From Escherichia phage vB_EcoM_phAPEC6, in sequence record MK817115.1: a stretch of DNA of 64,000 nucleotides. One strand, written 5' to 3'. The position numbers and the translations under genes were made by a program. Shown piece after piece: positions 1-64,000 of this stretch (the stretch's first letter is position 1; the number at the start of each line of letters is the position of its first letter). The notes below the pieces were generated by a model. That model did not search any database, was not told the DNA's origin, and saw only the letters and a program-made list of their open reading frames with translations.

Positions 1-714
1 AATTGCTGATTGACCTTCGTACACAAATAATACGTCTGCATCATCATATAGATAATCACCGATGCATAGATTTTGTGGGAGCAAATGCTCAATCAAGCTT
101 TTGGAAATGTAATGATACAAACGACGACCAACTTGTTCGGATTGAATATTAGTATTGGTTAAGTTGCTGTATACTTCCCAAAAATTGATTTCCAAATGGT
201 GTTGACCAATGTGAATCAAATCACTATCACCAATAACAATATCATGGCGATAATCTTGTACCTCGACACCATAACTTAGTGCTTTGATACGCATGTTGAT
301 ATCACGAGTTACCAGTACTGATTCTGTTGCTAAAGCTACCAGAATGATTTTATCATCAGGTACTGTGCTTTTGAGAAGGGTTTGAACTTTCTCTTCTGAA
401 CCTTTAGTACGAATTAGTGCTTCAGCTTCTTCGTTTGTAATAACAAACAATTTGCTATCAGGATTCATATTGGTATGAACATCAGCAATATTAACACCAG
501 TACTACTAATCTCATCATGTGATGCATCTGCAATAATTGCTTCAATGTTACGAATAGCAACACGAGCATCGCGTGAAACATCTACATTACGACTCTTAAT
601 TGAATCCAATTCTTCCAGTACTGTAAATGGTAGAATGATTGCAGCACCATCAAAAGCAATAGATGCATTAGGGTCAGATAGTAGTACGTTTGTGTCAATT
701 GTATATTTTTTCAT
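1..714 (-). CDS. PIN-domain N-terminus of a PhoH-like (YlaK/PhoH2-type) protein; 3' end truncated by window edge
   Basis: Own translation from ATG at 714: MKKYTIDTNVLLSDPNASIAFDGAAIILPFTVLEELD...; frame open to position 1; not in ORF track because truncated. Confidence 0.55.
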   Translation of the reverse strand, partial: MKKYTIDTNVLLSDPNASIAFDGAAIILPFTVLEELDSIKSRNVDVSRDARVAIRNIEAIIADASHDEISSTGVNIADVHTNMNPDSKLFVITNEEAEALIRTKGSEEKVQTLLKSTVPDDKIILVALATESVLVTRDINMRIKALSYGVEVQDYRHDIVIGDSDLIHIGQHHLEINFWEVYSNLTNTNIQSEQVGRRLYHYISKSLIEHLLPQNLCIGDYLYDDADVLFVYEGQSAI

Positions 715-774
715 AAAACATCCTTGAGTTATGAGTACATCCTTGTACTCGACTAATGTTATTGACTCGGATTA

Positions 775-1077
775 TTACATATTTGGTTCGTATTCAACAT
801 AGCAACGTGAACCTCGAACCTTTTCTTCCCAGCACTCCTGGTAAACAAGTTGACCAATTGAAACTGGTTCTCTTGATAGTCCATTACGTACTTCACCATT
901 TTGGGTTTTATACATAAATGAACATTTGGACTCGCTACATTGTCCTAAACTAACAACTTCTGCGGTATTGTAGTGAATGTTGGTACGCTTAGTGTTCTCG
1001 TGATACTGTCCGAACCAAAGAACTCCTGCACCTAACAGAACAGTACAAATAAGACTTTTGATGTGTGTTTGAATCAT
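775..1077 (-). CDS. small membrane-anchored protein (N-terminal hydrophobic segment)
   Basis: ORF track; ATGA overlap with upstream gene stop at 1074. Confidence 0.5.
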   Translation of the reverse strand: MIQTHIKSLICTVLLGAGVLWFGQYHENTKRTNIHYNTAEVVSLGQCSESKCSFMYKTQNGEVRNGLSREPVSIGQLVYQECWEEKVRGSRCYVEYEPNM

Positions 1078-1394
1078 AATGAGTTAAATCCATTGTTTAA
1101 GTATGTTTCAATATTAATTTTACCAACAGGATTACTACTGTGAACAAAGTACTCAAACGGTTCTTTAATATTATTATCAAACATATAATCAATAAGAAAC
1201 TTAGCAAAAGAATATCCAGTCTTTTCGTCTTCGCTCACATCACCCAAGTCATGGTCGAATGATACAAATGCTGGAATTCCATTTTCAATAACATATTCAC
1301 ATGCACTTTTAAAGTCACGACATACCACCATATCTTGGTTTGGATAATATAGATTTGCATCACGAATATCATCCAAAAACATTGAGTAAGACAT
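1074..1394 (-). CDS. hypothetical protein, possible receiver (REC)-like domain
   Basis: MFLDDIRD...VSFDHDLG...VHSSNPVG pattern resembles receiver-like domains seen with RNA-repair genes; weak by-eye call. Confidence 0.3.
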   Translation of the reverse strand: MSYSMFLDDIRDANLYYPNQDMVVCRDFKSACEYVIENGIPAFVSFDHDLGDVSEDEKTGYSFAKFLIDYMFDNNIKEPFEYFVHSSNPVGKINIETYLNNGFNSL

Positions 1395-1403
1395 GTTAAA
1401 CTC

Positions 1404-1955
1404 CTATAGATAACTAATTAGTAAGTTTTCTTTTTGAACCAGATACTCCAATTCTTGTCTTGCTGTACCGATGAAGTTCTGTGTCATAAGATTATTATAT
1501 CCCGCTTCTCGATTTTGTCCCTTAGAATAACGAGAAATATGACATAAATTTACACCAGCAACTTCTGCACTTGCATGTTTAGCATTAGTGTATCCATCTC
1601 TAATGTGTTTCAACTCGTCATAGGTTACTTCATAGCTAAAACTGTGACTGTTTGCACCTGGGTAAATTTCAAAAGTTTTGAGTGGTCGAAGATGGGAAAC
1701 AAAAATATTGTAATCCATTTCTTCTTGAACTTCACGACGCAACGCATCTTCTAGTGAGATATCAGTACTTTCTACGGTTCCACCACATCCACCAAGAAGA
1801 CCATCCCATCGTAATTGCAGTAATACTAAATTTACTTCTGGTATATCATTCAACTCATAGTTTTTGTAAGGGTTGCATTTTCTTGCAAAGAAATAACAAA
1901 ATACAAAATTTGCACGTGTGCCATATTCACCAAAGGGAACTTCTTTAACACTCAT
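1404..1955 (-). CDS. Nudix hydrolase
   Basis: Nudix box GGCGGTVESTDISLEDALRREVQEEMD (Gx5Ex7REUxEExGU pattern); ATGA overlap with Sir2 stop. Confidence 0.6.
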   Translation of the reverse strand: MSVKEVPFGEYGTRANFVFCYFFARKCNPYKNYELNDIPEVNLVLLQLRWDGLLGGCGGTVESTDISLEDALRREVQEEMDYNIFVSHLRPLKTFEIYPGANSHSFSYEVTYDELKHIRDGYTNAKHASAEVAGVNLCHISRYSKGQNREAGYNNLMTQNFIGTARQELEYLVQKENLLISYL

Positions 1956-2710
1956 TTCATACGTTCCTTAATTATAGTCTCTAGATGCGGTATTGCTTTG
2001 GTTGCTGGCTTGATAACTTTTTCATTAAACAAAAAATCATTATCATTTTTACGAATGTTAACATTAACACTATAACATGGTAATGCTGCTGCTAATCTCG
2101 ACCATACCAGTACTGTATCGCTACTACCAATTACAATAACTGTATCATTTTCATTAAGAGATTTCAACACATTATTTCGTTCTTCGTAAATTGGTAAGCG
2201 AATACCATCAACATAACGATGATATTCTCCAATCATTACTACATTTGGTTTAGCAAAAACATCATGTTTTGGTATGTATGGTTCGTATCCGCAGTTAATA
2301 ACATTATAATCATCGGAATTGATACTATAATTTTCAATAACTTCGCACAAGTTTCCATGAAGTTTAAGCTCATGACCACCAATACGAGTATAAAGATCGT
2401 CCATGTTAGAAGTCATATGAAGGAAGCAATCACCATATTGATCTTCTAACGATTTTATAAAATAATGCATTGCATTCGGTTCGCATTGTCCCAATTTTAC
2501 ACGTAATGTATTATAGAAAGAATGAACAACATGATATTTTGTAGTTAAACTAGCAATGTTACATACATCATTAATTTTAAATGTATCCCACAAACCATCA
2601 TCAAATCGAAAAGGTTCCATACCACTTTCAACAGAAAGTCCTGCACCTGATATAATCAGTAATCGCTTTTTACCTTCATTGCTTATAAATTTTTCTGATA
2701 TCATATTCAA
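1952..2710 (-). CDS. Sir2-family protein (NAD-dependent deacylase / NADase-like)
   Basis: ISGAGLSVESGMEPFRFDDGLWD matches sirtuin GAGIS..SGIPTFR motif; LHGNLCE matches catalytic HG region. Confidence 0.6.
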   Translation of the reverse strand: MNMISEKFISNEGKKRLLIISGAGLSVESGMEPFRFDDGLWDTFKINDVCNIASLTTKYHVVHSFYNTLRVKLGQCEPNAMHYFIKSLEDQYGDCFLHMTSNMDDLYTRIGGHELKLHGNLCEVIENYSINSDDYNVINCGYEPYIPKHDVFAKPNVVMIGEYHRYVDGIRLPIYEERNNVLKSLNENDTVIVIGSSDTVLVWSRLAAALPCYSVNVNIRKNDNDFLFNEKVIKPATKAIPHLETIIKERMK

Positions 2711-2907
2711 TCCTTATAAAAAACAATTAAATATATTGATAATAACAGAATGATTCCAATATGATAGGCATACATAAAATTATTATCTTTGTGATAACCA
2801 TTGGATTTCAAGTCCCTATATAAGCATTTAGCATTGTTATAAATTACAACAATAGAAAAAACTATAAAAAAACTCAAAACCCATTCATAAATTGTGTATG
2901 CCATCAT
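2707..2907 (-). CDS. small membrane protein
   Basis: Two hydrophobic segments; overlaps upstream stop. Confidence 0.45.
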   Translation of the reverse strand: MMAYTIYEWVLSFFIVFSIVVIYNNAKCLYRDLKSNGYHKDNNFMYAYHIGIILLLSIYLIVFYKD

Positions 2908-2934
2908 CTATTCTCTCTTATAATATTAGTACTT

Positions 2935-3528
2935 TTAATATTTTAAAACATCAAACTCTTCGCTTACGCTTGTTACATTATCACTAACAATTTTAAAAAT
3001 TGATTTGATACGTTCGTGTAGTGGTTTTTTAGATTCGTTCTCAACTTCAATATATGCTTGCATTGCTGCAATTGCATGATATGTCCCACTACCTACTGCG
3101 GTAATTCTTGTTTTAGGTTGTAGTACTGAAAAGTCTTCTTGAACTTCATAGATTGTATGATTGTGGAGAATGATAAATTGTCCACCTCCTACATCTTGTG
3201 ATGCATCTCGTGCACCCCATTCTTCTTTAAACATTTGACGAATAATTGGAATAACTTTAAGAACCAAATATTGTGAAAATGTTTGACTAGCATCTTGTTC
3301 AGGTAAATTAAGGTTATAATTTAACAACTGACCCATACGAAATGATGTAGTATAACCCAATGCCATTACTTCTTTAGTTCTAGTTAGTCCATCATCATGT
3401 AACTTGATAAATTCTTTCTCGAATACCTTTGGCTCAGTTTGAACAGTTTTTGTAAATCCATTGCTTCCTAACTTATCCCCAGCAATAAAAGAACTTACTC
3501 CGTCAGTGTGTGCAATAATACAGGTCAT
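2935..3528 (-). CDS. HslV/proteasome-beta-like Ntn-hydrolase peptidase
   Basis: After Met, TCIIAHTDGVSSFIAGD (N-terminal Thr nucleophile) and AVGSGTYHAIAAMQAY vs HslV AIGSGGPYAQAAARA; start set at ATG 3528 (track start 3597 is over-extended); ATGA overlap with 3525..3785. Confidence 0.6.
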   Translation of the reverse strand: MTCIIAHTDGVSSFIAGDKLGSNGFTKTVQTEPKVFEKEFIKLHDDGLTRTKEVMALGYTTSFRMGQLLNYNLNLPEQDASQTFSQYLVLKVIPIIRQMFKEEWGARDASQDVGGGQFIILHNHTIYEVQEDFSVLQPKTRITAVGSGTYHAIAAMQAYIEVENESKKPLHERIKSIFKIVSDNVTSVSEEFDVLKY

Positions 3529-3785
3529 AAAATAGCTCCAATTGCAAATAATGTTGTGTATAAGATATAAATTAGTGCTCCTAACAACATTAGGCACACC
3601 AAGTATGAAGTTGATAGTACATAATAAATTATTGCTTCGAATTTTGAATTGAACTTCATTGTAGTTGAATCAATAAAGCCATTACGATAATCTTTGTAAA
3701 TGAAAACTGTTAGAAAAATAACTGTAGCATACATTACTACAGTAGCATAAAAAATAATAGATGTCAAGTTTTGGATGTTTGTCAT
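3525..3785 (-). CDS. small integral membrane protein
   Basis: Hydrophobic throughout; ORF track. Confidence 0.5.
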   Translation of the reverse strand: MTNIQNLTSIIFYATVVMYATVIFLTVFIYKDYRNGFIDSTTMKFNSKFEAIIYYVLSTSYLVCLMLLGALIYILYTTLFAIGAIL

Positions 3786-3855
3786 AGTTATATAATCTCA
3801 ATATAATTAATAACAAAGGAAGTACATCATAATCATCCTGTTATTTTAATTATTT

Positions 3856-4464
3856 TTATTGTTTGACTGAACCGTAAAAAACCAGTTCTGGTTTTGTTAA
3901 TATTACAACATCTTCACCACGAGAACGACTAACTCTAAATAGAACTTCTGGTGGGATTCCATTTGCTGCATATAGTGAAAAAAGGAAACCTACCTTTGTT
4001 GCCATTTCTTCGGTAAAAGTTGATAACTGTCTTACAGACACAAATGAATTATCACCATCAGTAACATTACTTTTAATCGAAATGTTATGAAGACCCAGTA
4101 CTGAGCGATTTGTCATATATCGCTTTTCGGGAGATACACTAAAGAATACCACAGTACATGCTGAATTGCAATACCTAGAAACAATTAAATTTATCCCATT
4201 GTCTCTAACAAAGTTTGCCATTCGAATACCTGCATCAAAATCACCACCAGGAGATGTAATTGTGATGGTATCATAGTGTTCTTTATCATACAACTCTATC
4301 ATACGCTTGAGTGACCCATCTGTAATATCTGATATGAAATATACATTTCGGGTTTCAGGATTATACTTTATCACATTTTTACTTTCAATACCAGCACTGG
4401 CTGGAAAATTTATTAACAATAGAAACATTGCTGCTTGTATCACTTCAAGCCATAGTCTTTTCAT
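3856..4464 (-). CDS. secreted Clp-protease-fold (S14/S49-like) protein
   Basis: Signal-peptide-like MKRLWLEVIQAAMFLLLINFPASAG; TSPGGDFDAGIRMANFV...CNSACTVVFF resembles ClpP SPGG/AASMG region; track start 4479 is a TTG, ATG at 4464 has a GAGGA RBS. Confidence 0.45.
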   Translation of the reverse strand: MKRLWLEVIQAAMFLLLINFPASAGIESKNVIKYNPETRNVYFISDITDGSLKRMIELYDKEHYDTITITSPGGDFDAGIRMANFVRDNGINLIVSRYCNSACTVVFFSVSPEKRYMTNRSVLGLHNISIKSNVTDGDNSFVSVRQLSTFTEEMATKVGFLFSLYAANGIPPEVLFRVSRSRGEDVVILTKPELVFYGSVKQ

Positions 4465-4499
4465 ATAACAAGTCCTCAATTTTGTTTAGGAAGATATAA

Positions 4500-4528
4500 A
4501 TAATATAGTACTTAAACACTTAAGTCAA
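4500..4528 (-). promoter_or_regulatory. sigma70-like promoter (-35 TTGACT, 17-nt spacer, -10 TATTAT) upstream of 3856..4464
   Basis: Minus-strand reading of 4500-4528. Confidence 0.35.
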
Positions 4529-4689
4529 ACTTTTTCTGTACTTAACTCAAATTTTTAAAAATAAAACTTAAGGTGTACAGTTTATAACAGATCATATCAT
4601 ACCACTGATGTTTTGTCAACTAGTTCATGGTGCATCTGATGTAAAAAACAAATATATTTCATACTTATATTTAAAAAAGGAAATAAAAT

Positions 4690-5067
4690 ATGAAAGCTAT
4701 CGCAGCACAAGGTAAACTACCATTCAATATCGGCGGGTTTTGTGTAACCGCAGCTAATATAAACGGTGAATTGAAATATAACTTGAACATCTTTAATCAA
4801 CGTTCTAGTTGTGTTTACGATCTCATTGATACTGATTTTAATGTTTATCGTTTTGTAACTATCACTAGTTATGATAAAGATAAAATTAGATTAGATGCAT
4901 CTAAAACAGCATTGGAAATTGCACCAACTCTAGCCAAAAATACTTTTTGTATTAAGATTGACGATAGTGCATTTGCTGAATCATTCCAGTTTCATAAAAT
5001 TAAATTGAGTACTGGGGCGATGAAATATCACCCTTGGGATTTGTATTATTGCAACCTCCCAGGTTAA
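4690..5067 (+). CDS. hypothetical protein (only convincing plus-strand gene)
   Basis: Strong RBS AAAAAAGGAAATAAAAT-ATG; ends at bidirectional terminator. Confidence 0.6.
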   Translation: MKAIAAQGKLPFNIGGFCVTAANINGELKYNLNIFNQRSSCVYDLIDTDFNVYRFVTITSYDKDKIRLDASKTALEIAPTLAKNTFCIKIDDSAFAESFQFHKIKLSTGAMKYHPWDLYYCNLPG

Positions 5068-5097
5068 CAAAAAAGGAGCCTTGTGGCTCCTTTTTTT
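5068..5097. terminator. bidirectional rho-independent terminator between convergent genes
   Basis: AAAAAAGGAGCC-TTGT-GGCTCCTTTTTTT: GC stem flanked by A-run and T-run. Confidence 0.7.
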
Positions 5098-5353
5098 ATT
5101 CTACAGTATTAAGCTTCTGACAAATCATATCAGCTTCTACTCGGTCTTTATAATAAATGGTAAATCCAAATCTACTTGTTACCCTTTTCTCACTACGGTG
5201 TATACAGTTTACAATATAGTACTTATTATTTTGTGCAGAAAAACGAACTTCATAATTTCGAAAAGAAGTATTAGGTTCATCCATAGCAACTATATATAAC
5301 ATAAAAATAAAAAACACTGTTATTAGAAAAGCAATAATAATTATTACTGTCAT
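5096..5353 (-). CDS. small membrane-anchored protein
   Basis: N-terminal TM helix MTVIIIIAFLITVFFIFMLYIVA. Confidence 0.5.
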   Translation of the reverse strand: MTVIIIIAFLITVFFIFMLYIVAMDEPNTSFRNYEVRFSAQNNKYYIVNCIHRSEKRVTSRFGFTIYYKDRVEADMICQKLNTVE

Positions 5354-5829
5354 TTATCAAGACCCTTATCATAAATGCAATTAACAATAATTCCAGCATC
5401 TTCCAGTACTTTAATAGCTTCTGGTGGTGTACGAGGATAATTTTTGAGATAAATTACACGTGAAATCCCACTACCTGCGATCAACTTAGAACAAGTATAA
5501 CATGGTTGTAGTGTTGTGTAAAGAGTAGCACCTTGACGTTCAGTAGGAGAACTATAGAGTAAAGCGTTCATTTCAGCATGGATTTCATGAATATTACTCC
5601 ACTCATGATGTTCATGCTTTGCTTCATCACTAACCCAGTCTTGAAAACGTCCATCATTGACTAAGTGTTGATTCACATCACAACAATTTGGTTGTTTTGA
5701 TGGAGTACCATTGTATCCAGTACTCAATACTCGGTTATTTTTAACAATAACACAACCAACTTTTTGTGAAATACATTTACTTTCCTCAGCAACTACTTCT
5801 GCTATCTTCAACCAAGTCGTATGTTTCAT
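5350..5829 (-). CDS. cd: dCMP deaminase
   Basis: HAEMNAL and PCYTCSKLI zinc motifs; N-terminus MKHTTWLKIAEVVAEESKC aligns with T4 Cd MKASTVLQIAYLVSQESKC; track start 5841 probably 4 codons too long. Confidence 0.85.
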   Translation of the reverse strand: MKHTTWLKIAEVVAEESKCISQKVGCVIVKNNRVLSTGYNGTPSKQPNCCDVNQHLVNDGRFQDWVSDEAKHEHHEWSNIHEIHAEMNALLYSSPTERQGATLYTTLQPCYTCSKLIAGSGISRVIYLKNYPRTPPEAIKVLEDAGIIVNCIYDKGLDK

Positions 5830-6310
5830 TATAAGCTCCAATACTTAACAATGCGTTTTTACACAAATCATGAATTTTCATAACTCGAATATAGTTTAAC
5901 ACATCTGTTTCATTAATTTCAAATGGTTTATCTGCATATGTGGACCACGTTTGATTTAATTCAATAACAAATGTAATTTTATCTGTATCCATAATATTAT
6001 CACAAAATCTACGAAAATCTTGCTCTTCATCGGAAAGTCTGAAATTTAAATCATTTTTTAAACCATTAACTGTGAAGCAAATACCAGTACTGTAACCGAT
6101 GCAAATATCTTCAATATCATATAATCCATAAATTAATTTAGAGATAAACGTGCTATATTTGTTTCTATGATAATAGTTTAATATTTCTTGTTTAATATTA
6201 ATTTCAATATCAGTAGTTTTTTGTAATGTAAGTTTAATTAATTCTAATGTCTTGATTATGTTATCTAACCAGATATTAGTATCATCTATACTTAGGTGTG
6301 TGTATTTCAT
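5786..6310 (-). CDS. hypothetical protein
   Basis: ORF track; tight packing. Confidence 0.45.
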   Translation of the reverse strand: MKYTHLSIDDTNIWLDNIIKTLELIKLTLQKTTDIEINIKQEILNYYHRNKYSTFISKLIYGLYDIEDICIGYSTGICFTVNGLKNDLNFRLSDEEQDFRRFCDNIMDTDKITFVIELNQTWSTYADKPFEINETDVLNYIRVMKIHDLCKNALLSIGAYNETYDLVEDSRSSC

Positions 6311-6836
6311 TATGTCCCTCTAGATTCCAATCATCAACGAGTTTAGAACAAACTTCCATATGATTATAGTACTTTTCATCCAATACATACGGTTTATTAT
6401 GATATTGTCGTACATCAGTGAATATATCATAATTTCTATATATGAATGACATATTTTTATGCATTAATTCTATAGTTTTCCAAATTTTCTCAATATCATA
6501 TAGAATTGTTTCTAATGACAAACCTGTTAACTTGGAAATTCTTTCAACTTTAAACCCTGATAACATCATAGTACTGTTGTGTTTAGTTAAGTAACTATAT
6601 CCAATAGAACTATGTATTAACTCAATACTATCAGTGTATGTGATTGTTTTTAGAAATGATTTTATATTTCTATTAAACCAATACCACTTTTTGTTTTTAT
6701 TATAACAACTATACCATTTCTTCAATATATCAATTGCTTCAGAATTAATTTTTAAAGCAAATTCATCAATTAAAAACATATGATGGTAAAAAATATCACT
6801 TTGTTCTTCAGTTAAATTATATTGCTGCATATTCAC
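6282..6836 (-). CDS. hypothetical protein
   Basis: ORF track. Confidence 0.45.
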   Translation of the reverse strand: MNMQQYNLTEEQSDIFYHHMFLIDEFALKINSEAIDILKKWYSCYNKNKKWYWFNRNIKSFLKTITYTDSIELIHSSIGYSYLTKHNSTMMLSGFKVERISKLTGLSLETILYDIEKIWKTIELMHKNMSFIYRNYDIFTDVRQYHNKPYVLDEKYYNHMEVCSKLVDDWNLEGHNEIHTPKYR

Positions 6837-6915
6837 CTACCCTAGTAACAATGATTCCTTGGGTATTTAGCTCATATAGATCAAAATATGATCAATGGAA
6901 AATTGATATACAGCA

Positions 6916-6946
6916 ATAAAAATAGGAATCCCATGATAGGATTCCT
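6916..6946 (-). terminator. rho-independent terminator downstream of 6957..7403
   Basis: AGGAATC-CCATGATAG-GATTCCT hairpin followed by T-run on minus strand. Confidence 0.5.
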
Positions 6947-6956
6947 TTTCACAATA

Positions 6957-7403
6957 TTATTTTTGATATGGGGTGTACTGATATTTTTCACAATCAGCGA
7001 CAGTTAGAACACCTTCATCATAACCATATTGAAGTACAAGGTCAAATGCTTTATCAACCATAGCAACAACATCTTTATAACGAACAATCTTATGAGATTG
7101 ATTCTCAACTGCTTTCATAATCCCCATTAGCAACCAGCGACCTTCATCGGTGTGTAATTTAGCAAAGCGTGGACGCTTTGTCGCTGCCATAATATCAGTC
7201 CATTCAGCTTTAAAAATGTGTGGACGTTTTGGAATATCATATAGTGTAGTAGGGAAAGTTACATTATTTTTCTTCATTGCTTCTGCTTGTGCTGCACGAT
7301 AGCCCTGACGATATAATGGATGCTGCATTTTTAGCTGTTCAGCACTTAGAACTACTTTTGCTTTGTATGCGTCATAACCATCTTTATATTGTGCATTGGA
7401 CAT
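6957..7403 (-). CDS. hypothetical protein
   Basis: ORF track. Confidence 0.5.
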   Translation of the reverse strand: MSNAQYKDGYDAYKAKVVLSAEQLKMQHPLYRQGYRAAQAEAMKKNNVTFPTTLYDIPKRPHIFKAEWTDIMAATKRPRFAKLHTDEGRWLLMGIMKAVENQSHKIVRYKDVVAMVDKAFDLVLQYGYDEGVLTVADCEKYQYTPYQK

Positions 7404-7404
7404 A

Positions 7405-7722
7405 TTATTCTTTTACCTCATCAGTTTGAATGTATTTTTTGTCAGAGAATGTACCGTGTTCTTTACGCACAGCTTCTGCATGTTGAACCGCATCAACTGG
7501 ATTAATGTTCTTTTTAATTAGTACTTCCTTCATTAATTCAAGTACAATTGCAAAACCATTCAGCACACGCTCAGATTCATCTACATTTTTTAATTCAAGT
7601 GCTACTGCACTAATTTGATCGAACGCAACATTAATAAAATCGGAATCTTCTAATACATTTGCAACTTCAGTATTATTACGCACTAGTACTTTCATATAAT
7701 CTCCACAAAGATGATGCCCCAT
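7405..7722 (-). CDS. hypothetical protein
   Basis: ORF track; directly upstream of clpP in transcription order. Confidence 0.5.
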   Translation of the reverse strand: MGHHLCGDYMKVLVRNNTEVANVLEDSDFINVAFDQISAVALELKNVDESERVLNGFAIVLELMKEVLIKKNINPVDAVQHAEAVRKEHGTFSDKKYIQTDEVKE

Positions 7723-7743
7723 ATTGAGGCATCAAAATCTATC

Positions 7744-8439
7744 TTACACCCACTCTTCCACGCCACCGCGACGCTTAACTAAGTACTTGCCTTCTTCGTT
7801 ACGTGGTCCAAGAATAATACCATCAATGAAACCATGTTCACCATATTCAAGAGCTTCTTCTGCATTTAACCACAAATCACGGTCAGCATCTTTAAGTAGT
7901 TGTTCGTGTGTTACACCAACTGCTTCTGCAATTTCTTTAGTCAATAGAGTGTTTAGGGCATCAGAATGTTTAAGTGAAATCTTCTGGTCAGTAATTAGAC
8001 CTTGTGTACCAGAACTTACTTGGTGACACATGAAATAAGAACGCTTACCACCTAAACGGAAACCTTTAGTACCAATTACAGATTGTGTATAGCAACCCAT
8101 TGATGCTGCATAGCCCATTACTACAGTGCGAATTGGAGAAATACAAGACTTAGCAACATCTGCAATACCCAAACCTGCGTGTACTGAACCACCCGGTGAA
8201 CTAATGTAGAATGTAATAGGGGAATCACCTTGTGAGTCTAACCATACCAATTGTTGTTTGATGATATGTGCCATTTGATCATTGAAATCAGTATCAAGGA
8301 AAATGATACGGTCTTGCATCATACGAGATGCTAGATCATATGTACGTTCTGAACCATTAACTTTCTCAACTACGTAAGGAATAGAAATGTTACGTACTTC
8401 GCCATTAGCATAACCACCAAACATGAATTGTTCAACCAT
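7744..8439 (-). CDS. clpP: ATP-dependent Clp protease proteolytic subunit ClpP
   Basis: YISSPGGSVHAG, MGYAASMG (Ser), MCHQV (His), DRDLWLNAEEALEYG (Asp) align with E. coli ClpP INSPGG / GQAASMG / MIHQP / DRDRFLSAPEAVEYG. Confidence 0.9.
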   Translation of the reverse strand: MVEQFMFGGYANGEVRNISIPYVVEKVNGSERTYDLASRMMQDRIIFLDTDFNDQMAHIIKQQLVWLDSQGDSPITFYISSPGGSVHAGLGIADVAKSCISPIRTVVMGYAASMGCYTQSVIGTKGFRLGGKRSYFMCHQVSSGTQGLITDQKISLKHSDALNTLLTKEIAEAVGVTHEQLLKDADRDLWLNAEEALEYGEHGFIDGIILGPRNEEGKYLVKRRGGVEEWV

Positions 8440-8473
8440 TATTAATTTCCTCTATTATTTCGTTGTTGTGAGT

Positions 8474-8502
8474 ATTATATCACTAAGATTTAAAATGTCC
8501 AA
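8474..8502 (-). promoter_or_regulatory. sigma70-like promoter for clpP (-35 TTGGAC, 17-nt spacer, -10 TATAAT)
   Basis: Minus-strand reading; -10 at 8474-8479, -35 at 8497-8502, RBS GAGGAAA before ATG 8439. Confidence 0.45.
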
Positions 8503-8503
8503 A

Positions 8504-8944
8504 CTATTTTACTGGAATATTTGAAAAGAAATCAGTCATCCAATACGCCGTCTCTTTGTTGAATAATACTGGATCAAACTTAAGTAACTCAACATGACTT
8601 GTATCATACACGCTTGTATCGGTAATGTCAAACAAAGTTTTAGTACTGAATAGTGGATTACTCACTAGAAAGTAGTAATCAGCAGTAGTGCTAATGTCAT
8701 CATAAAACACACCGTCATACCATCCATCATCATATACATAAACAGAATCGTCATGAAGATAGTAAACTTCTATATGTAAACTCAAGTTCTTCATGGTTTC
8801 AATCATTTTTGCCGTATGAGGATTTAACTTATTGACATTTTCAAACACATAAGAGTGTTTTTTATTCATATCAACAAATGAAAATATTCGTACTGAACGT
8901 ATATTCATATTACTCCAAATAAACAAGTGAATTAATGAAATCAT
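8504..8944 (-). CDS. hypothetical protein
   Basis: ORF track. Confidence 0.45.
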   Translation of the reverse strand: MISLIHLFIWSNMNIRSVRIFSFVDMNKKHSYVFENVNKLNPHTAKMIETMKNLSLHIEVYYLHDDSVYVYDDGWYDGVFYDDISTTADYYFLVSNPLFSTKTLFDITDTSVYDTSHVELLKFDPVLFNKETAYWMTDFFSNIPVK

Positions 8945-9293
8945 ATTTCAATTTATCATCAACATAATTCAAATCAACTTTAATCATCGGAGCATGGGAA
9001 CGTATAGACAGTGTTTCCATAAAGTACTGATTAAGTTTGTATGTATGGAAAAGATGAATATCTCGTTTCAACACCACCATTACTTCCCCGAACAGATCAC
9101 AGAGTTCAACTTCAGTGTTAGTTGGGTCAAACCCATAACGATTCTTTAATGTACGTGGTTCTTTATTTCGATAATAATGCACAGCTTTATTACTATTCAC
9201 TAACAAGTGATGATATGCATTACTATAAACTGAGCAAATAACTCGGCTTGGATAATTGGTATATTCTGGTAGTTCAAAATAAATTAATGACAC
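8910..9293 (-). CDS. hypothetical protein
   Basis: ORF track. Confidence 0.45.
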   Translation of the reverse strand: MSLIYFELPEYTNYPSRVICSVYSNAYHHLLVNSNKAVHYYRNKEPRTLKNRYGFDPTNTEVELCDLFGEVMVVLKRDIHLFHTYKLNQYFMETLSIRSHAPMIKVDLNYVDDKLKYDFINSLVYLE

Positions 9294-9305
9294 AATATCC
9301 TCTCA

Positions 9306-10097
9306 TTAAATTTCAAATACAAATTTAGGATTGTAATCAAAATTCTCACAAGCTCCACTGTATGATTCATAGCCTCGTGGATTACAAATGATACGTGTCT
9401 TACCAATGTGGTAGTCAAAACTACTATGAACATGACCATGAATCCAAACATCAGCACCCAAATCTTCAATGTACTGATCCATATCGGAACAGTAACAACC
9501 ATTCAGTGAATCATTTTTATATTTTGGTGAAACACTTTGATAACTTGGTGCGTGATGGGTAACCACGATTACCTTGAAATCATTATCATGCATAAAGCGA
9601 ACTGTGTCAATAGAATTTTTGATAAATTGTTTATCTTTGTGATGCATAAACTCAGTATCATCTGGTGTCAGTTTCTTACGCCAAGGCTCTGATGTTGTTC
9701 CATGACGGATATGTTTGTAATCGTTCATCTTCAGACGAGCATCAAACTTCGTCAAAGAATTACCTTTATCGAAGTCTGTCCACAGAGTACTACCAACAAG
9801 CAGTACTCCATCCAGCCATACAAATTTGTTTTGCAAAAAGATGAAATTAGGAATCTCATCTTGCATATCGGACAGTACTTTATGCGTTTTGTGGATATTG
9901 GAACCATAATATTCATGATTGCCAGGAACCAGTACTACATTCTTAAACTGCTTACATAGTGATTCTATACCAGTACGGTAACGACTGCGTTTAACTTCAT
10001 CGAAGTCCCCAGCAATAATCAGTACTGTATCACTGTAATCACCACTATGGAGGTAATCAGTACCACCGTGTACGTCAGACGTTACAACAAATTTCAT
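9306..10097 (-). CDS. calcineurin-like metallophosphoesterase
   Basis: Motifs DVHGG, GDFDE, GNHEY, GHVH. Confidence 0.7.
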   Translation of the reverse strand: MKFVVTSDVHGGTDYLHSGDYSDTVLIIAGDFDEVKRSRYRTGIESLCKQFKNVVLVPGNHEYYGSNIHKTHKVLSDMQDEIPNFIFLQNKFVWLDGVLLVGSTLWTDFDKGNSLTKFDARLKMNDYKHIRHGTTSEPWRKKLTPDDTEFMHHKDKQFIKNSIDTVRFMHDNDFKVIVVTHHAPSYQSVSPKYKNDSLNGCYCSDMDQYIEDLGADVWIHGHVHSSFDYHIGKTRIICNPRGYESYSGACENFDYNPKFVFEI

Positions 10098-10116
10098 AAT
10101 TACCTCCTATAAGTGT

Positions 10117-11535
10117 TTAGCCAAGTGATTCAATGATACTGTTTGAGAACACCTCAACAGCACTATCACGAATTTCTAAAATACGAGTATAGTCGTCACA
10201 AGTGTTTTTGTCAAATCTAAATTCAATAAACACTGGTAAGAACAGTGATGGCTCACCAGTACGCTTGTCGAATACAATGTCATTACACTCAACTGTAACC
10301 ACTTTACCAATAAGTTCTTGCATTCTTTCCCAAATGGTTTTAAATGTCCATTCAGCATCTTTCTCTTTGATACCAGTACCCACATTAACTTTCAATGAAC
10401 CACAAGCACTTTCCAGTTGTAAAGAACCTAGGCTTCCTTTACGTTTACCTTCACCTTCATTGAAACCAACAATACGCAAGTCTAGTTGCATTTTCAATTT
10501 CATTTTCAACTGCTTCGGAGAAGTGTGAGATTTCCAGATACCATCTTCACATTTCAGTACTGAACCCTCTTCACCTTCGTTCATTAGTTCACTATTGTAC
10601 TCAAATGCTTCTTTGATGTTTAGAACTTTACGGAATCCAACCATACGAACAAAATCACTATTGAGTTCGTTAATTGCATCTACTAAGATCTCGCGACGTT
10701 CTTTACGTTTTACATCCCATACACCTTCACAAAATGCATCATATGGAACAACATCCCATAGAACGAATACAGTACGCATTGCTTCATTCTGACTGATGCT
10801 ATCTTTACCAGCTTTCTGAATTATACCGTTGCCAGTAGTGCGTGGGAGAATGGTTTCCCCATCATTGTCCAGTACTACACCTTCCCCCATAAAGACCACA
10901 CCACTACTAAAACGTTCATCTTTACTTTGGATGATGTGAGCAAGACCTGCCATCTCACCATCACGACAACCCAGGAAGTCGTATAGTTTACCATTACGGG
11001 ATGTAGAAGTTAATGAACCATTAATAACAACGTGGTTCAAGTACTGACCATCCATTTTCACTTCTGATATAGCGTAACCATAATCTTTGAAGTTGATGTT
11101 CTTTGCAGTCTTTTTGTCAATCAAAGAACAACGCATATATGGTTCGTCTTTAATAAAGCCTTTACCAAATACATCATTGCAGTTCTTTTCTTGAATACCA
11201 CAATCAAGGTTTTTAGTAAGCATTTTACGGAGAACTTCCTGATCATCTTCAGATACAGAACCCAGTACTGAAGCAATGAAATCACGCCCCGCATTTCCTG
11301 TCACATCACGCTTGTAAATGCATTCTAGCTTATCAATTGCTTCATCTAACGTCATATGTTGATATACGTCATCAGCGGCAGGGAGCTTCTTATAGCCACT
11401 AACGATAGAAGGGTCTAGAGTATATTTCAGTACTTTTTGTAAAGTTACATTATCTTTATTTTGTTCAAGAATAGCTTTTTTGCCTAGTGTACTGCTAGTA
11501 TTTTTAATGCTTTCAAGAATTGCTAAAATGCTCAT
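10117..11535 (-). CDS. ATP-dependent DNA ligase (T4 gp30-like)
   Basis: EVKMDGQ (KxDG adenylation motif); N-terminus MSILAILESIKNTSSTLGKKAILEQNKDN aligns with T4 ligase MILKILNEIASIGSTKQKQAILEKNKDN. Confidence 0.9.
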   Translation of the reverse strand: MSILAILESIKNTSSTLGKKAILEQNKDNVTLQKVLKYTLDPSIVSGYKKLPAADDVYQHMTLDEAIDKLECIYKRDVTGNAGRDFIASVLGSVSEDDQEVLRKMLTKNLDCGIQEKNCNDVFGKGFIKDEPYMRCSLIDKKTAKNINFKDYGYAISEVKMDGQYLNHVVINGSLTSTSRNGKLYDFLGCRDGEMAGLAHIIQSKDERFSSGVVFMGEGVVLDNDGETILPRTTGNGIIQKAGKDSISQNEAMRTVFVLWDVVPYDAFCEGVWDVKRKERREILVDAINELNSDFVRMVGFRKVLNIKEAFEYNSELMNEGEEGSVLKCEDGIWKSHTSPKQLKMKLKMQLDLRIVGFNEGEGKRKGSLGSLQLESACGSLKVNVGTGIKEKDAEWTFKTIWERMQELIGKVVTVECNDIVFDKRTGEPSLFLPVFIEFRFDKNTCDDYTRILEIRDSAVEVFSNSIIESLG

Positions 11536-11546
11536 TGTATATTCCT

Positions 11547-12749
11547 TTATAGATAATACTTTCCAATATAAAGTGGATTACTAATTGATAGTTGAACGTG
11601 ACACGGCTTATCTTGGTAGTAACGAGAACTTGATGTTTTGCGTTCATTTGGTGGGAAGAATGGGGAACGATAGCCATTCCATGTACTAAATGATGAGTGT
11701 TCATTAATATCAACATCCATTACCATAATCCCATTATCATCAATTTGAACTGGATATGCACTAAAGCGTTCAAATTTATCATTATAATGGATATTATAAT
11801 CTCCACTACGCCCATAATAACTACGCGTTGTATTATTACTTACACCAAAAAATACGCGATATGTTTGTTCATTATCTTTAGTCATAAATGGTACGTTCTC
11901 GTTGAAACGTCCATTATTCATAAGATCATCAACATTTATTTCTTCATATTTAATTTTTAGGTCTTTTGCTTTAAATGATTTATTGTGTACCAGTACTGGA
12001 ATGTTAGATTCACCTAATGGGTTATGTCTGTTTGTTCTATAGCTTTGCCAAAAATCATTAGCAAGTTTAATTTCTTCATCTGCCGTAGTCTTCTTATTCA
12101 AGAGTGCACGAGGTTCCAGATTGTAATTATCCAAACGTTGATTCAATGCATAAGTTCCACGAGTACTGTTGAAAAGTAAATGATAAACAGAACTTTTGTC
12201 GGGGTATGCAAATTCTTTAGTTTTCTTTATACAAATTGCATGAACTTTACCGCAGTAATAGTAATCTTCTTTGAGATAAGTGAAACCATCACCAACTTTA
12301 AGACCTGCTACAGTTTCTTTTTGTTGTTCTTTTTTATTTTCTTTTTCAACTAACTTAGCAAACGTTTTTGTTTTACCATTAATTAATTCTAAGTTATTGT
12401 TGAAAAACATTGGGTCTACAAAAACACCTTTGATTATATCGTTATTGATAATTAAATCATTCATGTTTTTGGCACTAATCATAAATTCAAATCCTTCTGG
12501 GTGACGGATCGTGAAATATGTTTCTCGTGCATGAGTTGTTAATTTATCAACTACACAAAATCCCGTAGTTGGAACGTTGTCAATATATAACGATGGAAGA
12601 TTGTTCTTCTTTGCCCAGTACTCTGCTCTCTCTTTCTTTGTTTCAAACGCTTTTGTATGTGATTTTGTTGCATCGATAATAAAACCATCAACTTGGTTGT
12701 GGTTTACATAGGAACGTGCAACAAATAACTTCTCTGGAAAATCCATCAA
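11547..12749 (-). CDS. hypothetical protein (400 aa)
   Basis: ORF track; no recognised motif. Confidence 0.5.
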   Translation of the reverse strand: MMDFPEKLFVARSYVNHNQVDGFIIDATKSHTKAFETKKERAEYWAKKNNLPSLYIDNVPTTGFCVVDKLTTHARETYFTIRHPEGFEFMISAKNMNDLIINNDIIKGVFVDPMFFNNNLELINGKTKTFAKLVEKENKKEQQKETVAGLKVGDGFTYLKEDYYYCGKVHAICIKKTKEFAYPDKSSVYHLLFNSTRGTYALNQRLDNYNLEPRALLNKKTTADEEIKLANDFWQSYRTNRHNPLGESNIPVLVHNKSFKAKDLKIKYEEINVDDLMNNGRFNENVPFMTKDNEQTYRVFFGVSNNTTRSYYGRSGDYNIHYNDKFERFSAYPVQIDDNGIMVMDVDINEHSSFSTWNGYRSPFFPPNERKTSSSRYYQDKPCHVQLSISNPLYIGKYYL

Positions 12750-13165
12750 ATAGTCCTCATTGTGCTGATTGCTTTTAATGTGTCAAACAATGCACCATAT
12801 TTTACTTGCATTAGTTGATCACCAGCAGGAAGATTCATACGCATAACAGCCATGTCTTCAATCATTTCAGACGTACACAGTACTGCTACACAGGTAATAG
12901 CATCATTCAATCCAGCTTCATTGAATTTGGCAAACGGAACTTTTCCCTGTTTGCTAAGGTTGTTATAATAAGAATTTAACTTATCATGTCCACCAGCATT
13001 TAGTACTACAATAGTTTCGTGTTCATAGTACCATTCATCAATAATAGTACTGAAAGCAGTACCTTCATATTCTTTAATTAGTTTAACACCAGCATGGAAT
13101 GCTTGAATACCAGCTTGGACACCTTGGCAGTACATATTAGTTAAACAATACAATTTCATTTCCAT
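12746..13165 (-). CDS. hypothetical protein
   Basis: ORF track; ATGA-type coupling. Confidence 0.5.
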   Translation of the reverse strand: MEMKLYCLTNMYCQGVQAGIQAFHAGVKLIKEYEGTAFSTIIDEWYYEHETIVVLNAGGHDKLNSYYNNLSKQGKVPFAKFNEAGLNDAITCVAVLCTSEMIEDMAVMRMNLPAGDQLMQVKYGALFDTLKAISTMRTI

Positions 13166-13383
13166 ACCTCTTGTTTTTCTACGTAGCCTTTCCCATCACA
13201 GTGTGGACAAGCATAAAAGCTGCGGTAATCTTCTGACGGTACTTGTTGTGTTCCATTACATGTAGGACATACTTTACGTGCACCCGAAATAATACGTTCA
13301 TGGTGTTCAGCTTGTTTAGCTGAATCAAAAATACGACCATCTTCAGTTTGGTATTTTTCTACCATAACTTGAATTACTTTCAT
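13156..13383 (-). CDS. small zinc-ribbon protein
   Basis: CPTCNG ... CPHCDG two CxxC pairs. Confidence 0.5.
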   Translation of the reverse strand: MKVIQVMVEKYQTEDGRIFDSAKQAEHHERIISGARKVCPTCNGTQQVPSEDYRSFYACPHCDGKGYVEKQEVWK

Positions 13384-13393
13384 TTCTATTTCC

Positions 13394-13663
13394 TTATAAA
13401 AATGTTAAATCTTCAGTACTTAATTGTGATAATTTACCATCATATTCAATTTCAACATATACATTTTGGTCATAAACAGCAACTACACGTTTAATAACTC
13501 CAATCTTCACGACATTCTTTTTGTAGTTGAACTCAACTGAACAACCAATAAGTTTATTTGATAGAATCTCACGTATTTGATTAGCATGGTCTTTTAGGAT
13601 AGAATTAATAGATTTTTTCATAATATATCTATCATTCAAATATTTTTTAACTACATCATGCAT
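13394..13663 (-). CDS. small helix+beta family protein (family C)
   Basis: N-terminal helix then LIGCSVEF...VVKIGVIKRV beta-rich pattern shared with other family C members. Confidence 0.45.
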   Translation of the reverse strand: MHDVVKKYLNDRYIMKKSINSILKDHANQIREILSNKLIGCSVEFNYKKNVVKIGVIKRVVAVYDQNVYVEIEYDGKLSQLSTEDLTFL

Positions 13664-13668
13664 AATTA

Positions 13669-14427
13669 TTACCTTTTGAAACGATTGAATGAGTACTCAT
13701 CTTTTTCTTTACGTAAGTATCTCATTCCACCACTTTGTGGAGTAGCGAGAGTTAAGTCACCCGTCAAGAACTGACTATCAATCCAAATGCGATTACCGTA
13801 AATTAGTGGATCTGTAACTGCTGTATGTCCACTAAAGACACAATGCACTCCATCTAACTTAGGTGCATAATATGTATTATTAGTTCTACAATAATCGAAT
13901 GTTTTTCTATCCCACAAGCACTTATCAATTATATCAGCACTAAGTGATTTTGTCCCATTAACAAATCGTTCCCATGTTGTATATTCCAACGGAACTCCAG
14001 CATGAACTAACCCAATCTTCAATCCTCGGTGATTGATTTGGATAATCATAGGGAGATCCTTTAAGTACTGACGAAAGAATTGAATGCCTGTTCCTCCAAC
14101 TTCATCAAGGAATTTATCACCACCATTACTTATCCAACAATGATACCAATCTCGAAGTGTTTCCGAATCAACGCACATCATCTCATGATTACCCGCAATC
14201 ATGTAACGATTTTCTCCGAACAAAAATTCAAAAAGGAGCTTTGAATTTTGTTCTCCACGGTCGATAATATCACCTACACTGAAAACATAATCATTGTGTG
14301 TAATACCAAATTCTTTCACTGTAGCATCCCATAGTTTACCATTACCATGCAAATCACCTACAATGTATAAATCTTTATCATCAGGTACGGTTACTTCTAA
14401 GAAGTGTTTCATTATTACTCCAACCAT
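13669..14427 (-). CDS. PPP-family Ser/Thr protein phosphatase (metallophosphatase)
   Basis: GDLHG, GDIIDRG, GNHE motifs. Confidence 0.75.
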   Translation of the reverse strand: MVGVIMKHFLEVTVPDDKDLYIVGDLHGNGKLWDATVKEFGITHNDYVFSVGDIIDRGEQNSKLLFEFLFGENRYMIAGNHEMMCVDSETLRDWYHCWISNGGDKFLDEVGGTGIQFFRQYLKDLPMIIQINHRGLKIGLVHAGVPLEYTTWERFVNGTKSLSADIIDKCLWDRKTFDYCRTNNTYYAPKLDGVHCVFSGHTAVTDPLIYGNRIWIDSQFLTGDLTLATPQSGGMRYLRKEKDEYSFNRFKR

Positions 14428-14666
14428 ATAATATTAGTGTGTTTAGTAACTTGTGTTCCAGCAAAAGAACCATCTTTAAGATAAGTATTAATTTTAAAAC
14501 GCCATTCACCACCACTAATATACATATCAGTAATAATATACTTTCCATACCCTCTGGAGTTTATTAATCGTACTTCTTGACCAATATATTTTGGCTTCAG
14601 ATCATTTATAAAATCATCAGCCAAAGACATAAGATATCGCAGATGTGATAAGTCAGTGTTGAACAT
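14415..14666 (-). CDS. small helix+beta family protein (family C)
   Basis: DLKPKYIGQEVRLIN motif. Confidence 0.5.
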   Translation of the reverse strand: MFNTDLSHLRYLMSLADDFINDLKPKYIGQEVRLINSRGYGKYIITDMYISGGEWRFKINTYLKDGSFAGTQVTKHTNIIWLE

Positions 14667-14881
14667 TATTTCTTTCTCTTATATTTGTTAATAATATCTT
14701 GGGTAAGTGAAATAAAAATATATACTAATGTTACAGGCCAAATAATAGCCATCAGTGCTGCTGTTTGGAGATTCATGATAATCATGATTTCATCTTTAAA
14801 ACAACCCCAATTGAGTACTAGAAAGTTGGTTATAAATGTAACAAATGCTACAAATCCATATATTGCAAAAAATGTTATCAT
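14666..14881 (-). CDS. small membrane protein (2 TM)
   Basis: Hydrophobic segments; ORF track. Confidence 0.5.
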   Translation of the reverse strand: MITFFAIYGFVAFVTFITNFLVLNWGCFKDEIMIIMNLQTAALMAIIWPVTLVYIFISLTQDIINKYKRKK

Positions 14882-14883
14882 AA

Positions 14884-15213
14884 TTATTCCTCATCATCCA
14901 CTAAAACAAGATAATCCAAACTCAACTCGGTATCTATGTAACAATCACAATTCAAGTACTCAATTTCAGCACCTATAGTTCTCCCATTCTTAAATATCTC
15001 AATGATTTTCATTCTAGTATTGGGATTAATGTGTTCAATGTCGTATTCGTATTCAGGGTCAATATACTCACTTGTCATACGTTTGATGTATTGTTCCGAA
15101 TATCGTACAGTTTTACCTATAAGATCATTACTCAACGTCTGATAAAAATCATCTTGAATTTTGAATAATGACCTATAAAAAATATTATGTTGAATTAGTG
15201 GTTTCATTGACAT
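14884..15213 (-). CDS. small helix+beta family protein (family C)
   Basis: SNDLIGKTVRYSEQ motif. Confidence 0.5.
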   Translation of the reverse strand: MSMKPLIQHNIFYRSLFKIQDDFYQTLSNDLIGKTVRYSEQYIKRMTSEYIDPEYEYDIEHINPNTRMKIIEIFKNGRTIGAEIEYLNCDCYIDTELSLDYLVLVDDEE

Positions 15214-15830
15214 TAATCACAACTTCCAGACGATGAACTTGAATCAGAACTAGAGCTATCATAGGAACAAGAATCAGAGGAAGAACTGCTGTGACGGCTA
15301 TAATCACTGTAATCATCATTGTTGTAGATTGGTGATGTTACGATTGCTGCTGCGGTCGCTGCCGTTGCAATTTGTGCAGTATGGTCATGAACATCTAGTT
15401 TTGGTTCATCCTTAGATTTACCTTTGTTCTTACCTTTAGTGTAACGAGCTTTCTTTGCAGTTTTAGTATTTTTCTGTACTTTAGGAGCTTTTGGTTTCAC
15501 ATCTTCAACTACTGGAACTACATTCACTACAACTTTAGGATCAGTTTCTTCAAGTGTATTATACACTTTAACTTGCATTTGAACTTCAACTTCTTTAACT
15601 TCTGGAATAACTGTTTCTGGTGCTGGAGTGATTTTATCAAGTTCTTTAGTAATAAAGAAGCTTGTATTTTTCTCACCTAGCATAACAAGAAGACCAATGG
15701 CAATCACTGGACTTAGTACTGTACCAAGTACTACATAACCTAGAACACTTCTGTTATAGTTATATGCAAGCATACCAGAAATAATAATACCGATTACATA
15801 TGCACTGCTAAGAATAATTGGGGTTAACAT
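15213..15830 (-). CDS. membrane protein with Lys-rich and Ser/Asp/Cys-rich low-complexity tail
   Basis: N-terminal TM helices, then KVQKNTKTAKKARYTKGKNKGKSK and SSSSSDSCSYDSSSSDSSSSSGSCD. Confidence 0.5.
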   Translation of the reverse strand: MLTPIILSSAYVIGIIISGMLAYNYNRSVLGYVVLGTVLSPVIAIGLLVMLGEKNTSFFITKELDKITPAPETVIPEVKEVEVQMQVKVYNTLEETDPKVVVNVVPVVEDVKPKAPKVQKNTKTAKKARYTKGKNKGKSKDEPKLDVHDHTAQIATAATAAAIVTSPIYNNDDYSDYSRHSSSSSDSCSYDSSSSDSSSSSGSCD

Positions 15831-16134
15831 ATTCTACTCCTTTGTATATAAATTTACTAACTTCTTCGATGTATAAAGACAACCCTGAACGTTCATTTAG
15901 AACTAACCAAGCACCAAAACCACATCGAATCTCGGATATACGAAACTCTTCTACACTATAAATTGAATACGCGTTAAATGGACATATTTCATCAGATATA
16001 CTTACCACATAGTTATTATTAATTGAATCTAACACCTGGGTATTGTATAAATTATTAGTACTGAAAATCTGCATTAACGAGCTAGAAAGCATCTCGGTTG
16101 TCTTTTCTAATATTGTTAAAAACGAACCATTCAC
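15808..16134 (-). CDS. hypothetical protein
   Basis: ORF track. Confidence 0.45.
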   Translation of the reverse strand: MNGSFLTILEKTTEMLSSSLMQIFSTNNLYNTQVLDSINNNYVVSISDEICPFNAYSIYSVEEFRISEIRCGFGAWLVLNERSGLSLYIEEVSKFIYKGVEYVNPNYS

Positions 16135-16191
16135 TTCAACTTCTCCCTATTGGTGATGTAATCAAATTATATCACCGAATTCTGATACGTC

Positions 16192-16497
16192 TCATGATAT
16201 TCGCATTTCATCTATATATAATGAACATGATTCAGAATTATCGTCTAAACTTAAACCTAAATCGACCATCAAACCGCAATGCGTTCCCCAGAATTTCTTT
16301 ATGTATAGTTTTTTGCTACTATTACCTAAATCATAAACATATTCATTTTTAAATATACTTTTTAATTCTTCACATATACATTTTATTATCTTCATTACTT
16401 GATTATGATATTCGTATGGTATTCCATCAAGTTCGTTAATTATTAATGCAAAACCATTATCATAGTACTTAAGTTTATTGAATGTTTGTATATCCAT
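16192..16497 (-). CDS. hypothetical protein
   Basis: ORF track. Confidence 0.45.
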   Translation of the reverse strand: MDIQTFNKLKYYDNGFALIINELDGIPYEYHNQVMKIIKCICEELKSIFKNEYVYDLGNSSKKLYIKKFWGTHCGLMVDLGLSLDDNSESCSLYIDEMRIS

Positions 16498-16794
16498 TTA
16501 ATATATAATCTCACTAGCTTCTATTGTGTAGACACCATCATCAGTCATTAATCTTACTGCAACTTTAATATTACTAGACATTCGTGTAACTATCAATCCA
16601 ATAATTATACCATTCTTTAAAGTACCATTATGGTATCTAACTTTTACTTCAGTTTTATTATCAATTAAGTATCTTCTAATTATGTGTATTTCATTTCTGA
16701 ATAATTCTAAAAAAGCTTCACTATTTTCTTTATCTGACCCGTCTGAACACCAGTACAATAAATTTACTTGTTCAAATAATTTTTTTATATTCAT
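16498..16794 (-). CDS. hypothetical protein (family C-like)
   Basis: ORF track; helix then beta-rich C-terminus. Confidence 0.4.
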   Translation of the reverse strand: MNIKKLFEQVNLLYWCSDGSDKENSEAFLELFRNEIHIIRRYLIDNKTEVKVRYHNGTLKNGIIIGLIVTRMSSNIKVAVRLMTDDGVYTIEASEIIY

Positions 16795-17150
16795 AAAAAT
16801 CTCACAGATTTAATATTACTGGTTACATGATTTACCCAAGTGTTATCGAACTTGTAAACAATTGTATTAAGTGATTTATGAAAATTAACCTCGCACACTA
16901 AAGCCTTGGAACCATTGATTGTACAGACCGTGGATGGTAAGTTGTTTGCTAATATCTCTTTTTCATCTAAACATAGTGAACTAATACAATCATAATAGAG
17001 AGGTTCAAGAACTTTTTCAGTACTGAGAAAGTCAAAAGAAAGATCATCTATTAGTTTTATGTAATCGAATAAATTATGATAATATTCATTCATTGTAGAT
17101 CCTTTTAAATTTAGCATTATTAGAATATGTATATGAATGACCAAAATCAT
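16791..17150 (-). CDS. hypothetical protein
   Basis: ORF track. Confidence 0.45.
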   Translation of the reverse strand: MILVIHIHILIMLNLKGSTMNEYYHNLFDYIKLIDDLSFDFLSTEKVLEPLYYDCISSLCLDEKEILANNLPSTVCTINGSKALVCEVNFHKSLNTIVYKFDNTWVNHVTSNIKSVRFL

Positions 17151-17337
17151 TTACACCATGTACATTTAGTACACCGTCACTGAAATAAATTCGATCAATA
17201 GTGAGTTCACGTTTATAATCCCAATCATCATACCAGCACAGAACACGAATGCCTTTGTACTTTGTAGTTAAATCATTTTCTAATATAGTCAAGTAATCAA
17301 TATGACTTTTGAATATCTCTAAGTCCTGCTCAAACAT
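17086..17337 (-). CDS. small helix+beta family protein (family C)
   Basis: DLTTKYKGIRVLCW motif. Confidence 0.5.
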   Translation of the reverse strand: MFEQDLEIFKSHIDYLTILENDLTTKYKGIRVLCWYDDWDYKRELTIDRIYFSDGVLNVHGVNDFGHSYTYSNNAKFKRIYNE

Positions 17338-17597
17338 TATTGTTCCTCGTATAATTCTATATCATCAACTCCAACTTGGCGAATTGCAGTACTTCTGATG
17401 AATGTATTTTTTTCAAACAAACATACTGTTAAACGTATTTCACACTTCAATGCACTGTAATAAATCATATCAATAACACCATATGTTTCATACATTTCTA
17501 CGTATACATTTCGACCTAAGTACTTTTCTTCTAAATCAGTAATTAGACTATTGATAAGATTACCTATCTGTGTTATATCTGTGTGAAATTTATCCAT
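17337..17597 (-). CDS. small helix+beta family protein (family C)
   Basis: DLEEKYLGRNVYVE motif. Confidence 0.5.
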   Translation of the reverse strand: MDKFHTDITQIGNLINSLITDLEEKYLGRNVYVEMYETYGVIDMIYYSALKCEIRLTVCLFEKNTFIRSTAIRQVGVDDIELYEEQ

Positions 17598-17773
17598 TAT
17601 AATAAACCTCTCACATAAAACATTGATGAAAATAGATAATCATCAGTACTTGTGTTTAGATGTTTAGAAAAGCTATATTTTTTATGTTTTTTTTCGTATA
17701 AAGACAATCTATAGAACATTTCTATATTTTCTAAGTATTCTTTTTGTAATAACATCTGTGTTTTTACATTCAT
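17597..17773 (-). CDS. small hypothetical protein (MNVKTQ...)
   Basis: ATG at 17773 with AAGGA RBS; track start 17842 would run through the pnk terminator. Confidence 0.4.
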   Translation of the reverse strand: MNVKTQMLLQKEYLENIEMFYRLSLYEKKHKKYSFSKHLNTSTDDYLFSSMFYVRGLL

Positions 17774-17785
17774 TATAATATTCCT

Positions 17786-17818
17786 TAAAAGAAAAAGGGA
17801 CCAACATATGATCCCTTT
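17786..17818 (-). terminator. rho-independent terminator downstream of pnk
   Basis: AAAGGGA-(11-nt loop)-TCCCTTT then TTCTTTT on minus strand. Confidence 0.55.
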
Positions 17819-17822
17819 TGTA

Positions 17823-18755
17823 TTAGAAATTTCCTTCTGCAACTTGAAAAACTTTCAAGCCAAGTAGCTTACGCCACATGAATACGACTTGTGTTCGGTC
17901 ATCATATACCTTTTTAACATCGTAATGATCAACCACATTTTTCATGTACAGGTCGAATTTTACAACATCATCAGGACGTTTATCATCGATATCTCGCATA
18001 AACAATGCATCGTAAGGAACACCCCAATTCTTAAGCCACTGTTCGGTATCCGCACGACACCCTTCAGTACGCCCACTCATGACGATAATCTTGCGTTTAT
18101 GAAAAACTGCTTCAGCGATAATAGACAAAATAACTTCTTCATCAGGTGTATCCTGAAGAACAGTACTTTCATCGTAAGGATTACGACCCCATTTATGAGC
18201 AAGAGTTCCATCGATATCAACGATGATAGCAGCTTCGCGTGAATTACCATAGTAACCAATGTGTAATGCTTTACTATAATAGTACGTATCTGCCATTTTG
18301 TCAATGATATCATCTGGTACTGAACGCTCACGCTGGAGGTTATATTTCTTACAAAGTTTTACGAACTCTTTAATCTTAAAGAATTCATGAACATCTGCAC
18401 CACGGTCTTCATTAGGTACAAAATCATCATAGAAGTTCTTTTCTTTGTAATCATAACCATTATCTGTAGCCCATACTTTCCAGAGATTACGGAAATGTGG
18501 TTTAAGGTTTGTATCGGATACTATGATGTTCCAACCATTCTCTGCTGCTGAATTTGCTGCACTGAACTGTAAATTATCTACGTACTGCTCATTAGCATCG
18601 TTGAATTTGTAAGCATCATGTGACCCAGCCATAGATTCACGAATATCATCACGGTTGATGTTGATAGTCTTGGATTTGGCTTTTTTAATCTCTTGCACTG
18701 CCCATGTAGTTTTACCACACCCAGGCAATCCAACTGTTAGTGTGATAGTTGGCAT
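17823..18755 (-). CDS. pseT: polynucleotide 5'-kinase / 3'-phosphatase (T4 Pnk-like)
   Basis: Walker A GLPGCGKTT; phosphatase DIDGTLA; C-terminus DDRTQVVFMWRKLLGLKVFQVAEGNF aligns with T4 Pnk [25 protein letters not shown]. Confidence 0.9.
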   Translation of the reverse strand: MPTITLTVGLPGCGKTTWAVQEIKKAKSKTININRDDIRESMAGSHDAYKFNDANEQYVDNLQFSAANSAAENGWNIIVSDTNLKPHFRNLWKVWATDNGYDYKEKNFYDDFVPNEDRGADVHEFFKIKEFVKLCKKYNLQRERSVPDDIIDKMADTYYYSKALHIGYYGNSREAAIIVDIDGTLAHKWGRNPYDESTVLQDTPDEEVILSIIAEAVFHKRKIIVMSGRTEGCRADTEQWLKNWGVPYDALFMRDIDDKRPDDVVKFDLYMKNVVDHYDVKKVYDDRTQVVFMWRKLLGLKVFQVAEGNF

Positions 18756-18758
18756 CCT

Positions 18759-19088
18759 TTAATCCTCTAAAAATTTAACATGCTCTATATTATGATAGGT
18801 GAGCCATTCCTGTGGTGTTCCCTTTCGTATTAAAACACCAATATACGCAATACCATTAATTAGACCATTACTATCAGTATTCACATCAACTTTCACAATC
18901 TCGGAATCGTACCAGTGTTTAAATGTGTAATCCCAACATCTGACTTTCTTCCCAATAAGATTGCTCTTGTATTTGTCAATCATTTCATCGACGATAGTTT
19001 GTACTGAATTTTTAATTTCAGCTTCTACTGACTTTATATATAGTAAATTACTTTGTGCATTGTTTATCATTATATTTCCCAACTCCAA
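18759..19088 (-). CDS. small helix+beta family protein (family C)
   Basis: DKYKSNLIGKKVRCWD motif. Confidence 0.5.
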   Translation of the reverse strand: MELGNIMINNAQSNLLYIKSVEAEIKNSVQTIVDEMIDKYKSNLIGKKVRCWDYTFKHWYDSEIVKVDVNTDSNGLINGIAYIGVLIRKGTPQEWLTYHNIEHVKFLED

Positions 19089-19284
19089 ATCGCTTGGAGA
19101 TTTTCACAAGTACAGATTCATCACAACGAATACTAGCAGTATCATTGGATGAACTGTACTTTAATGGGGTCCACTGTAATTGAGATTCTTCTAGGAACTT
19201 GATACATCTGAAATAATCTTTCAAGGAAAGAAATTTAACTACTGACATATCCTGAACAATACTATGCTGAACTTCAACTTTCAT
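19048..19284 (-). CDS. hypothetical protein
   Basis: ORF track. Confidence 0.4.
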   Translation of the reverse strand: MKVEVQHSIVQDMSVVKFLSLKDYFRCIKFLEESQLQWTPLKYSSSNDTASIRCDESVLVKISKRFGVGKYNDKQCTK

Positions 19285-19293
19285 ATGAACTCC

Positions 19294-19551
19294 TTATAGT
19301 GGGTCAAATTTATTTTCACGTTTCGATGTATAGCGAGTTACATCATGTATTCTCGGCTTAACACCTTTTGGTTTCCTTTTCTTCTTGTATTCAGTACTAC
19401 TACATCCGAAGGTATTCTCGATTCGTTTCTTACTTATCTTCACACCTTTCATTGAGCGTTTGTGCTGTAATTCATCGATTTCTTCTTGTATTTTCCTGAA
19501 CTCAGTCGGAGAAAGGGAACCGTCATTTTTATACTTAGGTTTAGCCATCAC
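19294..19551 (-). CDS. small basic protein
   Basis: Lys/Arg-rich; ORF track. Confidence 0.45.
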   Translation of the reverse strand: MMAKPKYKNDGSLSPTEFRKIQEEIDELQHKRSMKGVKISKKRIENTFGCSSTEYKKKRKPKGVKPRIHDVTRYTSKRENKFDPL

Positions 19552-19578
19552 TTCTCCTTGTGCTTAGGCTAGATAGTA

Positions 19579-20721
19579 CTAAAAATCCTTTAGTACAATT
19601 TTCATGTATTTTATAAGAGTCTCTTTGTAATCAACTTTCTTATTGTTATACATTGCAAAGGCCAAGCCCTGACGATTCAGTTCATTAGTTAAACACTCCT
19701 GAACCTTCATTGCGAATTCCTTTCGCTCCAAGTGCTTGTGTTCCTTGACGAAGCTTTCTACTTCATCTTGTAATGCATTATAGCACGAAAATACCAATTG
19801 TTCCATTCTTAATATCTTTTGCATAGCATATTCATCAGTACTGAACAATTGTTTTAAATCATCACTTGAACCATTTAATACTGCTTCATATAAATGAGAA
19901 TCAATAATAATACTATCTTTTGTAAGATGTAATGAACTGTACCAGTCAGTCTTTATTTTACACATTGTCCCATTATTTAGGATGCACACAAAACCCTCAA
20001 TATCAAGCATTTTATGAACTTCCTCCACGCTTTCACGGAAGGTATTTCGTACCGGAAAAGTGTGATGAATATCTTTTCCAGTCATATTAGTACTGTACTG
20101 TGCAAGACATGGAAACTTATCACGTAGTGCTTTACCACATAGCAACTCACCACTCACACGATGACGAACGTTCAGTACAAACAGTTGTTCTACCTGATAT
20201 GGTAATACAATTCGGTACTCTGGGCTTGTATACTCCATATTAACTGTGTAACCTAAACGTTCCGCTTCGTCGATGTACTGATACAAATTCTGGTTCTCGT
20301 TAATAAGTCGAGTACTGTTAATCGCATGGTCAGAATACAATGCAGTATGTGATTTACAACGAATCTCACCATCATTATCACGGTAAGTACTGATAATCGA
20401 ACCATCCAACTTAGGCATCACTACCGCAATGTCATCGCATGTGGTGTTAGCAGGGAACATTGTAGCAGGATTCTCGTAAGCATTGAAGAACTTTTTCATT
20501 GTACGTGCTGCACAACGTATCATTTCACCTTCTTCATCAATTTCCCACATAGAGCCACGGGTTTCCAACGCATTTGGTTGCATGAAATCAGTGTATGATG
20601 CTAGACGATAACTGAATACACGATACGTGCCACCAGCAGGACTTTTATGATCCACATAAAAGAATGCATCGTTTGTATTACATAAGTGCATTAAATCTTC
20701 ATATATTTGCAAAAGGGTCAT
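19579..20721 (-). CDS. rnlA: RNA ligase 1 (T4 Rnl1/gp63-like)
   Basis: TYRVFSYRLASYTDF and MPKLDGS (KxDG) align with T4 Rnl1 TYRIFSYNYASYSDW / TKEDGS; similar length. Confidence 0.9.
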   Translation of the reverse strand: MTLLQIYEDLMHLCNTNDAFFYVDHKSPAGGTYRVFSYRLASYTDFMQPNALETRGSMWEIDEEGEMIRCAARTMKKFFNAYENPATMFPANTTCDDIAVVMPKLDGSIISTYRDNDGEIRCKSHTALYSDHAINSTRLINENQNLYQYIDEAERLGYTVNMEYTSPEYRIVLPYQVEQLFVLNVRHRVSGELLCGKALRDKFPCLAQYSTNMTGKDIHHTFPVRNTFRESVEEVHKMLDIEGFVCILNNGTMCKIKTDWYSSLHLTKDSIIIDSHLYEAVLNGSSDDLKQLFSTDEYAMQKILRMEQLVFSCYNALQDEVESFVKEHKHLERKEFAMKVQECLTNELNRQGLAFAMYNNKKVDYKETLIKYMKIVLKDF

Positions 20722-21026
20722 TTTATTACCTCTATATCTACATCAGTTCCATAATATGATATTAATCCATCATCAGATTCACACTGAATAGACAACTCAG
20801 ATTCATAGTATGTTACTTTATTCACTGTTAGTACTTGTTCTTCAATTACTCCAGAAAAATAATTCATCTCACGTACACGAACTTTAGTTCCTTTAGGTAG
20901 TTCATCTGAGATTTTTCGAACAAGATCATAAGCAGCCTGTTCAAGTGTGTACAGTAATTGTAATCTATCTTGAATATTCATATTATTTCCACCAACTGGT
21001 ATCACGTCCATTAGACAAAGATTCAT
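20718..21026 (-). CDS. small helix+beta family protein (family C-like)
   Basis: ISDELPKGTKVRVRE motif. Confidence 0.45.
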   Translation of the reverse strand: MNLCLMDVIPVGGNNMNIQDRLQLLYTLEQAAYDLVRKISDELPKGTKVRVREMNYFSGVIEEQVLTVNKVTYYESELSIQCESDDGLISYYGTDVDIEVIK

Positions 21027-21672
21027 TGTACTGATGCCTAAAATTAGTTTTTGGATTATTGTTCATAGTACTAATAAAATCAAATTTAACATTCTCTTGA
21101 ATATATTTTTTAACACTATCTTTAAATTTAATAGTACTGAAGTCTAAATCTAGATGTTCATACAATACCGGATGACAAAACTCATGTGTACGCAACGCTG
21201 GCATGGTATCCTTAATGTATTGCACAGTGTTAATCATTGCATTGTATTCCGGCATAGCACGCATCATCATTAGCTGAAAGTGTTCTTCCTCTGACATTGA
21301 CTCATCCAAATCAATAACGACTTCATCATTTTTAGAGTCATAAACTTTAATGGTACTCTTGGTTGGATCAAGCATAGCCCACTCTGGATACAGGCATGTT
21401 TTCCAAAAAGGATTATTGCACTGAAACATACTAATGAGATTTTGATCTTTATCAAAAATAGCAAATCCAAGATCCGAACTTGGTTGTACTTCACATACAC
21501 AAATATCGTAAGACGAGTCTTCAGTACTGAGTGAACCAACTACATTTGATATATGTGAATATGGAGTTTCTCTTGACTCCAACTGAAATGTACTTTCAAT
21601 TCGATTGATTTGTGGATGTAATGTAATTACACCCCTTAGTACATATAAAATTCTATCTAAATCTTTAATCAA
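20983..21672 (-). CDS. hypothetical protein, divergent EE-FQ family member
   Basis: SEEEHFQLMMM. Confidence 0.45.
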   Translation of the reverse strand: MIKDLDRILYVLRGVITLHPQINRIESTFQLESRETPYSHISNVVGSLSTEDSSYDICVCEVQPSSDLGFAIFDKDQNLISMFQCNNPFWKTCLYPEWAMLDPTKSTIKVYDSKNDEVVIDLDESMSEEEHFQLMMMRAMPEYNAMINTVQYIKDTMPALRTHEFCHPVLYEHLDLDFSTIKFKDSVKKYIQENVKFDFISTMNNNPKTNFRHQYNESLSNGRDTSWWK

Positions 21673-22247
21673 AATTCTATCCCCGTATCAGTTAATTTCG
21701 TTCCGTCCATGTACTTAACAGTTATTTCAATGCGTCGATCAGTACTCAATTTTTGAAGATCATTGTAGTACAATTTAAATTCTTCAAAGAACTCAAGTGG
21801 TGGAATATCGTATAAAGTACTAATCTGGAAGTGCTCAGGTAATCCAAATTCCAATATATCAATCTTAGGCATAAGTCCATCGGCTGCTGCACCTTCTGGA
21901 GTACTGCTATCTGCTACATAAAACATAGAATTACCATGACGCTGGATAACGAATATGCAATCATCTTCACTTACATAAATCATATTTCCAAGGTATGGAT
22001 CGTTATCACACCAATTATCATGGACGAGTTGTTCAACTTGAAGTAAATCTTTTATAATTCCCTGACCACTATCGTCAACTAGAATATGTAAACCAGAACA
22101 ATCTTTGCTCAACCAGCGGTATCTTGCATCACATCCTGATTCCATAAATGGATATTTTGAAAAATCCATATCAGTACCATTATAAAACCAATCGTACCAC
22201 TCATTACGCATACTAATCAGCTTAGTACTTAATTCTAATACATTCAT
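21669..22247 (-). CDS. EE-FQ family paralogue (dispersed copy)
   Basis: LPEHFQISTLYDIP. Confidence 0.5.
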   Translation of the reverse strand: MNVLELSTKLISMRNEWYDWFYNGTDMDFSKYPFMESGCDARYRWLSKDCSGLHILVDDSGQGIIKDLLQVEQLVHDNWCDNDPYLGNMIYVSEDDCIFVIQRHGNSMFYVADSSTPEGAAADGLMPKIDILEFGLPEHFQISTLYDIPPLEFFEEFKLYYNDLQKLSTDRRIEITVKYMDGTKLTDTGIEF

Positions 22248-22254
22248 TTTAGTT

Positions 22255-22557
22255 TTATCCTCTTAATTTAATAGTACTGGCTGGATATTCTACAAAAGTA
22301 TTATCTGGTAATCCTATACAGTAATAAGGTAAATACCCCATCTTTATATTAATACCAATTAAAATTCCTGTTTTATATGAAGTATTAATTCCATAGTAAT
22401 CGTCTATATCAACAGCAAGTCCATATAATGATATGTTACAATCCTTGATGTATCGGTCAAACATTTTATACATTGATGGATATAAAGTTCCATTGGATTG
22501 TCTCACCAAATCAGCCAACATTTTGATAGTACTGTTAATTAAATCTATACTGAACAT
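22255..22557 (-). CDS. hypothetical protein
   Basis: ORF track. Confidence 0.45.
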   Translation of the reverse strand: MFSIDLINSTIKMLADLVRQSNGTLYPSMYKMFDRYIKDCNISLYGLAVDIDDYYGINTSYKTGILIGINIKMGYLPYYCIGLPDNTFVEYPASTIKLRG

Positions 22558-22570
22558 CTTTGTACCTGCG

Positions 22571-22594
22571 AAAAAAGACCAGCAAACGCTGGCC
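22571..22594 (-). terminator. rho-independent terminator downstream of 22602..22883
   Basis: GGCCAGC-GTTT-GCTGGTC then TTTTTT on minus strand. Confidence 0.5.
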
Positions 22595-22601
22595 TAAGAA
22601 T

Positions 22602-22883
22602 TTAAATTATTTCATAAAGACAATATACACCATCAACGCCAGCATCAGGAAAATCAACATAGAAATTCACACTAACAGTGTCGTAATCTATATCAGTGAT
22701 TCGTCCGGTTTTACCTACACTTTTTACAAATATATCAGACCCAAGATACACAAACTCGAACTCGTCAGCATACTCTTTTATGATATCTGCGAACCTACAA
22801 CCACACCTAGGTTCTGTGTTAATAATTTCAAGATATAATGTAATATATTGTTCGTATGTCCATGTGTGTAGATAAAAATCCAT
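22602..22883 (-). CDS. hypothetical protein
   Basis: ORF track. Confidence 0.45.
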   Translation of the reverse strand: MDFYLHTWTYEQYITLYLEIINTEPRCGCRFADIIKEYADEFEFVYLGSDIFVKSVGKTGRITDIDYDTVSVNFYVDFPDAGVDGVYCLYEII

Positions 22884-22893
22884 AGAAGTTTCC

Positions 22894-23631
22894 TTAGAAA
22901 TATATCATACCCATCAATTCAGAATCGGCGGGGCGAGTATAACCTTGCTTCTTAACTTTAAAATAGAATGATTCATGCTCTTCTAAATTATAACGTTTTT
23001 TCAAGCAACGAGTGTATGTCTGACAATTTGGGTGAACCCATTCATAAATGTGAATGCCATTTTCGTCATAACCATTTATACTACAACGATTTCCTTCATG
23101 CTTCATAAAGTTTTTACTTTTTTCAGTAAATTCTTTCACTGTAGTTGTATATGGAGATTTGTATTCAAAAGGAACTTCAGTCATACGAAAATAATAGTAT
23201 TCTTCGTCTTCATCATATCCCAAGAGCACTGTGTTAGTTTCACGTACATTGTAATGATTCTTACTTTTTAATTCATTTTCGTATATATCTTTCAGTACTT
23301 CTGCAAAAACTTCATCGCTTGATGCATTAGGATTAGATACACCTGATACTCGGCGTTCAATAATAAAATCAGTGAATTTGCGGTCTTCGGCAATATCTTC
23401 GTTCATATAAAGACTAACAAACTTATCCTTATATGTCTTTACACTATATTGCTTACTTTGTACTTCACTATAAACATCTGCTAACATATTCTCCTGACCA
23501 CACTGCACACCACTTACAGAATAAGCACATGCATGTTCAGCCATTACTGATGTTAACATTTGGAAATTTGCCATGTTTAATTCATTCGCCATCTCTGTAG
23601 CGAAACGGATACGGTCAAGCATTTCACACAC
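22894..23631 (-). CDS. hypothetical protein
   Basis: ORF track. Confidence 0.5.
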   Translation of the reverse strand: MCEMLDRIRFATEMANELNMANFQMLTSVMAEHACAYSVSGVQCGQENMLADVYSEVQSKQYSVKTYKDKFVSLYMNEDIAEDRKFTDFIIERRVSGVSNPNASSDEVFAEVLKDIYENELKSKNHYNVRETNTVLLGYDEDEEYYYFRMTEVPFEYKSPYTTTVKEFTEKSKNFMKHEGNRCSINGYDENGIHIYEWVHPNCQTYTRCLKKRYNLEEHESFYFKVKKQGYTRPADSELMGMIYF

Positions 23632-23662
23632 TCCTTGTGTTAATTATTGTTCCTTACCCATT

Positions 23663-23690
23663 ATTATATCATGAATTAGACTATTGTCCC
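23663..23690 (-). promoter_or_regulatory. candidate promoter with extended -10 (TGATATAAT)
   Basis: Minus-strand reading of 23663-23671; weak -35 GGGACA. Confidence 0.3.
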
Positions 23691-23959
23691 TGTTTATAGC
23701 AATAAAGATTCTCTAATTTAAAATCTACTAGATCACATTCAGAACGTACTCGATTCTTGTTCCAGAATAAAATACGAATCCTTTCATAATCACGATAAAC
23801 ACTAATAATGCTTCTGTGCTTGGATTTGTAGTACTCCTGTACTATCCCCAGATACACAGTCCTCAATAAAGACTTAGTTGGATATGGCATATTCTGTGCT
23901 GACGTGATATCGTAAATCATCTTCATTGTTTCAGCAACAAGTACTTCATTTGTTCTCAT
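23681..23959 (-). CDS. hypothetical protein (MRTNEV...)
   Basis: ATG at 23959; track start 23977 lies inside the upstream small ORF. Confidence 0.45.
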   Translation of the reverse strand: MRTNEVLVAETMKMIYDITSAQNMPYPTKSLLRTVYLGIVQEYYKSKHRSIISVYRDYERIRILFWNKNRVRSECDLVDFKLENLYCYKQGQ

Positions 23960-24122
23960 TGTAATCCTTACATACACTATGTAAAGTAAATCCTAATCCA
24001 ACACCGACAAATGGAAATAGTAAATTGATATACCAAGTATTAATTGTTGAAAGGAAACAAATCCCACATACTGTCAGTACTGCCAATGAAAAAAGACTCC
24101 AGATAAAAAATACTGTTCTCAT
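23946..24122 (-). CDS. unlisted small hydrophobic membrane protein (58 aa)
   Basis: Own translation MRTVFFIWSLFSLAVLTVCGICFLSTINTWYINLLFPFVGVGLGFTLHSVCKDYNENK; ATGA overlap with stop of 24119..24409. Confidence 0.4.
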   Translation of the reverse strand: MRTVFFIWSLFSLAVLTVCGICFLSTINTWYINLLFPFVGVGLGFTLHSVCKDYNENK

Positions 24123-24409
24123 AAAAATGTTACCTCATCAAATGAAAAGTTTAAGTACGTTGTTGAATCTTGGTCTAAACTATGAATAGTAATATGACCA
24201 TTGAAATAAAAAGAAACATCAACTATTTGAAGTTTTGGGTATTTTCTAGTACTGAAATACCTTCCTACTACTAAGTCAGAAAACATATTTCTGTATTCTT
24301 GTGTTACGTTTTTGTATAGGTTATGTAGAGCACTTTCTTGTGAATCGAAAGTAATGGAATAATCTTTCACCAATATAGCATATGTTTTCTGCATTAAAAT
24401 GATATTCAT
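24119..24409 (-). CDS. small helix+beta family protein (family C)
   Basis: FSDLVVGRYFS motif. Confidence 0.5.
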   Translation of the reverse strand: MNIILMQKTYAILVKDYSITFDSQESALHNLYKNVTQEYRNMFSDLVVGRYFSTRKYPKLQIVDVSFYFNGHITIHSLDQDSTTYLNFSFDEVTFL

Positions 24410-24669
24410 AAATCTCCTAATATCTCAAAAATTATTGATATTGGGTATACTGGGTTATCAGATGAAGTAACACATACTATTAGTACGTTTTTTCCAGGTG
24501 CTACATCCTTTACCGTGAAATTAATATTATTAAGAATCAGTGATTTACCAATATAATGCTCTTTCAATAATTCAACAAAATAATCCAGTACTGGATTATC
24601 TGCACTATATGATAACTCAGTACTTGATATCATTTTATATGTATGAACTATTAGTTCAGCTTTAGTCAT
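24406..24669 (-). CDS. small helix+beta family protein (family C)
   Basis: LKEHYIGKSLILNN; start set at ATG 24669 (MTKAEL) to avoid a 131-nt overlap. Confidence 0.45.
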   Translation of the reverse strand: MTKAELIVHTYKMISSTELSYSADNPVLDYFVELLKEHYIGKSLILNNINFTVKDVAPGKNVLIVCVTSSDNPVYPISIIFEILGDL

Positions 24670-24862
24670 GAACACGCTCACAATTAAGGCAATAAATGCA
24701 CTCAATGTCAGGTCGCCATGATTTATCAAAATCTTTGTGCTGTTCTTCGGTGTATTCTGCATCATCATTAATAGGGAAGAAATCACCAGCACCAGTCGCC
24801 CAGTCTGAATCTAAACGGAAACGAGCTAATTGAGTACTGTTACAATATGGACATTTATTCAA
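24662..24862 (-). CDS. small zinc-ribbon protein
   Basis: CPYCNS ... CIYCLNC. Confidence 0.45.
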   Translation of the reverse strand: MNKCPYCNSTQLARFRLDSDWATGAGDFFPINDDAEYTEEQHKDFDKSWRPDIECIYCLNCERVHD

Positions 24863-25139
24863 AATTTATTCCTTCTAACTGATATACGTTTAATGAAAAT
24901 GACCCATTATTATTATCGCATCTGAAACACAGTGTTAAAGAACCATTAAAACTAACAACATCAGTACATATACATTTTTCACCATTGGATATGATAGATT
25001 TTCCTATATATAAATCTCTTACTATAGTACGGTAATGTTGCCATAAAAAATAATACACACTTTCATAGTACTCATCTTTTACATATGACAAGTATAAGAA
25101 TTTATAAAATACTTGTATTTCCTTTAAGTTGTTTTTCAT
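24855..25139 (-). CDS. small helix+beta family protein (family C, DIQFTYK subgroup)
   Basis: LKEIQVFYKFLYLSY ... DLYIGKSII. Confidence 0.5.
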   Translation of the reverse strand: MKNNLKEIQVFYKFLYLSYVKDEYYESVYYFLWQHYRTIVRDLYIGKSIISNGEKCICTDVVSFNGSLTLCFRCDNNNGSFSLNVYQLEGINFE

Positions 25140-25413
25140 TCTCCAACTCCAGTAAATTTACACCAATCCAATCAACATCACTATCAGTACTTAATTCCAA
25201 TCGTAGCTTACCGCTATGACTAACAATATCGCGGAATTTGTATATTTTATTATCACGAACTATACACAAATCATGGTAATATTCATGTAATTCATCCAAA
25301 AACTTTATCCATACCGAACGATAGATTTCACCGTAGAGATATTCTCCAGCATCAACCGTAGCGTATTGGATATACAAAAATTTGTATGTGAATTGTATAT
25401 CATTTAATAACAT
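25102..25413 (-). CDS. small helix+beta family protein (family C, DIQFTYK subgroup)
   Basis: MLLNDIQFTYKFLYIQY. Confidence 0.5.
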   Translation of the reverse strand: MLLNDIQFTYKFLYIQYATVDAGEYLYGEIYRSVWIKFLDELHEYYHDLCIVRDNKIYKFRDIVSHSGKLRLELSTDSDVDWIGVNLLELENEKQLKGNTSIL

Positions 25414-25423
25414 ATGTAACCTC

Positions 25424-25735
25424 TTATAAATTCACCAACTTCACAACTTTAATCTCGATAAATCCCCTATCGGTTATTTCAAGAAATTCAACATGGATAA
25501 TCCCATTGTATGATTTAACTCCAGAGAACTCGAATATATCATTTCCGTCGATAAAAGTACTGTAATTCTTTTTTATATATTCACCTACTGAATCTAAGTA
25601 CTCAATATATAAATCAATAAATGGTTGTTCTTTGTATGGGTTATGTGAACCTATTTTGTTACTAACAAGGTATACATCATACAAATCATATAGGATCTTA
25701 TAAGTGAATTGTATATCATTTAAATTTAATCCCAA
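25424..25735 (-). CDS. small helix+beta family protein (family C, DIQFTYK subgroup)
   Basis: LNDIQFTYKILYDLY. Confidence 0.5.
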   Translation of the reverse strand: MGLNLNDIQFTYKILYDLYDVYLVSNKIGSHNPYKEQPFIDLYIEYLDSVGEYIKKNYSTFIDGNDIFEFSGVKSYNGIIHVEFLEITDRGFIEIKVVKLVNL

Positions 25736-25992
25736 GGGAATATCTCCAACGGAATACTGGTAAATCCAAAATCAGTGTAGTACTGAACCTCAACTTTACC
25801 ATCACGTCTAATGATTATATCAGAAAATTCTGCATGGTCATCACCAATAATAACAGTACTGAATTTTTTTTTAATCTTACCACGAATTGTATGAATCATT
25901 TCAGTGCATGTGTCTTCTAGACTAGGGCTATCATTGTCGTGTGCTAAATCTCGAATAATCTTGTATGTTAGTAGGAAATCTTTATAATTCAT
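25726..25992 (-). CDS. small helix+beta family protein (family C, DIQFTYK subgroup)
   Basis: MNYKDFLLTYKIIRDL. Confidence 0.5.
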   Translation of the reverse strand: MNYKDFLLTYKIIRDLAHDNDSPSLEDTCTEMIHTIRGKIKKKFSTVIIGDDHAEFSDIIIRRDGKVEVQYYTDFGFTSIPLEIFPWD

Positions 25993-26264
25993 ATGTCCAC
26001 CAAATCTATACTATATCTTTCATTAGTATTACTATCTATAAATGATAGTACTAATTTACCACCAAAACTATTAACTTGTTCTATCTTCTGTTTTTTACCA
26101 CGAATGATTATCTCACTATTAACAAAATATTCACGTATCATTATTAAGTGATTAATCCAGATAGTATGAGTGAATGTGTTTTCTCGTATTGTATTGAGAT
26201 ATCTTCCATTGTGATGTAAATCAAACAAAACACTGTATGTATATTGTAGAACTTTATAATTCAT
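25989..26264 (-). CDS. small helix+beta family protein (family C, DIQFTYK subgroup)
   Basis: MNYKVLQYTYSVLFDL. Confidence 0.5.
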   Translation of the reverse strand: MNYKVLQYTYSVLFDLHHNGRYLNTIRENTFTHTIWINHLIMIREYFVNSEIIIRGKKQKIEQVNSFGGKLVLSFIDSNTNERYSIDLVDI

Positions 26265-26275
26265 ATATCCCCTTA

Positions 26276-26304
26276 CAAAAATAGCCCGAACTTATGTCGG
26301 GCTA
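26276..26304 (-). terminator. rho-independent terminator downstream of 26311..26997
   Basis: TAGCCCGA-CATAAGT-TCGGGCTA then TTTTTG on minus strand. Confidence 0.55.
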
Positions 26305-26310
26305 TGTACA

Positions 26311-26997
26311 TTATTCATCGTCGTCATCGTCATCTAGATCGATATAGATACTATCATCACCATCATCAAAGTACTCCACAATAACTCCTGGAATATTAAG
26401 AGCAGTAAACATTGCATCATATTTCTCATCAGATGGAATCAAAACAAATTCATCAATGTTTTGAACTTCTGGCATTTTATCTTCGGGGATACCCATATCA
26501 ACAAGTGACTGAATAATCTTTTCTTTGAATTCTAAAAACTTCTCTTCAGATTCAAAATCCATAATAAGCTGTGCAACATATCCTTCATCGTTACCGAATG
26601 AAATTGACATTTGTGCATCAGTACCGACATAGCACCAAACACGTTTACCTGTGTGCTGCTCAATAAAGTTTTGAATCTGTAACACAATGTCATGGCGAGA
26701 ACTGTTAGCAATGTTGTTAAGATTTTCTACACCAGCATTAATTCCAGTACTGTCATTTGTTTCTTCAAATTCACCATAATCACCCAATACATACTGTACA
26801 CCTTCATGATGTAATGCATATGCATAGTCAAGGTCAGCGAGTGAATCGCACTTTCCACGGATCGGACGTAGGGAAAGACCTAAGCGAAGATAACGGAAGT
26901 ATGTATTAGTATTTGTATTTGTCAACGTAATGCTCCTTAACAATATAAAAGTAGTTGCTGTTATTGTCAAAAAAGATAACCATCCCTTTATAGACAT
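26311..26997 (-). CDS. acidic protein with poly-Asp C-terminus
   Basis: Ends YIDLDDDDDDE; likely true start is TTG at 26925 (AGGAG RBS 7 nt upstream), since the first 24 codons overlap 26906..27205. Confidence 0.45.
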   Translation of the reverse strand: MSIKGWLSFLTITATTFILLRSITLTNTNTNTYFRYLRLGLSLRPIRGKCDSLADLDYAYALHHEGVQYVLGDYGEFEETNDSTGINAGVENLNNIANSSRHDIVLQIQNFIEQHTGKRVWCYVGTDAQMSISFGNDEGYVAQLIMDFESEEKFLEFKEKIIQSLVDMGIPEDKMPEVQNIDEFVLIPSDEKYDAMFTALNIPGVIVEYFDDGDDSIYIDLDDDDDDE

Positions 26998-27205
26998 TTA
27001 CACCAATTTTGATTTCACATATGTTATTTGATTTACTCGCTTCAGTCAATAACATTTTGTGCTCTTTACTGAAAGTGTGGAACAGTGGTTTGACATGCCA
27101 CATTTCGATACCATCCAGTACTGAAAATTTTTCACTAAATTTAATCATTGATTCTTGTAAAAAATATCCTGTAAGATTTATTTCATCACACATGCAAGTT
27201 TCCAA
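26906..27205 (-). CDS. hypothetical protein
   Basis: ORF track. Confidence 0.4.
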   Translation of the reverse strand: METCMCDEINLTGYFLQESMIKFSEKFSVLDGIEMWHVKPLFHTFSKEHKMLLTEASKSNNICEIKIGVNVYKGMVIFFDNNSNYFYIVKEHYVDKYKY

Positions 27206-27479
27206 GAAAATTAATCACATCTGCATGTGATAATGTATCATTACCTTCTAGTACATTAATGATAAACGGCACTTGGCGATATAGTTCAGCCAGGAATTGT
27301 ACCTCATCAGATGTGTAAGAATATCCCATAGGAACAACCTGTGCAGTCCAGTTTCCTAGAGTTTTGTTAGCAATAATTGCAACTACAGTATTACCTTTGT
27401 ATTCAACATGGATGGAACGAAATCCTGATTGCTCATTTTGATCCCAAAGTACTGGATTGGTTTTGAACAGTACTGACAT
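27186..27479 (-). CDS. hypothetical protein
   Basis: ORF track. Confidence 0.45.
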   Translation of the reverse strand: MSVLFKTNPVLWDQNEQSGFRSIHVEYKGNTVVAIIANKTLGNWTAQVVPMGYSYTSDEVQFLAELYRQVPFIINVLEGNDTLSHADVINFLGNLHV

Positions 27480-27481
27480 AA

Positions 27482-28015
27482 TTATTTCCTCATGTATTTT
27501 ATAACGTCTTCAAATAATTGTATTTTTAAGTCCTCGTCATTTCCAGGTAAAAACTCACGAAAACTATCAAAATCTTCATTTTTTGCGAAGTTACGCATTT
27601 GTGTTGAGCTATATTGACTTACATTACGGTCAATACCTGCCTGAATTGCTTTTATACTACAAAAATTATACAACTTACCATTGTACATGTCAAGAGTTTT
27701 TTGAAAAGAATCAATACGGTCAGAACCACAAATGAAAAGAACATCTAAGTACTTTCCATCCAGTTCTCTCATTATATCAAATAGATTGTCTTCTGTGTAG
27801 ATGTTCTCTTGCACTGAAGGATAGAATCCCTCTGTATAATACATTTTTAGTTCAGGTGGGAGTGGGTTTTTTATATTGTCAGTACTGGTGCTTAGATATA
27901 TTTTTAAATCAGCATTGTACTGTTCTTGTAATGTTTTGGCCTTTTCAAAAACTAAACCATGTCCACGATGTACAGGATTAATACGACCAAACGTTAATAC
28001 ACATGTTTCTTTCAT
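27482..28015 (-). CDS. cytidylyltransferase-like nucleotidyltransferase (NMN/NaMN adenylyltransferase-like)
   Basis: FGRINPVHRGH (HxGH) and SQYSSTQMR (ISSTxxR-like) motifs. Confidence 0.5.
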   Translation of the reverse strand: MKETCVLTFGRINPVHRGHGLVFEKAKTLQEQYNADLKIYLSTSTDNIKNPLPPELKMYYTEGFYPSVQENIYTEDNLFDIMRELDGKYLDVLFICGSDRIDSFQKTLDMYNGKLYNFCSIKAIQAGIDRNVSQYSSTQMRNFAKNEDFDSFREFLPGNDEDLKIQLFEDVIKYMRK

Positions 28016-28533
28016 AAATTCTTCATCACCAACCCAAGAGATTTAAGATAATTGATTTTAGCAGTGGTTAAGTACTTATCCAGTACTATCAGACACGAAG
28101 GAAATGGTGCTGAATCTGTTTTCTTATCGGGTTCTTCTGGTATACCAAATCGTAATCTTCCCTTAATAAAACAAATACAATCACATATTTTAGCAGCATA
28201 ATCCTGAAAAGCAATTGTGTCGGTTCTTGAGGGTACAAGAATAACTACAGTTGCCCCGTTATTATATGCATCTACTGCTTTAGATAACCAAGTTTTCAAG
28301 TCACTGTATGGTGGATTCAACCAAACTATATTATTTCCCCAATCCTGTGATAGTGAATCATCTTCTGGAGTGAAAAAATTATCACACAATGCAGTCTCAT
28401 CAACACAAGCAGCATCAAGTGTAAATCCCCATAACTCATCCAAATCTTCAAAGAAATCTTTGGGAGTTGTCCAGTTATCTTTTCCAGTACTGAAATGTAC
28501 TGAATGTTTTTTCGAAGCATCCTTCTTCGACAT
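28012..28533 (-). CDS. phage Dam-family DNA N6-adenine methyltransferase
   Basis: WTTP, FTLDAA, WLNPPYS, LVPSRTDT, GRLRF motifs. Confidence 0.75.
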   Translation of the reverse strand: MSKKDASKKHSVHFSTGKDNWTTPKDFFEDLDELWGFTLDAACVDETALCDNFFTPEDDSLSQDWGNNIVWLNPPYSDLKTWLSKAVDAYNNGATVVILVPSRTDTIAFQDYAAKICDCICFIKGRLRFGIPEEPDKKTDSAPFPSCLIVLDKYLTTAKINYLKSLGLVMKNL

Positions 28534-28549
28534 TATATAATTCCTTTTG

Positions 28550-29170
28550 TTAGAGACAGTTGTGTACTATCTTATCAAAAGTACTACTGTCAATGTTATA
28601 TTCATATAAAAATTTAAAATGTGAACCGTAACGCATCATCAGATTAAACTCTTCTTCAGTATTGAACTTGTAATCATGAATAGTCTCAGGGGTACATTTT
28701 AAACCCAAGAACTCTATAATTTCAGATGTTACATCATATCCTGAATTGAAGTATTTAACCCAAACACATTTTCCTTGTGGGTTGTATTTTCTATATTCTC
28801 CTTCTAGTTCTCCTTTAATAATATGAGCCTTAACACTTATTGAATTATTACTATATCTTTCTTCAAAATAATTACCATACTGGGCTTTTGATATTGTTGG
28901 TTTTTGAGTAGGAAGTAATTTAACTGAAGTCACTTCAATTCCATTTTGTAATTCCTTTATATAAGAAATGCATCCTTTTTCTTTAATAACCACATATCCA
29001 GTAAAGATATCTTCGTCTTGTGATTGATTAATGCAATCATCAAAATTCAAAGTTTTATAAGTAACAGTTTTTTCTTTTCTAATAAATGCCATCATTATTC
29101 CTATGGAAACATCAATGAATATACGTGACGTTGATTGCATCAACATCAGTAGAATTATCATGCTACGCAT
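28550..29170 (-). CDS. hypothetical protein (possible MORN-like repeats)
   Basis: ORF track; GYVVIKEKG / GEYRKYNPQGKCVWVKYFNSGY; N-terminus probably over-extended. Confidence 0.4.
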   Translation of the reverse strand: MRSMIILLMLMQSTSRIFIDVSIGIMMAFIRKEKTVTYKTLNFDDCINQSQDEDIFTGYVVIKEKGCISYIKELQNGIEVTSVKLLPTQKPTISKAQYGNYFEERYSNNSISVKAHIIKGELEGEYRKYNPQGKCVWVKYFNSGYDVTSEIIEFLGLKCTPETIHDYKFNTEEEFNLMMRYGSHFKFLYEYNIDSSTFDKIVHNCL

Positions 29171-29708
29171 GTCTAATTCTACAAGTACTATTTTCTTTTA
29201 ATTAATATTGACGGGGTTTGCTTGAGCATATTTCATCCCCCCGCAGGGGAAAGAACAAAAAAATTTGACGCTGGTGGCCTTCACATAGTTCATATCACGA
29301 ATTCTCTTACGAGACGAAAGCGGGTTGCTCTGTTTCTCTCTATCGCGGTTCTTGTAGCAACGGTCGTCGGTCTTAAACATCCCGACACATAATACAAATA
29401 CCATATGACCAGTACTTGTATTTGATTTCACAAAATTTGGACGCAACTATATTGTATAATTCCGACCGCATATTTCTTATGAAATCTCCCTTAGATAATT
29501 GGTAAGGTGCGATCCTTATATGTCTATCGAGGAACTCTCTTTATCCTATTGGAGTTCTTTATACAGCCGCATTGCCGTGAGTGGTTCAAACTATGCCATC
29601 ATCTAACGGGTTTCATCTGCTGTTCGTACTGAAAGGACTACTCATCTACCCTCTACATTTTCGAGTGGATTAGGCTTTTAATCATTTCCTTATGGGAACC
29701 TTTCAGGA
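29171..29708. other. GC-rich non-coding island; candidate structured RNA or regulatory region
   Basis: Hand-counted about 41-50% GC in an otherwise AT-rich window (roughly 35% GC on a 60-nt sample); no convincing ORF; 8-bp inverted repeat CTGAAAGG (29629-29636) / CCTTTCAG (29699-29706). Confidence 0.3.
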
Positions 29709-29745
29709 TTAAAAAAAGGTGACTAACATATTATGTTGTCACCTT
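29709..29745 (-). terminator. rho-independent terminator downstream of 29774..30628
   Basis: AAGGTGAC-(AACAT-ATT-ATGTT)-GTCACCTT hairpin followed by TTTTTTT on minus strand. Confidence 0.65.
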
Positions 29746-29773
29746 ATATTATATCATTAACTTATCATTTGTC

Positions 29774-30628
29774 TCAGTTATATTCGGTTTTTTCTGTGAA
29801 ATTTGTTAGTATATCAACACTAAAACTTCGAATAACCTCAATCCTGCTTGGCATGAAACGATGTTTATTTTTAATATACAACTCATCATCTTCAATAAAA
29901 GACGTAAAAATAAATGTCATATCTTCACGTGGAATTTGTAAAATATCACACATTTCATTTGCCGATGCTACTGGTGAATCGTTGTAGTACTGAGAGTATG
30001 CACTAGATTGGCGACCGATTATAATAGAATTTCTGATTAGAAAATTACTACAGTACTGAAAATCTTTGTAGTACTTTTCAATAATGTACGGCATAAGTGC
30101 TTCTTTCACGTCTTCATAACCATTAGTACTATCAATTGCTATACAGTAATCTTCACGTTCTTTTTTCTCATGATGGTAATCATAAACATACTCAAAGAAT
30201 GAATTTTTATTTAATGAATCATTTAAACCAACTGACCCACTATAGTATGATTTTCTATCATTCATTCGATCATCTGGGCATGATGCATACATAGAAGTGT
30301 CATGTGATGATGTACCAATATAAATTTTCTTAGTAATATGATTATACGCTATGTAATCATAATCTTGAACTCCAGTCAGCATTAACTGGAACATTAAATC
30401 ATCAGGAACATCAATTAACGGGTACTCAAACTTCGAATATCTACTGCGGCAGAAGTTCTTTTCAAATGCTCGGTATGCGATAAAATCTTTTAGATTTTTA
30501 CAAGATTCATGCTCATGAGCACTACTGCTACGTACATTGACATTAGTCGATGTGCAATATCCATCCGAATCTTCGGTGAAGTTACCAGCATAATCCTTAT
30601 TGTAGTCAACGATTAGATAAAGTTTCAT
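29774..30628 (-). CDS. hypothetical protein
   Basis: Start set at ATG 30628 (MKLYLIV); track start 30661 would run through the upstream terminator. Confidence 0.5.
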   Translation of the reverse strand: MKLYLIVDYNKDYAGNFTEDSDGYCTSTNVNVRSSSAHEHESCKNLKDFIAYRAFEKNFCRSRYSKFEYPLIDVPDDLMFQLMLTGVQDYDYIAYNHITKKIYIGTSSHDTSMYASCPDDRMNDRKSYYSGSVGLNDSLNKNSFFEYVYDYHHEKKEREDYCIAIDSTNGYEDVKEALMPYIIEKYYKDFQYCSNFLIRNSIIIGRQSSAYSQYYNDSPVASANEMCDILQIPREDMTFIFTSFIEDDELYIKNKHRFMPSRIEVIRSFSVDILTNFTEKTEYN

Positions 30629-30640
30629 ACATCTCCAGAC

Positions 30641-30673
30641 AAAAAAAGGACGAGATAACAAATCCCGTCCTTT
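30641..30673 (-). terminator. rho-independent terminator downstream of 30680..30985
   Basis: AAAGGACG-(12-nt loop)-CGTCCTTT followed by TTTTTTT on minus strand. Confidence 0.6.
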
Positions 30674-30679
30674 GGTTTA

Positions 30680-30985
30680 TTAGTGACTTGCCCAGCAGTA
30701 AACAGGACGTAGATTTTCCATTGGATTTACTTCAGGCTTCAGTACTGTTACACGTACTTCATATGGAGTTCCATCTGCATGATGGAATGTTTCATAATGA
30801 ATACTTTCAATAAATGTTTCGTATTCTTCTTGTGAACGTGAACGTACTGCTGATGAATATTTCTTCTTAGAATCTGCTTTAAGTGTAACACTGACTAGTT
30901 CTGATTCCTCACCTTCTTCAAGTTTGTTGAAATCGAACTCTGGTACACCTTCAAACATATCAAATTTCATTCCATTGTCTTCCAT
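30680..30985 (-). CDS. small acidic protein
   Basis: ORF track; Glu/Asp-rich. Confidence 0.5.
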   Translation of the reverse strand: MEDNGMKFDMFEGVPEFDFNKLEEGEESELVSVTLKADSKKKYSSAVRSRSQEEYETFIESIHYETFHHADGTPYEVRVTVLKPEVNPMENLRPVYCWASH

Positions 30986-31034
30986 TTTTAAATTCCTTTT
31001 ATATAATGTTAATTAGATATTTTTAATAAGCAGA

Positions 31035-31421
31035 TTAGATTGTGTCATACTGTAGTGTTCCGTGACGGAATTTTTCAAGTCGTGCTAGAACTTCTTTTCG
31101 TTCAACAATTTCTGGAACATCTTCTTGTAGTTGATCACAAACTTCAACAATGAAGTCCCAATCACTCTCACAACTTTGTCGTACCGCCTCAATTGTTTTC
31201 CAATCAGTACTGATATCACCATCAGCATTTTGATATACAGGCCAAACTTTTCCATAATCAGCAATGGATTTGTCATTTAGAATACGAATGGCATTGAAAA
31301 TCTGACCAGTACTGAAGTGTTTTGTATTCTTCATATCTTCTAAACAGCATAGCTTTGGCTCACCTTTTACTTCAATGAGTAAAACACCACCAATTGCTTT
31401 TAGGACTGAACTTGTATTCAT
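31035..31421 (-). CDS. hypothetical protein
   Basis: ORF track. Confidence 0.5.
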   Translation of the reverse strand: MNTSSVLKAIGGVLLIEVKGEPKLCCLEDMKNTKHFSTGQIFNAIRILNDKSIADYGKVWPVYQNADGDISTDWKTIEAVRQSCESDWDFIVEVCDQLQEDVPEIVERKEVLARLEKFRHGTLQYDTI

Positions 31422-31436
31422 CTATATCTCCGTTAT

Positions 31437-31481
31437 CAAAAAAAGATGTGAACATTATATCACAAGAATCTAATATGTTCA
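31437..31481 (-). terminator. rho-independent terminator downstream of 31493..31786
   Basis: TGTGAACAT ... ATGTTCACA inverted repeat followed by TTTTTTT on minus strand. Confidence 0.5.
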
Positions 31482-31492
31482 CATTATTTTCA

Positions 31493-31786
31493 TTAGATTT
31501 TAATAATATTGTACCAGTTATCAAAATCCTCAATTGCTAGAATGAACATATTTTCATCATTGAAATCTAAAATATGTTCATTGTATAGGTAACTAATGTA
31601 CTTGTTTTTGCATAGTCTAGCATTCATTAGTAACATTTCTACTGCACGTTCATAAGAACAAGGAACAAGGTATAACTTAGTACCATCTTGGTGAATAATT
31701 TCCTCAGCACCATGTGGTATAAAACGTTCTGCTGTATGTGGAATATACGGCTTAGTTTTAAAAATAATTTTGAATTTAGTATCCAT
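31493..31786 (-). CDS. hypothetical protein
   Basis: ORF track. Confidence 0.45.
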   Translation of the reverse strand: MDTKFKIIFKTKPYIPHTAERFIPHGAEEIIHQDGTKLYLVPCSYERAVEMLLMNARLCKNKYISYLYNEHILDFNDENMFILAIEDFDNWYNIIKI

Positions 31787-31802
31787 ACCAAATCCTCCAG
31801 AT

Positions 31803-32657
31803 TTATAATGTTTCTTTTATGTTATGTAACATAGTATTAACTATGCACATCTTACCACCTAACTTGTAGTAATATTCTAACTTATTAATAATATTACTTT
31901 TTAATATATCAAATATTTGATATTCATTTGGATCGAAACTAAGTTCGAATTGGAATGTATATAAATTGTTAAAGAGGTGAACTAATGATGCATCTGGTGA
32001 TTCCATTGTAACTGTATATTTTTCACGATAACCAGTACTAATCACTACTTCGGATATATCACCTTTCATGTATATGTCAATATTGTACATCATTGGTCTG
32101 CCTGTGGCAATATCTTTCATGCGAAAGAATGCAGTACTACGATATACAATGCCTTCTGAAACCTGTTCTTGTATAGTGATATTTGAAACTTCACTCTCTT
32201 GGAATTTGGACTCGAATGAATGAGTGTAATTTGTTTTTTCATTATCTGTGTGCATAGTACATGTGTATTTTCCAAAATCATCTCTAGATGTATATGATTT
32301 ATCACTGCTAGTTTTATAGAACGAAACACCATTAATATGTTGTTCTTTATACATCATCGTGTCATGGGATTTGTAGTATGAACAATTAGGTGTTGAAAGA
32401 GATTCAAACTTGTTCACGTCATGACAGTAAGAAATAGAAGAATCGCTATACATTACTACATCACGAATTGCAACTTCTTTTGTAAAACCTTTTTTGACGG
32501 AAATTTGAAAGTCATTGTATGGGAAGATTGTATATCCATCGTATGCATCTGATGTACTGATACCAAATGGTGTAGTAGAATTCAGAAATTCGTTGATATG
32601 TTCAAGTACTGAATACTTTTTAAAATTAAGAAAATCTGAAATATCTAACATATACAA
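31803..32657 (-). CDS. hypothetical protein
   Basis: ORF track. Confidence 0.5.
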   Translation of the reverse strand: MYMLDISDFLNFKKYSVLEHINEFLNSTTPFGISTSDAYDGYTIFPYNDFQISVKKGFTKEVAIRDVVMYSDSSISYCHDVNKFESLSTPNCSYYKSHDTMMYKEQHINGVSFYKTSSDKSYTSRDDFGKYTCTMHTDNEKTNYTHSFESKFQESEVSNITIQEQVSEGIVYRSTAFFRMKDIATGRPMMYNIDIYMKGDISEVVISTGYREKYTVTMESPDASLVHLFNNLYTFQFELSFDPNEYQIFDILKSNIINKLEYYYKLGGKMCIVNTMLHNIKETL

Positions 32658-32674
32658 TCCTCATAAATTTAGAC

Positions 32675-32703
32675 AAAAAATTAGTCGAGAATAAATCTCG
32701 ACT
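32675..32703 (-). terminator. terminator-like hairpin with T-run
   Basis: AGTCGAGA-TTTAT-TCTCGACT then AATTTTTTG on minus strand. Confidence 0.4.
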
Positions 32704-32812
32704 TGTGTTTTACTTTACCATTTTTCATTTCTTTTTTACGATCCACATGTGTGTGAGGCTTGTTAAACTCATTCATGTGTTTCTGTACGAAATTGTTTAC
32801 TTTCTTAGCCAT
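32681..32812 (-). CDS. unlisted small basic protein (43 aa)
   Basis: Own translation MAKKVNNFVQKHMNEFNKPHTHVDRKKEMKNGKVKHKSRFILD; GGAG RBS 6 nt upstream. Confidence 0.35.
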   Translation of the reverse strand: MAKKVNNFVQKHMNEFNKPHTHVDRKKEMKNGKVKHKSRFILD

Positions 32813-32814
32813 AC

Positions 32815-33288
32815 TTACTCCAAACTGGGATCTTTAACTGTTAGACTTTCTATGTCACTCGCATAAAGAACTACATTGGATTGATTTTCAGACACTTTAA
32901 AGTCGTGATAACTGTCTTTGACGATAAAATTATCTAATATAAACCCTTTACTACAGCACATCATAATTTTATCATCTTTGATTGTGTAGGTGTTTTTCTT
33001 TTTACGTACTTCAGATTGTGGCGTAATACTATCGTTATTACGAATAACACAATCAATATATTGTTCATTTGTACTCATAGGCATACCCATGATAAACGAG
33101 TTTTCAGTACTGATTGTTAGTATAAAAACGTTAGTATTTGGGTTGTGAAAAAAATCATGCATTGTCTTGCTACACAAAAATAGACATTGAATAATGTCCT
33201 TCACATTAAACATTATATCATGAACTTTGAATGCGTCCAACTCTAAAATGTCATCAATTTTCCCATTTTCAACAGTTTTAATCTCCAT
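32815..33288 (-). CDS. hypothetical protein
   Basis: ORF track. Confidence 0.5.
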   Translation of the reverse strand: MEIKTVENGKIDDILELDAFKVHDIMFNVKDIIQCLFLCSKTMHDFFHNPNTNVFILTISTENSFIMGMPMSTNEQYIDCVIRNNDSITPQSEVRKKKNTYTIKDDKIMMCCSKGFILDNFIVKDSYHDFKVSENQSNVVLYASDIESLTVKDPSLE

Positions 33289-33330
33289 GATCTATCCTTG
33301 ATCTTCTAATGCACTCCATGTGCGTTTTTA

Positions 33331-33828
33331 TTAAGTCACTGCATTATACTTCTCTATAGCATTAGTAATATTTAATATAGCTTCAGGAACCATTTCTTTA
33401 TTGTATTCACGTTTTAAATTTTCCATTTTCTTAATAATTTCCAAGAAAAATGGCAAAATGCATGAAGTATCTGTGAAATTACATGAGTACAAAGTACTCA
33501 TTTGAAATAATTCACCTGAATCAATATTAAGAGATTTGTATTCCTTAACAATGTTTTCGTTTGTATTGAAAATATGAAATACTGTTCCCATGTGATGAAG
33601 ATATACACCATTCTCATTTTGAATATTGCATGGTGTGATTACAATAGCAGTGTTGTCAATATTATTTACTATTGATAAACGTAGACTATGTAAACCTAAA
33701 ATAACAGTACAATCACTTGAACTGCTTTGAATTTGGTCAGCAGTTTGTGTAACACTTGTAATATTTTCCCCATCAAGACAACTCTTGATTTTATCAAATG
33801 AATTTTTCATTGATTTAGTTAGATACAT
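33331..33828 (-). CDS. EE-FQ family paralogue
   Basis: SGELFQMSTLYS. Confidence 0.5.
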   Translation of the reverse strand: MYLTKSMKNSFDKIKSCLDGENITSVTQTADQIQSSSSDCTVILGLHSLRLSIVNNIDNTAIVITPCNIQNENGVYLHHMGTVFHIFNTNENIVKEYKSLNIDSGELFQMSTLYSCNFTDTSCILPFFLEIIKKMENLKREYNKEMVPEAILNITNAIEKYNAVT

Positions 33829-34232
33829 TTATGAACACCTTCGAAATATTTGATTAATGATTTTATCTTATCGCTACTAATGCCATGTAAGTCAACACCT
33901 AAACACTCGTATTGAAAAAAATCAATATCCTCAAGCGTGTTTAGATCAATTTCCACCTTATCATGACCCAACGAATTCATAATAACGTTTTTATCATTAA
34001 TTGTCAAGAAAGTTTTTTTATCTGAACCTAAAAAGATTTTTACGTGTTTTTTTGGCATTACATCATAAGATAAAGATTGTGAACCATAAATGTATATGCC
34101 TTCCATTGAACCAATATCTATAAAATATAGACGAATCCCTTTGTGGTATTTTGACTCCTTAGTGATCGCCTCTATTAGTTCATCTGTGGTTGTTAACCTT
34201 GTTTCTTTCTTCTCTAAATTGCTCAAATGCAT
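33819..34232 (-). CDS. hypothetical protein
   Basis: ORF track. Confidence 0.45.
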   Translation of the reverse strand: MHLSNLEKKETRLTTTDELIEAITKESKYHKGIRLYFIDIGSMEGIYIYGSQSLSYDVMPKKHVKIFLGSDKKTFLTINDKNVIMNSLGHDKVEIDLNTLEDIDFFQYECLGVDLHGISSDKIKSLIKYFEGVHKCI

Positions 34233-34653
34233 AAAATAATACCTTGATCATTTGTAATGTTTCTGACATTACATCAGCAGAAAATTGAACATCAGTGTAT
34301 TTTACCATAGTACTTTGAGTAAAGAAAGTAGCTTCAATATCATCAAGGTCAAATGGTTCATCAAATAAATTAGTACTGAACATATCAGTTTTTTTCTTAT
34401 AAGTCAACATAAACTTAGCACTGTATCTCAATACAATTTCATCTTTACTTACTAAAATTCGTGCAATGTTCTGTCTACCCAGTGTTGTAATGTTAACATT
34501 AAACGTATTCTTTCGTGCCTCAACAATATCAACGAAATAACCATCACCTTGGTAAACGTTATGACGAACTTCTAATCCTTGTTGAACTGTATTGAACAGT
34601 GCGTCCTGGATAAAATAATTTGCAGTATCGATGTTTCCTAAAATATCTAACAT
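34180..34653 (-). CDS. hypothetical protein, divergent EE-FQ-like
   Basis: DIEATFFTQSTMVKY. Confidence 0.45.
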   Translation of the reverse strand: MLDILGNIDTANYFIQDALFNTVQQGLEVRHNVYQGDGYFVDIVEARKNTFNVNITTLGRQNIARILVSKDEIVLRYSAKFMLTYKKKTDMFSTNLFDEPFDLDDIEATFFTQSTMVKYTDVQFSADVMSETLQMIKVLFYAFEQFREERNKVNNHR

Positions 34654-35183
34654 AACTTCTCCTTTATAGCTGTCATATTTAGAAGAAATTCAGTAAGCAA
34701 TTCCTCCGTAACATGCTCTGTATACCAGAATATCACAATATCTTTTGAAAGTCGTGTATTCATAAAAATATCTACTAACTCTTTGTAGTACTCTAGCGTT
34801 TCGAGATTTGTGAGAATTAACGAGTACTGAAAGAGTAATTCTTCAGTTAGATTAAATTCTGGATAAAGTAAATCATTGAACTCATGTGATGCAGTTTGAA
34901 CTTGAATTCGGTCAAAGTTATTGGTTATACAACCGGAATAAATATTTCGGTGCAACTCTCTGTACAACGCAGCATAATCTATGAATTTTGCTTTAGGGTT
35001 AAAATCAAGAACACTTTCACCTTTATATGACAATCGGTGGAACGCCGAGAACATAGTCACTTCCCACGGTTGCCTAATATCTAGCTCAGTGATATCAATA
35101 TTATTGGACAGAAGAACCGTAAAAATCTCACCAATCTTTAATAGTAATTTTGTACGTGCCAGTGCTACCATCGGGTCAGTCAT
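34647..35183 (-). CDS. EE-FQ family paralogue
   Basis: TEELLFQYSLIL. Confidence 0.55.
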   Translation of the reverse strand: MTDPMVALARTKLLLKIGEIFTVLLSNNIDITELDIRQPWEVTMFSAFHRLSYKGESVLDFNPKAKFIDYAALYRELHRNIYSGCITNNFDRIQVQTASHEFNDLLYPEFNLTEELLFQYSLILTNLETLEYYKELVDIFMNTRLSKDIVIFWYTEHVTEELLTEFLLNMTAIKEKLC

Positions 35184-35596
35184 TATACACCTTCATATTC
35201 ATCAAGAAAATCTTCGATAATCATTTCAGCTTCATCCATATGCATAGCATCAACTTCAATGATGCGAACTTTAGATGCATCCCAAATCATATAACTAGGA
35301 ACATTATCAGGCTCGTAGTCATTTTTGTACTGAACAGCATCGTAACCTTTCGAAATACAATGTTCAATTAGTGCACGCCACTCATCATCACTACCTAAAT
35401 CTTCACACAGAAGCACGTTATCAACATCAACTTCTAAGGTATGCAAGTATACTGTACATGCGTCTACTACGTTCAGTGGGCTTCTCAGCTTGCGTAAGGC
35501 AGCTTCCAAAGCACTGTGTTTGCCTCCCATATGAAGTCCACCATACGGGATATAAAAGTTATCAATTTTTACAGTACTCGCATGATACAGTTTCAT
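35183..35596 (-). CDS. hypothetical protein
   Basis: ORF track. Confidence 0.45.
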   Translation of the reverse strand: MKLYHASTVKIDNFYIPYGGLHMGGKHSALEAALRKLRSPLNVVDACTVYLHTLEVDVDNVLLCEDLGSDDEWRALIEHCISKGYDAVQYKNDYEPDNVPSYMIWDASKVRIIEVDAMHMDEAEMIIEDFLDEYEGV

Positions 35597-35605
35597 ATTT
35601 CATTC

Positions 35606-36190
35606 CTATTTCAGTACTTTAGTCAATGCTTTCACAGCGGTTTCGAGTTGAGCATAGTCGTTAATTGTAAGGTAATGAATACCATGTGCATTCATTTCAG
35701 CATCTATTTTATTATATAAATCAAACATGTCAAGGATATGATTGTATGCATATGAAGTATTTGAAACACACAATTCTTGGAACAAACGTTCTTCCAAGTC
35801 ATTCACAACTTCTCCATGAATATCAAGTACTACACCATCTTTGTAAGTGTAGTACTCTTCACTCCACTCTTCAGAAAGTCGGAACAGTAACGGATTCCCG
35901 CCGAACACTTCCATGTCATAGGAATTTATCTCACTAAGTAGTGTTTCACCTGGTTCTGGTGTGAAGTCAAAATATGCGAGTGTTGTACCATCATAGTCCT
36001 TGAGTGATATACCAGTATGATTTAAGGTTACTTCACCATAATTATTATTCTTGAACTTGATTTTGATATTAATCTCAATGTATTTTATTGTCTCATCATC
36101 ACTGAAATTGTAATCAATTTTATACTTTTTCCAAAGAAGTTTGATATCTTTGAAGTACTTTAATTTACTTTCAATTTCTTTAAAGTCCAT
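35606..36190 (-). CDS. EE-FQ family paralogue (divergent)
   Basis: EERLFQELCVS. Confidence 0.5.
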   Translation of the reverse strand: MDFKEIESKLKYFKDIKLLWKKYKIDYNFSDDETIKYIEINIKIKFKNNNYGEVTLNHTGISLKDYDGTTLAYFDFTPEPGETLLSEINSYDMEVFGGNPLLFRLSEEWSEEYYTYKDGVVLDIHGEVVNDLEERLFQELCVSNTSYAYNHILDMFDLYNKIDAEMNAHGIHYLTINDYAQLETAVKALTKVLK

Positions 36191-36782
36191 CTGGAACCAC
36201 CATTTCTTGAATGTGCTTACATTTTATATTTGCCATATTGGTATGTAATATAATGCTGTGTTTACGCAATGATTTTACTTTGTAGCACTCATTGAGTACC
36301 GAAATAATTCCCCATAACTCTTCTACACTAATAGTGATAGGTTCACTTGTACTCAGTTGCATCAGTGCTGCTTGAACATCATCTTTGTTATTAATAGTGA
36401 ACTGGATTCCTCTTTTGAGAATTTTAGTTTTTGGATTGTACTCAGCTAATACATCACCTTCTGGATAACCCTCATGAAGTAATAATGTTGTTTCAAAATC
36501 ACCGCAGTTGAAGTTAATTTCATCATAATCAGGTACACAAATGTTCCCTTCCCCGTACTCATTAGGTTCAGATTCTAGTGTTAAAATACGCTGAGTCTCA
36601 TTGCTCAGGATGATAGAATCATTCCAGTACTGGGTAGTGAATGCTCTACGTTTCTTTTGAAAGCACATACTCGACATTGACCCATACTTCTTGTATATGG
36701 ACTTCTTGAACTCAATAGCAGCAGGAGCCACCTTGATAACTTCACGAATTAAGTCAATAGCTTCTTGATAACTTTTTCTCAT
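36180..36782 (-). CDS. hypothetical protein
   Basis: ORF track. Confidence 0.45.
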   Translation of the reverse strand: MRKSYQEAIDLIREVIKVAPAAIEFKKSIYKKYGSMSSMCFQKKRRAFTTQYWNDSIILSNETQRILTLESEPNEYGEGNICVPDYDEINFNCGDFETTLLLHEGYPEGDVLAEYNPKTKILKRGIQFTINNKDDVQAALMQLSTSEPITISVEELWGIISVLNECYKVKSLRKHSIILHTNMANIKCKHIQEMVVPDGL

Positions 36783-37330
36783 TTATCGTATCCATATAAA
36801 ATATGATCTAGTGTACTTTGGACTTCTTCATGAAAGAATGAAGGGTAAACTTGTATTAATTTATCTTTAAGTTCAAGGGAATGGCATAGTTCTAATGTTT
36901 TGTAACAATCCTCGTACTGTGCCAGATCATGTAATGTACTTAACTGAAAATGTTGTTCTTCGGAGTACAATAAATCATAAACCATATTATCGGATAAAAG
37001 ATTAGATTTGATTGAAGGATCAAGTACTGTCTGGTGGTGACCAACCCAAAAGATAGCTTTTGAGTTAATGTTATTACAACCCCATCCTTTCCCCATCTTT
37101 TGGTGAATAGCAAATACACAGGAATCATACAAATTAATGCTCAGACGTTCTTCGTCTGCATGGATAGTTACACCATCAATAGATAGTGTATATTTGAAAT
37201 CCATAGCCCCCTCACTTCGTGCACGAGAACTAAAGACCAGATATCGATGAATTATGGTATTGATTTTATCTGTCCATCCATCAACACATTTGGATGCACA
37301 TAATGTAAAAAGATCATGATTGTAGTTCAT
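36779..37330 (-). CDS. EE-FQ family paralogue
   Basis: EEQHFQLSTLHD. Confidence 0.55.
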   Translation of the reverse strand: MNYNHDLFTLCASKCVDGWTDKINTIIHRYLVFSSRARSEGAMDFKYTLSIDGVTIHADEERLSINLYDSCVFAIHQKMGKGWGCNNINSKAIFWVGHHQTVLDPSIKSNLLSDNMVYDLLYSEEQHFQLSTLHDLAQYEDCYKTLELCHSLELKDKLIQVYPSFFHEEVQSTLDHILYGYDK

Positions 37331-37360
37331 AAAATTCTCCTTTAGGACAATGTATCATAC

Positions 37361-37386
37361 AAAAATACCAGAGTCAACCCCTGGTA
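37361..37386 (-). terminator. rho-independent terminator downstream of 37392..37973
   Basis: TACCAG-(9-nt loop)-CTGGTA then TTTTTG on minus strand. Confidence 0.4.
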
Positions 37387-37391
37387 CGAAT

Positions 37392-37973
37392 TTAATCCAT
37401 CATAAGTGGGATAATTGCCCATATCTTTTTCATAATCATATCTTCAGTAAAAACAAATGTTTTAGGAGCAGTATATGATATTGACACACCAAATGGAAGT
37501 TTGATTGCATCATCAATTATATTATGAATATCAAACCATGTTTTAACATAATCATACGGTGGAAGTTCATGAATTGTACTTAACTGAAAGTAATTCTCTT
37601 CACCAAAATCACTATATTCAATTTCACAAATTTTAGTGAATTGATGATTCCATTTAGATATAATACTATTTTTATTATTGTACATAGTAGTTCTATGCAT
37701 AAAACCATTTTTGCTAGTATGATTTGATATTACGTTTTCTTCAATGTCAGTATCTATTTTAAAATTCATATCAAAGTTGTAGTACGGACTTGACGATTCT
37801 TTGAATTTTAAATGTAAATTGCGATTGTTATTAATTTCAATTTCAATACAAAACACATCTGAATCAAAACGATTAAACTTGTAATCGTTATCTTCCGGTA
37901 GATTCTGTATTTTTTTCATAATACTAAGCATAGGGTGTACTACACTTTTAATAAAATCATTTGTTATTTTCAT
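37392..37973 (-). CDS. EE-FQ family paralogue
   Basis: EENYFQLSTIHE. Confidence 0.55.
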   Translation of the reverse strand: MKITNDFIKSVVHPMLSIMKKIQNLPEDNDYKFNRFDSDVFCIEIEINNNRNLHLKFKESSSPYYNFDMNFKIDTDIEENVISNHTSKNGFMHRTTMYNNKNSIISKWNHQFTKICEIEYSDFGEENYFQLSTIHELPPYDYVKTWFDIHNIIDDAIKLPFGVSISYTAPKTFVFTEDMIMKKIWAIIPLMMD

Positions 37974-38466
37974 AGTATTCCTTTAGAACTTTATATGATT
38001 CAACAATACTATCTTGTGTATAATTTGAACTATATACAACAGCACTTGTTTTAGTTGACCATAGATATGACATAAAGGTTATAACACTACTACATGGACT
38101 TAATGTATTGTTTTGAAATTCAATTTCTTCAATGTTATCAGTACTGGTATAGATGAATTGGAAAGTACCCATTGATTTATTGGACAGCGATACTATAGTA
38201 GAATCCGTACCAGGACTATACATGAATGTCTCATTACTAATTGAACTATCATTAGTATATGATGGTTTGGGAATATAAATCAAACGCATGATATCGCGTT
38301 CAAGACCTGACTTATTACTTTCCACCAAAGAAATCATATCTATATTTGATATATGTTCAACACTGACATGGAACTTTTTGTCGAGAATCACATCTCCATG
38401 AGAATTTTTATATGAAGACAAAATCTCATACATCTCAACTAATTCGCGTGCATTTAATAAACTCAT
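37957..38466 (-). CDS. EE-FQ family paralogue (divergent)
   Basis: EEIEFQNNTLS. Confidence 0.5.
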   Translation of the reverse strand: MSLLNARELVEMYEILSSYKNSHGDVILDKKFHVSVEHISNIDMISLVESNKSGLERDIMRLIYIPKPSYTNDSSISNETFMYSPGTDSTIVSLSNKSMGTFQFIYTSTDNIEEIEFQNNTLSPCSSVITFMSYLWSTKTSAVVYSSNYTQDSIVESYKVLKEYYENNK

Positions 38467-38891
38467 GTTTTGTCTCTTAATGAAAGAATATCCTTAGTAT
38501 AAACTGAAACAGAAATATGATTATATTTCATCATTAATTTATACACATAAGAAGCTAGTACTAAATCGTAAATTAATTTAGTATTATACAGTACTTGGTA
38601 TTGTAACGCAAGTGAATCAATATCATCTTTACTTTCAATATCCAGAAATGTACCGAAAAATGTAGTACCGTAGAGATGAAAAGTGGAATTAATGCAATCA
38701 ATGCATTCATTGTCCAATAGAGTAGATGCTGATGCCCTCGGTGAATCCCAAATAGTCACTGCGTGTATGCCCTCAACGAACAAATCTATCCATATTTTGT
38801 GTCGTTGTCTTTTTTTTGTTTTATAATTTTCTGGATTTGAAAGTGTAGTTTCAATTATATCCCATATGTACAAACAATCATCTCTTGTCAT
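38463..38891 (-). CDS. hypothetical protein
   Basis: ORF track. Confidence 0.45.
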   Translation of the reverse strand: MTRDDCLYIWDIIETTLSNPENYKTKKRQRHKIWIDLFVEGIHAVTIWDSPRASASTLLDNECIDCINSTFHLYGTTFFGTFLDIESKDDIDSLALQYQVLYNTKLIYDLVLASYVYKLMMKYNHISVSVYTKDILSLRDKT

Positions 38892-39469
38892 TGTAGCACC
38901 TTATCCATTGCTGCATTTAATGCTTTTAAACGATCAACATTCAAAGTATTGAAGATGTACGTTCCTAAAATGTGGAAATCGAATTGGTTCTTTTTGTATG
39001 TATGATAAATTAAACTACAAAAAACAACAGTACTAAGAACCTCTTCAGGTATAACAGTGCTCATCTGGAACAGTTCTTCTTCAACTGTACTTGAATCTGG
39101 ATTGATAGCTTTTAACACATACTCTTCATCACCGAATAGTACTTTAATATTATATAAAACACCAATAGTACTAATATGGAATGGGTGATGTGAAAAACTT
39201 CCATCATCCTTAATTTGTATATCGGTTCTAATCTCACACTCTTCATTACTTTTACTTTTATTTTTTACAATACAAATATTTCTGGCCCCAGAAATAGTAA
39301 GAATACCGTGGTCGTAATATTCATTTGACCAACATTTAGATGAAATTGATACATCACGGATGAGATATTGTTTTTCAATTTCTTTCGCACTACCAACAAT
39401 TGATAGCATTTTTTTACTGATATCATATAATAACTGATGGCGTTCTGTCATATAACTATAAGCGTTCAT
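38888..39469 (-). CDS. EE-FQ family paralogue
   Basis: EEELFQMSTVI. Confidence 0.55.
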   Translation of the reverse strand: MNAYSYMTERHQLLYDISKKMLSIVGSAKEIEKQYLIRDVSISSKCWSNEYYDHGILTISGARNICIVKNKSKSNEECEIRTDIQIKDDGSFSHHPFHISTIGVLYNIKVLFGDEEYVLKAINPDSSTVEEELFQMSTVIPEEVLSTVVFCSLIYHTYKKNQFDFHILGTYIFNTLNVDRLKALNAAMDKVLQ

Positions 39470-40040
39470 ATTTTTCCTTAACAGATTCTATATTTTGAAG
39501 TAGTGTATTCAGAACATCAGTCTTGCAATTGATAAAATCATTGTACATAACTAGTTCACCACAATCAAGAATTTTTGCAGTATCGTAACAAAGCATTAAG
39601 TACTCGAATTCTTTGTAATTGTCCAACAAGGATTTCTGGAAAATGAATGCATCTCGAATATCTTCACTTTGGTCTAATTCTGGTGGAACATCCAACCCAA
39701 TAAATCCATCATCTTCACTGAAATTAGATTCTACAATTTTATTCATTTTTTCATGTAATGCATTCGCAAATACCATATTAGAAGAAATAGAACCAATACG
39801 TTCACGATTTCTGGATGTGCGAATGTACATAGTAATCGTATCCCATGAACTTTTAATTTTTTTAGAAAATTCATAAGTTTTATATACATCCAACTGAACT
39901 GATCCAAAACGATGTTTGGATTTGTTTTCAATTTTCAGTCGATAATCATCAAATTCAACAATTTCTGTAATGTCATGAATCTCTGAAAGTTCTGCAATGT
40001 CATGCATGAGTCTCAAAATTTTAGTTCTGATATGGTTCAT
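39456..40040 (-). CDS. EE-FQ family paralogue
   Basis: RDAFIFQKSLLD. Confidence 0.5.
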   Translation of the reverse strand: MNHIRTKILRLMHDIAELSEIHDITEIVEFDDYRLKIENKSKHRFGSVQLDVYKTYEFSKKIKSSWDTITMYIRTSRNRERIGSISSNMVFANALHEKMNKIVESNFSEDDGFIGLDVPPELDQSEDIRDAFIFQKSLLDNYKEFEYLMLCYDTAKILDCGELVMYNDFINCKTDVLNTLLQNIESVKEKYERL

Positions 40041-40615
40041 TGTGCATCCTCGAATTTAACAGGTACATGTTCATTAATGAAATTCTTAAGAGCCTGTACT
40101 AAATCCTCTAATTCTTTTGTACTGTATTTTAAAATAGTTTTAAAGTGAATCAAATCTTTTCTTTCCATGATCTTTGGAATTTTATATGCTAACTCTAAAC
40201 AGCGTACAGTACTGGCATCATACAAAAGGTTTGCGTTGAACATTAGAACATTGTATTCATCAGATGAAATTTTATAATTATATGTATCAATCACTTCATG
40301 TGTGTATAAATTCTTATACACAATTTTATTCTCACTGAAGTTTGAGCAAACACACAGATGATCGTTGTAAAATGAAGAACGATAATCTTGTTTACGTTGT
40401 ACATCTGCTATGATTTGTAATACTGTATATTTTTCTTCAGAATCCAACTCAATGTTAGCATAACTGCTCGCAGTTTCAGATACAAGGATATTGATGTTAT
40501 ATTTCTCATTAACTTTAATGTACTGGCGTGAGCCAGTATCAGGAATGAACTTAAAACAATGCTTCAGAAGTAATGTGACTTCTTTAATTAATTCAGTACT
40601 CATAGATTCCTCCAA
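40037..40615 (-). CDS. hypothetical protein
   Basis: ORF track. Confidence 0.45.
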   Translation of the reverse strand: MEESMSTELIKEVTLLLKHCFKFIPDTGSRQYIKVNEKYNINILVSETASSYANIELDSEEKYTVLQIIADVQRKQDYRSSFYNDHLCVCSNFSENKIVYKNLYTHEVIDTYNYKISSDEYNVLMFNANLLYDASTVRCLELAYKIPKIMERKDLIHFKTILKYSTKELEDLVQALKNFINEHVPVKFEDAQ

Positions 40616-40669
40616 CTCTAGTTAAAATCAAGTATAACACACCTGAATGCTCTTGTAAAGCCATAAACA

Positions 40670-40690
40670 CAAAAAGACCCATACGGGTCT
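40670..40690 (-). terminator. rho-independent terminator directly after 40691..41257
   Basis: AGACCC-ATAC-GGGTCT with flanking A-run and T-run. Confidence 0.55.
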
Positions 40691-41257
40691 TTATTTTGGT
40701 AAAACACTGTCAATGTACGCTAGAACCTCATCTCGAAGGTACGTTCCATCTATAGTTAGGTAATAGTTCATGGGAATATCACTCCCAACCTTCTCATAAA
40801 TTTTCATACATGATATCACATCTTCATCACAAATGGTACTCAATTGAAAAAGAACTTCATCGGTTAACGGTACGATATCATGTTTAGATAGGGGATTTGT
40901 ATTTTCATTCAACACAATATTAATCAAGTTAGGAGTATTCTTTGACGAAATATAACGATGCTTACTACGAATTACCATTCTCGATAGTGAAATACTGGAA
41001 CTCCATCTTGGATCAACATCTTCATATGATAACGATATTAACATCTCGTGAAAATCTTGAAATTTCATTGACGCATAATATGTTTTATCCTCACCGTACA
41101 TACCAAATGATTTAAATTCAATATCCCCCACTTTGTATGTATCGACATCATTATTTGAGAACTTTATTAAACTATTAATTAGTCTAATTAGAATATCATC
41201 TTTATCCATTCTTAAATAACTCCAAGTGCATGTCGTATAAATCTCTGAAGTCTTCAT
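40691..41257 (-). CDS. EE-FQ family paralogue
   Basis: DEVLFQLSTICD. Confidence 0.55.
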   Translation of the reverse strand: MKTSEIYTTCTWSYLRMDKDDILIRLINSLIKFSNNDVDTYKVGDIEFKSFGMYGEDKTYYASMKFQDFHEMLISLSYEDVDPRWSSSISLSRMVIRSKHRYISSKNTPNLINIVLNENTNPLSKHDIVPLTDEVLFQLSTICDEDVISCMKIYEKVGSDIPMNYYLTIDGTYLRDEVLAYIDSVLPK

Positions 41258-41765
41258 AGAAATCTTTTTCTACCAGAATATCCTTTAAACTAGGAAACTC
41301 TTCCATAATTTCTTCTATATCCGATTCTATGAAAAACCCTGATGGTTTATCGTAGTTTTGTAACAGATAACTGAAAGTAATAATGTAAAGAAGTTCATTA
41401 GGATTGTGAATTAAACTTAGCTGGAACATAGCTGATTCTAAATCGGATTCAGTACTAAGATCAACCCAACGTGAATTTCTATAATCAATTCGTACTTGAC
41501 TTGTATTTGGATTCCATGTGAAGCAATGTGTACCAATATGACCTATACAACCAACCCTTGTACTGTCTCCGGTATCAACACTGATATCAACAAATAGTTC
41601 AACACAGATATCGGATGATGTTACACGACCTTTTTTCAGAAATAAATCATTATCCTTACGAAATTGTTTGGATGAAAGAGTGTCAATGATGCACATCAAT
41701 GTTTTTGCAAATGCAACACAATGACGAAATTCAAGCCTATGAAATTGGTAATCATTGATATTCAT
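41202..41765 (-). CDS. EE-FQ family paralogue
   Basis: ESAMFQLSLIHN. Confidence 0.55.
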   Translation of the reverse strand: MNINDYQFHRLEFRHCVAFAKTLMCIIDTLSSKQFRKDNDLFLKKGRVTSSDICVELFVDISVDTGDSTRVGCIGHIGTHCFTWNPNTSQVRIDYRNSRWVDLSTESDLESAMFQLSLIHNPNELLYIITFSYLLQNYDKPSGFFIESDIEEIMEEFPSLKDILVEKDFYEDFRDLYDMHLELFKNG

Positions 41766-42304
41766 AATTCAACCCCCAATATTTTATCAGCAATTGATAT
41801 AACCTTATCATTGAATACATTACCAATCTCAATCCTTATATACATAGCAGGTGGAATCTTTCCTTGTAGTGAATAATATGTTTGTATACCTAAGTACTCA
41901 TTATCTGATAATGAAAATTTGATTCTCTCCATATCAATGTCTGTTACTGGTAAATCAATCATTTCATAATGGTAGTCAACGTTTTCAGTGTATATTTTAT
42001 CGAAGTAATTTGAATAATCACTACTAATATAGATGCTATCATCACGAATAATCACTTTATAATCAGAAGGTTCAAATTTATCTTTAGAAGAAAAGAATGC
42101 ATCATCTATCTTCTCTTCTCTTATACCGAATAACATTTTACCATCATATTTTACATCAAGAATACTACCTAGTATATTAATGGTACAATGCTCATCAATA
42201 TTATGACGTAAAGAACGAGTCTTGTATTTTGGGTTAATGAAAATTTTCATTAATTTTATACAAATGTCAGTAATGCATTTTACATTCTCATTTTCTATGT
42301 ACAT
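41762..42304 (-). CDS. hypothetical protein
   Basis: ORF track. Confidence 0.45.
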   Translation of the reverse strand: MYIENENVKCITDICIKLMKIFINPKYKTRSLRHNIDEHCTINILGSILDVKYDGKMLFGIREEKIDDAFFSSKDKFEPSDYKVIIRDDSIYISSDYSNYFDKIYTENVDYHYEMIDLPVTDIDMERIKFSLSDNEYLGIQTYYSLQGKIPPAMYIRIEIGNVFNDKVISIADKILGVEL

Positions 42305-42791
42305 TAAAAGCCCTCTTTAATTCTTTTACATTTTTAATGAATACTTTCATTGCAGAAATCTCAAAAGATAATGTATTAAATTTGCAGTACTTTTTAAAGT
42401 ACGACATTATGAATAACATTTTGAGTTCTTTTTCTGTATAAATTAAACTGTTTTGAAAGTAACTTTCTTCGGAAATGTCCGTAAGAAAAGAATAAAATGT
42501 ATTTTGCTTGTGCACAATTTTAATACTATCAGACCAAGATTTGTATGAAACGTAATCAGTACGTGCAAAATCATATAGTGAATTAGATGTATCTGTGTAT
42601 GTTTCCGAGAACACAATCTTATATATCTTATCTTGAATTCGAGAACATATGTACCTATGGTCATCTGTCTCACTGATTGCAATGTATCTATGGAGTAAAT
42701 CTTTATGAGCATTGATGAACTCAAACACTTCTAAACACTCCTTAGCGAACTTCATAGTTTCTCTGTACTTTCGGTTCATTAGTCTCTCCAA
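42288..42791 (-). CDS. EE-FQ family paralogue
   Basis: EESYFQNSLIYT. Confidence 0.55.
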   Translation of the reverse strand: MERLMNRKYRETMKFAKECLEVFEFINAHKDLLHRYIAISETDDHRYICSRIQDKIYKIVFSETYTDTSNSLYDFARTDYVSYKSWSDSIKIVHKQNTFYSFLTDISEESYFQNSLIYTEKELKMLFIMSYFKKYCKFNTLSFEISAMKVFIKNVKELKRAFNVHRK

Positions 42792-43192
42792 ACTTTACCA
42801 GGGAAGTGTTTCTCGTAGTACTCATCATCACTTAACATATAATCAGGAGTTTCTACTTCTATGGTTTTGAAGATTGTTTCTGGAATGTGTGTGACTTTAT
42901 TGGGTTGTACTTTATGTTCGCGTAAAACCTTCTGTATCGCTCCTAGACGTTGTAAATCGATACATGTAGGAAAGACTAAGCTGTACTGAAATAACTCATC
43001 AGGGGTCATTATAGACACATCTTTAGCTTGTTTGATTTGATAATTAGTACTAATGAATATATCAAATCCTTGTACAGCATTATAGCTTACATAGGTTGTT
43101 TTATTTTTGTCAATAGGAGCACTTAAACGATATCCATATATCCCGTGTTGGTCAACAAGACAGCGTTGCATAATTTTAATCATTTCTAACAT
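42779..43192 (-). CDS. EE-FQ family paralogue
   Basis: PDELFQYSLVF. Confidence 0.55.
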   Translation of the reverse strand: MLEMIKIMQRCLVDQHGIYGYRLSAPIDKNKTTYVSYNAVQGFDIFISTNYQIKQAKDVSIMTPDELFQYSLVFPTCIDLQRLGAIQKVLREHKVQPNKVTHIPETIFKTIEVETPDYMLSDDEYYEKHFPGKVWRD

Positions 43193-43538
43193 AATTTACC
43201 TCATATGTATTGTAACACCACGGTTTAACAATATCGATTTGTATATCATTTGCTTCATGAAAATGTTTAAGTACCTTCTGGTATTCCATTATTTCGTACA
43301 CATCTTCAGTACTTATAGTGCTCTCCTGAAATAATTCCTCTTCTGATAAAGTACTATAATCAGGGATTTTTATTTCTGAATATATATCATTTATCTTTCC
43401 ATTATATTGATAAATCTGGATATAAAATTGATTGTATTCTGGAATATAGGTTACATAATGGTTGTGGTTGATTACATATCTTGAAACAAAGTATTCAGTA
43501 CCATCAGTCATGTACTGAATTGTTGTCGTATTTTGCAT
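43176..43538 (-). CDS. EE-FQ family paralogue
   Basis: EEELFQESTIS. Confidence 0.55.
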   Translation of the reverse strand: MQNTTTIQYMTDGTEYFVSRYVINHNHYVTYIPEYNQFYIQIYQYNGKINDIYSEIKIPDYSTLSEEELFQESTISTEDVYEIMEYQKVLKHFHEANDIQIDIVKPWCYNTYEVNYVRND

Positions 43539-43998
43539 TCAAATAATCCACGCATTTATAGTATACTGCTAAATCTAAAAAGAATCGTTGTTTGTATTTG
43601 TAATGATGAAGTAGTGCACCATAAAATAACATAGCATTAAGTACTTTTGTATCATTAATCAATGATTTCTGAAAGTACATTTCCTCTGACATGAATACTA
43701 AATCATTATATGGAACTTGTACTGCTTCTCTAAATGTATCAATATTAATCTTCAAATCAGACCCAGGGCAATATGAAATGTATTCTGCTTTGTAATGAAA
43801 GTCATTATTATCAAAGTACTCCGCGTAGATTTGATTACCTCTACCATTAGTAAATGCTAGTCTTCCTTTAGATGAACTGAACTCATCGTATTGAAACATA
43901 CCACCAAAAGGTTTAGGACTTCTGAACTCCTTTGCAATGCGATAGATATTTTCTGCAAATTCTAAAACACCATCGTAATCATATTCTGTAGTAATCAT
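43504..43998 (-). CDS. EE-FQ family paralogue
   Basis: EEMYFQKSLIND. Confidence 0.55.
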   Translation of the reverse strand: MITTEYDYDGVLEFAENIYRIAKEFRSPKPFGGMFQYDEFSSSKGRLAFTNGRGNQIYAEYFDNNDFHYKAEYISYCPGSDLKINIDTFREAVQVPYNDLVFMSEEMYFQKSLINDTKVLNAMLFYGALLHHYKYKQRFFLDLAVYYKCVDYLNAKYDNNSVHD

Positions 43999-44471
43999 AA
44001 ACCATTTTTCTCCAGGTACTCAATAATACAATCGACATTGTTCAGGTCCAAGTAGAAATGATCACTATCGGAATTTAGTTCATTTTTAAGGGCTGTTAAA
44101 ATCACTGAACTGAAAACAATCCTCTCTGGATACACAGTACTGTACTGGAAGAACTCTTCTTCAGTGTTAATTACAATCGTATCAAATGCTTCATTTATAA
44201 GAAGATGATTGTAGTATTTGAAATTATCTGAACTTGGGAAATGGTATGAAATAAAATCACCACTTGGTACTTCATCAAGCACTCTAATACTACAAGTTGA
44301 TTCATCTGAGCTATAGAGTAACCCATCCATAAAGGAAAGATATCCATTTCGTTTAATAACTTTATTTTTATCAATTAAAAAATCTTCAGTAACATTCGCA
44401 AGGAATTTATAAACCCTGATAATGTCTTTTGCTATTTTTTGTGCATTGCTAAATGATAGGTCTTTGGACAT
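43995..44471 (-). CDS. EE-FQ family paralogue
   Basis: EEEFFQYSTVYP. Confidence 0.55.
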   Translation of the reverse strand: MSKDLSFSNAQKIAKDIIRVYKFLANVTEDFLIDKNKVIKRNGYLSFMDGLLYSSDESTCSIRVLDEVPSGDFISYHFPSSDNFKYYNHLLINEAFDTIVINTEEEFFQYSTVYPERIVFSSVILTALKNELNSDSDHFYLDLNNVDCIIEYLEKNGL

Positions 44472-44530
44472 TGTGTTATAACCCTTTACAATTAATATAA
44501 AGGGATTATATCACAAAAAATCGGTGGGTG

Positions 44531-45115
44531 TCAAGAGTGGTTGCGAAGTTCTACCATTTCTTCCCAAACTAATTGGTAATCTTCTAAGTCCAGATAGAAG
44601 TCTTCATTCCAGTGCTCATGAAAGTACTTATACATGAATAGAACTCCTAAATCGTATGCAGGAAACAATAATGATAGTTGAAAGTAGTATTCCTGATTTA
44701 AAACTATATCAATAAACTCTAATGTACGTATGCCACCTTTCGATGAACGTATCTCAATGTGTGAGGTATCCTTCATACTGTAACACATGAAACCACCTCT
44801 AAATTCTGGATCATATTCACATTCGAACTGCTCACTGTTGTTATAGAAATCTCTCCCACTTTCTTGATCTTTCGGTCTACGTACTGATACATGAATATTT
44901 TTATCACGGTACATTGAACGATTTAGTATTTTCAAACATTTGAACTTATCTTCTTTAATGAACTTGATAATATCAATTATATCTTGTGCTGTACTGATAG
45001 CTGATTCGAATGTATCCAACTTAAGATGATTATATTGGGTTCCAGAGTTCATTTTTTTATCTAACATATAAACCTCATAATTCATACATTTTTGATTTGA
45101 ACTGCATATGACCAC
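44531..45115 (-). CDS. EE-FQ family paralogue
   Basis: QEYYFQLSLLF. Confidence 0.55.
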   Translation of the reverse strand: MVICSSNQKCMNYEVYMLDKKMNSGTQYNHLKLDTFESAISTAQDIIDIIKFIKEDKFKCLKILNRSMYRDKNIHVSVRRPKDQESGRDFYNNSEQFECEYDPEFRGGFMCYSMKDTSHIEIRSSKGGIRTLEFIDIVLNQEYYFQLSLLFPAYDLGVLFMYKYFHEHWNEDFYLDLEDYQLVWEEMVELRNHS

Positions 45116-45416
45116 CTATTTCACATGGATAACAATTCATAATTTTGTTCAATAGAATCTGGTATTTTTTAATAACTTCTATATCAATTTTTATATTACT
45201 ATTAAAAACTAATGATTCTTGAAATAATTCCCCCTCGTCAAGTGAAGTAAAATCATTTATCTTCAAGGGTATATTGTTGCATCGCAAGGAGAATGTATTT
45301 TCATCACGAATTAAAGTATAGAAATCATTATGTTTTTTATTATAATCAAATTTAACAAGTAGTAGTTTAATATGAGTAGCGTACATTACTTTAACTAATT
45401 CAGATTCACGTCGCAT
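45075..45416 (-). CDS. EE-FQ family paralogue
   Basis: EGELFQESLVFN. Confidence 0.55.
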   Translation of the reverse strand: MRRESELVKVMYATHIKLLLVKFDYNKKHNDFYTLIRDENTFSLRCNNIPLKINDFTSLDEGELFQESLVFNSNIKIDIEVIKKYQILLNKIMNCYPCEIGGHMQFKSKMYEL

Positions 45417-45838
45417 ACAATACCTCTCTTATGATGCAAACATTCTTGCATAATGTGTTGTATTTTTCGTAACAGAAACACATCCAGTTCATTAAAAACA
45501 GTACTGTACTGGAACATCTCTTCTTCCCCGTACTCAGTTAAATCATCAATTTCATCTCTAGAAACAGCTACAATATTAAAACCACGTGTACTACAATAAC
45601 CCTTAGTAAGATAATATATGTACTTGTACTCTCCGTTGATATCTAAGAGATCTTGTGTGATACAGAAGCTTTTGGGTGACAGTTTATCATCAGGAACCAT
45701 ATGCCTTGCTTGTACATAGCAACGGATACCATCACCTATACTATATGTAATAACTTCAAATTCAATCTTCATAGGTGAATATAATCCTTTTATATTGCTC
45801 AGGTGCAGTACTGAAACGTTTGATTGGATAATTATCAA
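45395..45838 (-). CDS. EE-FQ family paralogue
   Basis: EEEMFQYSTVFN. Confidence 0.55.
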   Translation of the reverse strand: MIIIQSNVSVLHLSNIKGLYSPMKIEFEVITYSIGDGIRCYVQARHMVPDDKLSPKSFCITQDLLDINGEYKYIYYLTKGYCSTRGFNIVAVSRDEIDDLTEYGEEEMFQYSTVFNELDVFLLRKIQHIMQECLHHKRGIVCDVNLN

Positions 45839-46124
45839 AGATTCTTTTCATTTCTTTCTGGATTAAACATAAGAAATCAAAGTTACAATCGTACTTATTA
45901 TCCCATACTAAACTTTCTTGGAATAACTCATCCTCTTGCATTAGTGTAGTGTCAATTACATCTTCACGGACATAGCTATATACTTCATAGCTCTTGAAGC
46001 CATCTTCTGATAATTCTAATTCATATGCAGCCATATCAAACATATCATCATGGTTTGTCTTCAAAGATATTAAACAAGTAACTAATTTTTTAGTTGTATA
46101 GTATGTAATACTTAATGTGTTCAT
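45762..46124 (-). CDS. EE-FQ family paralogue
   Basis: EDELFQESLVWD. Confidence 0.55.
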   Translation of the reverse strand: MNTLSITYYTTKKLVTCLISLKTNHDDMFDMAAYELELSEDGFKSYEVYSYVREDVIDTTLMQEDELFQESLVWDNKYDCNFDFLCLIQKEMKRIFDNYPIKRFSTAPEQYKRIIFTYED

Positions 46125-46129
46125 TTGTT

Positions 46130-46732
46130 TTATACCTCAGTATATAGCTTACAATAGCTTTCATCGAAATTACAAACACTTCTCAAGTACTGACACAGGT
46201 CATTGAAAATATTTACATTTGATATATATACATTATCAAATTCTGTTCGTTGAAAGAATGTATACATAGAATTTGTAATATATCGCATTGCATCTTCACG
46301 TCCCATAGTTATATCATTTGTGAACATTGCATCTTCATCAGTACTGATGTGTTCTATTTTAAATGATTTCATAAATGGAATACTCTTTCCTAGGGCATAA
46401 CCATCACCATATGATGCTTCTACTGCACCTTTGGAATAAAGGAATTGATATAAGTCCGAATCACGATTATAAAAAGTACGACATACGGAGGAACATAATT
46501 TATTATCTATATGAAATAAAAATCTTTTAGCATTTTTGTCTAATACTATTCGCAATGCATCACTCTCTAGAAATATATCACCATCAAGCATAAATGAGAA
46601 CTGTACTAATGCTTTTTCTAAATCCGCTCGTTTGTGATAAATCATTTCCTGCATATATATAATATCATTTGCTAATTTCTTAAAAAACAAATGCACATCT
46701 GCACTACAACATTTATTTGCATTTATTGACAT
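46130..46732 (-). CDS. hypothetical protein, divergent EE-FQ-like
   Basis: DEDAMFTNDITMG. Confidence 0.45.
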   Translation of the reverse strand: MSINANKCCSADVHLFFKKLANDIIYMQEMIYHKRADLEKALVQFSFMLDGDIFLESDALRIVLDKNAKRFLFHIDNKLCSSVCRTFYNRDSDLYQFLYSKGAVEASYGDGYALGKSIPFMKSFKIEHISTDEDAMFTNDITMGREDAMRYITNSMYTFFQRTEFDNVYISNVNIFNDLCQYLRSVCNFDESYCKLYTEV

Positions 46733-47283
46733 AATAGTTCCTTATACATATGATGTACTTTACAAATCTCATTATAGTATTTCATATCAATGTCATTTGT
46801 ATTAAAAACGGAAACAGACAATACTGCTAACTTATCAATTAAGTAATTATTATCGGCGTACTGTTTTAACTTATTGAACATATAGATGCATTTTATACTT
46901 AATTCATCATGCAACACACTGTTCTGAAAAATATTCTCTTCAGTATTAGGAGATAAGTAATCTTCAATTATATACGATAAACTACTATCGCAATCTTTAT
47001 AGATTGAAATTGATGGATGTAATGTGTCATACATTACACTAAACAGATCACCGTCATATGTGGATATTAAACTATTATTGGAAACAGTAGGATGATAATA
47101 TTTCAGTACTGAAAACTTTGAACAATCAGTGCAGTAAAAATGATCCATCCCTCGACGACTTTCGTATGAGAATAGTTTACTTGTATATTCAATCCCTTTG
47201 GTGCGACGGATTGTTTCATGCATTTCTGCACATTGCATTAAAATTACCATACGTTCAAACGCAAGATCTAAATCATCGTACAT
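46723..47283 (-). CDS. EE-FQ family paralogue
   Basis: EENIFQNSVLHD. Confidence 0.55.
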   Translation of the reverse strand: MYDDLDLAFERMVILMQCAEMHETIRRTKGIEYTSKLFSYESRRGMDHFYCTDCSKFSVLKYYHPTVSNNSLISTYDGDLFSVMYDTLHPSISIYKDCDSSLSYIIEDYLSPNTEENIFQNSVLHDELSIKCIYMFNKLKQYADNNYLIDKLAVLSVSVFNTNDIDMKYYNEICKVHHMYKELLCQ

Positions 47284-47464
47284 AACGGATATCCTTCTTC
47301 AACGAATTAATATATTCCAAAATAACTTGTTCCTGATATTGGGTTCCCAAGTACATCAGTACTTTCAACTCTTTGAATTCAGTACTATATGAGTCTGTTT
47401 GCATCATTCTAGTAGAATATATATTGAATAGTTTAGCAATATCATCTTGGTCTATTATTTTCAT
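47273..47464 (-). CDS. LGT-QE family small protein (dispersed copy)
   Basis: LMYLGTQYQEQVILEYINSL. Confidence 0.5.
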   Translation of the reverse strand: MKIIDQDDIAKLFNIYSTRMMQTDSYSTEFKELKVLMYLGTQYQEQVILEYINSLKKDIRYVR

Positions 47465-47660
47465 TAACCCTCTTCTGTATTAGTTCCTGTAAGTGCTGAA
47501 TATAACCCTTCATTGCAACATCCTGTTTGTTAGAGCCAACGAAGAACAAGAGCTTAAAGTCATGGTAATCCATTTTTGGTTTAGTAGTGAACCATATGTC
47601 CCACACTGCACTCACAGTTCTCATGTATTCAATTCGATTAAATGTTTTTGAATACTTCAT
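47442..47660 (-). CDS. LGT-QE family small protein (divergent)
   Basis: LFFVGSNKQDVAMKGYIQHL. Confidence 0.45.
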   Translation of the reverse strand: MKYSKTFNRIEYMRTVSAVWDIWFTTKPKMDYHDFKLLFFVGSNKQDVAMKGYIQHLQELIQKRVNENNRPR

Positions 47661-48174
47661 CGATGTTCATTGCCAATAAGTTAATATACAAATTACTGTT
47701 AAATGCTATCTGCAATTCCATATAGAACTGAATGATTGCATAGTCAGGGTCAGTACACGATAGTTGAAAACACTGTTCGTCGAATGCATTGTAATTGTAC
47801 TTAGGGATGTGAATTTCACGCTTCAAATCAGGTTGCCCCCACTTCATCGCGTACACACCAATGTTATTGTTCTTTTTCCTTTTCTTAAATGTTAATTGTT
47901 GAATATTTCCTGCGTTATCCAGGAAAATAGAATTATTCGACACAGGTGCACCAATAGAAAACAATGATGTATCAATTACGTGTTTCTCACGTACATCACA
48001 CTTCTGAAATGCACCTGTACCCTGTAATACACGATGAAAATTGTACTTCTCATTAACAACAGTACTAGGATCAATTAAACCAGTACTGCATTTTTTGAGT
48101 ACTGGTACGATGATACGAATCTTTTTTGATAAATCTTGTAATGCATCAAAGTCATTGATGTTAACTTTCATCAC
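47638..48174 (-). CDS. EE-FQ family paralogue
   Basis: DEQCFQLSCTD. Confidence 0.5.
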   Translation of the reverse strand: MMKVNINDFDALQDLSKKIRIIVPVLKKCSTGLIDPSTVVNEKYNFHRVLQGTGAFQKCDVREKHVIDTSLFSIGAPVSNNSIFLDNAGNIQQLTFKKRKKNNNIGVYAMKWGQPDLKREIHIPKYNYNAFDEQCFQLSCTDPDYAIIQFYMELQIAFNSNLYINLLAMNIDEVFKNI

Positions 48175-48620
48175 TCAAATGTGGCCTCTTCAGTAGTAAC
48201 AAAATTGATTAGTGTATCCAGTTCAGCAGTGTCAAGATAAAATACATCCAGTACTGATTTCTGATATATTACACTGAATGTGCATAGATTGTCAAGCGTT
48301 CCTTGTTCATAAACAGTACTACCCTGGAAGTACCCTTCTTCAGTACTCAGGGATAAAATGTCTGAAATTTTAAAAGATTCTTCAGTCGCATGTCTTTCTA
48401 TATTAACTAAATGTCCGTTTCGGTTCAATGAAATATAATCGTATGCTAACTCAATTAGACTATAATTATCCGCATTAGTGTCAAATAAAGCGACAATTTT
48501 TCGTCTCAATCTCTCATCGTGATCATGGTTTTCATCAGCTAAGTATTCAGGATTTTCTTTGAAGAACTTAACAACTTTTAGAATATCATTTGCTTTCTTG
48601 ATTGCACTTTCGTAACTCAT
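48171..48620 (-). CDS. EE-FQ family paralogue
   Basis: EEGYFQGSTVYE; N-terminus MSYESAIKKANDIL. Confidence 0.55.
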   Translation of the reverse strand: MSYESAIKKANDILKVVKFFKENPEYLADENHDHDERLRRKIVALFDTNADNYSLIELAYDYISLNRNGHLVNIERHATEESFKISDILSLSTEEGYFQGSTVYEQGTLDNLCTFSVIYQKSVLDVFYLDTAELDTLINFVTTEEATFE

Positions 48621-48925
48621 AATAATTCAACCACTCCATCTCTAAAGTACATATAACTACCACCATTGGATACTGTGAATTCTATTGTCCCCAATAATAT
48701 ATTATATTTTTTTATTTCACATGTAGTACTTGTAGTGTAAGGCTCACCATCTCCTAAGTACATTGACATATGACATAGAACTTTTCTACCAGCATATTTC
48801 TCTTCAAACGATTGTTCAAAACTATGCATAATTTGATTTAAAGCTGAAATGTAATTAATAAAGTCAGGTATTTCTGTCAATGAATTATAAACCGTACAAA
48901 GTGAATCAAATTCATTTTTAGTCAT
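48617..48925 (-). CDS. small helix+beta family protein (family C)
   Basis: FEEKYAGRKVLCHM. Confidence 0.5.
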   Translation of the reverse strand: MTKNEFDSLCTVYNSLTEIPDFINYISALNQIMHSFEQSFEEKYAGRKVLCHMSMYLGDGEPYTTSTTCEIKKYNILLGTIEFTVSNGGSYMYFRDGVVELL

Positions 48926-49239
48926 TATATTTCTATCTCAATGTAATCCTGTGTGATTAAGTAATCCCAATGATACTTCACCTGCTTTTGTAATTCAATT
49001 AACGTAAAGAAGTTGATCGATTTATCCCATACGAGCGATTCCTGGAAAATAAATGATTCATGTTCATCGTAATAATCACACTCTAAAAAATCAGGTATAT
49101 ATTCACTATCGTGAATGTATTCAACAAACGAACTAGCTTGGCATTTCTTTACTACTAGTAATAATGAATTATCATGATCAAACAGATACAATAAACTAAT
49201 TTCACCAGGGACGTACTGAACACTGAATAAGTTTTTCAT
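48925..49239 (-). CDS. EE-FQ family paralogue
   Basis: ESFIFQESLVWD. Confidence 0.55.
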   Translation of the reverse strand: MKNLFSVQYVPGEISLLYLFDHDNSLLLVVKKCQASSFVEYIHDSEYIPDFLECDYYDEHESFIFQESLVWDKSINFFTLIELQKQVKYHWDYLITQDYIEIEI

Positions 49240-49688
49240 TCTATACCTTCTGGATCTTTACGAAGTTCTTCGAAATCCAAATAAAATCGAGGACAGTTAA
49301 CACTCTTTAAATACCACATAATAACTAATGCTTCAAGTACTTCATCATCGTAAACAGTACTGTTTTGGAAGTAATACTCTTCACTATCCCACGGACCATC
49401 CAGTACTTCATAATTCAAAATTAATGGTTTTTTGCGATTAATAAAACGAATGCTACCATTTTCAACATAACTAATAAATTCTGCATCTCTATTGTATTCA
49501 GAAAACGATATAGGACTATTGGAATTCAACCCAAGAATAACCCTTACACCAACGGAGTTATTATACATTTCATCTTTGTAGTAGTTGCCGTTCTCGGCTT
49601 TGTACACTTCTTTGAACTTTCCTGCCTTTATATCGTCAAAGTATCCATGTAGTTCTTTTGCTTTTTCAAGAGCACTTTGTAATGACAT
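49236..49688 (-). CDS. EE-FQ family paralogue (recent tandem duplicate 1 of 5)
   Basis: MSLQSALEKAKELH ... EEYYFQNSTVYD ... VIMWYLKS. Confidence 0.6.
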   Translation of the reverse strand: MSLQSALEKAKELHGYFDDIKAGKFKEVYKAENGNYYKDEMYNNSVGVRVILGLNSNSPISFSEYNRDAEFISYVENGSIRFINRKKPLILNYEVLDGPWDSEEYYFQNSTVYDDEVLEALVIMWYLKSVNCPRFYLDFEELRKDPEGIE

Positions 49689-50154
49689 TACCTTCTCCTA
49701 CAGTATTCTCTACATATTCATAATCAAAATAGAAACTACTGGAGTCAATACTTTTGAAATACCACATAATCACAATAACATCCAGTTCTTCTTCATTGTA
49801 CAACGTACTATTCTGGAAGTAATACTCTTCACTATCCCACGGACCTTCTAGTACTGAATAAGGAATGATAGTGTCATCAGCATCACTATCTGTGTTGTAG
49901 ATGGTAATATCTTCATTACGGCAATAACTAATGTACTGATTGTACATATGATATTCACAGTTATCACTGTCACCAGTATCAGTGTGCAGTACTAATGTTT
50001 CTGCACATATCTCGGACTCGTCATAATCGTCACGGTCTTTTACAAAAAATTCAGTATCAGATGTTTTATATACACCTGGAACTGAACCTTCTTGTACCAT
50101 AATCATATACTCATGAATCTTCTTTGCTTCTTTCAATGCACTTTGTAACGACAT
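49666..50154 (-). CDS. EE-FQ family paralogue (recent tandem duplicate 2 of 5)
   Basis: MSLQSALKEAKKIH ... EEYYFQNSTLYN. Confidence 0.6.
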   Translation of the reverse strand: MSLQSALKEAKKIHEYMIMVQEGSVPGVYKTSDTEFFVKDRDDYDESEICAETLVLHTDTGDSDNCEYHMYNQYISYCRNEDITIYNTDSDADDTIIPYSVLEGPWDSEEYYFQNSTLYNEEELDVIVIMWYFKSIDSSSFYFDYEYVENTVGEGNVITKCS

Positions 50155-50597
50155 TACAAATCCCCTGAACTTAAATATTCACATGCTCCCCAGTCAAGAA
50201 AGAATGGTTCAAAATTCAATTCCTTAAAGTACCACAACACAACCAAGGAATCAAGCATTTCTTGGTTAAAAATGAAACTCTGTTGGAAGTAATACTCTTC
50301 AGTACCCCACGGGCCATCAAGTACCCCGAAGTCAACAGGTGCATTTGATGTGTCAAACGTAATCTTAGTACCTGGAATATATACAAAAAAACTAGTATAT
50401 TGACTACATGAAGAGTACTGTATAGTATTGTCTTTATCCTGTCCCATAAGTAAAATATCATCAGAGTATGTCTTTATACCTGATAGATAATACTCATCAC
50501 CAAATGCACTTACTTTATCACCATAGAACCCACTTTTTATGTTATCGTGGAAGTGATGTATTCTGTGTGCTAGTTCAAGTGCACTTGCTAAACTCAT
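50154..50597 (-). CDS. EE-FQ family paralogue (recent tandem duplicate 3 of 5)
   Basis: MSLASALELAHRIH ... EEYYFQQSFIFN. Confidence 0.6.
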   Translation of the reverse strand: MSLASALELAHRIHHFHDNIKSGFYGDKVSAFGDEYYLSGIKTYSDDILLMGQDKDNTIQYSSCSQYTSFFVYIPGTKITFDTSNAPVDFGVLDGPWGTEEYYFQQSFIFNQEMLDSLVVLWYFKELNFEPFFLDWGACEYLSSGDL

Positions 50598-51064
50598 ATA
50601 TCCTCTTTAATAACTCGTAGTAGATCCAAGTCCAAATAGAAGCTAGGACAATCTGTATTATTAAAGTACCACAGAATGACAAGCTTGTCAAGTACATCTT
50701 CCTCGTAGATAGTATTCTGCTGGAAGTAGTACTCTTCACTTCCCCAGTCATTATCCAGTACTGAATACGGAAGATGTTTCTCTGCTGCACCAGATATAAT
50801 GTCAGAATCTTGTATTAAAATATCAGCATCACGACAGAAGTACATGTAATTATCTTCCAAATTAACATCACACCCATTGAGTGTTGTTTCAGAAGAATCT
50901 AAGTTTTCTTCATACATGTGAATGTACTCACTACTGTCATCGTATCTCATTCGACAATAAGATTTACCTTCCTTGAATAGATATCCATTGAGACAATTTG
51001 CTACAATTTCTTTGCTGCATAAATCAATTAACTTCGCAATCTCTAATGCTCTTTCTAAACTCAT
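50594..51064 (-). CDS. EE-FQ family paralogue (recent tandem duplicate 4 of 5)
   Basis: MSLERALEIAKLID ... EEYYFQQNTIYE. Confidence 0.6.
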   Translation of the reverse strand: MSLERALEIAKLIDLCSKEIVANCLNGYLFKEGKSYCRMRYDDSSEYIHMYEENLDSSETTLNGCDVNLEDNYMYFCRDADILIQDSDIISGAAEKHLPYSVLDNDWGSEEYYFQQNTIYEEDVLDKLVILWYFNNTDCPSFYLDLDLLRVIKEDI

Positions 51065-51065
51065 T

Positions 51066-51557
51066 TTAACCCCTGTTAATACCGTTATCTACAGTTTTCT
51101 TTACGTATTTGTAATCGAAATAGAAGTTCCCAGAACCAATACTTTTAAAGTACCACATAATTATAATAACATCAAGTACTTCATTATCGTATACAGTACT
51201 TTGTTGGAAGTAATACTCTTCACTATCCCACGGACCTTCCAGTACTTCACTCGGAATTATAATGTCATCGGAATCGCTATCAGTACTGTAGATGGTATCT
51301 GTATCATTAATATAGACCATGTACTCATTATGCATATTAATGAAGCATTCATAATCATTAGGGTCGGTATCCAGTACACACGTTTCTGTATCCAGTACGC
51401 ACGTTTCTGTATCTGAGCAGTCATTATAAAGGAGGTTATCCGGTACATAATATTGAGTACTTGTGTCTTTGAAAACACCGTAAACTGAACCTTCTTTTGC
51501 CATATTCATGTACTCATGAATCTTCTTTGCTTTTTCCAATGAACTCTGTAATGTCAT
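51066..51557 (-). CDS. EE-FQ family paralogue (recent tandem duplicate 5 of 5)
   Basis: MTLQSSLEKAKKIH ... EEYYFQQSTVYD; carries internal 7-aa duplication DTETCVL. Confidence 0.6.
   Translation of the reverse strand: MTLQSSLEKAKKIHEYMNMAKEGSVYGVFKDTSTQYYVPDNLLYNDCSDTETCVLDTETCVLDTDPNDYECFINMHNEYMVYINDTDTIYSTDSDSDDIIIPSEVLEGPWDSEEYYFQQSTVYDNEVLDVIIIMWYFKSIGSGNFYFDYKYVKKTVDNGINRG
51370..51411. repeat. 21-bp tandem direct repeat (2 units, 1 mismatch), in-frame within 51066..51557
   Basis: tccagtacacacgtttctgta / tccagtacgcacgtttctgta. Confidence 0.8.
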
Positions 51558-51566
51558 TTTATAATC

Positions 51567-51926
51567 TCATATATTGAAATAATAATTATTCGTTCTTGAT
51601 GGGGATGGATTAAATACGTTTTCTTTTTCAAATCTCTTCATTTCATTTTGCAAAGAAACCATTTCTTCAAATGTACAGGAGTACTTATTCTTATCAAACA
51701 CTAATGCAGCCTGAAATAGTTCACCATCGTCCAGTACTGTATAATCTATAAGACTCTCAGATTCATAGTCATAGTCGTCATGTGATACATGAATAAATTT
51801 AAAACAAGAATCTTTGTAATGCATATATAAACTCAACTCATGTTCCGAGTCGCCCTTAATAAGATTACAGCACAAGTCCCATCCTTTAGGTAACTTATAA
51901 TAGTACATAGAATAATCATATGTCAT
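51567..51926 (-). CDS. EE-FQ family paralogue (short subfamily)
   Basis: DDGELFQAALVFDKNKYSCTFEEM. Confidence 0.55.
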   Translation of the reverse strand: MTYDYSMYYYKLPKGWDLCCNLIKGDSEHELSLYMHYKDSCFKFIHVSHDDYDYESESLIDYTVLDDGELFQAALVFDKNKYSCTFEEMVSLQNEMKRFEKENVFNPSPSRTNNYYFNI

Positions 51927-52279
51927 TCTTGAATTCCTAAATTGAATTTGTATTCTTGATTAATACTTGCATTGGGTTTATGCAAAGCAGCATACTCTTT
52001 CATTTCATTTTGTATTGCAATAACTTCTTCAAATGTACACAAGTACTTCTTATCAAATACTAATGATTCTTGGAATAGTTCTGCGGTATCCATTAATGTA
52101 TAGTCCGGCATATCTTGGTGTGGATACTGTAATGAACTGTAATCAATGAATGTAAATTTACCCTGAGTGTAATGAATATACTCATTTGCACTGTGCATTA
52201 AATCACCTTTGTTTAAATTACAAAAGTACTGATAACTGTGCTTGAAAGTATGTACTGATATTAAAAAATCAAATTCCAT
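51923..52279 (-). CDS. EE-FQ family paralogue (short subfamily)
   Basis: DTAELFQESLVFDKKYLCTFEEV. Confidence 0.55.
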   Translation of the reverse strand: MEFDFLISVHTFKHSYQYFCNLNKGDLMHSANEYIHYTQGKFTFIDYSSLQYPHQDMPDYTLMDTAELFQESLVFDKKYLCTFEEVIAIQNEMKEYAALHKPNASINQEYKFNLGIQE

Positions 52280-52291
52280 CAGTACTCAACC
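52210..52291. repeat. 82-bp direct repeat, copy A (5' end of gene 51923..52279)
   Basis: Near-identical to 52729..52810 (2 mismatches by eye). Confidence 0.75.
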
Positions 52292-52650
52292 TCTACATAA
52301 ATAGATTCAGGAAACTTAGTCATATAATCTTCTGGATAGTTCTGCATTACTTTGATCATTTCTGCCTGTGTAGCACGGACGTATTCAATTGGTGCTCCTG
52401 GTAAATTCCAGACAGTACTTTCCTGAAAGAATTCCTCTTCTGACAGTACTGTCAGATTTACAAAATCATTACGGTAATTTTTTGAATCATCATATGTGAA
52501 GATTTTAAAAGACCCATTTTCATATAGTACAAGAACAAAATGGGAGAATTTTTGTAATGCACCACCAAGGCTTTCCACGACCGCATGATTCAGTGTACAG
52601 ATGACCTCTTTTTTCCTCATACCGAATTGAATTCTAATTTCTTTTTTCAT
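52279..52650 (-). CDS. EE-FQ family paralogue (short subfamily)
   Basis: SEEEFFQESTVWN. Confidence 0.55.
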   Translation of the reverse strand: MKKEIRIQFGMRKKEVICTLNHAVVESLGGALQKFSHFVLVLYENGSFKIFTYDDSKNYRNDFVNLTVLSEEEFFQESTVWNLPGAPIEYVRATQAEMIKVMQNYPEDYMTKFPESIYVEVEY

Positions 52651-52651
52651 A

Positions 52652-52808
52652 AAATCTCCTTCAGATTAGTACTGAATTTGTACAGAATATTAGAACTGTA
52701 TACAGCCTCTGTATCTGTATCCATAATCAAATCACCTTTGTTTAAATTACAAAAGTACTGATAACTGTGCTTAAAAGAATGTACTGATATTAAAAAATCA
52801 AATTCCAT
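52652..52808 (-). pseudogene. remnant ORF (52 aa): duplicated N-terminus of an EE-FQ short-subfamily gene
   Basis: Own translation MEFDFLISVHSFKHSYQYFCNLNKGDLIMDTDTEAVYSSNILYKFSTNLKEIL; first 27 aa almost identical to N-terminus of 51923..52279; overlaps neighbours at both ends. Confidence 0.5.
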
Positions 52809-52810
52809 CA
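52729..52810. repeat. 82-bp direct repeat, copy B
   Basis: aaatcacctttgtttaaattacaaaagtactgataactgtgctt...tcaaattccatca. Confidence 0.75.
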
Positions 52811-53185
52811 CTCTTCCCCTAGATTGAAATGATTACAAAAATCATCTTCACCAGTACTGCACCAGATATCTATACATTCCCTGTGAATACATTTAATTCT
52901 ACGCTGTAATTCAATCATCTCTTCTAATGTACAGATGTACTTCTTATCAAATACTAATGCCGCCTGAAACAGTGCAGCATCATCAAGTACTGTATAGTCC
53001 AACATCTCGGTTGCTTTACCCCTAAACCCAGTACTAAAATCCATCAAATAAAAGTCAGCATTCCAGTACTTTAAAATCTTGTCCCTAGCGTAGTTTAAAT
53101 CACCCTTGTATAAGTTAGAGTGCGTAACTAACTCACCAGTGTACATCCATGTCCTTGCACAAAATTCATTATATTTTATTTCCAT
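52808..53185 (-). CDS. EE-FQ family paralogue (short subfamily)
   Basis: DDAALFQAALVFDKKYICTLEEM; start set at MEIKYNEF (track start 53293 over-extended). Confidence 0.5.
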   Translation of the reverse strand: MEIKYNEFCARTWMYTGELVTHSNLYKGDLNYARDKILKYWNADFYLMDFSTGFRGKATEMLDYTVLDDAALFQAALVFDKKYICTLEEMIELQRRIKCIHRECIDIWCSTGEDDFCNHFNLGEE

Positions 53186-53381
53186 CTTAATCTCTACTAT
53201 AATTAATAAGGTAAACTCCAATATAAGGAGCACGTTGCGGGGGCGGGGTATTTTTTGTTTCAGGAAACATGAACTGTACTCTGAAAAACACAATATAAAA
53301 CTTTATATTAAACATATACCTTAGCATGTTTTTCAGCGGAAATTTTTTTGACCCCCTGCGGCCTGTCAAAACGAAACGTCT

Positions 53382-53606
53382 CTATTTATTCAGCCTAGAA
53401 ACCTTGATTTCTTCAATCCTTTTCATTGCACAAAGCCTTCGACTCGTCCTCTCGTATATATTCAATACTCGCTGTAATGCATTATCTGTATTATCTGCAA
53501 CTGCAATCTGAACCAAATATGTATCCTTCAAAATAGAATCCATCATGAATTCAAAACCTTTCACACTAAAGCAATATGCCACTTCCGGCTCTTCAAACGT
53601 AATCAT
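53382..53606 (-). CDS. hypothetical protein
   Basis: ORF track. Confidence 0.4.
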   Translation of the reverse strand: MITFEEPEVAYCFSVKGFEFMMDSILKDTYLVQIAVADNTDNALQRVLNIYERTSRRLCAMKRIEEIKVSRLNK

Positions 53607-53796
53607 AATTCCAATCCCCTATTCCCTCTAACCTTCTAAGATATCTTGCGTAAATTATTTCGAAATATCTGTGCAACGAAATTACGGATTGCTCATAATC
53701 ATCATTCCTGTACATTGTGCATGTCAGAAAATCATTTAACCCAAAATCTAAACTGCACTTGAACTTCTCCTTAGCAACATCTCTAAAATTATTCAT
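53593..53796 (-). CDS. hypothetical protein
   Basis: ORF track. Confidence 0.4.
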   Translation of the reverse strand: MNNFRDVAKEKFKCSLDFGLNDFLTCTMYRNDDYEQSVISLHRYFEIIYARYLRRLEGIGDWNYDYV

Positions 53797-53978
53797 AATA
53801 TGTCCTCTGTACAGCGTAGGTGTACTGTGAACTCAGCACCACTAATAGGTAATCTATATTGTAAGCACGATTTCCTCGTTGACTAGCACGGCTGGAATAA
53901 AGAATATTATCCACATATGTATTGAACTGATCTTCAAATAACTCTTTCATCAGCATTATACCATCACATAATCATACA

Positions 53979-54531
53979 TCATACATTAACAACTTTATCG
54001 ATGTAATCTTCTAACATATCAATATATCTGGTATTGGTTCTAACTAAAAGGTATGCAAATCCAGAGAACTCCTGTGTATAATGCTTTACAGCGTACATAC
54101 AACGAAGCTTATCATTGTCATACATTGTACTGTACTGAAACAAACTCTCGTCTGATAGCTCTAATAACGCTTGGGCTTCACTTCTCGTGAACTTCATAGG
54201 GTCATGTACTGCATCACAAAAACAAACCTGTGTCTCGCTATTGAAACCCTGTGATAGATATATACCTTCACACTCTGAACGCACCGATACTGCATTATAA
54301 CTATGTGTTGCCCCCATCATATCTGAACTCAAAACTAAAATCAACCCATTTTTATTTTTAATCAACAAATCTGACTTAAGGGATTTGATCTCCGTATGGG
54401 AAATATCACCAAATCTTCCTGGGACTTCAAACTTATCAACGTTGTATACAATCTTTTGTACTTGCTCTTTTAAACGCTTAATTGCACTTCTGTCTTTTTC
54501 TAATGTATCTAATAAACTCATTGAACTCATT
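53979..54531 (-). CDS. EE-FQ family paralogue
   Basis: DESLFQYSTMYD; start set at MSSMSLLDTLEK, matching the family N-terminus. Confidence 0.5.
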
Positions 54532-54540
54532 GTACTTTCC

Positions 54541-54882
54541 TTACATATTTGTACCGAACAAAACGGAACTGCGAACGTCATTGATCGACAATTCATGTAC
54601 ATATATATTTTGTCTGAACAAAGGAACTAATTGAACTAAACTTTGTTGCATAACAATATGCATATGTAAATTGTCATATGCCGTTTCGTATTGGAAACGT
54701 GCTGCTTCATCTTCTATGAAATTAGGAACTTGGACTGGATTTTCAAAATTTGTTCTTGAACTGAACTGCACATCATTATCCTGTACTTTAATACCATATG
54801 CATTATCATCATCATATACATCTAATTCAATTAAACTACCATCACTTTTTATGTTTACCACACAAACCGAAAATCGACTCAT
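54541..54882 (-). CDS. EE-FQ family paralogue
   Basis: EAARFQYETAYD. Confidence 0.5.
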   Translation of the reverse strand: MSRFSVCVVNIKSDGSLIELDVYDDDNAYGIKVQDNDVQFSSRTNFENPVQVPNFIEDEAARFQYETAYDNLHMHIVMQQSLVQLVPLFRQNIYVHELSINDVRSSVLFGTNM

Positions 54883-55394
54883 AAACCTATTTCCTCTAAA
54901 TCTTTGACAAATGTATCATAATCCGATAATGACAAAAATATGTCTGTACTGATGTTTTGACGTAATGTATTAAACAAATTATGTACCTGTAATAAATCAG
55001 GTGCATAAATCAGGGATTGCTGGAAATACGATTCTTCTGTATCTAATATATCCCTGCACTCAATTTCACGAACTCGTTGGTATATTGAATTTAATAATAC
55101 ATTTTCATCTTTGAGCATTGGAAGGTATCTGATGTACATGTGCTCCATCAACTCATCCTGGATTGAACCCCTGAACTGCAACACGTATTCAAAACACATC
55201 ACTACATCTTGTAGGTAATTGGCACTGTAATTATTGCTGTAAACAATCTTATGACTTCTGAACTCATCATCATTTCTGAACCAATCGTCACCCACTTTGG
55301 TGTACTTATGACTAAGCTTCCCATCCTCCAACGCTCGAATGAACTTCATAATGTTAATTGCAAAATCATATGAATGATGCTTGTGTTGATGCAT
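54879..55394 (-). CDS. EE-FQ family paralogue
   Basis: EESYFQQSLIYA. Confidence 0.55.
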   Translation of the reverse strand: MHQHKHHSYDFAINIMKFIRALEDGKLSHKYTKVGDDWFRNDDEFRSHKIVYSNNYSANYLQDVVMCFEYVLQFRGSIQDELMEHMYIRYLPMLKDENVLLNSIYQRVREIECRDILDTEESYFQQSLIYAPDLLQVHNLFNTLRQNISTDIFLSLSDYDTFVKDLEEIGL

Positions 55395-55402
55395 TTTTTA
55401 CC

Positions 55403-55597
55403 TCAATTCTGTCCGAAAAAATAACCAAAATGTTTAAAACAAGAAAGCATTACTATGTTCATCACTCTATCATCAAATTCATCTTGTGTTTCTGCACATA
55501 ATGTTTCACAGATATTCAAATGTAATAATTCAAGCTGGAAACTGTCGGTGAACCAATCAAACTTACGGTATTTTTGTTTAACATCAACTGTAAGCAT
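55403..55597 (-). CDS. small hypothetical protein
   Basis: ORF track. Confidence 0.4.
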   Translation of the reverse strand: MLTVDVKQKYRKFDWFTDSFQLELLHLNICETLCAETQDEFDDRVMNIVMLSCFKHFGYFFGQN

Positions 55598-55598
55598 A

Positions 55599-56222
55599 CT
55601 ATATATCCAACCCTTTTACAACATCTACGAAATGTTCAAACACTTCTTTTGAAAAATAACCACCTTCACAAAAAAGCATACTAAACGGTGGCAGCATGTC
55701 CGATAACTCTTTAGCTAAATTGATTTCTGCTCTTAACTCTTGAACATCAATGATATCATGTACTAACGATAATTGAAACATGAATGCATCTACATCTTCA
55801 TTCATTTCTGAATTGTAATATAACTCTTCAGGGAATTTGTCGGTTTCGTAATAATAAAAAACTTTATTGTTGAACACACCACTAATAGGAACATCATTTT
55901 CATCTTTCTTTGAAATGTTTGTTTCCCATGACTCTATATTATTAGGAACAAAAAAATCATAGGCTGATTTTGAACCCTGTACTGAATCCAACTTTATTCC
56001 ATAATATTCCGTATCCATGTATTTCTGCTGTAATGTAATACCACGTGTACTGACATTCACTTGGAATATATCATCTTTATCTGGAACACTAAATGGAATA
56101 CATAACACTGAATTCTCAGGGTATTTGGCAATGAATGCATCCAGCACTTTATTAAGCACCGGAATGGCAATTTTACTGTACTGCATCAAATCATACATTT
56201 TAATTCTGGTCATATCATTCAC
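55599..56222 (-). CDS. EE-FQ family paralogue
   Basis: DAFMFQLSLVHD. Confidence 0.55.
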   Translation of the reverse strand: MNDMTRIKMYDLMQYSKIAIPVLNKVLDAFIAKYPENSVLCIPFSVPDKDDIFQVNVSTRGITLQQKYMDTEYYGIKLDSVQGSKSAYDFFVPNNIESWETNISKKDENDVPISGVFNNKVFYYYETDKFPEELYYNSEMNEDVDAFMFQLSLVHDIIDVQELRAEINLAKELSDMLPPFSMLFCEGGYFSKEVFEHFVDVVKGLDI

Positions 56223-56742
56223 CTGTGTATGTTTTCACCCTTAGCGATTCAAAATCCCATACATCACTGATTGTACCATTGTGCCTGTAATCATAATATT
56301 CTACTAATACATTATACAATAACTTCAACGATACAAATTCATGATTCCACGGAGCTTTATTCTCATGAACACATTTGGTGATATAAGGTATAATATATAA
56401 ACTAAACAACACTAATGGTGAATGTATACATTGCATTTGAAAATATTCTTCTTCTTGCATACAATGCTCAGGAATAATCAATTCCGTATGTGACCCTAAG
56501 CTATACGAACCTGCTGTGTATTTTTTCGTATCACATGCGTACCATATTGTACTATCCGAAATAAATGGAATGATACCATTATTGTTTGCAATGTACATCA
56601 TATGGTAAGAGCGATTTGTCTTGTTAAATATCTCAATACTTTCGATATTACTACAAATCATGTATTCAATGCAATCAATAATCTTATCTTTAAATGCACC
56701 AATTTCATTGAATGTCATTGATTTCTGCACTTCACTGCTCAT
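56215..56742 (-). CDS. EE-FQ family paralogue
   Basis: EEEYFQMQCIHS. Confidence 0.55.
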   Translation of the reverse strand: MSSEVQKSMTFNEIGAFKDKIIDCIEYMICSNIESIEIFNKTNRSYHMMYIANNNGIIPFISDSTIWYACDTKKYTAGSYSLGSHTELIIPEHCMQEEEYFQMQCIHSPLVLFSLYIIPYITKCVHENKAPWNHEFVSLKLLYNVLVEYYDYRHNGTISDVWDFESLRVKTYTGE

Positions 56743-57281
56743 ATGTTCTCCTTAAAAAAATTCAAATACTCTTCATTGAAAGCATATGTATCATCTTTTT
56801 TGTTATGCACCACATAATCATAAAGAGCTATGAATGCAGGGATTATGATCTTACATGATTTATTATTGTATTTGTACTGCTCCAAATCAACGGTGTTCAA
56901 TTTAGCAATAAGCATAGCAGCAAAGATATCTTCATGGCGGTGTACTGTGCTGTACTGAAAATATTCATCCTCTCCAATATCGGGATGATATAACGGTATA
57001 ACCAAATTATTACGAATTGACATCTTATATTTTTGTAATGCAGCTAAATGTATGAACCACAATCTATCTTCATTGAAATATGGAAAAATAATTTTGTCTG
57101 TGCTAATAAAAATTTCTTCATTTCGATTATTTGTCACAAGAGGTGCATACATTTTAATTTTTGCAGATTTAATAATTAAATTAAAAATATAATGAATCTT
57201 ATGAACTGCACTTGATGCATCTTCGTATGTACTTGGGATTATGAAACTCACTATATGTTCTCCTTTAAAATGAATACACAT
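56739..57281 (-). CDS. EE-FQ family paralogue
   Basis: EDEYFQYSTVHR. Confidence 0.55.
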   Translation of the reverse strand: MCIHFKGEHIVSFIIPSTYEDASSAVHKIHYIFNLIIKSAKIKMYAPLVTNNRNEEIFISTDKIIFPYFNEDRLWFIHLAALQKYKMSIRNNLVIPLYHPDIGEDEYFQYSTVHRHEDIFAAMLIAKLNTVDLEQYKYNNKSCKIIIPAFIALYDYVVHNKKDDTYAFNEEYLNFFKENI

Positions 57282-57333
57282 GATAACAGCTTTGGTCTTC
57301 TATGTCAATACCAAAACGAAAAAAGCCCATATC

Positions 57334-57840
57334 TTACGATACAGGCGTTCTGGGCATGTTGATTTGAATTTCATTGTACAAATCATCAATATATAGACAT
57401 GAAAAAAATACACTATCTTGTACTATATTGTTGTGATAAAGCATTTTAAATACTACATAAAAAAATAAATCAATATCATCGTGGACTAAATTCTGCTGGA
57501 ACCACCACTCGTCTGTTAAATCTTGTGCATTAAAATCATCAGGAACTTCAATGAACGACATATCACAATCTTCTTTGTACTCAAACCACATGTCGTCATT
57601 CGGATAACGTTCATGCTTCTCTGGGTAACAATTGCTGGGATTAAATGTTAAAATATTAAACCCCGTAGAGCAACGTTCTTTATTTAAAAATGTATTATTC
57701 CATACCTGATATTTTTCACCAACATCAAGCTCTTCTGTTACTGATTTTATTGCACATAATGTACTGTATATTGTTTCTATCTTGTGAACATATTTAAATG
57801 CAGCATCTAAGCTGAACTCTAAATCATACATGTACTGCAT
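57334..57840 (-). CDS. EE-FQ family paralogue
   Basis: DEWWFQQNLVHD. Confidence 0.55.
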   Translation of the reverse strand: MQYMYDLEFSLDAAFKYVHKIETIYSTLCAIKSVTEELDVGEKYQVWNNTFLNKERCSTGFNILTFNPSNCYPEKHERYPNDDMWFEYKEDCDMSFIEVPDDFNAQDLTDEWWFQQNLVHDDIDLFFYVVFKMLYHNNIVQDSVFFSCLYIDDLYNEIQINMPRTPVS

Positions 57841-58160
57841 AAAATTACCTCAACTAAAGCAAGGACTGTATTGAATTCCACTATACTTGTAATTCCTTGA
57901 AGGTACATATACTTTGCTACTACATATTTCTGTACTAAATTATAATTATTAAATTCCTCAAAATTGTAATTTAGAACAAAATCTGTACTCAAAAATATCT
58001 TATGCATCTCTAATGCACTTTGATAATACGCGTACAACTCACTGATATCAATACTGGTTAAATTATATTGTTCATATCTATGATACGGGATGGCTTCAAT
58101 TTCAATACTATAAAACCATTCTCTTAACTTATTAATATCAAATGTATTATTCAGCTTCAT
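57819..58160 (-). CDS. hypothetical protein
   Basis: ORF track. Confidence 0.45.
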   Translation of the reverse strand: MKLNNTFDINKLREWFYSIEIEAIPYHRYEQYNLTSIDISELYAYYQSALEMHKIFLSTDFVLNYNFEEFNNYNLVQKYVVAKYMYLQGITSIVEFNTVLALVEVILCSTCMI

Positions 58161-58713
58161 AACTCAATACCTCCATTAAACACTCATACACACCATCAAT
58201 CGCATAAGCACAAAAATTGAAATTAATTTTGTGATTCTTGTGTAATGGACTATTGTGTACTGTACTCATTATGACATTATAAAATAACAAACGCACTGGT
58301 ACAAGCATTGAACCTTGGAAAAATTCTTCCTCTGATTTATATGTATTGTACTCTATTGTTTTGTTCGTTTCTTTATCATATGTTACCATTACTAATGGGG
58401 CATTTTTATTATACCATGCGTACTCTAAATCATTCTTTCCAATAACAGCACCAGGTGCGAAATCCAAAAGACCAATAACACTACGGGAATTTGGGGTATC
58501 AGGTGTATTGAATCGTTTATCAAAATGACTCGTGCACGCAATATATGTATTGTACTTCGATGGAATAATACCAATACATTTGTGGAAATGACGCTTGTGA
58601 TATTTCTGGGCATTATATAAGGCTGCAACAATACAAGCTAACTTTTGTCCCATAAGGATTGCATTAGCGTAGGTGTACTGAATTTCATTGCTGGTACGGT
58701 ACTTCGAGGTCAT
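58147..58713 (-). CDS. EE-FQ family paralogue
   Basis: EEEFFQGSMLVP. Confidence 0.55.
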   Translation of the reverse strand: MTSKYRTSNEIQYTYANAILMGQKLACIVAALYNAQKYHKRHFHKCIGIIPSKYNTYIACTSHFDKRFNTPDTPNSRSVIGLLDFAPGAVIGKNDLEYAWYNKNAPLVMVTYDKETNKTIEYNTYKSEEEFFQGSMLVPVRLLFYNVIMSTVHNSPLHKNHKINFNFCAYAIDGVYECLMEVLSYEAE

Positions 58714-58996
58714 AATATTTCCTTTGCCATATCATGGGCTTAAAATCAATAACAGCTTTCTGTATCTTTTTTAATAATAAGACATCATAACCACCCGTGT
58801 CAATCACTAATTGCTGTTGGAACAATTCTTCATCGGATAATGTATTGAAATCTACAAAATAATCTGTAACTATCGAATCATTTAAATGTGCCATGTACCA
58901 ACCTGAACTTCTTGAATAAATCAAATTCCACCCATCGTCATCATCTTCTAATTCAACATAAATCATATCTGGGGTATACATCATTTTATACTTCAT
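58685..58996 (-). CDS. EE-FQ family paralogue
   Basis: DEELFQQQLVID. Confidence 0.55.
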   Translation of the reverse strand: MKYKMMYTPDMIYVELEDDDDGWNLIYSRSSGWYMAHLNDSIVTDYFVDFNTLSDEELFQQQLVIDTGGYDVLLLKKIQKAVIDFKPMIWQRKYYDLEVPYQQ

Positions 58997-59534
58997 AACT
59001 ATATCCTTGCATTAATAAATCATAAACTACATGGACTAAATTTAATTGAATATAAAATTTTAAACCTTTAATTAATGGATTCAAATGCATTGTACTGAAT
59101 AACATTAGATACATCATCTCATGCGGTTTTGTGATTAATGATTTTTGAAATACTTCAGCTTCATCATAAGGGTCTATGAACTGAAATTTGTCTTCATCAT
59201 AATTTGTATTGGAATGCTGATATATAAAATAATCATCATTGGTATTGTACCACAAATATCCTTCGAATCCTGTACTAACATCTTTGGTCAATGGGGATGC
59301 TGATACTGGATTTGAACTGATTAATGCACCTACATCAACAATCCCCGTTGTATCATATTCGATTTCAACATCAATATCAATGTATTTCCTTGCGATATCC
59401 GCGTTTATGGACAAATATAAACTACCACCTGTCCTCTGACTCAGGATTCCATCTATATGCGATATAGGATGGTTGTTATTGAGGATAAGCATTATTGTAC
59501 TTATCTTGTGTGCTAATAACTCTATCTCATTCAT
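58986..59534 (-). CDS. EE-FQ family paralogue
   Basis: EAEVFQKSLITK. Confidence 0.55.
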   Translation of the reverse strand: MNEIELLAHKISTIMLILNNNHPISHIDGILSQRTGGSLYLSINADIARKYIDIDVEIEYDTTGIVDVGALISSNPVSASPLTKDVSTGFEGYLWYNTNDDYFIYQHSNTNYDEDKFQFIDPYDEAEVFQKSLITKPHEMMYLMLFSTMHLNPLIKGLKFYIQLNLVHVVYDLLMQGYSYEV

Positions 59535-59734
59535 AATTTACCTATCGATGGATACCTAGGATTTGTAGGATGTAAAATCCTGTCCTGTACTGAAAGGTGC
59601 TCAAATGTAATTAAACTCAAATAATAATCGTAATTATCAATACCACCCTTCAAATGTATATTGTAATACATCTTAATACTATCTAATAATGAATCCTGTA
59701 ATGCATTTAATGTTATCGTATTAATCTTTTGCAT
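59531..59734 (-). CDS. small hypothetical protein
   Basis: ORF track. Confidence 0.4.
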   Translation of the reverse strand: MQKINTITLNALQDSLLDSIKMYYNIHLKGGIDNYDYYLSLITFEHLSVQDRILHPTNPRYPSIGKL

Positions 59735-59882
59735 TAATGTTCTTCTCTTAAAAATCGTTTGATAGCATAATCTAAATAAAATTCATAACACATGCTATCT
59801 CTGTTCTTTATCCATATTTTGTAATCGGATTTTATATTACGCAACAAATAATTTGTATTAATTGTGTAATAATCTAATCGCC

Positions 59883-60275
59883 CTAATCTTTCCATTTAAT
59901 AGGATACTCCTTTCCTTGTACTATATATGACAAAATCCATCCGTAATGAATAGGATGATTTTTGTCTGAATCAGGAATAAAATATAAAGCTGTACTTGGA
60001 TTATGACTGAATAAATCTTTATTGTCAAATGTAAAATGTGATAATATAATTTTCCTTGCACTTGGACGAATAACATTCTTAACACTGAACTCTGAACCTT
60101 TGTATTTCTCCGATAATTCAAATAATGCATCTGTAATTAAATCACTGATCTCTTGGATTACAAAATTCTGATAAAATGCATTAATCTCTTTTAACTCTGT
60201 ATACAATTCACTTCTGGTATTCAAAAGAAATATTACTTTTTTAAGATCCTGAACTATTTCTGGATTCATATTCAT
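59883..60275 (-). CDS. hypothetical protein
   Basis: ORF track. Confidence 0.45.
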   Translation of the reverse strand: MNMNPEIVQDLKKVIFLLNTRSELYTELKEINAFYQNFVIQEISDLITDALFELSEKYKGSEFSVKNVIRPSARKIILSHFTFDNKDLFSHNPSTALYFIPDSDKNHPIHYGWILSYIVQGKEYPIKWKD

Positions 60276-60507
60276 TTATCTCATTCTGTATCTTAAGCAT
60301 CAAAATTTGCATATTAATTTTTTGTACAAGGTGCTTGATAAATTTCTGTGCCATTTCTTCTTGTTCTTTTGTACCAAGATAAAATAACAGATTAAATTCT
60401 GATAATCGCAAAGAAAAATCTTCATCACCACCCTTTAAACAAAAATCCCTGTACTTTGTAGCGTACAAATATTGGTTTACCTTTTTATAATACCCTGTGT
60501 TTTGCAT
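60241..60507 (-). CDS. LGT-QE family small protein (dispersed copy)
   Basis: LLFYLGTKEQEEMAQKFIKHL. Confidence 0.5.
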   Translation of the reverse strand: MQNTGYYKKVNQYLYATKYRDFCLKGGDEDFSLRLSEFNLLFYLGTKEQEEMAQKFIKHLVQKINMQILMLKIQNEINEYESRNSSGS

Positions 60508-60695
60508 ACTATCTCCGTTCGCAACGAATTTATATAATAATGAACAAATTGTTCTTGTGAACGTGTTCCAAGAAAAATAAACATATCAAACTCTGTTGTT
60601 TTTAAATTCAATGCATCTTTTGTAAAATTCCTGTTGAATTCCCTGTACTTTTGGGTCTTCCATTCTTGATTAATTGTCTTGTATATCGATTTCAA
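60477..60695 (-). CDS. LGT-QE family small protein (dispersed copy)
   Basis: FIFLGTRSQEQFVHYYINSL. Confidence 0.5.
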   Translation of the reverse strand: MKSIYKTINQEWKTQKYREFNRNFTKDALNLKTTEFDMFIFLGTRSQEQFVHYYINSLRTEIVCKTQGIIKR

Positions 60696-60996
60696 TGATT
60701 CTCCCTGATGTACCTTGTATTAGCTTATCATACATATCGAGCATCACTTTTTGAATACTAATTAGTACTGGCATCGTGCAAATATCAATGTCGTATACTA
60801 AGCTGTACTGGAATAATTCATCTTCCTGCATTTGTACTAAATTAGGTAAAGGATAATTGTCTGCCTCTTCATCCTGGTACTTGAAATGCATAACACCATC
60901 CTTTTTGTACAAAAGAATGTCAATATCACCTAACTCATCAGCATAACCAAAAATACATATACTCGATGTTTTTGCTATATTAAATTTCATCTCCAC
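60670..60996 (-). CDS. EE-FQ family paralogue
   Basis: EDELFQYSLVYD. Confidence 0.55.
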   Translation of the reverse strand: MEMKFNIAKTSSICIFGYADELGDIDILLYKKDGVMHFKYQDEEADNYPLPNLVQMQEDELFQYSLVYDIDICTMPVLISIQKVMLDMYDKLIQGTSGRIIEIDIQDN

Positions 60997-61232
60997 CTCT
61001 CTCCGTCAGCACAAGAGTACTGGTACGTTGTCGTTAGGGTAGGGACCATGTTTGTAATGGGCATGTTGTTAACAATAACCGTAACAGGCATAAGAATCGT
61101 CTCTACTCTACTCTGTCCTGTCCTTGTGCAATTCATCTTCTGCATTTCATCTGAATCCATGAAATACAATACAAATGGTGCAATCCCAAGAACAATACAC
61201 AAGACGATAAGGAAATTTAAAAAATTTAACAT
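60987..61232 (-). CDS. small membrane protein
   Basis: N-terminal TM segment MLNFLNFLIVLCIVLGIAPFVLYF. Confidence 0.45.
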   Translation of the reverse strand: MLNFLNFLIVLCIVLGIAPFVLYFMDSDEMQKMNCTRTGQSRVETILMPVTVIVNNMPITNMVPTLTTTYQYSCADGERWR

Positions 61233-61291
61233 AATTTTTACCCTATGATTAACGTTAGTGTACTATATCAGTAATGAAAAGTACTGTCAAG

Positions 61292-61696
61292 CTAGTATTG
61301 CACTGTTCTAATGAAAGTACCTTTACTCATGGATTTAAGCTTATGAACCTCTTCCTGCATACCCTTAATTAACCCTAAAGGTATAGGTAAATCATGTACT
61401 AAGCTGTACTGAAAGTATTCTTCTTCAGATAAAGTACTAACATCTGGAACGCCAATTTTAGTTATATAATCTTGATGTGTTGACCAATAAATTATATCTT
61501 CAGTACTATTGTACTCCCCATATACTGAACAATATTGATGAATATCTTTCCTGTACCCTTGAGCAATAAAGAACTTATCTAATGCATTACCAGCATTAAT
61601 AGAATTTACTTCGATTGTCACAGTACTTGAGCTTGTATAACTCTTAATATTATCAGTACTCTTAATACTCAACGATGTGTTCTTCATAATCACCAT
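61292..61696 (-). CDS. EE-FQ family paralogue
   Basis: EEEYFQYSLVHD. Confidence 0.55.
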   Translation of the reverse strand: MVIMKNTSLSIKSTDNIKSYTSSSTVTIEVNSINAGNALDKFFIAQGYRKDIHQYCSVYGEYNSTEDIIYWSTHQDYITKIGVPDVSTLSEEEYFQYSLVHDLPIPLGLIKGMQEEVHKLKSMSKGTFIRTVQY

Positions 61697-62006
61697 TAGG
61701 CTCCTGTTTAGATTCTTTCATTAGTACTATCATCTTATGTACTAATGGCATAGGAAACTCTAAATCCCATACTAATGATTCCTGAAAGTATTCCTCTGGT
61801 GATAAAGTACTTAAATCTTTAATATCAACGTGCTTGTATATTTTATTTTCGTAATTAACAAATGATATATATAAATCACTAACATAAGAATCATAGGTAA
61901 TTGTGAATGGTTTACCCTTGTAATCCATTACATCTCTACATAGACTACTTTTGATATATGTATGTTCAAATGATTTATATACCTTGAGTTGTATATTAGT
62001 TTTCAT
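61662..62006 (-). CDS. EE-FQ family paralogue
   Basis: PEEYFQESLVWD. Confidence 0.55.
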   Translation of the reverse strand: MKTNIQLKVYKSFEHTYIKSSLCRDVMDYKGKPFTITYDSYVSDLYISFVNYENKIYKHVDIKDLSTLSPEEYFQESLVWDLEFPMPLVHKMIVLMKESKQEPNGDYEEHIVEY

Positions 62007-62256
62007 ATTTCTCTTTATTAGCTTGTTTGGTTTTATAGTGAATTAAATCTATTAATGTAATCAAGTACAACGTCAAATAGTACTCTTGTTGATCTGTACC
62101 TAATGATACAAAGAACTTGTGCTCATAGATTAAAACCTGTTTCTCTTCAAATGGACATTTAATCCTCTGTATAGGCTTAAGTAAATGATAGTACTTATTA
62201 AATCTATGATACATTTCTAGTTCTGTCAGTACTTTCATATTAAACACATACTCCAT
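61996..62256 (-). CDS. LGT-QE family small protein (array copy)
   Basis: FFVSLGTDQQEYYLTLYL. Confidence 0.5.
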   Translation of the reverse strand: MEYVFNMKVLTELEMYHRFNKYYHLLKPIQRIKCPFEEKQVLIYEHKFFVSLGTDQQEYYLTLYLITLIDLIHYKTKQANKEKYEN

Positions 62257-62461
62257 TAGCAGTAGCAGTACTTAAAGCACTCAAATACCTCTGTACGGCT
62301 TGCTCTTGATGATCTGTACCTAAAAGTATATACACCCATAATTCATTGTAGTGTACATCTTCTGTATAAGGGTTGTTGTAACTTTTTGATAATATAGCAT
62401 CAAATTCAGATGCATAATCCCTTGTGAACTTAAACATATCTTGTTGTGTTATGATTCTCAT
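62240..62461 (-). CDS. LGT-QE family small protein (array copy)
   Basis: YILLGTDHQEQAVQRYLSAL. Confidence 0.55.
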   Translation of the reverse strand: MRIITQQDMFKFTRDYASEFDAILSKSYNNPYTEDVHYNELWVYILLGTDHQEQAVQRYLSALSTATANGVCV

Positions 62462-62673
62462 AACTTTTCCTGTATAAGCTTCTTAAGTATTTCTATGTGT
62501 GAATTAACAGTTCTTTCTTGATGCTGTGTTCCTAAGAGTGTCAGTACTATCATCTCTGAACGCAAAAGATTTTTTTCAAGTTCACTTATATCAGTTCTTG
62601 AATCAAGTGCCATATATTTGTGATTATTCTTCCTGAATAGTGCCAAGTACTCTTGATTTGATATTTCCTTCAT
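62458..62673 (-). CDS. LGT-QE family small protein (array copy)
   Basis: LTLLGTQHQERTVNSHIEIL. Confidence 0.55.
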   Translation of the reverse strand: MKEISNQEYLALFRKNNHKYMALDSRTDISELEKNLLRSEMIVLTLLGTQHQERTVNSHIEILKKLIQEKL

Positions 62674-62900
62674 AGTTTATTCCTGATGCCATTTAAAAGT
62701 GCTCTAATATGCTCATTGACAAATCGCTCTTGGGAATCTGTTCCTAGAGTGAGTAGCAATCTTAAATCTGAACTTTTGATGTGATATTCTAAATCATTCT
62801 TTGATTCTTGCATCAGTTTCTTAAAGGATGAGAAGTTTGCAGCCATTAGTTCAATGTATTCTGCTGTTCCTAGGGGTTTGTGTGTGTGCTGTCTGTGCAT
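62670..62900 (-). CDS. LGT-QE family small protein (array copy)
   Basis: LLTLGTDSQERFVNEHIRAL. Confidence 0.55.
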   Translation of the reverse strand: MHRQHTHKPLGTAEYIELMAANFSSFKKLMQESKNDLEYHIKSSDLRLLLTLGTDSQERFVNEHIRALLNGIRNKL

Positions 62901-63112
62901 TTTAATTGTATTACCCTTTTGAGTGTATTAATGTAATTATACACATTGGCTTCTTGATAGTTTGTTCCTAGAGTAGCTTGAACGTAGATTTCATTTAACT
63001 TAATAATTTTATCAGAATCTGGAAGTTTTGATGTGTTAATGGCAAATAACTTCGAAAACAGTCCATTTATGATTGTTAGGTATTCTACTTCGGTAATGAT
63101 TCGCATTTGCAT
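62870..63112 (-). CDS. LGT-QE family small protein (array copy)
   Basis: VQATLGTNYQEANVYNYINTL. Confidence 0.55.
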   Translation of the reverse strand: MQMRIITEVEYLTIINGLFSKLFAINTSKLPDSDKIIKLNEIYVQATLGTNYQEANVYNYINTLKRVIQLKCTDSTHTNP

Positions 63113-63324
63113 TGGATAAACCTTTTTAGTTCATTGATGTAATCATTAATATTGCATTCTTGATAGTTAGTCCCTAGTGTAGCTTGAACATAGATTTCAC
63201 TTACTAGAATACTTATTTCATCATCTGGTAATTTCATGCTTTTTGTTATAAACAGCTTTAGAATTAAACTACTTAATAGTTGGTTGTATTCTGTGGGTGA
63301 AATGATTTTCATTTGCATTTGCAT
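63085..63324 (-). CDS. LGT-QE family small protein (array copy)
   Basis: VQATLGTNYQECNINDYINEL. Confidence 0.55.
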   Translation of the reverse strand: MQMQMKIISPTEYNQLLSSLILKLFITKSMKLPDDEISILVSEIYVQATLGTNYQECNINDYINELKRFIQCKCESLPK

Positions 63325-63530
63325 TTTCTCAGTACTGATTCTTTAAGTTCATTAATGTAGCACTCTACATATTCTTCTTGTAGGTTTGTTCCGATATGTA
63401 ACAGTACTCTTAAATCTGCTCTCAGTACTTCTTTATCATCTTCATCTATATCAGACAGTGTTATGTTTAAGAATTTACTTGAACTCTCTATAAGTAATAT
63501 TACTGAATCACCTTTGCTTAAAATTTTCAT
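63309..63530 (-). CDS. LGT-QE family small protein (array copy)
   Basis: LLHIGTNLQEEYVECYINEL. Confidence 0.55.
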   Translation of the reverse strand: MKILSKGDSVILLIESSSKFLNITLSDIDEDDKEVLRADLRVLLHIGTNLQEEYVECYINELKESVLRKCKCK

Positions 63531-63738
63531 AATCTCTTTTTGCTTTCCTCGCCAAAAGGTACATATACGATTCTTCGTATTGTGCTTGGTAGTTTGTGTT
63601 TAAGAGTCGAAACAACTTCTGTTCTGCTAGAACGAGTTGCTTATCTTCATAACAACGATAGCGTATCAACTTTTTGTATTCGATGTTGATTACATCCATT
63701 ACTATAAGCCCATGTTCATCATCTGTCAAGTGTTTCAT
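63508..63738 (-). CDS. LGT-QE family small protein (array copy, divergent)
   Basis: FRLLNTNYQAQYEESYMYLL. Confidence 0.5.
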   Translation of the reverse strand: MKHLTDDEHGLIVMDVINIEYKKLIRYRCYEDKQLVLAEQKLFRLLNTNYQAQYEESYMYLLARKAKRDYENFKQR

Positions 63739-63977
63739 GCATTTTTTCTTTTTCTTATATGTTTAGTTAAAAGGTATATTAGTTTTCTATTGTATTCTTC
63801 CTGATAGTTTGTTCCTAATAGTGCAAGAAGTTTTGCTTCAACTAAAGCTAATTGACGTTCTTCAAATGTGTGTTCCAGTATGTACTTGGGGTTTGATTTT
63901 TTAGCGTAAGCACTATTAGTCTTCATTACAATCTTATGATATTCATTAGCAGTTAGGATTTTTAAATACTTGATCAT
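63735..63977 (-). CDS. LGT-QE family small protein (array copy)
   Basis: LALLGTNYQEEYNRKLIYLL. Confidence 0.55.
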   Translation of the reverse strand: MIKYLKILTANEYHKIVMKTNSAYAKKSNPKYILEHTFEERQLALVEAKLLALLGTNYQEEYNRKLIYLLTKHIRKRKNA

Positions 63978-64000
63978 GTATCTTTTCCTTTATAGAGAAT

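What the first reader, a model, noticed from the sequence alone, without database searches (positions are those of the whole stretch)
52210..52810. 82-bp direct repeat marks a duplicated gene N-terminus and a 52-aa remnant ORF
The first 82 bp of gene 51923..52279 recur at 52729..52810 with 2 mismatches, about 520 bp away. The second copy starts a 52-aa ORF (52652..52808) whose first 27 residues are almost identical to the parental N-terminus and which then diverges and stops early. It is wedged between two full-length paralogues with ATGA-type overlaps at both ends. It is either a decaying duplicate or a small translationally coupled ORF.
Basis: seen in the sequence. Interest (0 to 1): 0.55.

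Follow-up and report, generated by a model that had tools for sequence, protein, structure and literature searches.

The report
Chimeric junction ORF from ectopic gene insertion
The 85-base repeat and the small ORF are the scars of one event in which a jumbo E. coli phage copied a gene, plus the tail end of that gene's upstream neighbour, from another spot in a 41-gene family array into the start of a paralogue; this is ordinary phage mosaic evolution, seen here at base-pair resolution.

Summary
The repeat is real: 52197-52281 and 52726-52810, 85 nt, 3 mismatches, none expected by chance. The window is an Asteriusvirus (121Q/PBECO4/G17-like jumbo coliphage), and all genes here lie on the minus strand. 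The small ORF is 53 aa (52647..52808). It is not a decayed copy of its neighbour. It is a chimera: codons 1-27 of gene C (51923..52279) fused in frame to the last 25 codons of a different ~192-aa gene. Phage A4 and one metagenomic contig keep that gene intact, directly upstream of their copy of gene B, at a "home" locus about 6 kb away. A patch made of that gene's 3' end plus all of B (52279..52650) was inserted between A and C. The junctions are short microhomologies (GATTTRAT, TGATGGA), and because they are staggered the first ~80 nt of C were duplicated. Phage 121Q keeps a longer 74-aa form; the window lineage lost 63 nt in frame between 15-nt repeats. Ten sequenced phages carry the cassette and about 20 have A abutting C with one repeat copy. 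In Turkey3 a 562-nt tract is 100% identical to the window inside 86-90% identical flanks, so the cassette also spreads by homologous recombination. The family's function is unknown. Interest is modest.

The parts
52726..52810 (-). Repeat copy 2. It holds the last 2 nt of A's stop context (TGATG), the start codon, and codons 1-27 of the chimeric ORF. It keeps the A-3'end/Shine-Dalgarno context that gene C has in genomes without the insert.
52197..52281 (-). Repeat copy 1: the TGATG overlap with B's stop plus codons 1-27 of the intact gene C.
52647..52808 (-). Chimeric 53-aa ORF (MEFDFLISVHSFKHSYQYFCNLNKGDL | IMDTDTEAVYSSNILYKFSTNLKEIL*). The N-terminal 27 aa come from gene C; the C-terminal 25-26 aa come from the 3' end of an A4_364-like gene.
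52726..52733 (-). Left junction microhomology, GATTTGAT on the minus strand. Gene C has GATTTAAT at 52197-52204 and A4_364 has GATTTGAT.
52275..52281 (-). Right junction microhomology, TGATGGA (B stop overlapping the next gene's ATG). The same heptamer sits at the A/C boundary (52804-52810) and at the B/A4_366 boundary in A4 and L012.
52282..52725 (-). The 444-nt unique inserted segment: the 3' end of the 364-like gene (52651-52725) plus gene B. It is absent, together with one repeat copy (a 529-nt unit), from PBECO4-type genomes.
52279..52650 (-). Gene B, 123 aa, phrog_13866. It has its own AAGGAG Shine-Dalgarno 5 nt upstream, inside the chimeric ORF's last codons, and an ATGA overlap with that ORF's stop.
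52678..52692 (-). Site of a secondary 63-nt in-frame deletion relative to 121Q. One copy of the 15-nt direct repeat TAATRTTCTGTRCAA is left; 121Q has both copies and a 74-aa ORF.
52808..53185 (-). Gene A, 125 aa, phrog_15629: the upstream neighbour. It abuts gene C directly in genomes without the insert.
51923..52279 (-). Gene C, 118 aa, phrog_15629: the recipient gene whose 5' ~80 nt were duplicated.
46130..46732 (-). Home-locus counterpart of the donor's upstream gene. This 200-aa protein is collinear with A4_364 over 191 aa (24% identity, E 8e-9).
45762..46124 (-). Home-locus paralogue of B ('B2', 28% identical). It occupies the position that B occupies in phage A4.
52200..52761 (-). 562-nt tract 100% identical between the window and phage Turkey3, ending inside both repeat copies. 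The flanking genes are only 86-90% identical.

Best explanation
The repeat and the small ORF are by-products of one ectopic, microhomology-mediated insertion inside a tandem multigene family of an Asteriusvirus jumbo phage.

The donor was an A4-like genome, or an A4-like allele in the same genome. There, a ~192-aa gene ('364') is followed by gene B with an ATGA overlap, at a locus about 6 kb further along the array. A patch made of the last ~140 nt of 364 plus all of B was joined into a PBECO4-like recipient in which gene A directly abuts gene C.

The left junction joined codon 27 of C to 364 at GATTTRAT. The right junction joined B's stop to C's start at TGATGGA. Because the right junction lies ~80 nt upstream of the left one in the recipient, those ~80 nt (C's ribosome-binding context, ATG and 27 codons) ended up on both sides of the insert.

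The upstream copy is fused in frame to the 364 tail. This gave a 74-aa chimeric ORF, the form that 121Q still has. A later 63-nt in-frame deletion between 15-nt direct repeats gave the 53-aa form in this window.

Consequences, all inferred and not shown:
- The chimeric ORF is translated from C's initiation region.
- It carries ribosomes to the ATGA overlap, so B keeps its native upstream context (AAGGAG plus coupling).
- C is now coupled to B's stop.
- The two repeat copies make the unit a presence/absence cassette. It can be lost by recombination between the copies, which restores a perfect A-C junction. It is also passed between co-infecting phages by homologous recombination with crossovers in or next to the repeats.
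For: Shown:
1. In about 20 related phages A abuts C, with a single repeat copy and exactly 529 nt less.
2. In phage A4 and in Logan contig L012, B (93.5% aa) lies at another locus. It is preceded, with an ATGA overlap, by a 192/198-aa ORF ending ...FQQDLIMDVDSAATYSSNVLCKEFQNSKILELLYIADCNILYKFCTHLKEIL*. This matches the 46-aa tail of the 121Q ORF, and the 25-aa tail here once the 21 deleted residues are removed.
3. The nucleotide alignment shows both breakpoints with 7-8 nt microhomology and no homology beyond them.
4. The A4 locus is syntenic with window 48171..43531. A4_364 aligns end to end with the 200-aa gene at 46130..46732 (E 8e-9), and B's position there is held by a 28% paralogue. So 364-B is the native pair and the A|C copy is the derived one.
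5. 121Q carries the extra 63 nt, bounded by TAATGTTCTGTGCAA / TAATATTCTGTACAA.
6. Between donor-type and inserted copies the tail has 15/146 mismatches against 13/369 in B (Fisher p = 0.004). Between the two intact 364 genes the tail has 0 non-synonymous changes.
7. Turkey3 has 0 mismatches to the window over 52200-52761. Its A is 99.5% CMSTMSU-like and its C is 98.2% WPEC3-like, and both of those phages have empty sites.
8. PBECO4's single copy carries the copy-2 bases at the two internal SNPs and the copy-1 base at the junction SNP. A copy2 x copy1 deletion would produce this pattern, but so would an ancestral empty site.
9. Only the native frame of the tail stays open up to B's ATG.
Against: - The intact donor gene has only two witnesses, A4 and one 3.6-kb metagenomic contig, which are 97% identical to each other. 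Both are 10-12% diverged from the inserted tail, so neither is the actual donor.
- A broad HMM of the superfamily does not score A4_364 significantly, so its family membership rests on the pairwise match.
- A single-step origin cannot be separated from a two-step one (tandem duplication of C, then replacement of its 3' part).
- Whether empty sites are ancestral or secondary deletions cannot be decided from the three SNPs.
- Nothing here shows that the 53-aa ORF or B is translated.
- Two in-frame events have about a 1/9 chance of arising without selection.
Confidence: 0.8

Rival explanations
1. Decaying tandem duplicate. Gene C was duplicated in tandem, and the upstream copy is rotting away by point mutation and internal deletion, leaving its N-terminus and an unrecognisable rest.
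For: 26/27 N-terminal residues are identical to C. phrog_15629 matches residues 1-39. A real internal 63-nt deletion happened in this ORF. The last residues YKF..NL faintly recall C's YKFNLG.
Against: From codon 28 on, the sequence is 88-90% identical in DNA to the 3' end of a different gene that is intact in A4 and L012. It has no detectable similarity to C's codons 28-118. Identity drops from ~97% to background within a few bases at an 8-nt microhomology. That is a breakpoint, not gradual decay.
Confidence: 0.05
2. Selected leader ORF. Whatever its origin, the 53-aa ORF is kept by selection because translation through it to the ATGA overlap is needed to express gene B, or because the peptide itself acts.
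For: The fusion is in frame, and the later 63-nt deletion is also in frame. The other two frames stop before B's ATG. B's AAGGAG lies inside the ORF's last codons, with an ATGA overlap. The tail has only 0-1 differences among all filled-site genomes.
Against: Chance alone gives about 1/9 for two in-frame events. B has a strong Shine-Dalgarno of its own. The local RNA is not unusually structured (z = -0.49), so there is no evident need for unmasking by ribosomes. Relative to the donor, the tail accumulated 2-3 times more change than B, mostly non-synonymous. 121Q's N-terminal part carries 13 clustered substitutions that change 5-6 residues. The 27 aa from C cover only the first beta-hairpin of the predicted fold.
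Confidence: 0.25
3. Reverse direction. The A|C arrangement is the original one, and A4's 192-aa gene arose when tail plus B moved to the A4 locus and fused to another gene.
For: Only two closely related sequences carry the intact 364 gene. The superfamily HMM does not recognise it.
Against: A4_364 is collinear over 191 residues, tail included, with the window's gene at the same array position (E 8e-9). A B-type paralogue follows that gene in the window too. The A|C form contains a duplicated piece of its neighbour, which marks it as derived. The tail is under purifying selection between A4 and L012 (0 non-synonymous, 3 synonymous changes).
Confidence: 0.04
4. A mobile genetic element (transposon, homing cassette or classical moron) inserted here, and the repeat is its target-site duplication.
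For: The unit lies between genes that are adjacent in relatives, is flanked by a direct duplication of target sequence, and is patchily distributed.
Against: The unit has no transposase, integrase or homing-endonuclease domain, no terminal inverted repeats, and no promoter or terminator of its own. Its G+C is 0.347, against 0.30-0.36 for its neighbours. An ~80-nt duplication is far longer than transposon target duplications. The insert begins in the middle of a gene.
Confidence: 0.03

Closest known systems
Illegitimate (microhomology-mediated) recombination creating novel gene junctions in mosaic phage genomes (Hendrix/Hatfull model; template-switch or MMBIR-type events). Cited from general knowledge.
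   Same: The breakpoints fall at 7-8 nt microhomologies unrelated to gene boundaries. A donor segment is identifiable elsewhere. The staggered junctions give a duplication, a chimeric ORF lies at the junction, and the unit then spreads by homologous recombination in the flanks.
   Different: Donor and recipient are members of one tandem multigene family in the same genus. One junction uses the family's shared stop/start overlap. The product stays in frame and translationally linked.
Morons of lambdoid/HK97-like phages (Juhala et al. 2000). Cited from general knowledge.
   Same: It is an extra gene sitting between two genes that are directly adjacent in close relatives.
   Different: It has no promoter or terminator of its own and no deviant base composition. 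It is a paralogue of its neighbours rather than foreign cargo, and it brought along a fragment of its former upstream gene.
PeSL-flanked mobile ORF cassettes of T4-type phages (Arbiol, Comeau, Krisch 2010). Cited from general knowledge.
   Same: Short conserved sequences on both sides of a small ORF allow its loss and its exchange between co-infecting relatives.
   Different: Here the flanking repeats are coding sequence (27 codons plus the stop/start overlap) created by the insertion itself. They are not promoter/stem-loop regulatory modules.
Unequal crossing-over and gene conversion in tandem gene families
   Same: The setting is a paralogue array. The evidence is repeat-mediated presence/absence and homogenisation of the two repeat copies (96% identity here against 85% in 121Q).
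   Different: The founding event was not homologous. The partners share only 7-8 nt at each breakpoint.

Membership tests
Decayed tandem duplicate (pseudogene) of gene C | Residual homology to the parent gene along the whole remnant, decaying gradually | tested here: not met
   Homology to C ends abruptly after ~85 nt. The rest is 88-90% identical to the 3' end of A4_364/L012.
Decayed tandem duplicate (pseudogene) of gene C | N-terminal segment derived from the parent gene | tested here: met
   85 nt with 3 mismatches; 26/27 aa identical.
Microhomology-mediated ectopic insertion (illegitimate recombination / template switch) | A donor sequence is identifiable at another locus, in its native context | tested here: met
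   The 364-B pair is found in A4 and L012, syntenic with window 46732..45762.
Microhomology-mediated ectopic insertion (illegitimate recombination / template switch) | Short microhomology, and no extended homology, at both junctions | tested here: met
   GATTTRAT (8 nt) and TGATGGA (7 nt).
Microhomology-mediated ectopic insertion (illegitimate recombination / template switch) | An empty-site allele exists with an uninterrupted recipient sequence | tested here: met
   PBECO4, SP27, UB, WPEC3, TH47 and others have A abutting C with one repeat copy.
Microhomology-mediated ectopic insertion (illegitimate recombination / template switch) | Single event (replicative template switch) rather than two successive events | not testable with these tools
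   All filled genomes share the same two junctions. No intermediate was found.
Moron | Inserted between genes that are adjacent in related phages | tested here: met
Moron | Own promoter and terminator | tested here: not met
   There are no minus-strand promoter-like or terminator-like sites within 52282-52725.
Moron | Base composition distinct from the surroundings | tested here: not met
   G+C is 0.347, against 0.36 for A, 0.30 for C and 0.32 for the array.
Transposable element with target-site duplication | Transposase/integrase gene and terminal inverted repeats | tested here: not met
   No Pfam domain in B or in the ORF. No inverted repeats at the ends of the insert.
Homing-endonuclease cassette | Encodes an HNH/GIY-YIG/LAGLIDADG-type endonuclease | tested here: not met
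   No Pfam hit. B is a member of the local paralogue family, phrog_13866.
Translationally coupled upstream ORF | The stop codon overlaps the downstream start (ATGA) | tested here: met
   Stop at 52649..52647 and B's ATG at 52650..52648.
Translationally coupled upstream ORF | Downstream translation depends on translation of the upstream ORF | not testable with these tools
   B has its own AAGGAG, and the local RNA fold is unremarkable (z = -0.49). A reporter assay is needed.
phrog_15629 protein family (A, C, D) | Full-length match to the family profile, including the invariant FQ motif | tested here: not met
   The ORF matches profile positions 1-39 of 121 only. It lacks the F-Q that is invariant in all 40 aligned paralogues.

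The most novel reading that the evidence does not exclude
The founding insertion may not be a one-off accident. The conserved gene starts and the shared TGATGGA stop/start overlaps of this 41-member family would then act as built-in recombination joints. They would let single family genes be copied to new array positions and swapped between co-infecting jumbo phages as repeat-flanked cassettes, giving a cassette-shuffling system for a fast-evolving (possibly host-interaction) gene family. The chimeric 53-aa ORF would be retained as the translational coupler.
Probability: 0.12. Interest if true: 0.55.

Novelty: new member of a known kind. Interest (0 to 1): 0.3.

Why it matters
This is a clean, base-pair-resolved example of how gene order and new small ORFs arise in phage multigene arrays. 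The donor locus, the empty site, both microhomology junctions, a secondary deletion and later horizontal spread are all recoverable from public genomes.

It has a practical use for annotation. The 53/74-aa "hypothetical proteins" annotated in G17, slurp01, Turkey3 and 121Q are junction chimeras, not family members.

It also marks this locus as a natural presence/absence marker. That marker could be used to measure recombination between co-infecting Asteriusviruses.

It does not reveal a new kind of system.

Tried and rejected
- **Pfam on A, the ORF, B, C, D, E, F and G:** nothing above threshold. PHROGs gave only families of unknown function.
- **Search for a full-length parent of the 121Q 74-aa ORF among 5.8 bn proteins:** it returned only the ORF itself, the 53-aa form and C-type proteins matching the N-terminus. 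So no C-type gene carries this tail.
- **Superfamily HMM against A4_364:** not significant. The pairwise BLASTP to the positional homologue was significant.
- **IMG/VR scans with 20-mer junction probes:** 6 hits for the chimeric junction, of which only 121Q itself is genuine; 0 hits for the donor junction.
- **Promoter/terminator scan and RNA folding of the ORF region:** nothing beyond shuffled expectation.
- **Literature searches on Asteriusvirus, 121Q, PBECO4 and paralogous families:** no description of this family or locus.
- **TH47's longer match:** I considered that it might be a second kind of insert. It is an ordinary empty site plus a paralogue hit.

Full report
**Where this is.** The window matches Asteriusvirus jumbo coliphages. 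It is 99.6% identical to ECO103 4-12-1 and EC22.5-2, and 99.5% to vB_EcoM_G17. 121Q, PBECO4, slurp01 and about 30 other phages are also related. Every gene in this region is on the minus strand and tightly packed. I name them as follows:
- A: 52808..53185, 125 aa
- the small ORF: 52647..52808
- B: 52279..52650, 123 aa
- C: 51923..52279, 118 aa
- D: 51567..51926
- then E, F and G

PHROGs places A, C and D in phrog_15629, B in phrog_13866, and E, F and G in phrog_9317. All are of unknown function, and Pfam finds nothing.

- The two copies, 52197-52281 and 52726-52810, are 85 nt long with 3 mismatches.
- A 3-mismatch search finds only these two copies in the window, against none in 100 shuffles.
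- This is the only repeat above 85% identity in the 30-64 kb array. The other paralogue similarities are 60-85%.
- The repeat covers the TGATG stop/start overlap plus codons 1-27 of C.
- The small ORF is 53 aa, not 52, and 26 of its first 27 residues equal C's.
- Its upstream overlap is TGATG (1 nt) and its downstream overlap is ATGA (4 nt).

**The unit is a presence/absence polymorphism.** In PBECO4 gene A abuts gene C directly. Window 51500-52281 and 52726-53400 both align to PBECO4 and overlap on a single 85-nt copy. PBECO4 therefore lacks exactly one 529-nt unit: 444 unique nt plus one repeat copy. The census of the phage collection is:
- The unit is present in ten phages (11 records): BF17, EC22.5-2, ECO103 4-12-1, G17, SHEFM2K, CRJP21, Sharanji, slurp01, Turkey3 and 121Q.
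- About 20 phages have the empty site.
- Four are too divergent at this locus to classify.

**What the small ORF is made of.**
- 121Q has a 74-aa version. It carries an extra in-frame 63 nt bounded by the direct repeats TAATGTTCTGTGCAA and TAATATTCTGTACAA. The window keeps one copy at 52678-52692, so the 53-aa form is a secondary deletion.
- A search of 5.8 billion proteins with the 74-aa form found no full-length C-type parent carrying its tail.
- The parent appeared when B was traced. Phage A4 carries B (93.5% aa identity) at a different locus, preceded with an ATGA overlap by A4_364. This 192-aa ORF ends ...FQQDLIMDVDSAATYSSNVLCKEFQNSKILELLYIADCNILYKFCTHLKEIL*. That is the tail of the 121Q ORF, and the tail of the window ORF once the 21 deleted residues are removed.
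- A second, independent witness is P0005 (198 aa, 97% identical) on a Logan contig. It is again followed by B and then by the start of an A4_366-like gene.

**The breakpoints.** The nucleotide alignment shows both.
- Left junction: C reads ...AAAGGTGATTTAATGCAC, A4_364 reads ...CAACAGGATTTGATTATGGAT, and the chimera reads ...AAAGGTGATTTGATTATGGAT. The crossover lies within GATTTRAT (52726-52733).
- Right junction: A4 reads GAGTACTGATGGATTTAG and the window reads GAGTACTGATGGAATTTG. The crossover lies within TGATGGA (52275-52281), the stop/start overlap that the A/C boundary also has.

The right junction lies about 80 nt upstream of the left one in the recipient. That stretch is therefore duplicated. 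The third "mismatch" of the repeat (52728 vs 52199) sits inside the left microhomology. It is also a synonymous TTA/TTG polymorphism among C alleles.

**Direction of the event.**
- The A4 locus is syntenic with window 48171..43531. There B's place is taken by a 28% paralogue (45762..46124).
- The gene just upstream of that paralogue (46130..46732, 200 aa) aligns with A4_364 over 191 residues, tail included (E 8e-9).
- So 364-B is the native gene pair of that array position, and the A|C copy is ectopic.
- A4's own A/C region is divergent and has no insert.
- A broad superfamily HMM does not score A4_364 significantly, so the argument rests on the pairwise match and on synteny.

**Fate after insertion.**
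- Between donor-type and inserted copies the tail shows 15/146 mismatches (L012 vs 121Q), against 13/369 in B (Fisher p = 0.004).
- Between the two intact 364 genes the tail has 3 synonymous and 0 non-synonymous changes.
- In 121Q the duplicated N-terminal part carries 13 substitutions clustered in 17 nt. The two repeat copies are only 85% alike there, against 96% in the window lineage.
- Together these fit relaxed constraint on the peptide, and later homogenisation of the copies in the window lineage.
- The fusion and the 63-nt deletion are both in frame, and the other two frames stop before B's ATG. B also has its own AAGGAG, and the RNA is not unusually structured. A coupling role is therefore possible but unproven.

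**Spread.**
- Turkey3 has no difference from the window between 52200 and 52761, which is 562 nt ending inside both repeat copies. Its A gene is 85.6% identical to the window's and the rest of its C gene is 90.1% identical.
- Turkey3's A is 99.5% identical to CMSTMSU's and its C is 98.2% identical to WPEC3's. Both of those phages have empty sites.
- The 5' part of Turkey3's upstream repeat copy carries the CMSTMSU-type bases. This is what homologous recombination of the cassette into an empty-site genome would leave.
- Conversely, PBECO4 is 99.3-99.5% identical to the window in the flanks but is empty. Its single copy combines copy-2 bases at the two internal SNPs with the copy-1 base at the junction. 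That fits deletion between the copies, but it equally fits an ancestral empty site. I cannot decide between them.

**What it is not.**
- The insert has no promoter or terminator of its own.
- Its base composition is not deviant.
- It has no terminal inverted repeats.
- It has no recombinase or endonuclease domain.

It is therefore not a classical moron, a transposon or a homing cassette.

**Verdict.** The feature is a junction chimera plus target duplication from a microhomology-mediated ectopic insertion in a multigene array. The cassette has since moved by homologous recombination. This is a well-documented instance of a known evolutionary process, of modest interest.

Noticed in passing
window 33331-62006, minus strand: 41 consecutive or near-consecutive ORFs (100-207 aa) form one superfamily. 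Mean identity is 15%, but the F-Q dipeptide is invariant within an acidic motif (EEYYFQQS, EEELFQES, EEGYFQGS) that resembles TEV/3C-type protease sites. There is no Pfam hit, the predicted fold has no clear PDB relative, and the family is confined to Asteriusvirus/RaK2-like jumbo phages.
   Followed up: partly
L006 (UE-S1) 1924-2652: In phage UE-S1 genes A and C are annotated as one 242-aa ORF. The stop in the TGATG overlap is out of frame (…NLGERVMEFDF…). This is either a natural A-C fusion or a sequencing error.
   Followed up: no
window 51364-51405 (gene E): A tandem 21-nt duplication encodes CVLDTET twice. UE-S1 shows a 21-nt gap in gene E in the alignment, so this in-frame duplication may be polymorphic.
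   Followed up: no
window 51066-51557 (gene E) vs L004, L005, L007, L008: Gene E is unalignable (~44% identity) in Turkey3, WPEC3, ph0011 and CMSTMSU. There it is replaced by a 61-aa plus a ~114-aa ORF pair, while the neighbouring genes D, F and G remain alignable at 80-96% identity. This is another mosaic replacement in the same array.
   Followed up: no
L003 (121Q) 2787-2871, equivalent to window 52762-52778: The upstream repeat copy of 121Q differs from the window by 13 substitutions packed into 17 nt. This looks like a small converted or replaced patch rather than scattered point mutations. Its source was not sought.
   Followed up: no
window 52197-52281 vs single copies in L005, L007, L008: In empty-site genomes the single 85-nt segment appears better conserved relative to the window (about 94-98%, over the part the alignment could place) than gene A (80-92%) or the rest of C (87-92%). 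This may be a trace of past gain/loss cycles, or constraint on the translation-initiation region.
   Followed up: partly
protein P0008: A 103-aa partial protein 86% identical to gene C is deposited as Actinomadura adrarensis on a 563-nt contig. It is most likely coliphage contamination in that assembly.
   Followed up: no
L013 (TH47) 1434-1928: In the UNVERIFIED TH47 record the gene A ORF runs past the usual stop (…NLGKSDGI*) into the start of C. This is probably a frameshift or a sequencing error at the TGATG overlap.
   Followed up: no

What the first reader, a model, noticed from the sequence alone, without database searches (positions are those of the whole stretch)
53186..53381. Second GC-rich intergenic patch shares a short element with the 29 kb island
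The intergenic region upstream of 52808..53185 contains GCGGGGGCGGGG followed by a T-run (53237..53257) and AAATTTTTTTGACCCCCTGCGGCC (53340..53363). The reverse complement of the 29 kb island contains AAATTTTTTTG-ttctttc-CCCCTGCGGGGGG (29237..29267). The shared 'AAATTTTTTTG ... CCCCTGCGG' arrangement in an AT-rich genome suggests a repeated regulatory or RNA element, present in opposite orientations.
Basis: seen in the sequence. Interest (0 to 1): 0.45.

Follow-up and report, generated by a model that had tools for sequence, protein, structure and literature searches.

The report
Orphan fragment of phage RNA gene
The short GC-rich motif really does occur twice, but the 29 kb copy is the tail of a previously undescribed, highly structured non-coding RNA gene of jumbo phages, while the flagged 53 kb copy is only a degenerate, inverted fragment of that tail in an untranslated spacer between two small genes.

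Summary
The window is an Asteriusvirus (121Q/G17-like E. coli jumbo phage) with genes on the minus strand. AAATTTTTTTG-N-CCCCTGCGG occurs exactly twice, in opposite orientation, and each half occurs nowhere else in 64 kb.

The 29 kb copy is not a free-standing element. It lies in the 3' region of a ~540-nt non-coding RNA gene on the minus strand that has its own conserved promoter. This RNA belongs to a multi-copy family (3-4 copies per genome) found across Rak2/CBB-like jumbo phage genera. It has no Rfam match and no match in bacterial genomes. Covariation is strong: 41 pairs in 7 helices, two of them pseudoknotted, 30 pairs compensated, 0 of 500 shuffles as good.

The 53 kb copy matches only the lineage-specific U-tract/half-hairpin of that one paralogue. 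It lacks the family-invariant bases, has no fold signal and no consensus promoter or terminator. Its poly-G length is variable, it is absent from phage ph0011, and it coincides with rearrangement breakpoints.

Best reading: an inverted partial duplicate, a recombination scar, in an intergenic spacer. Because both loci are on the minus strand, the spacer mRNA is complementary to the RNA's 3' end (-36 to -42 kcal/mol). Antisense regulation is therefore possible but unsupported by compensatory change.

The parts
53334..53363 (+). Copy A of the shared element (GC patch 1): CAGCGG-AAATTTTTTTG-A-CCCCCTGCGG-CC. On the minus (mRNA) strand it reads GGCCGCAGGGGG-TC-AAAAAAATTT-CCGCTG.
   Evidence: The poly-G/C run varies from 4 to 10 nt among 13 genomes, and GCA becomes GCT in three of them. 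The A4 rearrangement breakpoint lies exactly at the G-run.
53237..53257 (+). GC patch 2: GCGGGGGCGGGG followed by TATTTTTTG. It is a hypervariable, low-complexity GC tract.
   Evidence: Variants include CGGCGGCGGGG, CGGTGGCGGGG and GGGGCGGGG; ph0011 has ACAATCA in its place. It shares TGCGGGGG with the 29 kb hairpin, but only in a subset of genomes. It pairs with patch 1 in the MFE folds, without significance or covariation.
53258..53333 (-). Conserved AT-rich core of the spacer. It contains a weak promoter-like AAAACA (53332-53327) -16 nt- TAATAT (53310-53305) and the inverted repeat CTGAAAAAC/GTTTTTCAG.
   Evidence: Nearly invariant in 13 genomes. ph0011 keeps AAAACA-16-TATAAT inside an otherwise replaced segment. 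The site scores poorly against the phage's own strong-promoter matrix and was not listed by the consensus scan.
53186..53236 (-). Invariant leader just upstream of the ATG at 53185: AACGTGCTCCTTATATTGGAGTTTACCTTATTAATTATAGTAGAGATTAAG. It contains the small hairpin CTCC..GGAG.
   Evidence: Identical or nearly identical in all 15 aligned genomes, including those in which the upstream part is replaced.
53346..53371 (.). Inverted repeat TTTTGAC-N12-GTCAAAA around patch 1. On the minus strand this reads TTGACA -16 nt- AAAAAT, a sigma-70-like match.
   Evidence: TTGACA is TTCACA in half of the genomes with no compensating change, and the spacer length follows the poly-G length.
29241..29273 (-). Copy B of the shared element, inside the ncRNA gene: CAGCGUC-AAAUUUUUUUG-UUCUUU-CCCCUGCGG.
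   Evidence: It lies within the R1 3'-module hit at 29281-29203 (72 bits, E 1.7e-13).
29203..29745 (-). A ~540-nt structured non-coding RNA gene, the window's only member of a multi-copy jumbo-phage RNA family. The 3' module spans 29281-29203: box CAGCGUCA, U-tract 29266-29256, GC hairpin ~29255-29232 (CCCC-UGCG-GGGG core at 29249-29238), box CCCCGUCAAUA.
   Evidence: 66-76% nucleotide identity across genera with nothing annotated. nhmmer E 1.6e-151. Covariation. Fold z -2.53 on the minus strand versus -1.40 on the plus strand. No Rfam hit.
29748..29775 (-). Promoter of the ncRNA gene: GAGACA (29775-29770) -16 nt- TGATATAAT (29756-29748). The stop codon of the upstream gene overlaps the -35 element.
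   Evidence: rank 4 of ~64,000 positions. The same architecture, TGAAAC(G)/TGAGACA-16/17-TGnTATAAT, precedes all 21 family copies examined. It matches the 'divergent RpoD-like' promoter class described for CBB and GAP32 (PMC5259590).
29709..29745 (-). Hairpin AAGGUGACAAC..GUUAGUCACCUU plus U7. It is the intrinsic terminator of the upstream gene 29774..30661, and it begins 3 nt after the ncRNA -10 box, so it is also the 5' end of the ncRNA.
   Evidence: Annotated as a terminator in G17 and Munch. Fold. The idea that promoter-initiated transcripts lack part of the 5' arm and so read through is inference.

Best explanation
The shared motif is real because the two loci share ancestry, not because they are two working copies of one element.

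At 29 kb the motif is the junction between a U-tract and the 5' arm and loop of a conserved GC hairpin. This junction lies in the 3' region of a ~540-nt, pseudoknotted non-coding RNA transcribed from the minus strand by its own conserved promoter.

At 53 kb there is only a ~30-35-nt inverted, degenerate duplicate of that junction, taken from this particular paralogue. It is embedded in a 196-nt untranslated spacer of the minus-strand early-gene array.

I read it as a recombination or template-switch scar in a hyperplastic region. GC-rich hairpin and homopolymer sequences mark the boundaries at which modules have been exchanged. The spacer's conserved parts (the AT-rich core and the 50-nt leader) carry whatever regulatory function the spacer has. 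The GC patches are accessory and unstable. The fragment is not itself a folded RNA, a canonical promoter or a terminator.

Shown: the duplication, the inverted orientation, the degeneracy, the variability, and the nature of the 29 kb RNA gene. Inferred: the direction of copying (29 kb to 53 kb) and the lack of autonomous function.
For: Identity of the window: Asteriusvirus.

The motif:
- It is unique to the two loci.

The 29 kb locus is a structured RNA gene:
- It is conserved and unannotated across genera, with 3-4 copies per genome.
- It is absent from 185k bacterial genomes and present in 21 metagenome contigs.
- A promoter precedes every copy examined.
- 41 pairs in 7 helices, 95.8% paired, 30 pairs compensated, 0 of 500 shuffles as good, slid controls ~40% paired; two helices are pseudoknotted.
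- The hp1 hairpin has 5 of 6 pairs compensated.
- G.U to G-C/A-U alternations and segment energies fix the minus strand.

The 53 kb copy is degenerate:
- There is no hit with the family HMM or the 3'-module CM.
- The hairpin 3' arm is GCC instead of the invariant GGGGGGAUGAAA.
- Fold z-scores are -0.35 and -0.79.
- No terminator was found and no strong promoter.

Instability and dispensability:
- The poly-G run is 4-10 nt long.
- ph0011 lacks both patches.
- The A4 and SD-1_S14 breakpoints fall at the patches.

Direction of copying:
- The T-rich linker after CGUCA is ancestral in the syntenic RNA copies (Munch, L112).
- In the 'type T' paralogues the same position holds a covarying hairpin plus U6-7.
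- The 53 kb cassette is confined to part of the genus: 32 records against 61 for the RNA.
Against: - The flanking A7T3-CGCTG part of the fragment is invariant in 13 genomes, and the spacer is as conserved as the neighbouring genes. Some constraint is therefore possible.
- In phage A4 the G-run-to-leader cassette is retained between two different flanking genes. That looks like a functional module.
- The inverted orientation makes the spacer mRNA complementary to the ncRNA 3' end. It is the best non-self predicted target on the minus strand in the window.
- No mechanism for a 35-nt inverted duplication over 24 kb has been demonstrated.
- There are no transcript data.
Confidence: 0.5

Rival explanations
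1. Antisense target site. The ncRNA (or its 3' domain) made at 29 kb base-pairs in trans with the spacer of the early polycistronic mRNA at 53 kb. The pairing would be 5 + 11 + 9 bp, with U-tract against A-tract and the C-rich arm against the G-run. It would control processing, stability or translation of the downstream gene 52808..53185.
For: Both loci are read from the minus strand, so the inverted copy is complementary. Duplexfold gives -35.8 kcal/mol for the window, -42.5 for G17, -38.9 for 121Q and -32 to -40 for Ecwhy_1, Turkey3 and TH47 (CMSTMSU, whose ncRNA hairpin is corrupted in an unverified record, gives only -19.7). It is the top non-self site among 4,263 minus-strand windows: -39.8 against a background of -17.0 +/- 4.6. 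Longer G-runs extend pairing with the pyrimidine-rich arm.
Against: There is no compensatory change. GCA to GCT in the mRNA site of Ecwhy_1, Turkey3 and CMSTMSU, and the TH47 changes, are not matched in the ncRNA. The next-best sites score close behind (-36.4, -35.4). The ncRNA segment is partly sequestered in its own hairpin. ph0011 keeps the ncRNA but lacks the site. The 3' module is conserved in genera in which no such site was seen by blastn (the 53 kb query matched only Escherichia/Salmonella Asteriusvirus records); it therefore has another primary role.
Confidence: 0.15
2. Promoter module. Patch 1 and the A7T3 tract form the upstream part (a terminator remnant plus an UP-like A/T tract) of a weak host-RNAP promoter that drives 52808..53185. 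The promoter would be either AAAACA-16-TAATAT or TTGACA-16-AAAAAT, the latter with the GC hairpin in its spacer.
For: TTGACA-16-AAAAAT scores 10 of 12. AAAACA-16-TAATAT is invariant, and ph0011 keeps AAAACA-16-TATAAT in a replaced segment. The A7T3 tract sits about -43 to -52 from that -35 box, which is the UP-element position. UP-like elements are reported for this phage group (PMC5259590). The cassette is retained between different genes in A4. Other family copies have TTGACT-[GC hairpin]-TATAGT promoters downstream of the RNA.
Against: Promoter-like matches in the region are not enriched (9 found against 6.9 +/- 2.3). The candidate scores -9.9 on the phage's own promoter matrix (20th percentile), while true promoters score 19-24. 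The TTGACA spacer changes from about 15 to 21 nt with poly-G length, and the -35 box is TTCACA in half of the genomes. The 29 kb copy has no promoter in the equivalent position.
Confidence: 0.15
3. Chance or convergence. Two unrelated GC-rich stem-forming patches next to A/T runs, as expected near operon ends in an AT-rich phage, happen to share words.
For: The generic alignment score is within the AT-rich background. Patch 2's TGCGGGGG match is clearly lineage-specific and probably coincidental. A/T homopolymer runs are common.
Against: Three ordered blocks (CAGCG, AAATTTTTTTG, CCCCTGCGG) occur in the same order. Both longer blocks are unique to the two loci in 64 kb and in the 348-kb 121Q genome. 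A rough composition-based estimate of the expectation for a second copy is about 5e-7. No shuffle of 100 gave a match.
Confidence: 0.1
4. Autonomous RNA or DNA structure. The two GC patches of the 53 kb spacer pair with each other as a GC clamp closing a ~95-nt AT-rich loop, forming a functional leader structure or a DNA element.
For: The patches pair in the MFE and centroid folds of both strands. Both are absent together in ph0011.
Against: z-scores are -0.35 and -0.79. The patches vary independently with no compensation, for example GCA to GCT. SD-1_S14 keeps patch 2 without patch 1. Any G-run and C-run pair trivially in an AT-rich context.
Confidence: 0.05
5. Recombination sites. The inverted copies are crossover sites for a site-specific invertase flipping the 24-kb segment between them.
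For: The orientation is inverted and the core is short.
Against: Every listed record matched by both queries has the two loci on the same relative strand; where checked (G17, 121Q, PBECO4, Ecwhy_1, TH47) they lie ~23-24 kb apart. No inverted isomer is seen. The similarity is gapped and imperfect. One copy is constrained as RNA.
Confidence: 0.03

Closest known systems
PeSL (promoter-early stem-loop) cassettes of T4-type phages (Arbiol et al. 2010, Genome Biol Evol; recalled from memory, not read here)
   Same: Short intergenic stem-loop or regulatory sequences in hyperplastic early-gene regions that recur in a genome and mark the junctions at which modules are exchanged. Here the breakpoints in A4, SD-1_S14 and ph0011 fall at the GC patches.
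   Different: PeSLs are many direct copies, each a strong sigma-70 promoter plus an efficient terminator. Here there are only two copies, inverted, with no strong promoter or terminator at 53 kb. One copy is part of an RNA gene.
Rho-independent (intrinsic) terminators
   Same: A GC-rich stem next to a run of U/T. In the 'type T' paralogues of the RNA family a covarying hairpin plus U6-7 occupies exactly the position of the window's A3T7.
   Different: At both window loci the T-run precedes the hairpin on the strand where it is a T-run and follows it as an A-run on the other. No terminator was called. The 53 kb hairpin is broken.
Trans-encoded antisense sRNA-target pairs (enterobacterial Hfq-type sRNAs)
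   Same: Imperfect 25-bp complementarity between an ncRNA segment next to a U-tract and an untranslated mRNA segment with an A-tract.
   Different: The RNA is ~540 nt and highly structured. There is no conservation of pairing by compensatory change. No expression or Hfq data exist.
Large structured phage-associated ncRNAs (GOLLD, ROOL in Rfam) and the RNA-seq-defined lncRNAs of jumbo phage PA5oct (PMC7318152)
   Same: For the 29 kb gene: several hundred nucleotides, intricate conserved structure, phage-borne, function unknown. PA5oct, a related jumbo phage, transcribes 236-619-nt ncRNAs from ORF-free gaps.
   Different: No Rfam model matches this family. The PA5oct ncRNA regions tested (ncRNA001, 002 and 004; ncRNA003 was not fetched) give no nhmmer hit. 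This family has 3-4 diverged paralogues per genome, each with its own promoter.
ColE1 RNA II and T4 oriF/oriG origin transcripts (recalled from memory; a lead only)
   Same: A promoter-driven, structured RNA of ~550 nt with a G-run/C-run and an A/T-rich tract near its 3' end. Several copies are dispersed around a large genome that encodes RNase H.
   Different: Nothing here tests priming or R-loop formation. There is no sequence similarity. This is pure analogy.

Membership tests
Rho-independent terminator | GC-rich stem-loop immediately followed by a U-tract on the transcribed strand | tested here: not met
   No terminator-like site in 52500-54000 or 28500-30000. At 53 kb the stem is broken (CCCCC-UGCG-GCC). 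The T-run is 5' of the hairpin.
Sigma-70-type promoter (phage early class, TG(A/G)(A/G)ACA-16-TGnTATAAT) | -35 and extended -10 boxes at 16-17 nt, conserved among relatives | tested here: not met
   For the 53 kb spacer the best matrix score is 4.0, and that site lies in the leader/ORF. The AAAACA-16-TAATAT candidate scores -9.9, against 19-24 for the 11 strong sites. The TTGACA-16-AAAAAT spacer varies with poly-G length. The feature is met for the 29 kb RNA gene promoter (rank 4).
PeSL-like mobile regulatory cassette | Many dispersed direct copies | tested here: not met
   Two copies per genome, inverted.
PeSL-like mobile regulatory cassette | Strong promoter plus terminator in each copy | tested here: not met
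   Neither was found at the 53 kb locus.
PeSL-like mobile regulatory cassette | Rearrangement breakpoints coincide with the cassettes | tested here: met
   The A4 breakpoint lies at the G-run. The SD-1_S14 breakpoint lies at the A-run before patch 2. ph0011 has the segment between the patches replaced.
Structured non-coding RNA (applied to the 53 kb spacer) | Thermodynamic signal and compensatory covariation | tested here: not met
   z -0.35 and -0.79. Changes in candidate stems are uncompensated.
Structured non-coding RNA (applied to the 29 kb gene) | Compensatory covariation in several helices across diverged homologues | tested here: met
   41 pairs, 30 with double changes, 95.8% paired, 0 of 500 shuffles as good, slid controls 38-47% paired. 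hp1. Independent helix search.
Structured non-coding RNA (applied to the 29 kb gene) | Own transcription signals and no conserved ORF | tested here: met
   A conserved promoter precedes all 21 copies examined. The region is left unannotated in most records examined, or carries only short, non-conserved ORF calls (e.g. Kaldavass). Conservation is in blocks separated by variable stems. Transcription itself is not testable here.
Any Rfam 15 family (including GOLLD, ROOL, group I/II introns, RNase P, tmRNA, 6S) | Covariance-model match at or near the gathering score | tested here: not met
   No gathering-level hit in the window. Only noise at E<=10 over 28900-30000 and at E<=1 over six other family members. 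ARAGORN found no tRNA or tmRNA.
The jumbo-phage RNA family itself (applied to the 53 kb fragment) | Match to the family profile or CM, including the invariant GGGGGGAUGAAA and CGUCA boxes | tested here: not met
   nhmmer --max at E<=10 and CM R1 at E<=10 give no hit at 53 kb in the window or in 14 orthologous loci.
Trans-acting antisense RNA / target pair | Extended complementarity between two co-expressed RNAs | tested here: met
   -32 to -42.5 kcal/mol in six of seven genomes (CMSTMSU -19.7). Best non-self minus-strand site in the window. Co-expression is not testable here.
Trans-acting antisense RNA / target pair | Pairing maintained by compensatory substitutions between loci | tested here: not met
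   GCA to GCT and the TH47 changes in the target are not mirrored in the ncRNA. The T-to-C (ncRNA) and C-to-T (mRNA) changes are not clearly compensatory.
Invertible-segment crossover sites | Both orientations of the intervening segment among isolates | tested here: not met
   The relative strand is the same in every listed record matched by both queries, and spacing is ~23-24 kb in the five genomes checked.

The most novel reading that the evidence does not exclude
The 29 kb 'island' and its paralogues are a new class of large, pseudoknotted jumbo-phage RNA. The evidence for a genuine structured RNA family is strong, about 0.85. The flagged 53 kb fragment would then be its trans-acting antisense target. 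The RNA's U-tract and C-rich 3' segment would pair with the A-tract and G-run of an early-operon spacer to time expression of the downstream early genes, with poly-G length tuning the strength of pairing.

An even more speculative alternative is that the dispersed, promoter-driven ~540-nt RNAs are ColE1-RNA-II-like origin primers, and that the G-run plus A/T-tract fragment at 53 kb is a pseudo-origin.
Probability: 0.15. Interest if true: 0.8.

Novelty: new variant of a known kind. Interest (0 to 1): 0.6.

Why it matters
The 53 kb patch by itself matters little. It illustrates how GC-rich hairpin and homopolymer sequences become scars and breakpoints of module shuffling in the hyperplastic early regions of giant phages.

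What it led to matters more. Rak2/CBB/121Q-like jumbo phages carry 3-4 diverged copies of a ~540-nt RNA gene with its own conserved promoter, pseudoknots and invariant sequence blocks. The gene is unannotated in the records examined, absent from Rfam and absent from bacterial genomes.

Large, intricately folded RNAs of this size are rare. They have usually turned out to be ribozymes or RNP scaffolds. This is therefore a concrete, testable candidate for a new RNA function in phage infection. The complementary site at 53 kb offers a first hypothesis to test.

Tried and rejected
- tRNA or tmRNA: none found.
- Rfam: nothing at gathering level or at permissive thresholds.
- Terminator at either locus: none found.
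- Strong promoter at 53 kb: none found.
- Coding potential of the spacer: only spurious ORFs. A 30-36-aa CDS is annotated in just two genomes. The homopolymer length differences would break the frame (inference).
- The 53 kb spacer as a decayed full-length copy of the RNA gene: no HMM or CM similarity beyond the ~33 nt.
- Hairpin TTTTGAC/GTCAAAA and the CTGAAAAAC/GTTTTTCAG stem: changes are uncompensated.
- Long-range pairing of the two GC patches: not significant.
- Patch 2 as the other half of the hairpin (shared TGCGGGGG, suggesting an att-like permuted arrangement): the match is not conserved in other Asteriusviruses.
- Invertible segment: no inverted isomers seen.
- Plus strand as the RNA strand at 29 kb: whole-molecule MFE is uninformative and some short stems favour the plus strand. 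The promoter, the G.U alternations and the number of covarying helices favour the minus strand.
- Resemblance of box 1 to the tmRNA 5' region (GACGGGAUUUG): it lies on the wrong strand and ARAGORN is negative.
- Homology to the PA5oct lncRNAs (ncRNA001, 002 and 004 regions tested): none.
- Literature: no description of this RNA was found.
- mafft-qinsi structural alignment: not installed.
- MAFFT+RNAalifold on the variable three-hairpin segment: only partly recovered the structure.
Full report
**Identity and layout.** The window is an Asteriusvirus, an E. coli jumbo myovirus of the 121Q/PBECO4/G17 group. The segment 52000-55000 is 97.8% identical to vB_EcoM_G17 and matches 35 phage records. 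GC content is 32.5% and almost all genes lie on the minus strand. The flagged region 53186-53381 is a 196-nt gap between the minus-strand ORFs 53382..53606 and 52808..53185, in an array of otherwise abutting small genes.

**Check of the observation.**
- The pattern AAATTTTTTTG-N(0-8)-CCCCTGCGG matches twice, at 53340-53361 (+) and 29241-29266 (-). None of 100 shuffles gave a match.
- AAATTTTTTTG, CCCCTGCGG and CCCCTGC occur nowhere else on either strand.
- In IMG/VR the exact pattern is found only in phage 121Q, again at just these two loci of its 348-kb genome.
- A local alignment extends the match to CAGCG-(G/TC)-AAATTTTTTTG-(AC/TTCTTT)-CCCCTGCGG.
- Caveat: a generic alignment score (27) is not above what shuffled AT-rich sequence reaches (30.3 +/- 2.8). 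The significance lies in the rare GC-rich words and their order.
- The spacer as a whole is only 36% GC. Just two 12-14-nt patches are GC-rich.

**What the 29 kb copy really is.** The '29 kb island' is a ~680-nt gap with no credible ORF.
- It is 100% identical to 121Q. It is conserved at 66-76% nucleotide identity in Salmonella (Munch, 7t3), Klebsiella, Erwinia, Xanthomonas, Serratia, Yersinia, Cronobacter and Pectobacterium jumbo phages, in most of which nothing is annotated at the site (contexts).
- Alignments show invariant blocks separated by variable stems with compensatory changes.
- Two pattern scans of IMG/VR show 3-4 diverged paralogues per genome:
  - 121Q: ~90.5, ~193 and ~327 kb.
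  - Yersinia phage fHe-Yen9-04: ~25, ~174, ~261 and ~335 kb.
  - CBB and GAP32: three each.
- In 121Q the other two copies fill 720- and 835-nt unannotated gaps, one after the sigma-factor gene and one next to endonuclease VII.
- A 27-base two-block pattern found no bacterial or archaeal genome among 185,579 species. It found 21 metagenome contigs, several of them 350-370-kb phage contigs.
- No Rfam 15 family matches, at gathering level or permissive thresholds, in the window or in six other members. ARAGORN finds nothing.
- Literature searches found no description. The nearest precedent is RNA-seq-defined lncRNAs of 236-619 nt in the related jumbo phage PA5oct. Those tested are not detectably homologous.

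**The 29 kb locus is a structured RNA on the minus strand.**
- All 21 copies examined carry, in the window-minus orientation, TGAAAC(G)/TGAGACA-16/17 nt-TGnTATAAT. In the window this is GAGACA 29775-29770 and TGATATAAT 29756-29748, which ranks 4th of ~64,000 positions on a matrix built from the window's own promoters. This is the 'divergent RpoD-like' promoter class reported for CBB and GAP32 (PMC5259590).
- One hairpin has 5 of 6 pairs with double compensatory changes. No shuffle of 500 reached its covariation score.
- On a 17-sequence alignment of the region corresponding to window ~29420-29275, a hand-drawn structure of 7 helices (41 pairs) is 95.8% paired. Thirty pairs have changes on both sides. 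No shuffle of 500 was as good, and slid controls give 38-47% paired.
- Two of these helices cross the others. One pairs the loop of a hairpin with a distal strand (7 bp, 5 covarying). The other is GUUGC:GCAAC. The RNA is therefore pseudoknotted.
- G.U to G-C or A-U alternations at several pairs would be A.C mismatches on the other strand.
- Segment energies point the same way in two segments: -27.5 versus -18.5 kcal/mol in 22 of 22 sequences for the three-hairpin segment, and -15.8 versus -11.7 in 21 of 22 for the 3' hairpin; two short segments (hp1 and AGCCGC..TAACGGG) favoured the plus strand.
- More covarying helices appear in the minus orientation, 13 versus 8.
- The window copy folds with z = -2.53 on the minus strand and -1.40 on the plus strand.

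**Where the motif sits in that RNA.** In RNA orientation the 3' module (29281-29203) runs as follows:
1. Box A(C/U)CA(G/U)CGUCA.
2. A linker.
3. A GC hairpin whose 3' arm GGGGGGAUGAAA is invariant, while the 5' arm varies with C-to-U changes.
4. A second box CAAA(U/C)C(U/C)CGUCA.

In the window copy the linker is AAAUUUUUUUG. In one paralogue type (121Q ~327 kb and its orthologues) exactly this position holds a covarying hairpin followed by U6-7, which is an intrinsic-terminator-like element. The U-tract is therefore probably a termination or 3'-end-related feature of the RNA. This is inference.

**What the 53 kb copy is.** It matches only the lineage-specific part of the window's own 29 kb paralogue.
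- The invariant family nucleotides are missing: CAGCG-G instead of CAGCGUCA, and GCC instead of GGGGGGAUGAAA. The hairpin therefore cannot form.
- Neither the family HMM (nhmmer --max, E<=10) nor a covariance model of the 3' module detects it in the window or in 14 orthologous loci.
- The spacer has no thermodynamic signal (z -0.35 and -0.79), no terminator, and no enrichment of promoter-like sites.
- Across 13-15 Asteriusvirus genomes, the AT-rich core and the 50 nt before the ATG are nearly invariant. The two GC patches are the most variable parts: poly-G of 4-10 nt, GCA/GCT, and CGGCGG-type variants.
- ph0011 lacks both patches. In A4, homology starts exactly at the G-run and ends just before the start codon, between different flanking genes. 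In SD-1_S14, homology starts at the A-run before patch 2.
- The 53 kb cassette is found in 32 records, against 61 for the RNA gene.
- I therefore read the fragment as an inverted partial duplicate of the RNA gene's U-tract/hairpin junction. It is a recombination or template-switch scar in a hyperplastic early region, comparable in role to the junction sequences (PeSLs) of T4-type phages. It is not a member of that class.

**Rivals.**
1. *Antisense target.* Because both loci are read from the minus strand, the spacer mRNA is complementary to the ncRNA 3' end (5 + 11 + 9 bp). Duplex energies are -35.8 (window), -42.5 (G17) and -38.9 (121Q), and -32 to -40 in three further genomes; CMSTMSU, whose ncRNA hairpin is corrupted in an unverified record, gives -19.7. 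It is the best non-self minus-strand site in the window, at -39.8 against a background of -17.0 +/- 4.6, although the next sites reach -36.4. Substitutions in the site are not compensated in the ncRNA, and ph0011 does without it. I give this 0.15.
2. *Weak promoter.* A weak promoter (AAAACA-16-TAATAT, retained as AAAACA-16-TATAAT in ph0011; or TTGACA-16-AAAAAT) with the A7T3 tract in UP-element position is possible. It scores poorly on the phage's own promoter matrix, and the TTGACA version is disrupted by poly-G length variation. I give this 0.15.
3. *Other rivals.* Chance, a GC-clamp structure and inversion sites are disfavoured.

**Limits.**
- There are no transcript data. TSS, 3' ends and function are inferred.
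- The full-length structure of the RNA was not modelled. The tool is limited to short models, and only parts were tested.
- Copy counts come from exact-pattern scans and are lower bounds. One search reports 4-5 matching places per record.
- The direction of copying is inferred from the distribution among relatives.
- The function of the RNA family is unknown. The antisense and origin-primer ideas are hypotheses.

**Verdict.** The flagged patch itself is an ordinary, probably non-functional fragment. It points to a well-supported, apparently undescribed family of large structured RNAs in jumbo phages, which is the result worth following up.

Noticed in passing
window 29203-29775 (minus strand); also L140:1622-2416, L141:2574-3280 and more than 50 loci: A ~540-nt promoter-driven, pseudoknotted non-coding RNA gene. 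It belongs to a multi-copy family (3-4 paralogues per genome) conserved across Rak2/CBB/121Q-like jumbo phage genera. It is unannotated in most records examined (a few carry short hypothetical ORF calls), absent from Rfam 15 and absent from bacterial genomes.
   Followed up: yes
window 29709-29775: Terminator and promoter overlap. The stop codon of gene 29774..30661 lies in the -35 box of the ncRNA promoter. The gene's terminator hairpin plus U7 starts 3 nt after the -10 box, so ncRNA transcripts would begin inside or at the foot of that hairpin.
   Followed up: partly
window 29270-29277 (+); also 12990 and 20630 (minus-strand sense): A perfect E. coli Chi site (GCTGGTGG) lies inside the conserved box 2 of the ncRNA gene. 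Other paralogues and genera have GCTGATGG or GATGATAG, so it may be coincidental. About 0.25 sites are expected by composition in the window, and three are seen.
   Followed up: partly
window ~36000-62000 (e.g. 49261-51251, 51567-53185, 54541-55394): A large array of small paralogous minus-strand genes sharing a motif such as EE.FQ(Q/E)S(T/L)V(Y/F)D, including five ~450-nt tandem units. This is a hyperplastic early region of unknown function.
   Followed up: no
window 52197-52281 versus 52726-52810: A 529-bp tandem duplication with 96% identical junction repeats. Many relatives cover only 85% of 52000-55000 in two pieces, probably because they lack this duplication.
   Followed up: no
window minus strand, -35 first bases at 44534, 33239, 31481, 29775, 25840, 23690, 19804, 16193, 13956, 8501 (and 1521): A set of about 11 strong, near-identical promoters, (T/G)G(G/A)ACA-16 nt-TGATATAAT, all facing the direction of the genes. 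None lies in the 53 kb spacer.
   Followed up: partly
window 53352-53356 and 53237-53248, and orthologous loci L001, L004-L016: Homopolymer and low-complexity GC tracts whose length differs in almost every sequenced isolate (G4 to G10; CGGCGG variants). This is either real slippage or sequencing error. It also shifts any short ORF annotated there.
   Followed up: partly
window 29100-29800 versus 52000-55000: Mosaicism. The 29 kb region is 100% identical to 121Q, but the 53 kb region is only 94-97% identical to 121Q and closest to G17 and ECO103 4-12-1. The window's phage is therefore a recombinant relative of these isolates.
   Followed up: no
L078, L113, L034, L068, L064, L171 (downstream of the RNA gene, RNA orientation): In one paralogue type the RNA is followed by a sigma-70-like promoter whose 17-nt spacer is a GC hairpin (TTGACT-CGCAAGAGCGAGGCGAG-TATAGT). 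In another type it is followed by GGAACATC..GATGTTCC-TTGTATAAT. Hairpin-in-promoter designs may be common in these phages.
   Followed up: no

What the first reader, a model, noticed from the sequence alone, without database searches (positions are those of the whole stretch)
61996..63977. Tandem array of about 9 small 'LGT-x-x-QE' proteins, plus four dispersed copies
Nine consecutive 63-88 aa genes share the core h-x-LGT-[DNQ]-x-Q-E-x-x-V-x-x-[YH]-I-x-x-L, each overlapping the next by a few nucleotides. Further copies sit as pairs at 47273..47660 and 60241..60695 inside the EE-FQ array. Two adjacent copies (62870..63112 and 63085..63324) are nearly identical around the motif (VQATLGTNYQE), which points to recent duplication. 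The array continues to the window edge and may extend beyond it.
Basis: seen in the sequence. Interest (0 to 1): 0.75.

Follow-up and report, generated by a model that had tools for sequence, protein, structure and literature searches.

The report
Jumbo-phage array of small helical paralogues
The window holds the tail end of a roughly 29-gene tandem array of tiny four-helix proteins that giant E. coli phages carry just inside their terminal repeat; the genes are real and under selection, they are probably switched on early in infection, and their function is untested.

Summary
Window 61996-63977 carries nine complete, overlapping minus-strand genes for 71-86 aa proteins of one family (phrog_4148, function unknown). 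A tenth copy is cut by the window edge. Four more lie at 47273-47660 and 60241-60695.

The window is an Asteriusvirus jumbo coliphage (PBECO4/121Q-like). In relatives about 95% identical in DNA the array has 27-29 members (23 in 121Q), so the window shows only its promoter-distal third.

In relatives the array starts about 100 bp inside the inner edge of the mapped 21-kb left terminal repeat, behind a conserved sigma70-type promoter. It has no convincing internal terminator. Its proteins are absent from the published virion proteome.

AlphaFold2 gives a very confident (pLDDT 95) four-helix fold with no informative structural neighbour. Only the G-T-x-x-Q turn and a hydrophobic ladder are conserved; the rest is hypervariable.

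Orthologues are under purifying selection (dN/dS 0.34-0.51). The family occurs only in RaK2-like jumbo phages: at least 31-32 copies in the parts of Asteriusvirus genomes examined, about 13 in Klebsiella Alcyoneusvirus, and 11-19 on uncultured contigs.

"Recent duplication" is not supported (dS 0.9).

The most likely role is an early, diversified repertoire of small host-binding proteins; this is inferred, not shown. A 2017 paper mentioned such an array in 121Q in one sentence.

The parts
63946..64000 (-). 3' end of a tenth tandem member, cut by the window edge (orthologue of JP4 array gene 20 of 29)
   Evidence: It translates to FSIKEKIHDQVFKNPNC*, matching the C-terminus of JP4 L001:12941-13192.
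63735..63977 (-). Family member, 80 aa (array position 21 of 29 by JP4 numbering)
   Evidence: phrog_4148 E 9e-11; family HMM E 2e-20; collinear orthologues in relatives.
63701..63729 (-). Internal sigma70-like promoter match, TTGACA-17-TATAGT (11 of 12), inside the array
   Evidence: Pattern scan. The same match is present at the equivalent place in fEgEco12, L002 25535-25563. This is a pattern match only; function is not shown.
63508..63738 (-). Family member, 76 aa, degenerate motif (LNT-NY-QA); position 22
   Evidence: phrog_4148 E 5e-6; HMM E 2e-18.
63309..63530 (-). Family member, 73 aa; position 23; the protein used for structure prediction
   Evidence: phrog_4148 E 6e-23; AlphaFold2 pLDDT 95.3, pTM 0.80.
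63085..63324 (-). Family member, 79 aa; position 24; one of the closest paralogue pair
   Evidence: phrog_4148 E 1e-17; 56% identical to 62870-63112; dS 0.90 between the two.
62870..63112 (-). Family member, 80 aa; position 25
   Evidence: phrog_4148 E 1e-18.
62670..62900 (-). Family member, 76 aa; position 26
   Evidence: phrog_4148 E 1e-13. It has the best-conserved counterpart in Turkey5, at 78% identity.
62458..62673 (-). Family member, 71 aa; position 27
   Evidence: phrog_4148 E 3e-20.
62240..62461 (-). Family member, 73 aa; position 28; the only copy with dN/dS above 1 against three relatives
   Evidence: phrog_4148 E 2e-21; dN/dS 1.1-3.0, based on small counts.
61996..62256 (-). Last gene of the tandem array (position 29); the true start is probably the ATG at 62238 (80 aa)
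   Evidence: phrog_4148 E 5e-22, with the alignment starting at residue 7. There is no ribosome-binding site at 62256 but a GGAG before 62238.
60477..60695 (-). Dispersed member, 72 aa, TTG start with a strong ribosome-binding site
   Evidence: phrog_4148 E 7e-9; Shine-Dalgarno pairing -8.2 kcal/mol.
60241..60507 (-). Dispersed member, 88 aa, divergent
   Evidence: phrog_4148 E 2e-3; family HMM E 8e-16.
47442..47660 (-). Dispersed member, 72 aa, degenerate motif (VGS-NK-QD)
   Evidence: phrog_4148 E 5e-4; family HMM E 2e-18.
47273..47464 (-). Dispersed member, 63 aa
   Evidence: phrog_4148 E 4e-17.

Best explanation
SHOWN:
- The region is the promoter-distal third of a roughly 29-gene, same-strand, overlapping (operon-like) tandem array. 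It encodes paralogous 63-88 aa proteins of family phrog_4148 in an Asteriusvirus jumbo coliphage.
- In relatives the array begins about 100 bp inside the inner boundary of the 21-kb left direct terminal repeat, directly behind a conserved sigma70-type promoter and a GGAG ribosome-binding site.
- The proteins are predicted to share one compact four-helix fold. Its only conserved features are a hydrophobic core ladder and the turn 'h-L-G-T-x-x-Q-E' that joins helix 3 to helix 4 and bridges to the N-terminus. All other positions are hypervariable.
- Orthologues are kept collinear and under purifying selection. Copy number drifts between species.
- The proteins are not found in virions.

INFERRED:
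- The array is transcribed by host RNA polymerase as one long early message and translated by coupling.
- Its products are a diversified repertoire built on one minimal scaffold. Each paralogue would use its own variable surface to bind a different host (or competitor) protein, for host takeover or neutralising defences. Array content would then contribute to which strains the phage can exploit.
- The LGT-x-x-QE motif is read as a fold determinant (a glycine helix stop followed by a Thr-x-x-Gln/Glu helix cap), not as an active site.
For: Identity and extent:
- The window is about 95% identical to slurp01, JP4 and PBECO4.
- Tandem member counts are 29 in JP4 and PBECO4, 28 in fEgEco12, 27 in ph0011 and 23 in 121Q.
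- A tenth copy is cut by the window edge.

Position:
- The fEgEco12 terminal repeat of 20,993 bp was mapped by PhageTerm and restriction digests (PMC13070987).
- The first array gene starts at 21,091, and no family member lies inside the repeat.
- In Klebsiella phage Muenster (repeat 1-20,030) the first two genes after the repeat are also members.

Promoter:
- TTGACT, 16 nt, TATTAT or TAAAAT, followed by GGAG, is conserved in fEgEco12, 121Q, ph0011 and the divergent Turkey5; JP4 has TTGATT at the -35 position.
- The terminal-repeat genes next door have perfect 12/12 sigma70 promoters.
- The only terminator-like match inside the window's array is weak, and the count is at shuffle expectation.
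- The CBB paper predicts RpoD-like promoters clustered in the homologous short-ORF region and calls these genes suspected early host-takeover genes (PMC5259590).

Real genes:
- Pooled dN/dS is 0.34-0.51, against 0.33-0.42 for neighbouring genes.
- Ribosome-binding sites are enriched, p 3e-6.

Not structural:
- The phAPEC6 virion proteome of 62 proteins has nothing between gp347 and gp549, while an array member is named gp481c. It has no 7.5-10.5 kDa entry, although a 4.7-kDa protein was detected.

Scaffold with a variable surface:
- The AlphaFold2 model has pLDDT 95.3.
- Paralogues in BFVD share the fold, with TM 0.71-0.94 for the top five family hits.
- Across 155 sequences G47 is 94% conserved, T48 93%, Q51 98% and L62 93%. 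Hydrophobic positions average 2.1 bits of entropy and the others 3.1.
- pI ranges from 4.8 to 9.9.

Lineage-specific expansion and turnover:
- The exhaustive profile search finds only 92 clusters among 1.84 billion representatives.
- Muenster has about 13 copies. Uncultured contigs have 11-19.
- Per-gene orthologue identity is 44-100% within the genus, and mostly 30-55% to Turkey5 and Muenster.
Against: - No expression, binding or phenotype data exist for any member, so timing and function are inferred from position and promoter patterns only.
- The promoter lies outside the window and is known only from relatives.
- Promoter-like matches in this AT-rich DNA are not more frequent than in shuffles.
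- There is no family-wide signal of positive selection, which an arms-race repertoire might show. Only one gene has dN/dS above 1, on small counts.
- Structure and profile searches give no link to any known anti-defence, takeover or binding family.
- Tight translational coupling of about 29 genes would equally suit subunits that act together.
Confidence: 0.4

Rival explanations
1. The paralogues work together rather than separately. They would be co-expressed subunits of a hetero-oligomeric intracellular assembly, or a set of small nucleic-acid-binding or regulatory proteins. This is how the ~35-copy zinc-ribbon expansion of Bacillus phage G has been interpreted.
For: - The array looks like a single operon with 4-31 nt overlaps, which implies coupled, roughly equimolar translation.
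- The helical scaffold is identical in all copies.
- Several copies have basic C-terminal tails and pI above 9.
- Iyer et al. propose transcription-factor or structural DNA-binding roles for the phage G expansion (PMC7824862).
Against: - pI spans 4.8-9.9, with several acidic members.
- There is no helix-turn-helix or other DNA-binding fold match.
- Copy number varies from 23 to 29 among viable close relatives, and membership turns over almost completely in Turkey5 and Muenster. That is hard to reconcile with a fixed-stoichiometry complex.
Confidence: 0.2
2. The array is mostly evolutionary ballast. Tandem duplicates would have filled a genome that had to grow after the capsid enlarged (the 'ratchet' idea of Hua et al. 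2017), with little or no present function.
For: [quoted passage not shown] The phAPEC6 paper repeats it.
- Copy number is variable.
- No known function or homologue exists.
Against: - Orthologues are under purifying selection (dN/dS 0.34-0.51).
- Reading frames and ribosome-binding sites are intact in all 13 copies.
- Paralogues have diverged to saturation (dS about 0.9), yet they keep the fold-defining residues across Asteriusvirus, Alcyoneusvirus and uncultured lineages with 25-35% GC.
- Gene order is collinear across species.
Confidence: 0.1
3. They are a bank of polymorphic internal proteins, packaged in the head and injected with the DNA, like the T4 IP loci. The conserved N-terminus (MK-h-h-S/T-x-x-E-Y/F) would act as a capsid-targeting and cleavage signal.
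For: - The N-terminal consensus is conserved across 155 members: M1, L4 at 67%, E8 at 64% and Y9 at 58%.
- From memory, it resembles the T4 capsid-targeting sequence MKTYQEFIAE.
- RaK2-like phages have a T4-like prohead protease (one search lists gp227c).
- The loci are polymorphic.
Against: - No member was detected among the 62 virion proteins of phAPEC6, although a 4.7-kDa protein was.
- In the AlphaFold2 model the N-terminus is part of the fold: residue 2 bridges to residue 48 and helix 1 starts at residue 6.
- The promoter upstream of the array is of the early sigma70 type, not the late type.
Confidence: 0.05

Closest known systems
phrog_4148 (PHROGs v4, 'unknown function')
   Same: All 13 window proteins match this profile, as do members from K64-1 and uncultured contigs. 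It is the same family.
   Different: The PHROG entry carries no function, structure or genomic-context information.
The '>30 very similar genes in tandem' noted in phage 121Q by Hua et al. 2017 (mBio, PMC5646251)
   Same: 121Q is a close relative of the window's phage. The paper interprets its array as tandem duplication.
   Different: It is a single sentence with no coordinates, family definition, position, structure or selection analysis. 121Q has 23 tandem and 25 regional members of this family, so the sentence could refer to this family or to the neighbouring larger paralogue families.
Lineage-specific expansion of ~35 zinc-ribbon genes in Bacillus phage G (Iyer et al. 2021, PMC7824862)
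   Same: A jumbo phage carrying dozens of copies of one very small domain, with function unknown.
   Different: The fold is unrelated: a zinc ribbon there, an all-helical protein without metal ligands here. The phage lineage is also unrelated.
Multigene families at the genome ends of large eukaryotic DNA viruses (African swine fever virus MGF110/360/505; poxvirus terminal host-range families). This comparison is from established knowledge and was not tested here.
   Same: Tandem paralogue arrays lie next to terminal repeats. Copy number differs between isolates, individual paralogues are retained under selection, and the role is host interaction rather than virion structure.
   Different: Those are eukaryotic viruses with unrelated folds, and their roles in immune evasion are shown experimentally. 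Nothing is shown here.
Host-takeover modules at phage genome ends (SPO1 gp37-60 in the terminal redundancy; T5 pre-early genes; Twort-like 'Tre' genes). This comparison is from established knowledge.
   Same: Clusters of very small genes at the end of a genome with long direct terminal repeats, carrying host-type promoters. The terminal-repeat genes beside this array fit that pattern.
   Different: Those modules consist of unrelated genes, each with its own promoter, and lie inside the repeat. This array consists of paralogues apparently under one promoter, and lies just outside the repeat.

Membership tests
phrog_4148 | Significant match to the family profile over most of its length | tested here: met
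   13 of 13 copies match. Ten have E 6e-23 to 5e-6. The other three have 4e-17, 5e-4 and 2e-3, the last two covering only the C-terminal half.
Tandem paralogue array (lineage-specific expansion) | Adjacent, same-strand genes with significant mutual similarity; copy number differs between related genomes | tested here: met
   There are 23-29 tandem copies in six Asteriusvirus genomes, about 20 in Turkey5 and about 13 dispersed in Muenster.
Early host-takeover module of a terminal-repeat phage (SPO1/T5 type) | Located at the genome end, next to or in the direct terminal repeat | tested here: met
   The array starts 98 bp after the mapped repeat edge in fEgEco12. The same holds in Muenster. This is seen in relatives, not in the window itself.
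Early host-takeover module of a terminal-repeat phage (SPO1/T5 type) | Host sigma70-type promoter(s) upstream | tested here: met
   TTGACT-16-TATTAT/TAAAAT is conserved upstream of the first array gene across the genus; JP4 has TTGATT at -35. This is a sequence pattern only.
Early host-takeover module of a terminal-repeat phage (SPO1/T5 type) | Transcribed in the first minutes of infection; products shut off or redirect host functions | not testable with these tools
   No transcriptome or functional study of Asteriusvirus or Alcyoneusvirus was found.
T4-type internal (injected) proteins | Present in the mature virion | tested here: not met
   No member is among the 62 virion proteins of phAPEC6 (PMC7247149 Table 1). 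This rests on the literature, not on my own experiment.
T4-type internal (injected) proteins | N-terminal capsid-targeting sequence removed by the prohead protease | tested here: inconclusive
   The N-terminus is conserved, but it is predicted to be part of the fold. Cleavage cannot be tested here.
Any Pfam, NCBIfam or PADLOC family, or any solved structure | Significant sequence or fold match | tested here: not met
   - Pfam: nothing above the gathering threshold.
- NCBIfam and PADLOC: nothing.
- PDB profile search: best E 0.035.
- Foldseek against PDB: best E 3.8.
Helix-turn-helix or other small DNA-binding proteins | Recognisable DNA-binding fold or uniformly basic charge | tested here: not met
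   There is no such fold neighbour. pI is 4.8-9.9.

The most novel reading that the evidence does not exclude
The array is a genome-encoded library built on a single minimal four-helix scaffold. Each of the roughly 30 paralogues would carry a different binding surface and neutralise a different host defence protein or allelic variant. It would be a phage counterpart of the terminal multigene immune-evasion families of large eukaryotic DNA viruses. The set of paralogues a given Asteriusvirus carries would then help determine which E. coli strains it can infect.
Probability: 0.25. Interest if true: 0.8.

Novelty: new member of a known kind. Interest (0 to 1): 0.45.

Why it matters
More than 80% of the genes of RaK2-like jumbo phages have no known function, and these phages are being proposed for therapy against E. 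coli and Klebsiella. This one family accounts for at least 31-32 genes in the parts of each Asteriusvirus genome examined, roughly 5% of the gene count.

The family has a confidently predicted fold with no known relative. It also occupies a fixed position, as the first transcription unit after the terminal repeat. If it proves to be an early host-interaction repertoire, it would offer three things:
- A compact natural scaffold that tolerates change at most surface positions.
- A handle on how a jumbo phage that builds no nucleus takes over the cell.
- A candidate determinant of host range.

If it proves dispensable, that would support the 'genome filler' view of how jumbo genomes grow. Either outcome is testable with one deletion and one RNA-seq time course.

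Tried and rejected
Sequence and structure searches that gave nothing informative:
- Pfam, NCBIfam and PADLOC scans.
- A profile search of PDB sequences; the best hit was prefoldin at E 0.035, which is noise.
- Foldseek against PDB returned nothing.
- BFVD returned only family members.
- The afdb50 library was not available.

Other leads that went nowhere:
- The word-indexed protein search returned only orthologues of the query copies. The exhaustive search was needed to see the divergent members.
- The C-terminal 200 aa of the phage UB fusion protein (P0276) has no Pfam match, only a very weak PHROG hit, and no counterpart in any locus held at that point, so it offered no 'Rosetta stone'.
- tblastn of the divergent members P0242 and P0270 found no cultured phage.
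- Phage CMSTMSU is full of frameshifts (40 fragmentary hits) and was excluded from the copy counts.
- The hypothesis that 121Q's single gene at the 62870/63085 position is a clean unequal-crossover hybrid could not be confirmed. It is a patchwork of both paralogues.
- Literature searches for transcriptomes or functional work on these genera found nothing.
- Rfam found no RNA family in 59000-64000, and TRF found no DNA-level tandem repeat with the gene period.
Full report
**What is in the window.** Between 61996 and 63977 the minus strand carries nine complete ORFs of 71-86 codons. Each overlaps the next by 4 to 31 nt. Two further pairs lie at 60241-60695 and 47273-47660.

All share the pattern MK-h-h-S/T-x-x-E-Y ... 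E-h-x-h-h-x-h-L-G-T-N/D-x-Q-E-x-x-V-x-x-Y-I-x-x-L-x-x-x-I-x-x-K.

Pairwise identity is only 23-60%, but most pairs are significant. The best pair is 56% identical with E 9e-24. A profile built by others from other phages, phrog_4148, hits all 13. A family HMM finds exactly these 13 among 904 six-frame ORFs, with the next best at E 0.076.

Nine of the 13 starts have a good Shine-Dalgarno sequence, against 14% of background ATGs (p 3e-6). The rest sit at ATGA-type overlaps.

Two small corrections apply. The 61996 gene most likely starts at 62238. The last 54 nt of the window encode the C-terminus of a tenth tandem copy.

No Rfam family and no DNA-level tandem repeat is present. The repetition is visible only at the protein level.

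**Whose genome, and how large the array is.** The region is about 95% identical to Escherichia phages slurp01, JP4 and PBECO4, which belong to Asteriusvirus. These are ~350-kb jumbo myoviruses of the RaK2-like group.

In JP4 the small genes continue past the equivalent of the window edge. Twenty-nine consecutive genes all carry the motif. Counts in other genomes are 29 in PBECO4, 28 in fEgEco12, 27 in ph0011, 23 in 121Q and about 20 in the divergent Turkey5.

The window's nine genes are numbers 21-29 of 29, the promoter-distal end. With dispersed copies, the parts of each genome I examined hold 31-32 members.

**Position and signals.** For fEgEco12 the 20,993-bp direct terminal repeats were mapped by PhageTerm and confirmed by restriction digests (PMC13070987).

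Inside the repeat, small unrelated genes are individually spaced. Several have perfect 12/12 sigma70 promoters. No family member lies in the repeat.

The first array gene starts at 21,091, 98 bp past the repeat edge. It is preceded by TTGACT-16-TATTAT and GGAG. This promoter-plus-RBS block is conserved in 121Q, ph0011 and Turkey5; JP4 has TTGATT at the -35 position.

The only terminator-like match in the window's part of the array is weak and no more than chance gives. One strong internal promoter-like match (63729-63701) is conserved in fEgEco12.

In Klebsiella phage Muenster (repeat 1-20,030) the first two genes after the repeat are again family members.

For the related phage CBB, RpoD-like promoters were predicted to cluster in the equivalent short-ORF region, which the authors suspect holds early host-takeover genes (PMC5259590).

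Early transcription by host RNA polymerase is therefore a reasonable inference, but it is not shown. I found no transcriptome for these genera.

**The protein.** AlphaFold2 on a 76-sequence family alignment gives a very confident model (pLDDT 95.3, pTM 0.80). It has helices at residues 6-15, 17-25, 30-44 and 51-71, with a one-residue bridge between residue 2 and residue 48, the T of LGT.

Predicted structures of other family members in BFVD superpose on it. The top five family hits have TM 0.71-0.94 and nothing else in BFVD is significant.

Across 155 diverse members the near-invariant positions are G47 (94%), T48 (93%), Q51 (98%) and L62 (93%). An acidic residue at position 39 and a ladder of hydrophobic positions are also conserved. 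Almost every other position carries 3-4 bits of entropy. pI ranges from 4.8 to 9.9.

I read the motif as a structural turn. Glycine ends helix 3, and Thr-x-x-Gln/Glu caps helix 4 and ties in the N-terminus. This reading is an inference from the secondary-structure string, because I had no coordinates.

**Evolution.** Orthologues between the window and four relatives give pooled dN/dS of 0.34-0.51, the same as neighbouring genes at 0.33-0.42. These are functional genes under moderate constraint, without a family-wide signal of positive selection. One gene (62240-62461) has dN/dS above 1 against three relatives, but on few substitutions.

Within Asteriusvirus the array is collinear, with 1:1 reciprocal best hits. 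Per-gene identity swings from 44 to 100%, and 121Q lacks about six members. Against Turkey5 and Muenster most best hits are only 30-55% identical and not collinear.

The closest paralogues are always neighbours (49-57% identity), as tandem duplication predicts. They are nevertheless old. The 62870/63085 pair has 64.5% DNA identity and dS 0.90, and even the 14 identical residues around the motif have dS 0.64. That is more than the orthologue dS to the most distant Asteriusvirus compared (0.42). Both copies also have their own orthologues in other species. 'Recent duplication' is therefore rejected.

**Distribution.** An exhaustive profile search of 1.84 billion representative proteins finds 92 clusters. 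All are 52-96 aa except one 269-aa fusion protein in phage UB.

Members occur in Klebsiella phages K64-1, RaK2 and Muenster. They also occur on uncultured contigs of 25-35% GC, with 11-19 clustered copies each.

The family is thus confined to RaK2-like jumbo phages, is always multi-copy, and is most expanded in Asteriusvirus.

**What it is not.** The phAPEC6 virion proteome lists 62 proteins. None lies between gp347 and gp549, whereas an array member is named gp481c. None is in the 7.5-10.5 kDa range, although a 4.7-kDa protein was detected. The proteins are therefore not detectable virion components, which weakens the idea of a T4-like bank of injected internal proteins.

**Interpretation.** Shown: the region is a large, old, selected, operon-like array of one novel small helical fold, placed as the first unit after the terminal repeat.

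Inferred, at about 40% confidence: it is expressed early, and it acts as a diversified set of small binding proteins for host takeover or counter-defence.

The rivals are as follows:
- Subunits or regulators that act together (20%).
- Largely functionless duplicates filling an enlarged genome, the idea of Hua et al. 2017 (10%). Purifying selection and deep conservation argue against it.
- Injected internal proteins (5%).

**Prior knowledge and novelty.** All members are annotated 'hypothetical protein' in more than 30 GenBank records. The family is catalogued as phrog_4148. [quoted passage not shown]

As far as the searched literature shows, the following are not described: the position at the terminal-repeat boundary, the conserved promoter, the confident orphan fold, the selection analysis, and the distribution across the RaK2-like clade.

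I rate it as a new, uncharacterised member of a known kind, namely lineage-specific multigene families of large viruses. Interest is moderate.

Noticed in passing
L002 (fEgEco12) 20981-21005; equivalents in L001, L003, L004, L005, L006 and L007; beyond the window edge: A GC-rich 25-mer, GGGCGGGTAACCTTAGCGACTTCGA, straddles the reported inner edge of the left terminal repeat (20,993). It is conserved with 0-1 mismatch in all seven Asteriusvirus loci in otherwise AT-rich DNA. It is a candidate repeat-boundary or terminase recognition site.
   Followed up: partly
window 61996-64000, and JP4 L001 11000-17000: The array has its own strand composition. AT skew is -0.15 to -0.23 and GC skew is mostly near 0 on the plus strand, against -0.02 to -0.08 and -0.12 to -0.21 in the flanking genes on the same strand. 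This probably reflects amino-acid composition.
   Followed up: partly
window 62240-62461 (-): This one array gene has dN/dS of 3.0, 1.6 and 1.1 against JP4, ph0011 and fEgEco12, while all its neighbours are at 0.1-0.5. The counts are small, and significance was not tested.
   Followed up: no
Protein P0276 (Escherichia phage UB, 269 aa): This is a natural fusion of an N-terminal LGT-family domain to an unknown ~200-aa C-terminal domain. The C-terminal part has no match in the loci held at that point. Muenster also has a 116-residue ORF made of a member plus an extension.
   Followed up: partly
Database hits: Many family proteins are labelled 'Escherichia coli', with longest contigs of 343-360 kb. 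Whole Asteriusvirus genomes therefore sit as separate contigs in E. coli isolate assemblies, through either a carrier state or contamination.
   Followed up: no
window 44000-62000 and 35600-42300; L011 10243-20246; L012 10779-16745: Downstream of the small-protein array lie further long runs of paralogous genes: the EE-FQ family of ~100-200 aa, and a series of ~190-aa ORFs. Uncultured relatives with 25-29% GC show a similar order, with clusters of small members and then runs of ~160-200 aa genes. The layout of the whole left arm seems conserved. All neighbours tested are PHROGs of unknown function.
   Followed up: partly
window 61233-61291 (-): One of the few real intergenic gaps in this stretch holds a strong promoter-like match, TTGACA-17-TATAGT with an extended-10 TG. 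It lies upstream of the 81-aa gene at 60987-61232 (phrog_8826), whose N-terminal ~25 residues are strongly hydrophobic in its sequence.
   Followed up: no
L003 (121Q), member 19 of the array, at the position of window 62870-63324: 121Q has one gene where the window has two. Its sequence alternates between states of the two paralogues (N-terminus like 63085, middle like 62870, 'DINDYIN' like 63085, end like 62870). This suggests gene conversion or collapse by recombination.
   Followed up: partly
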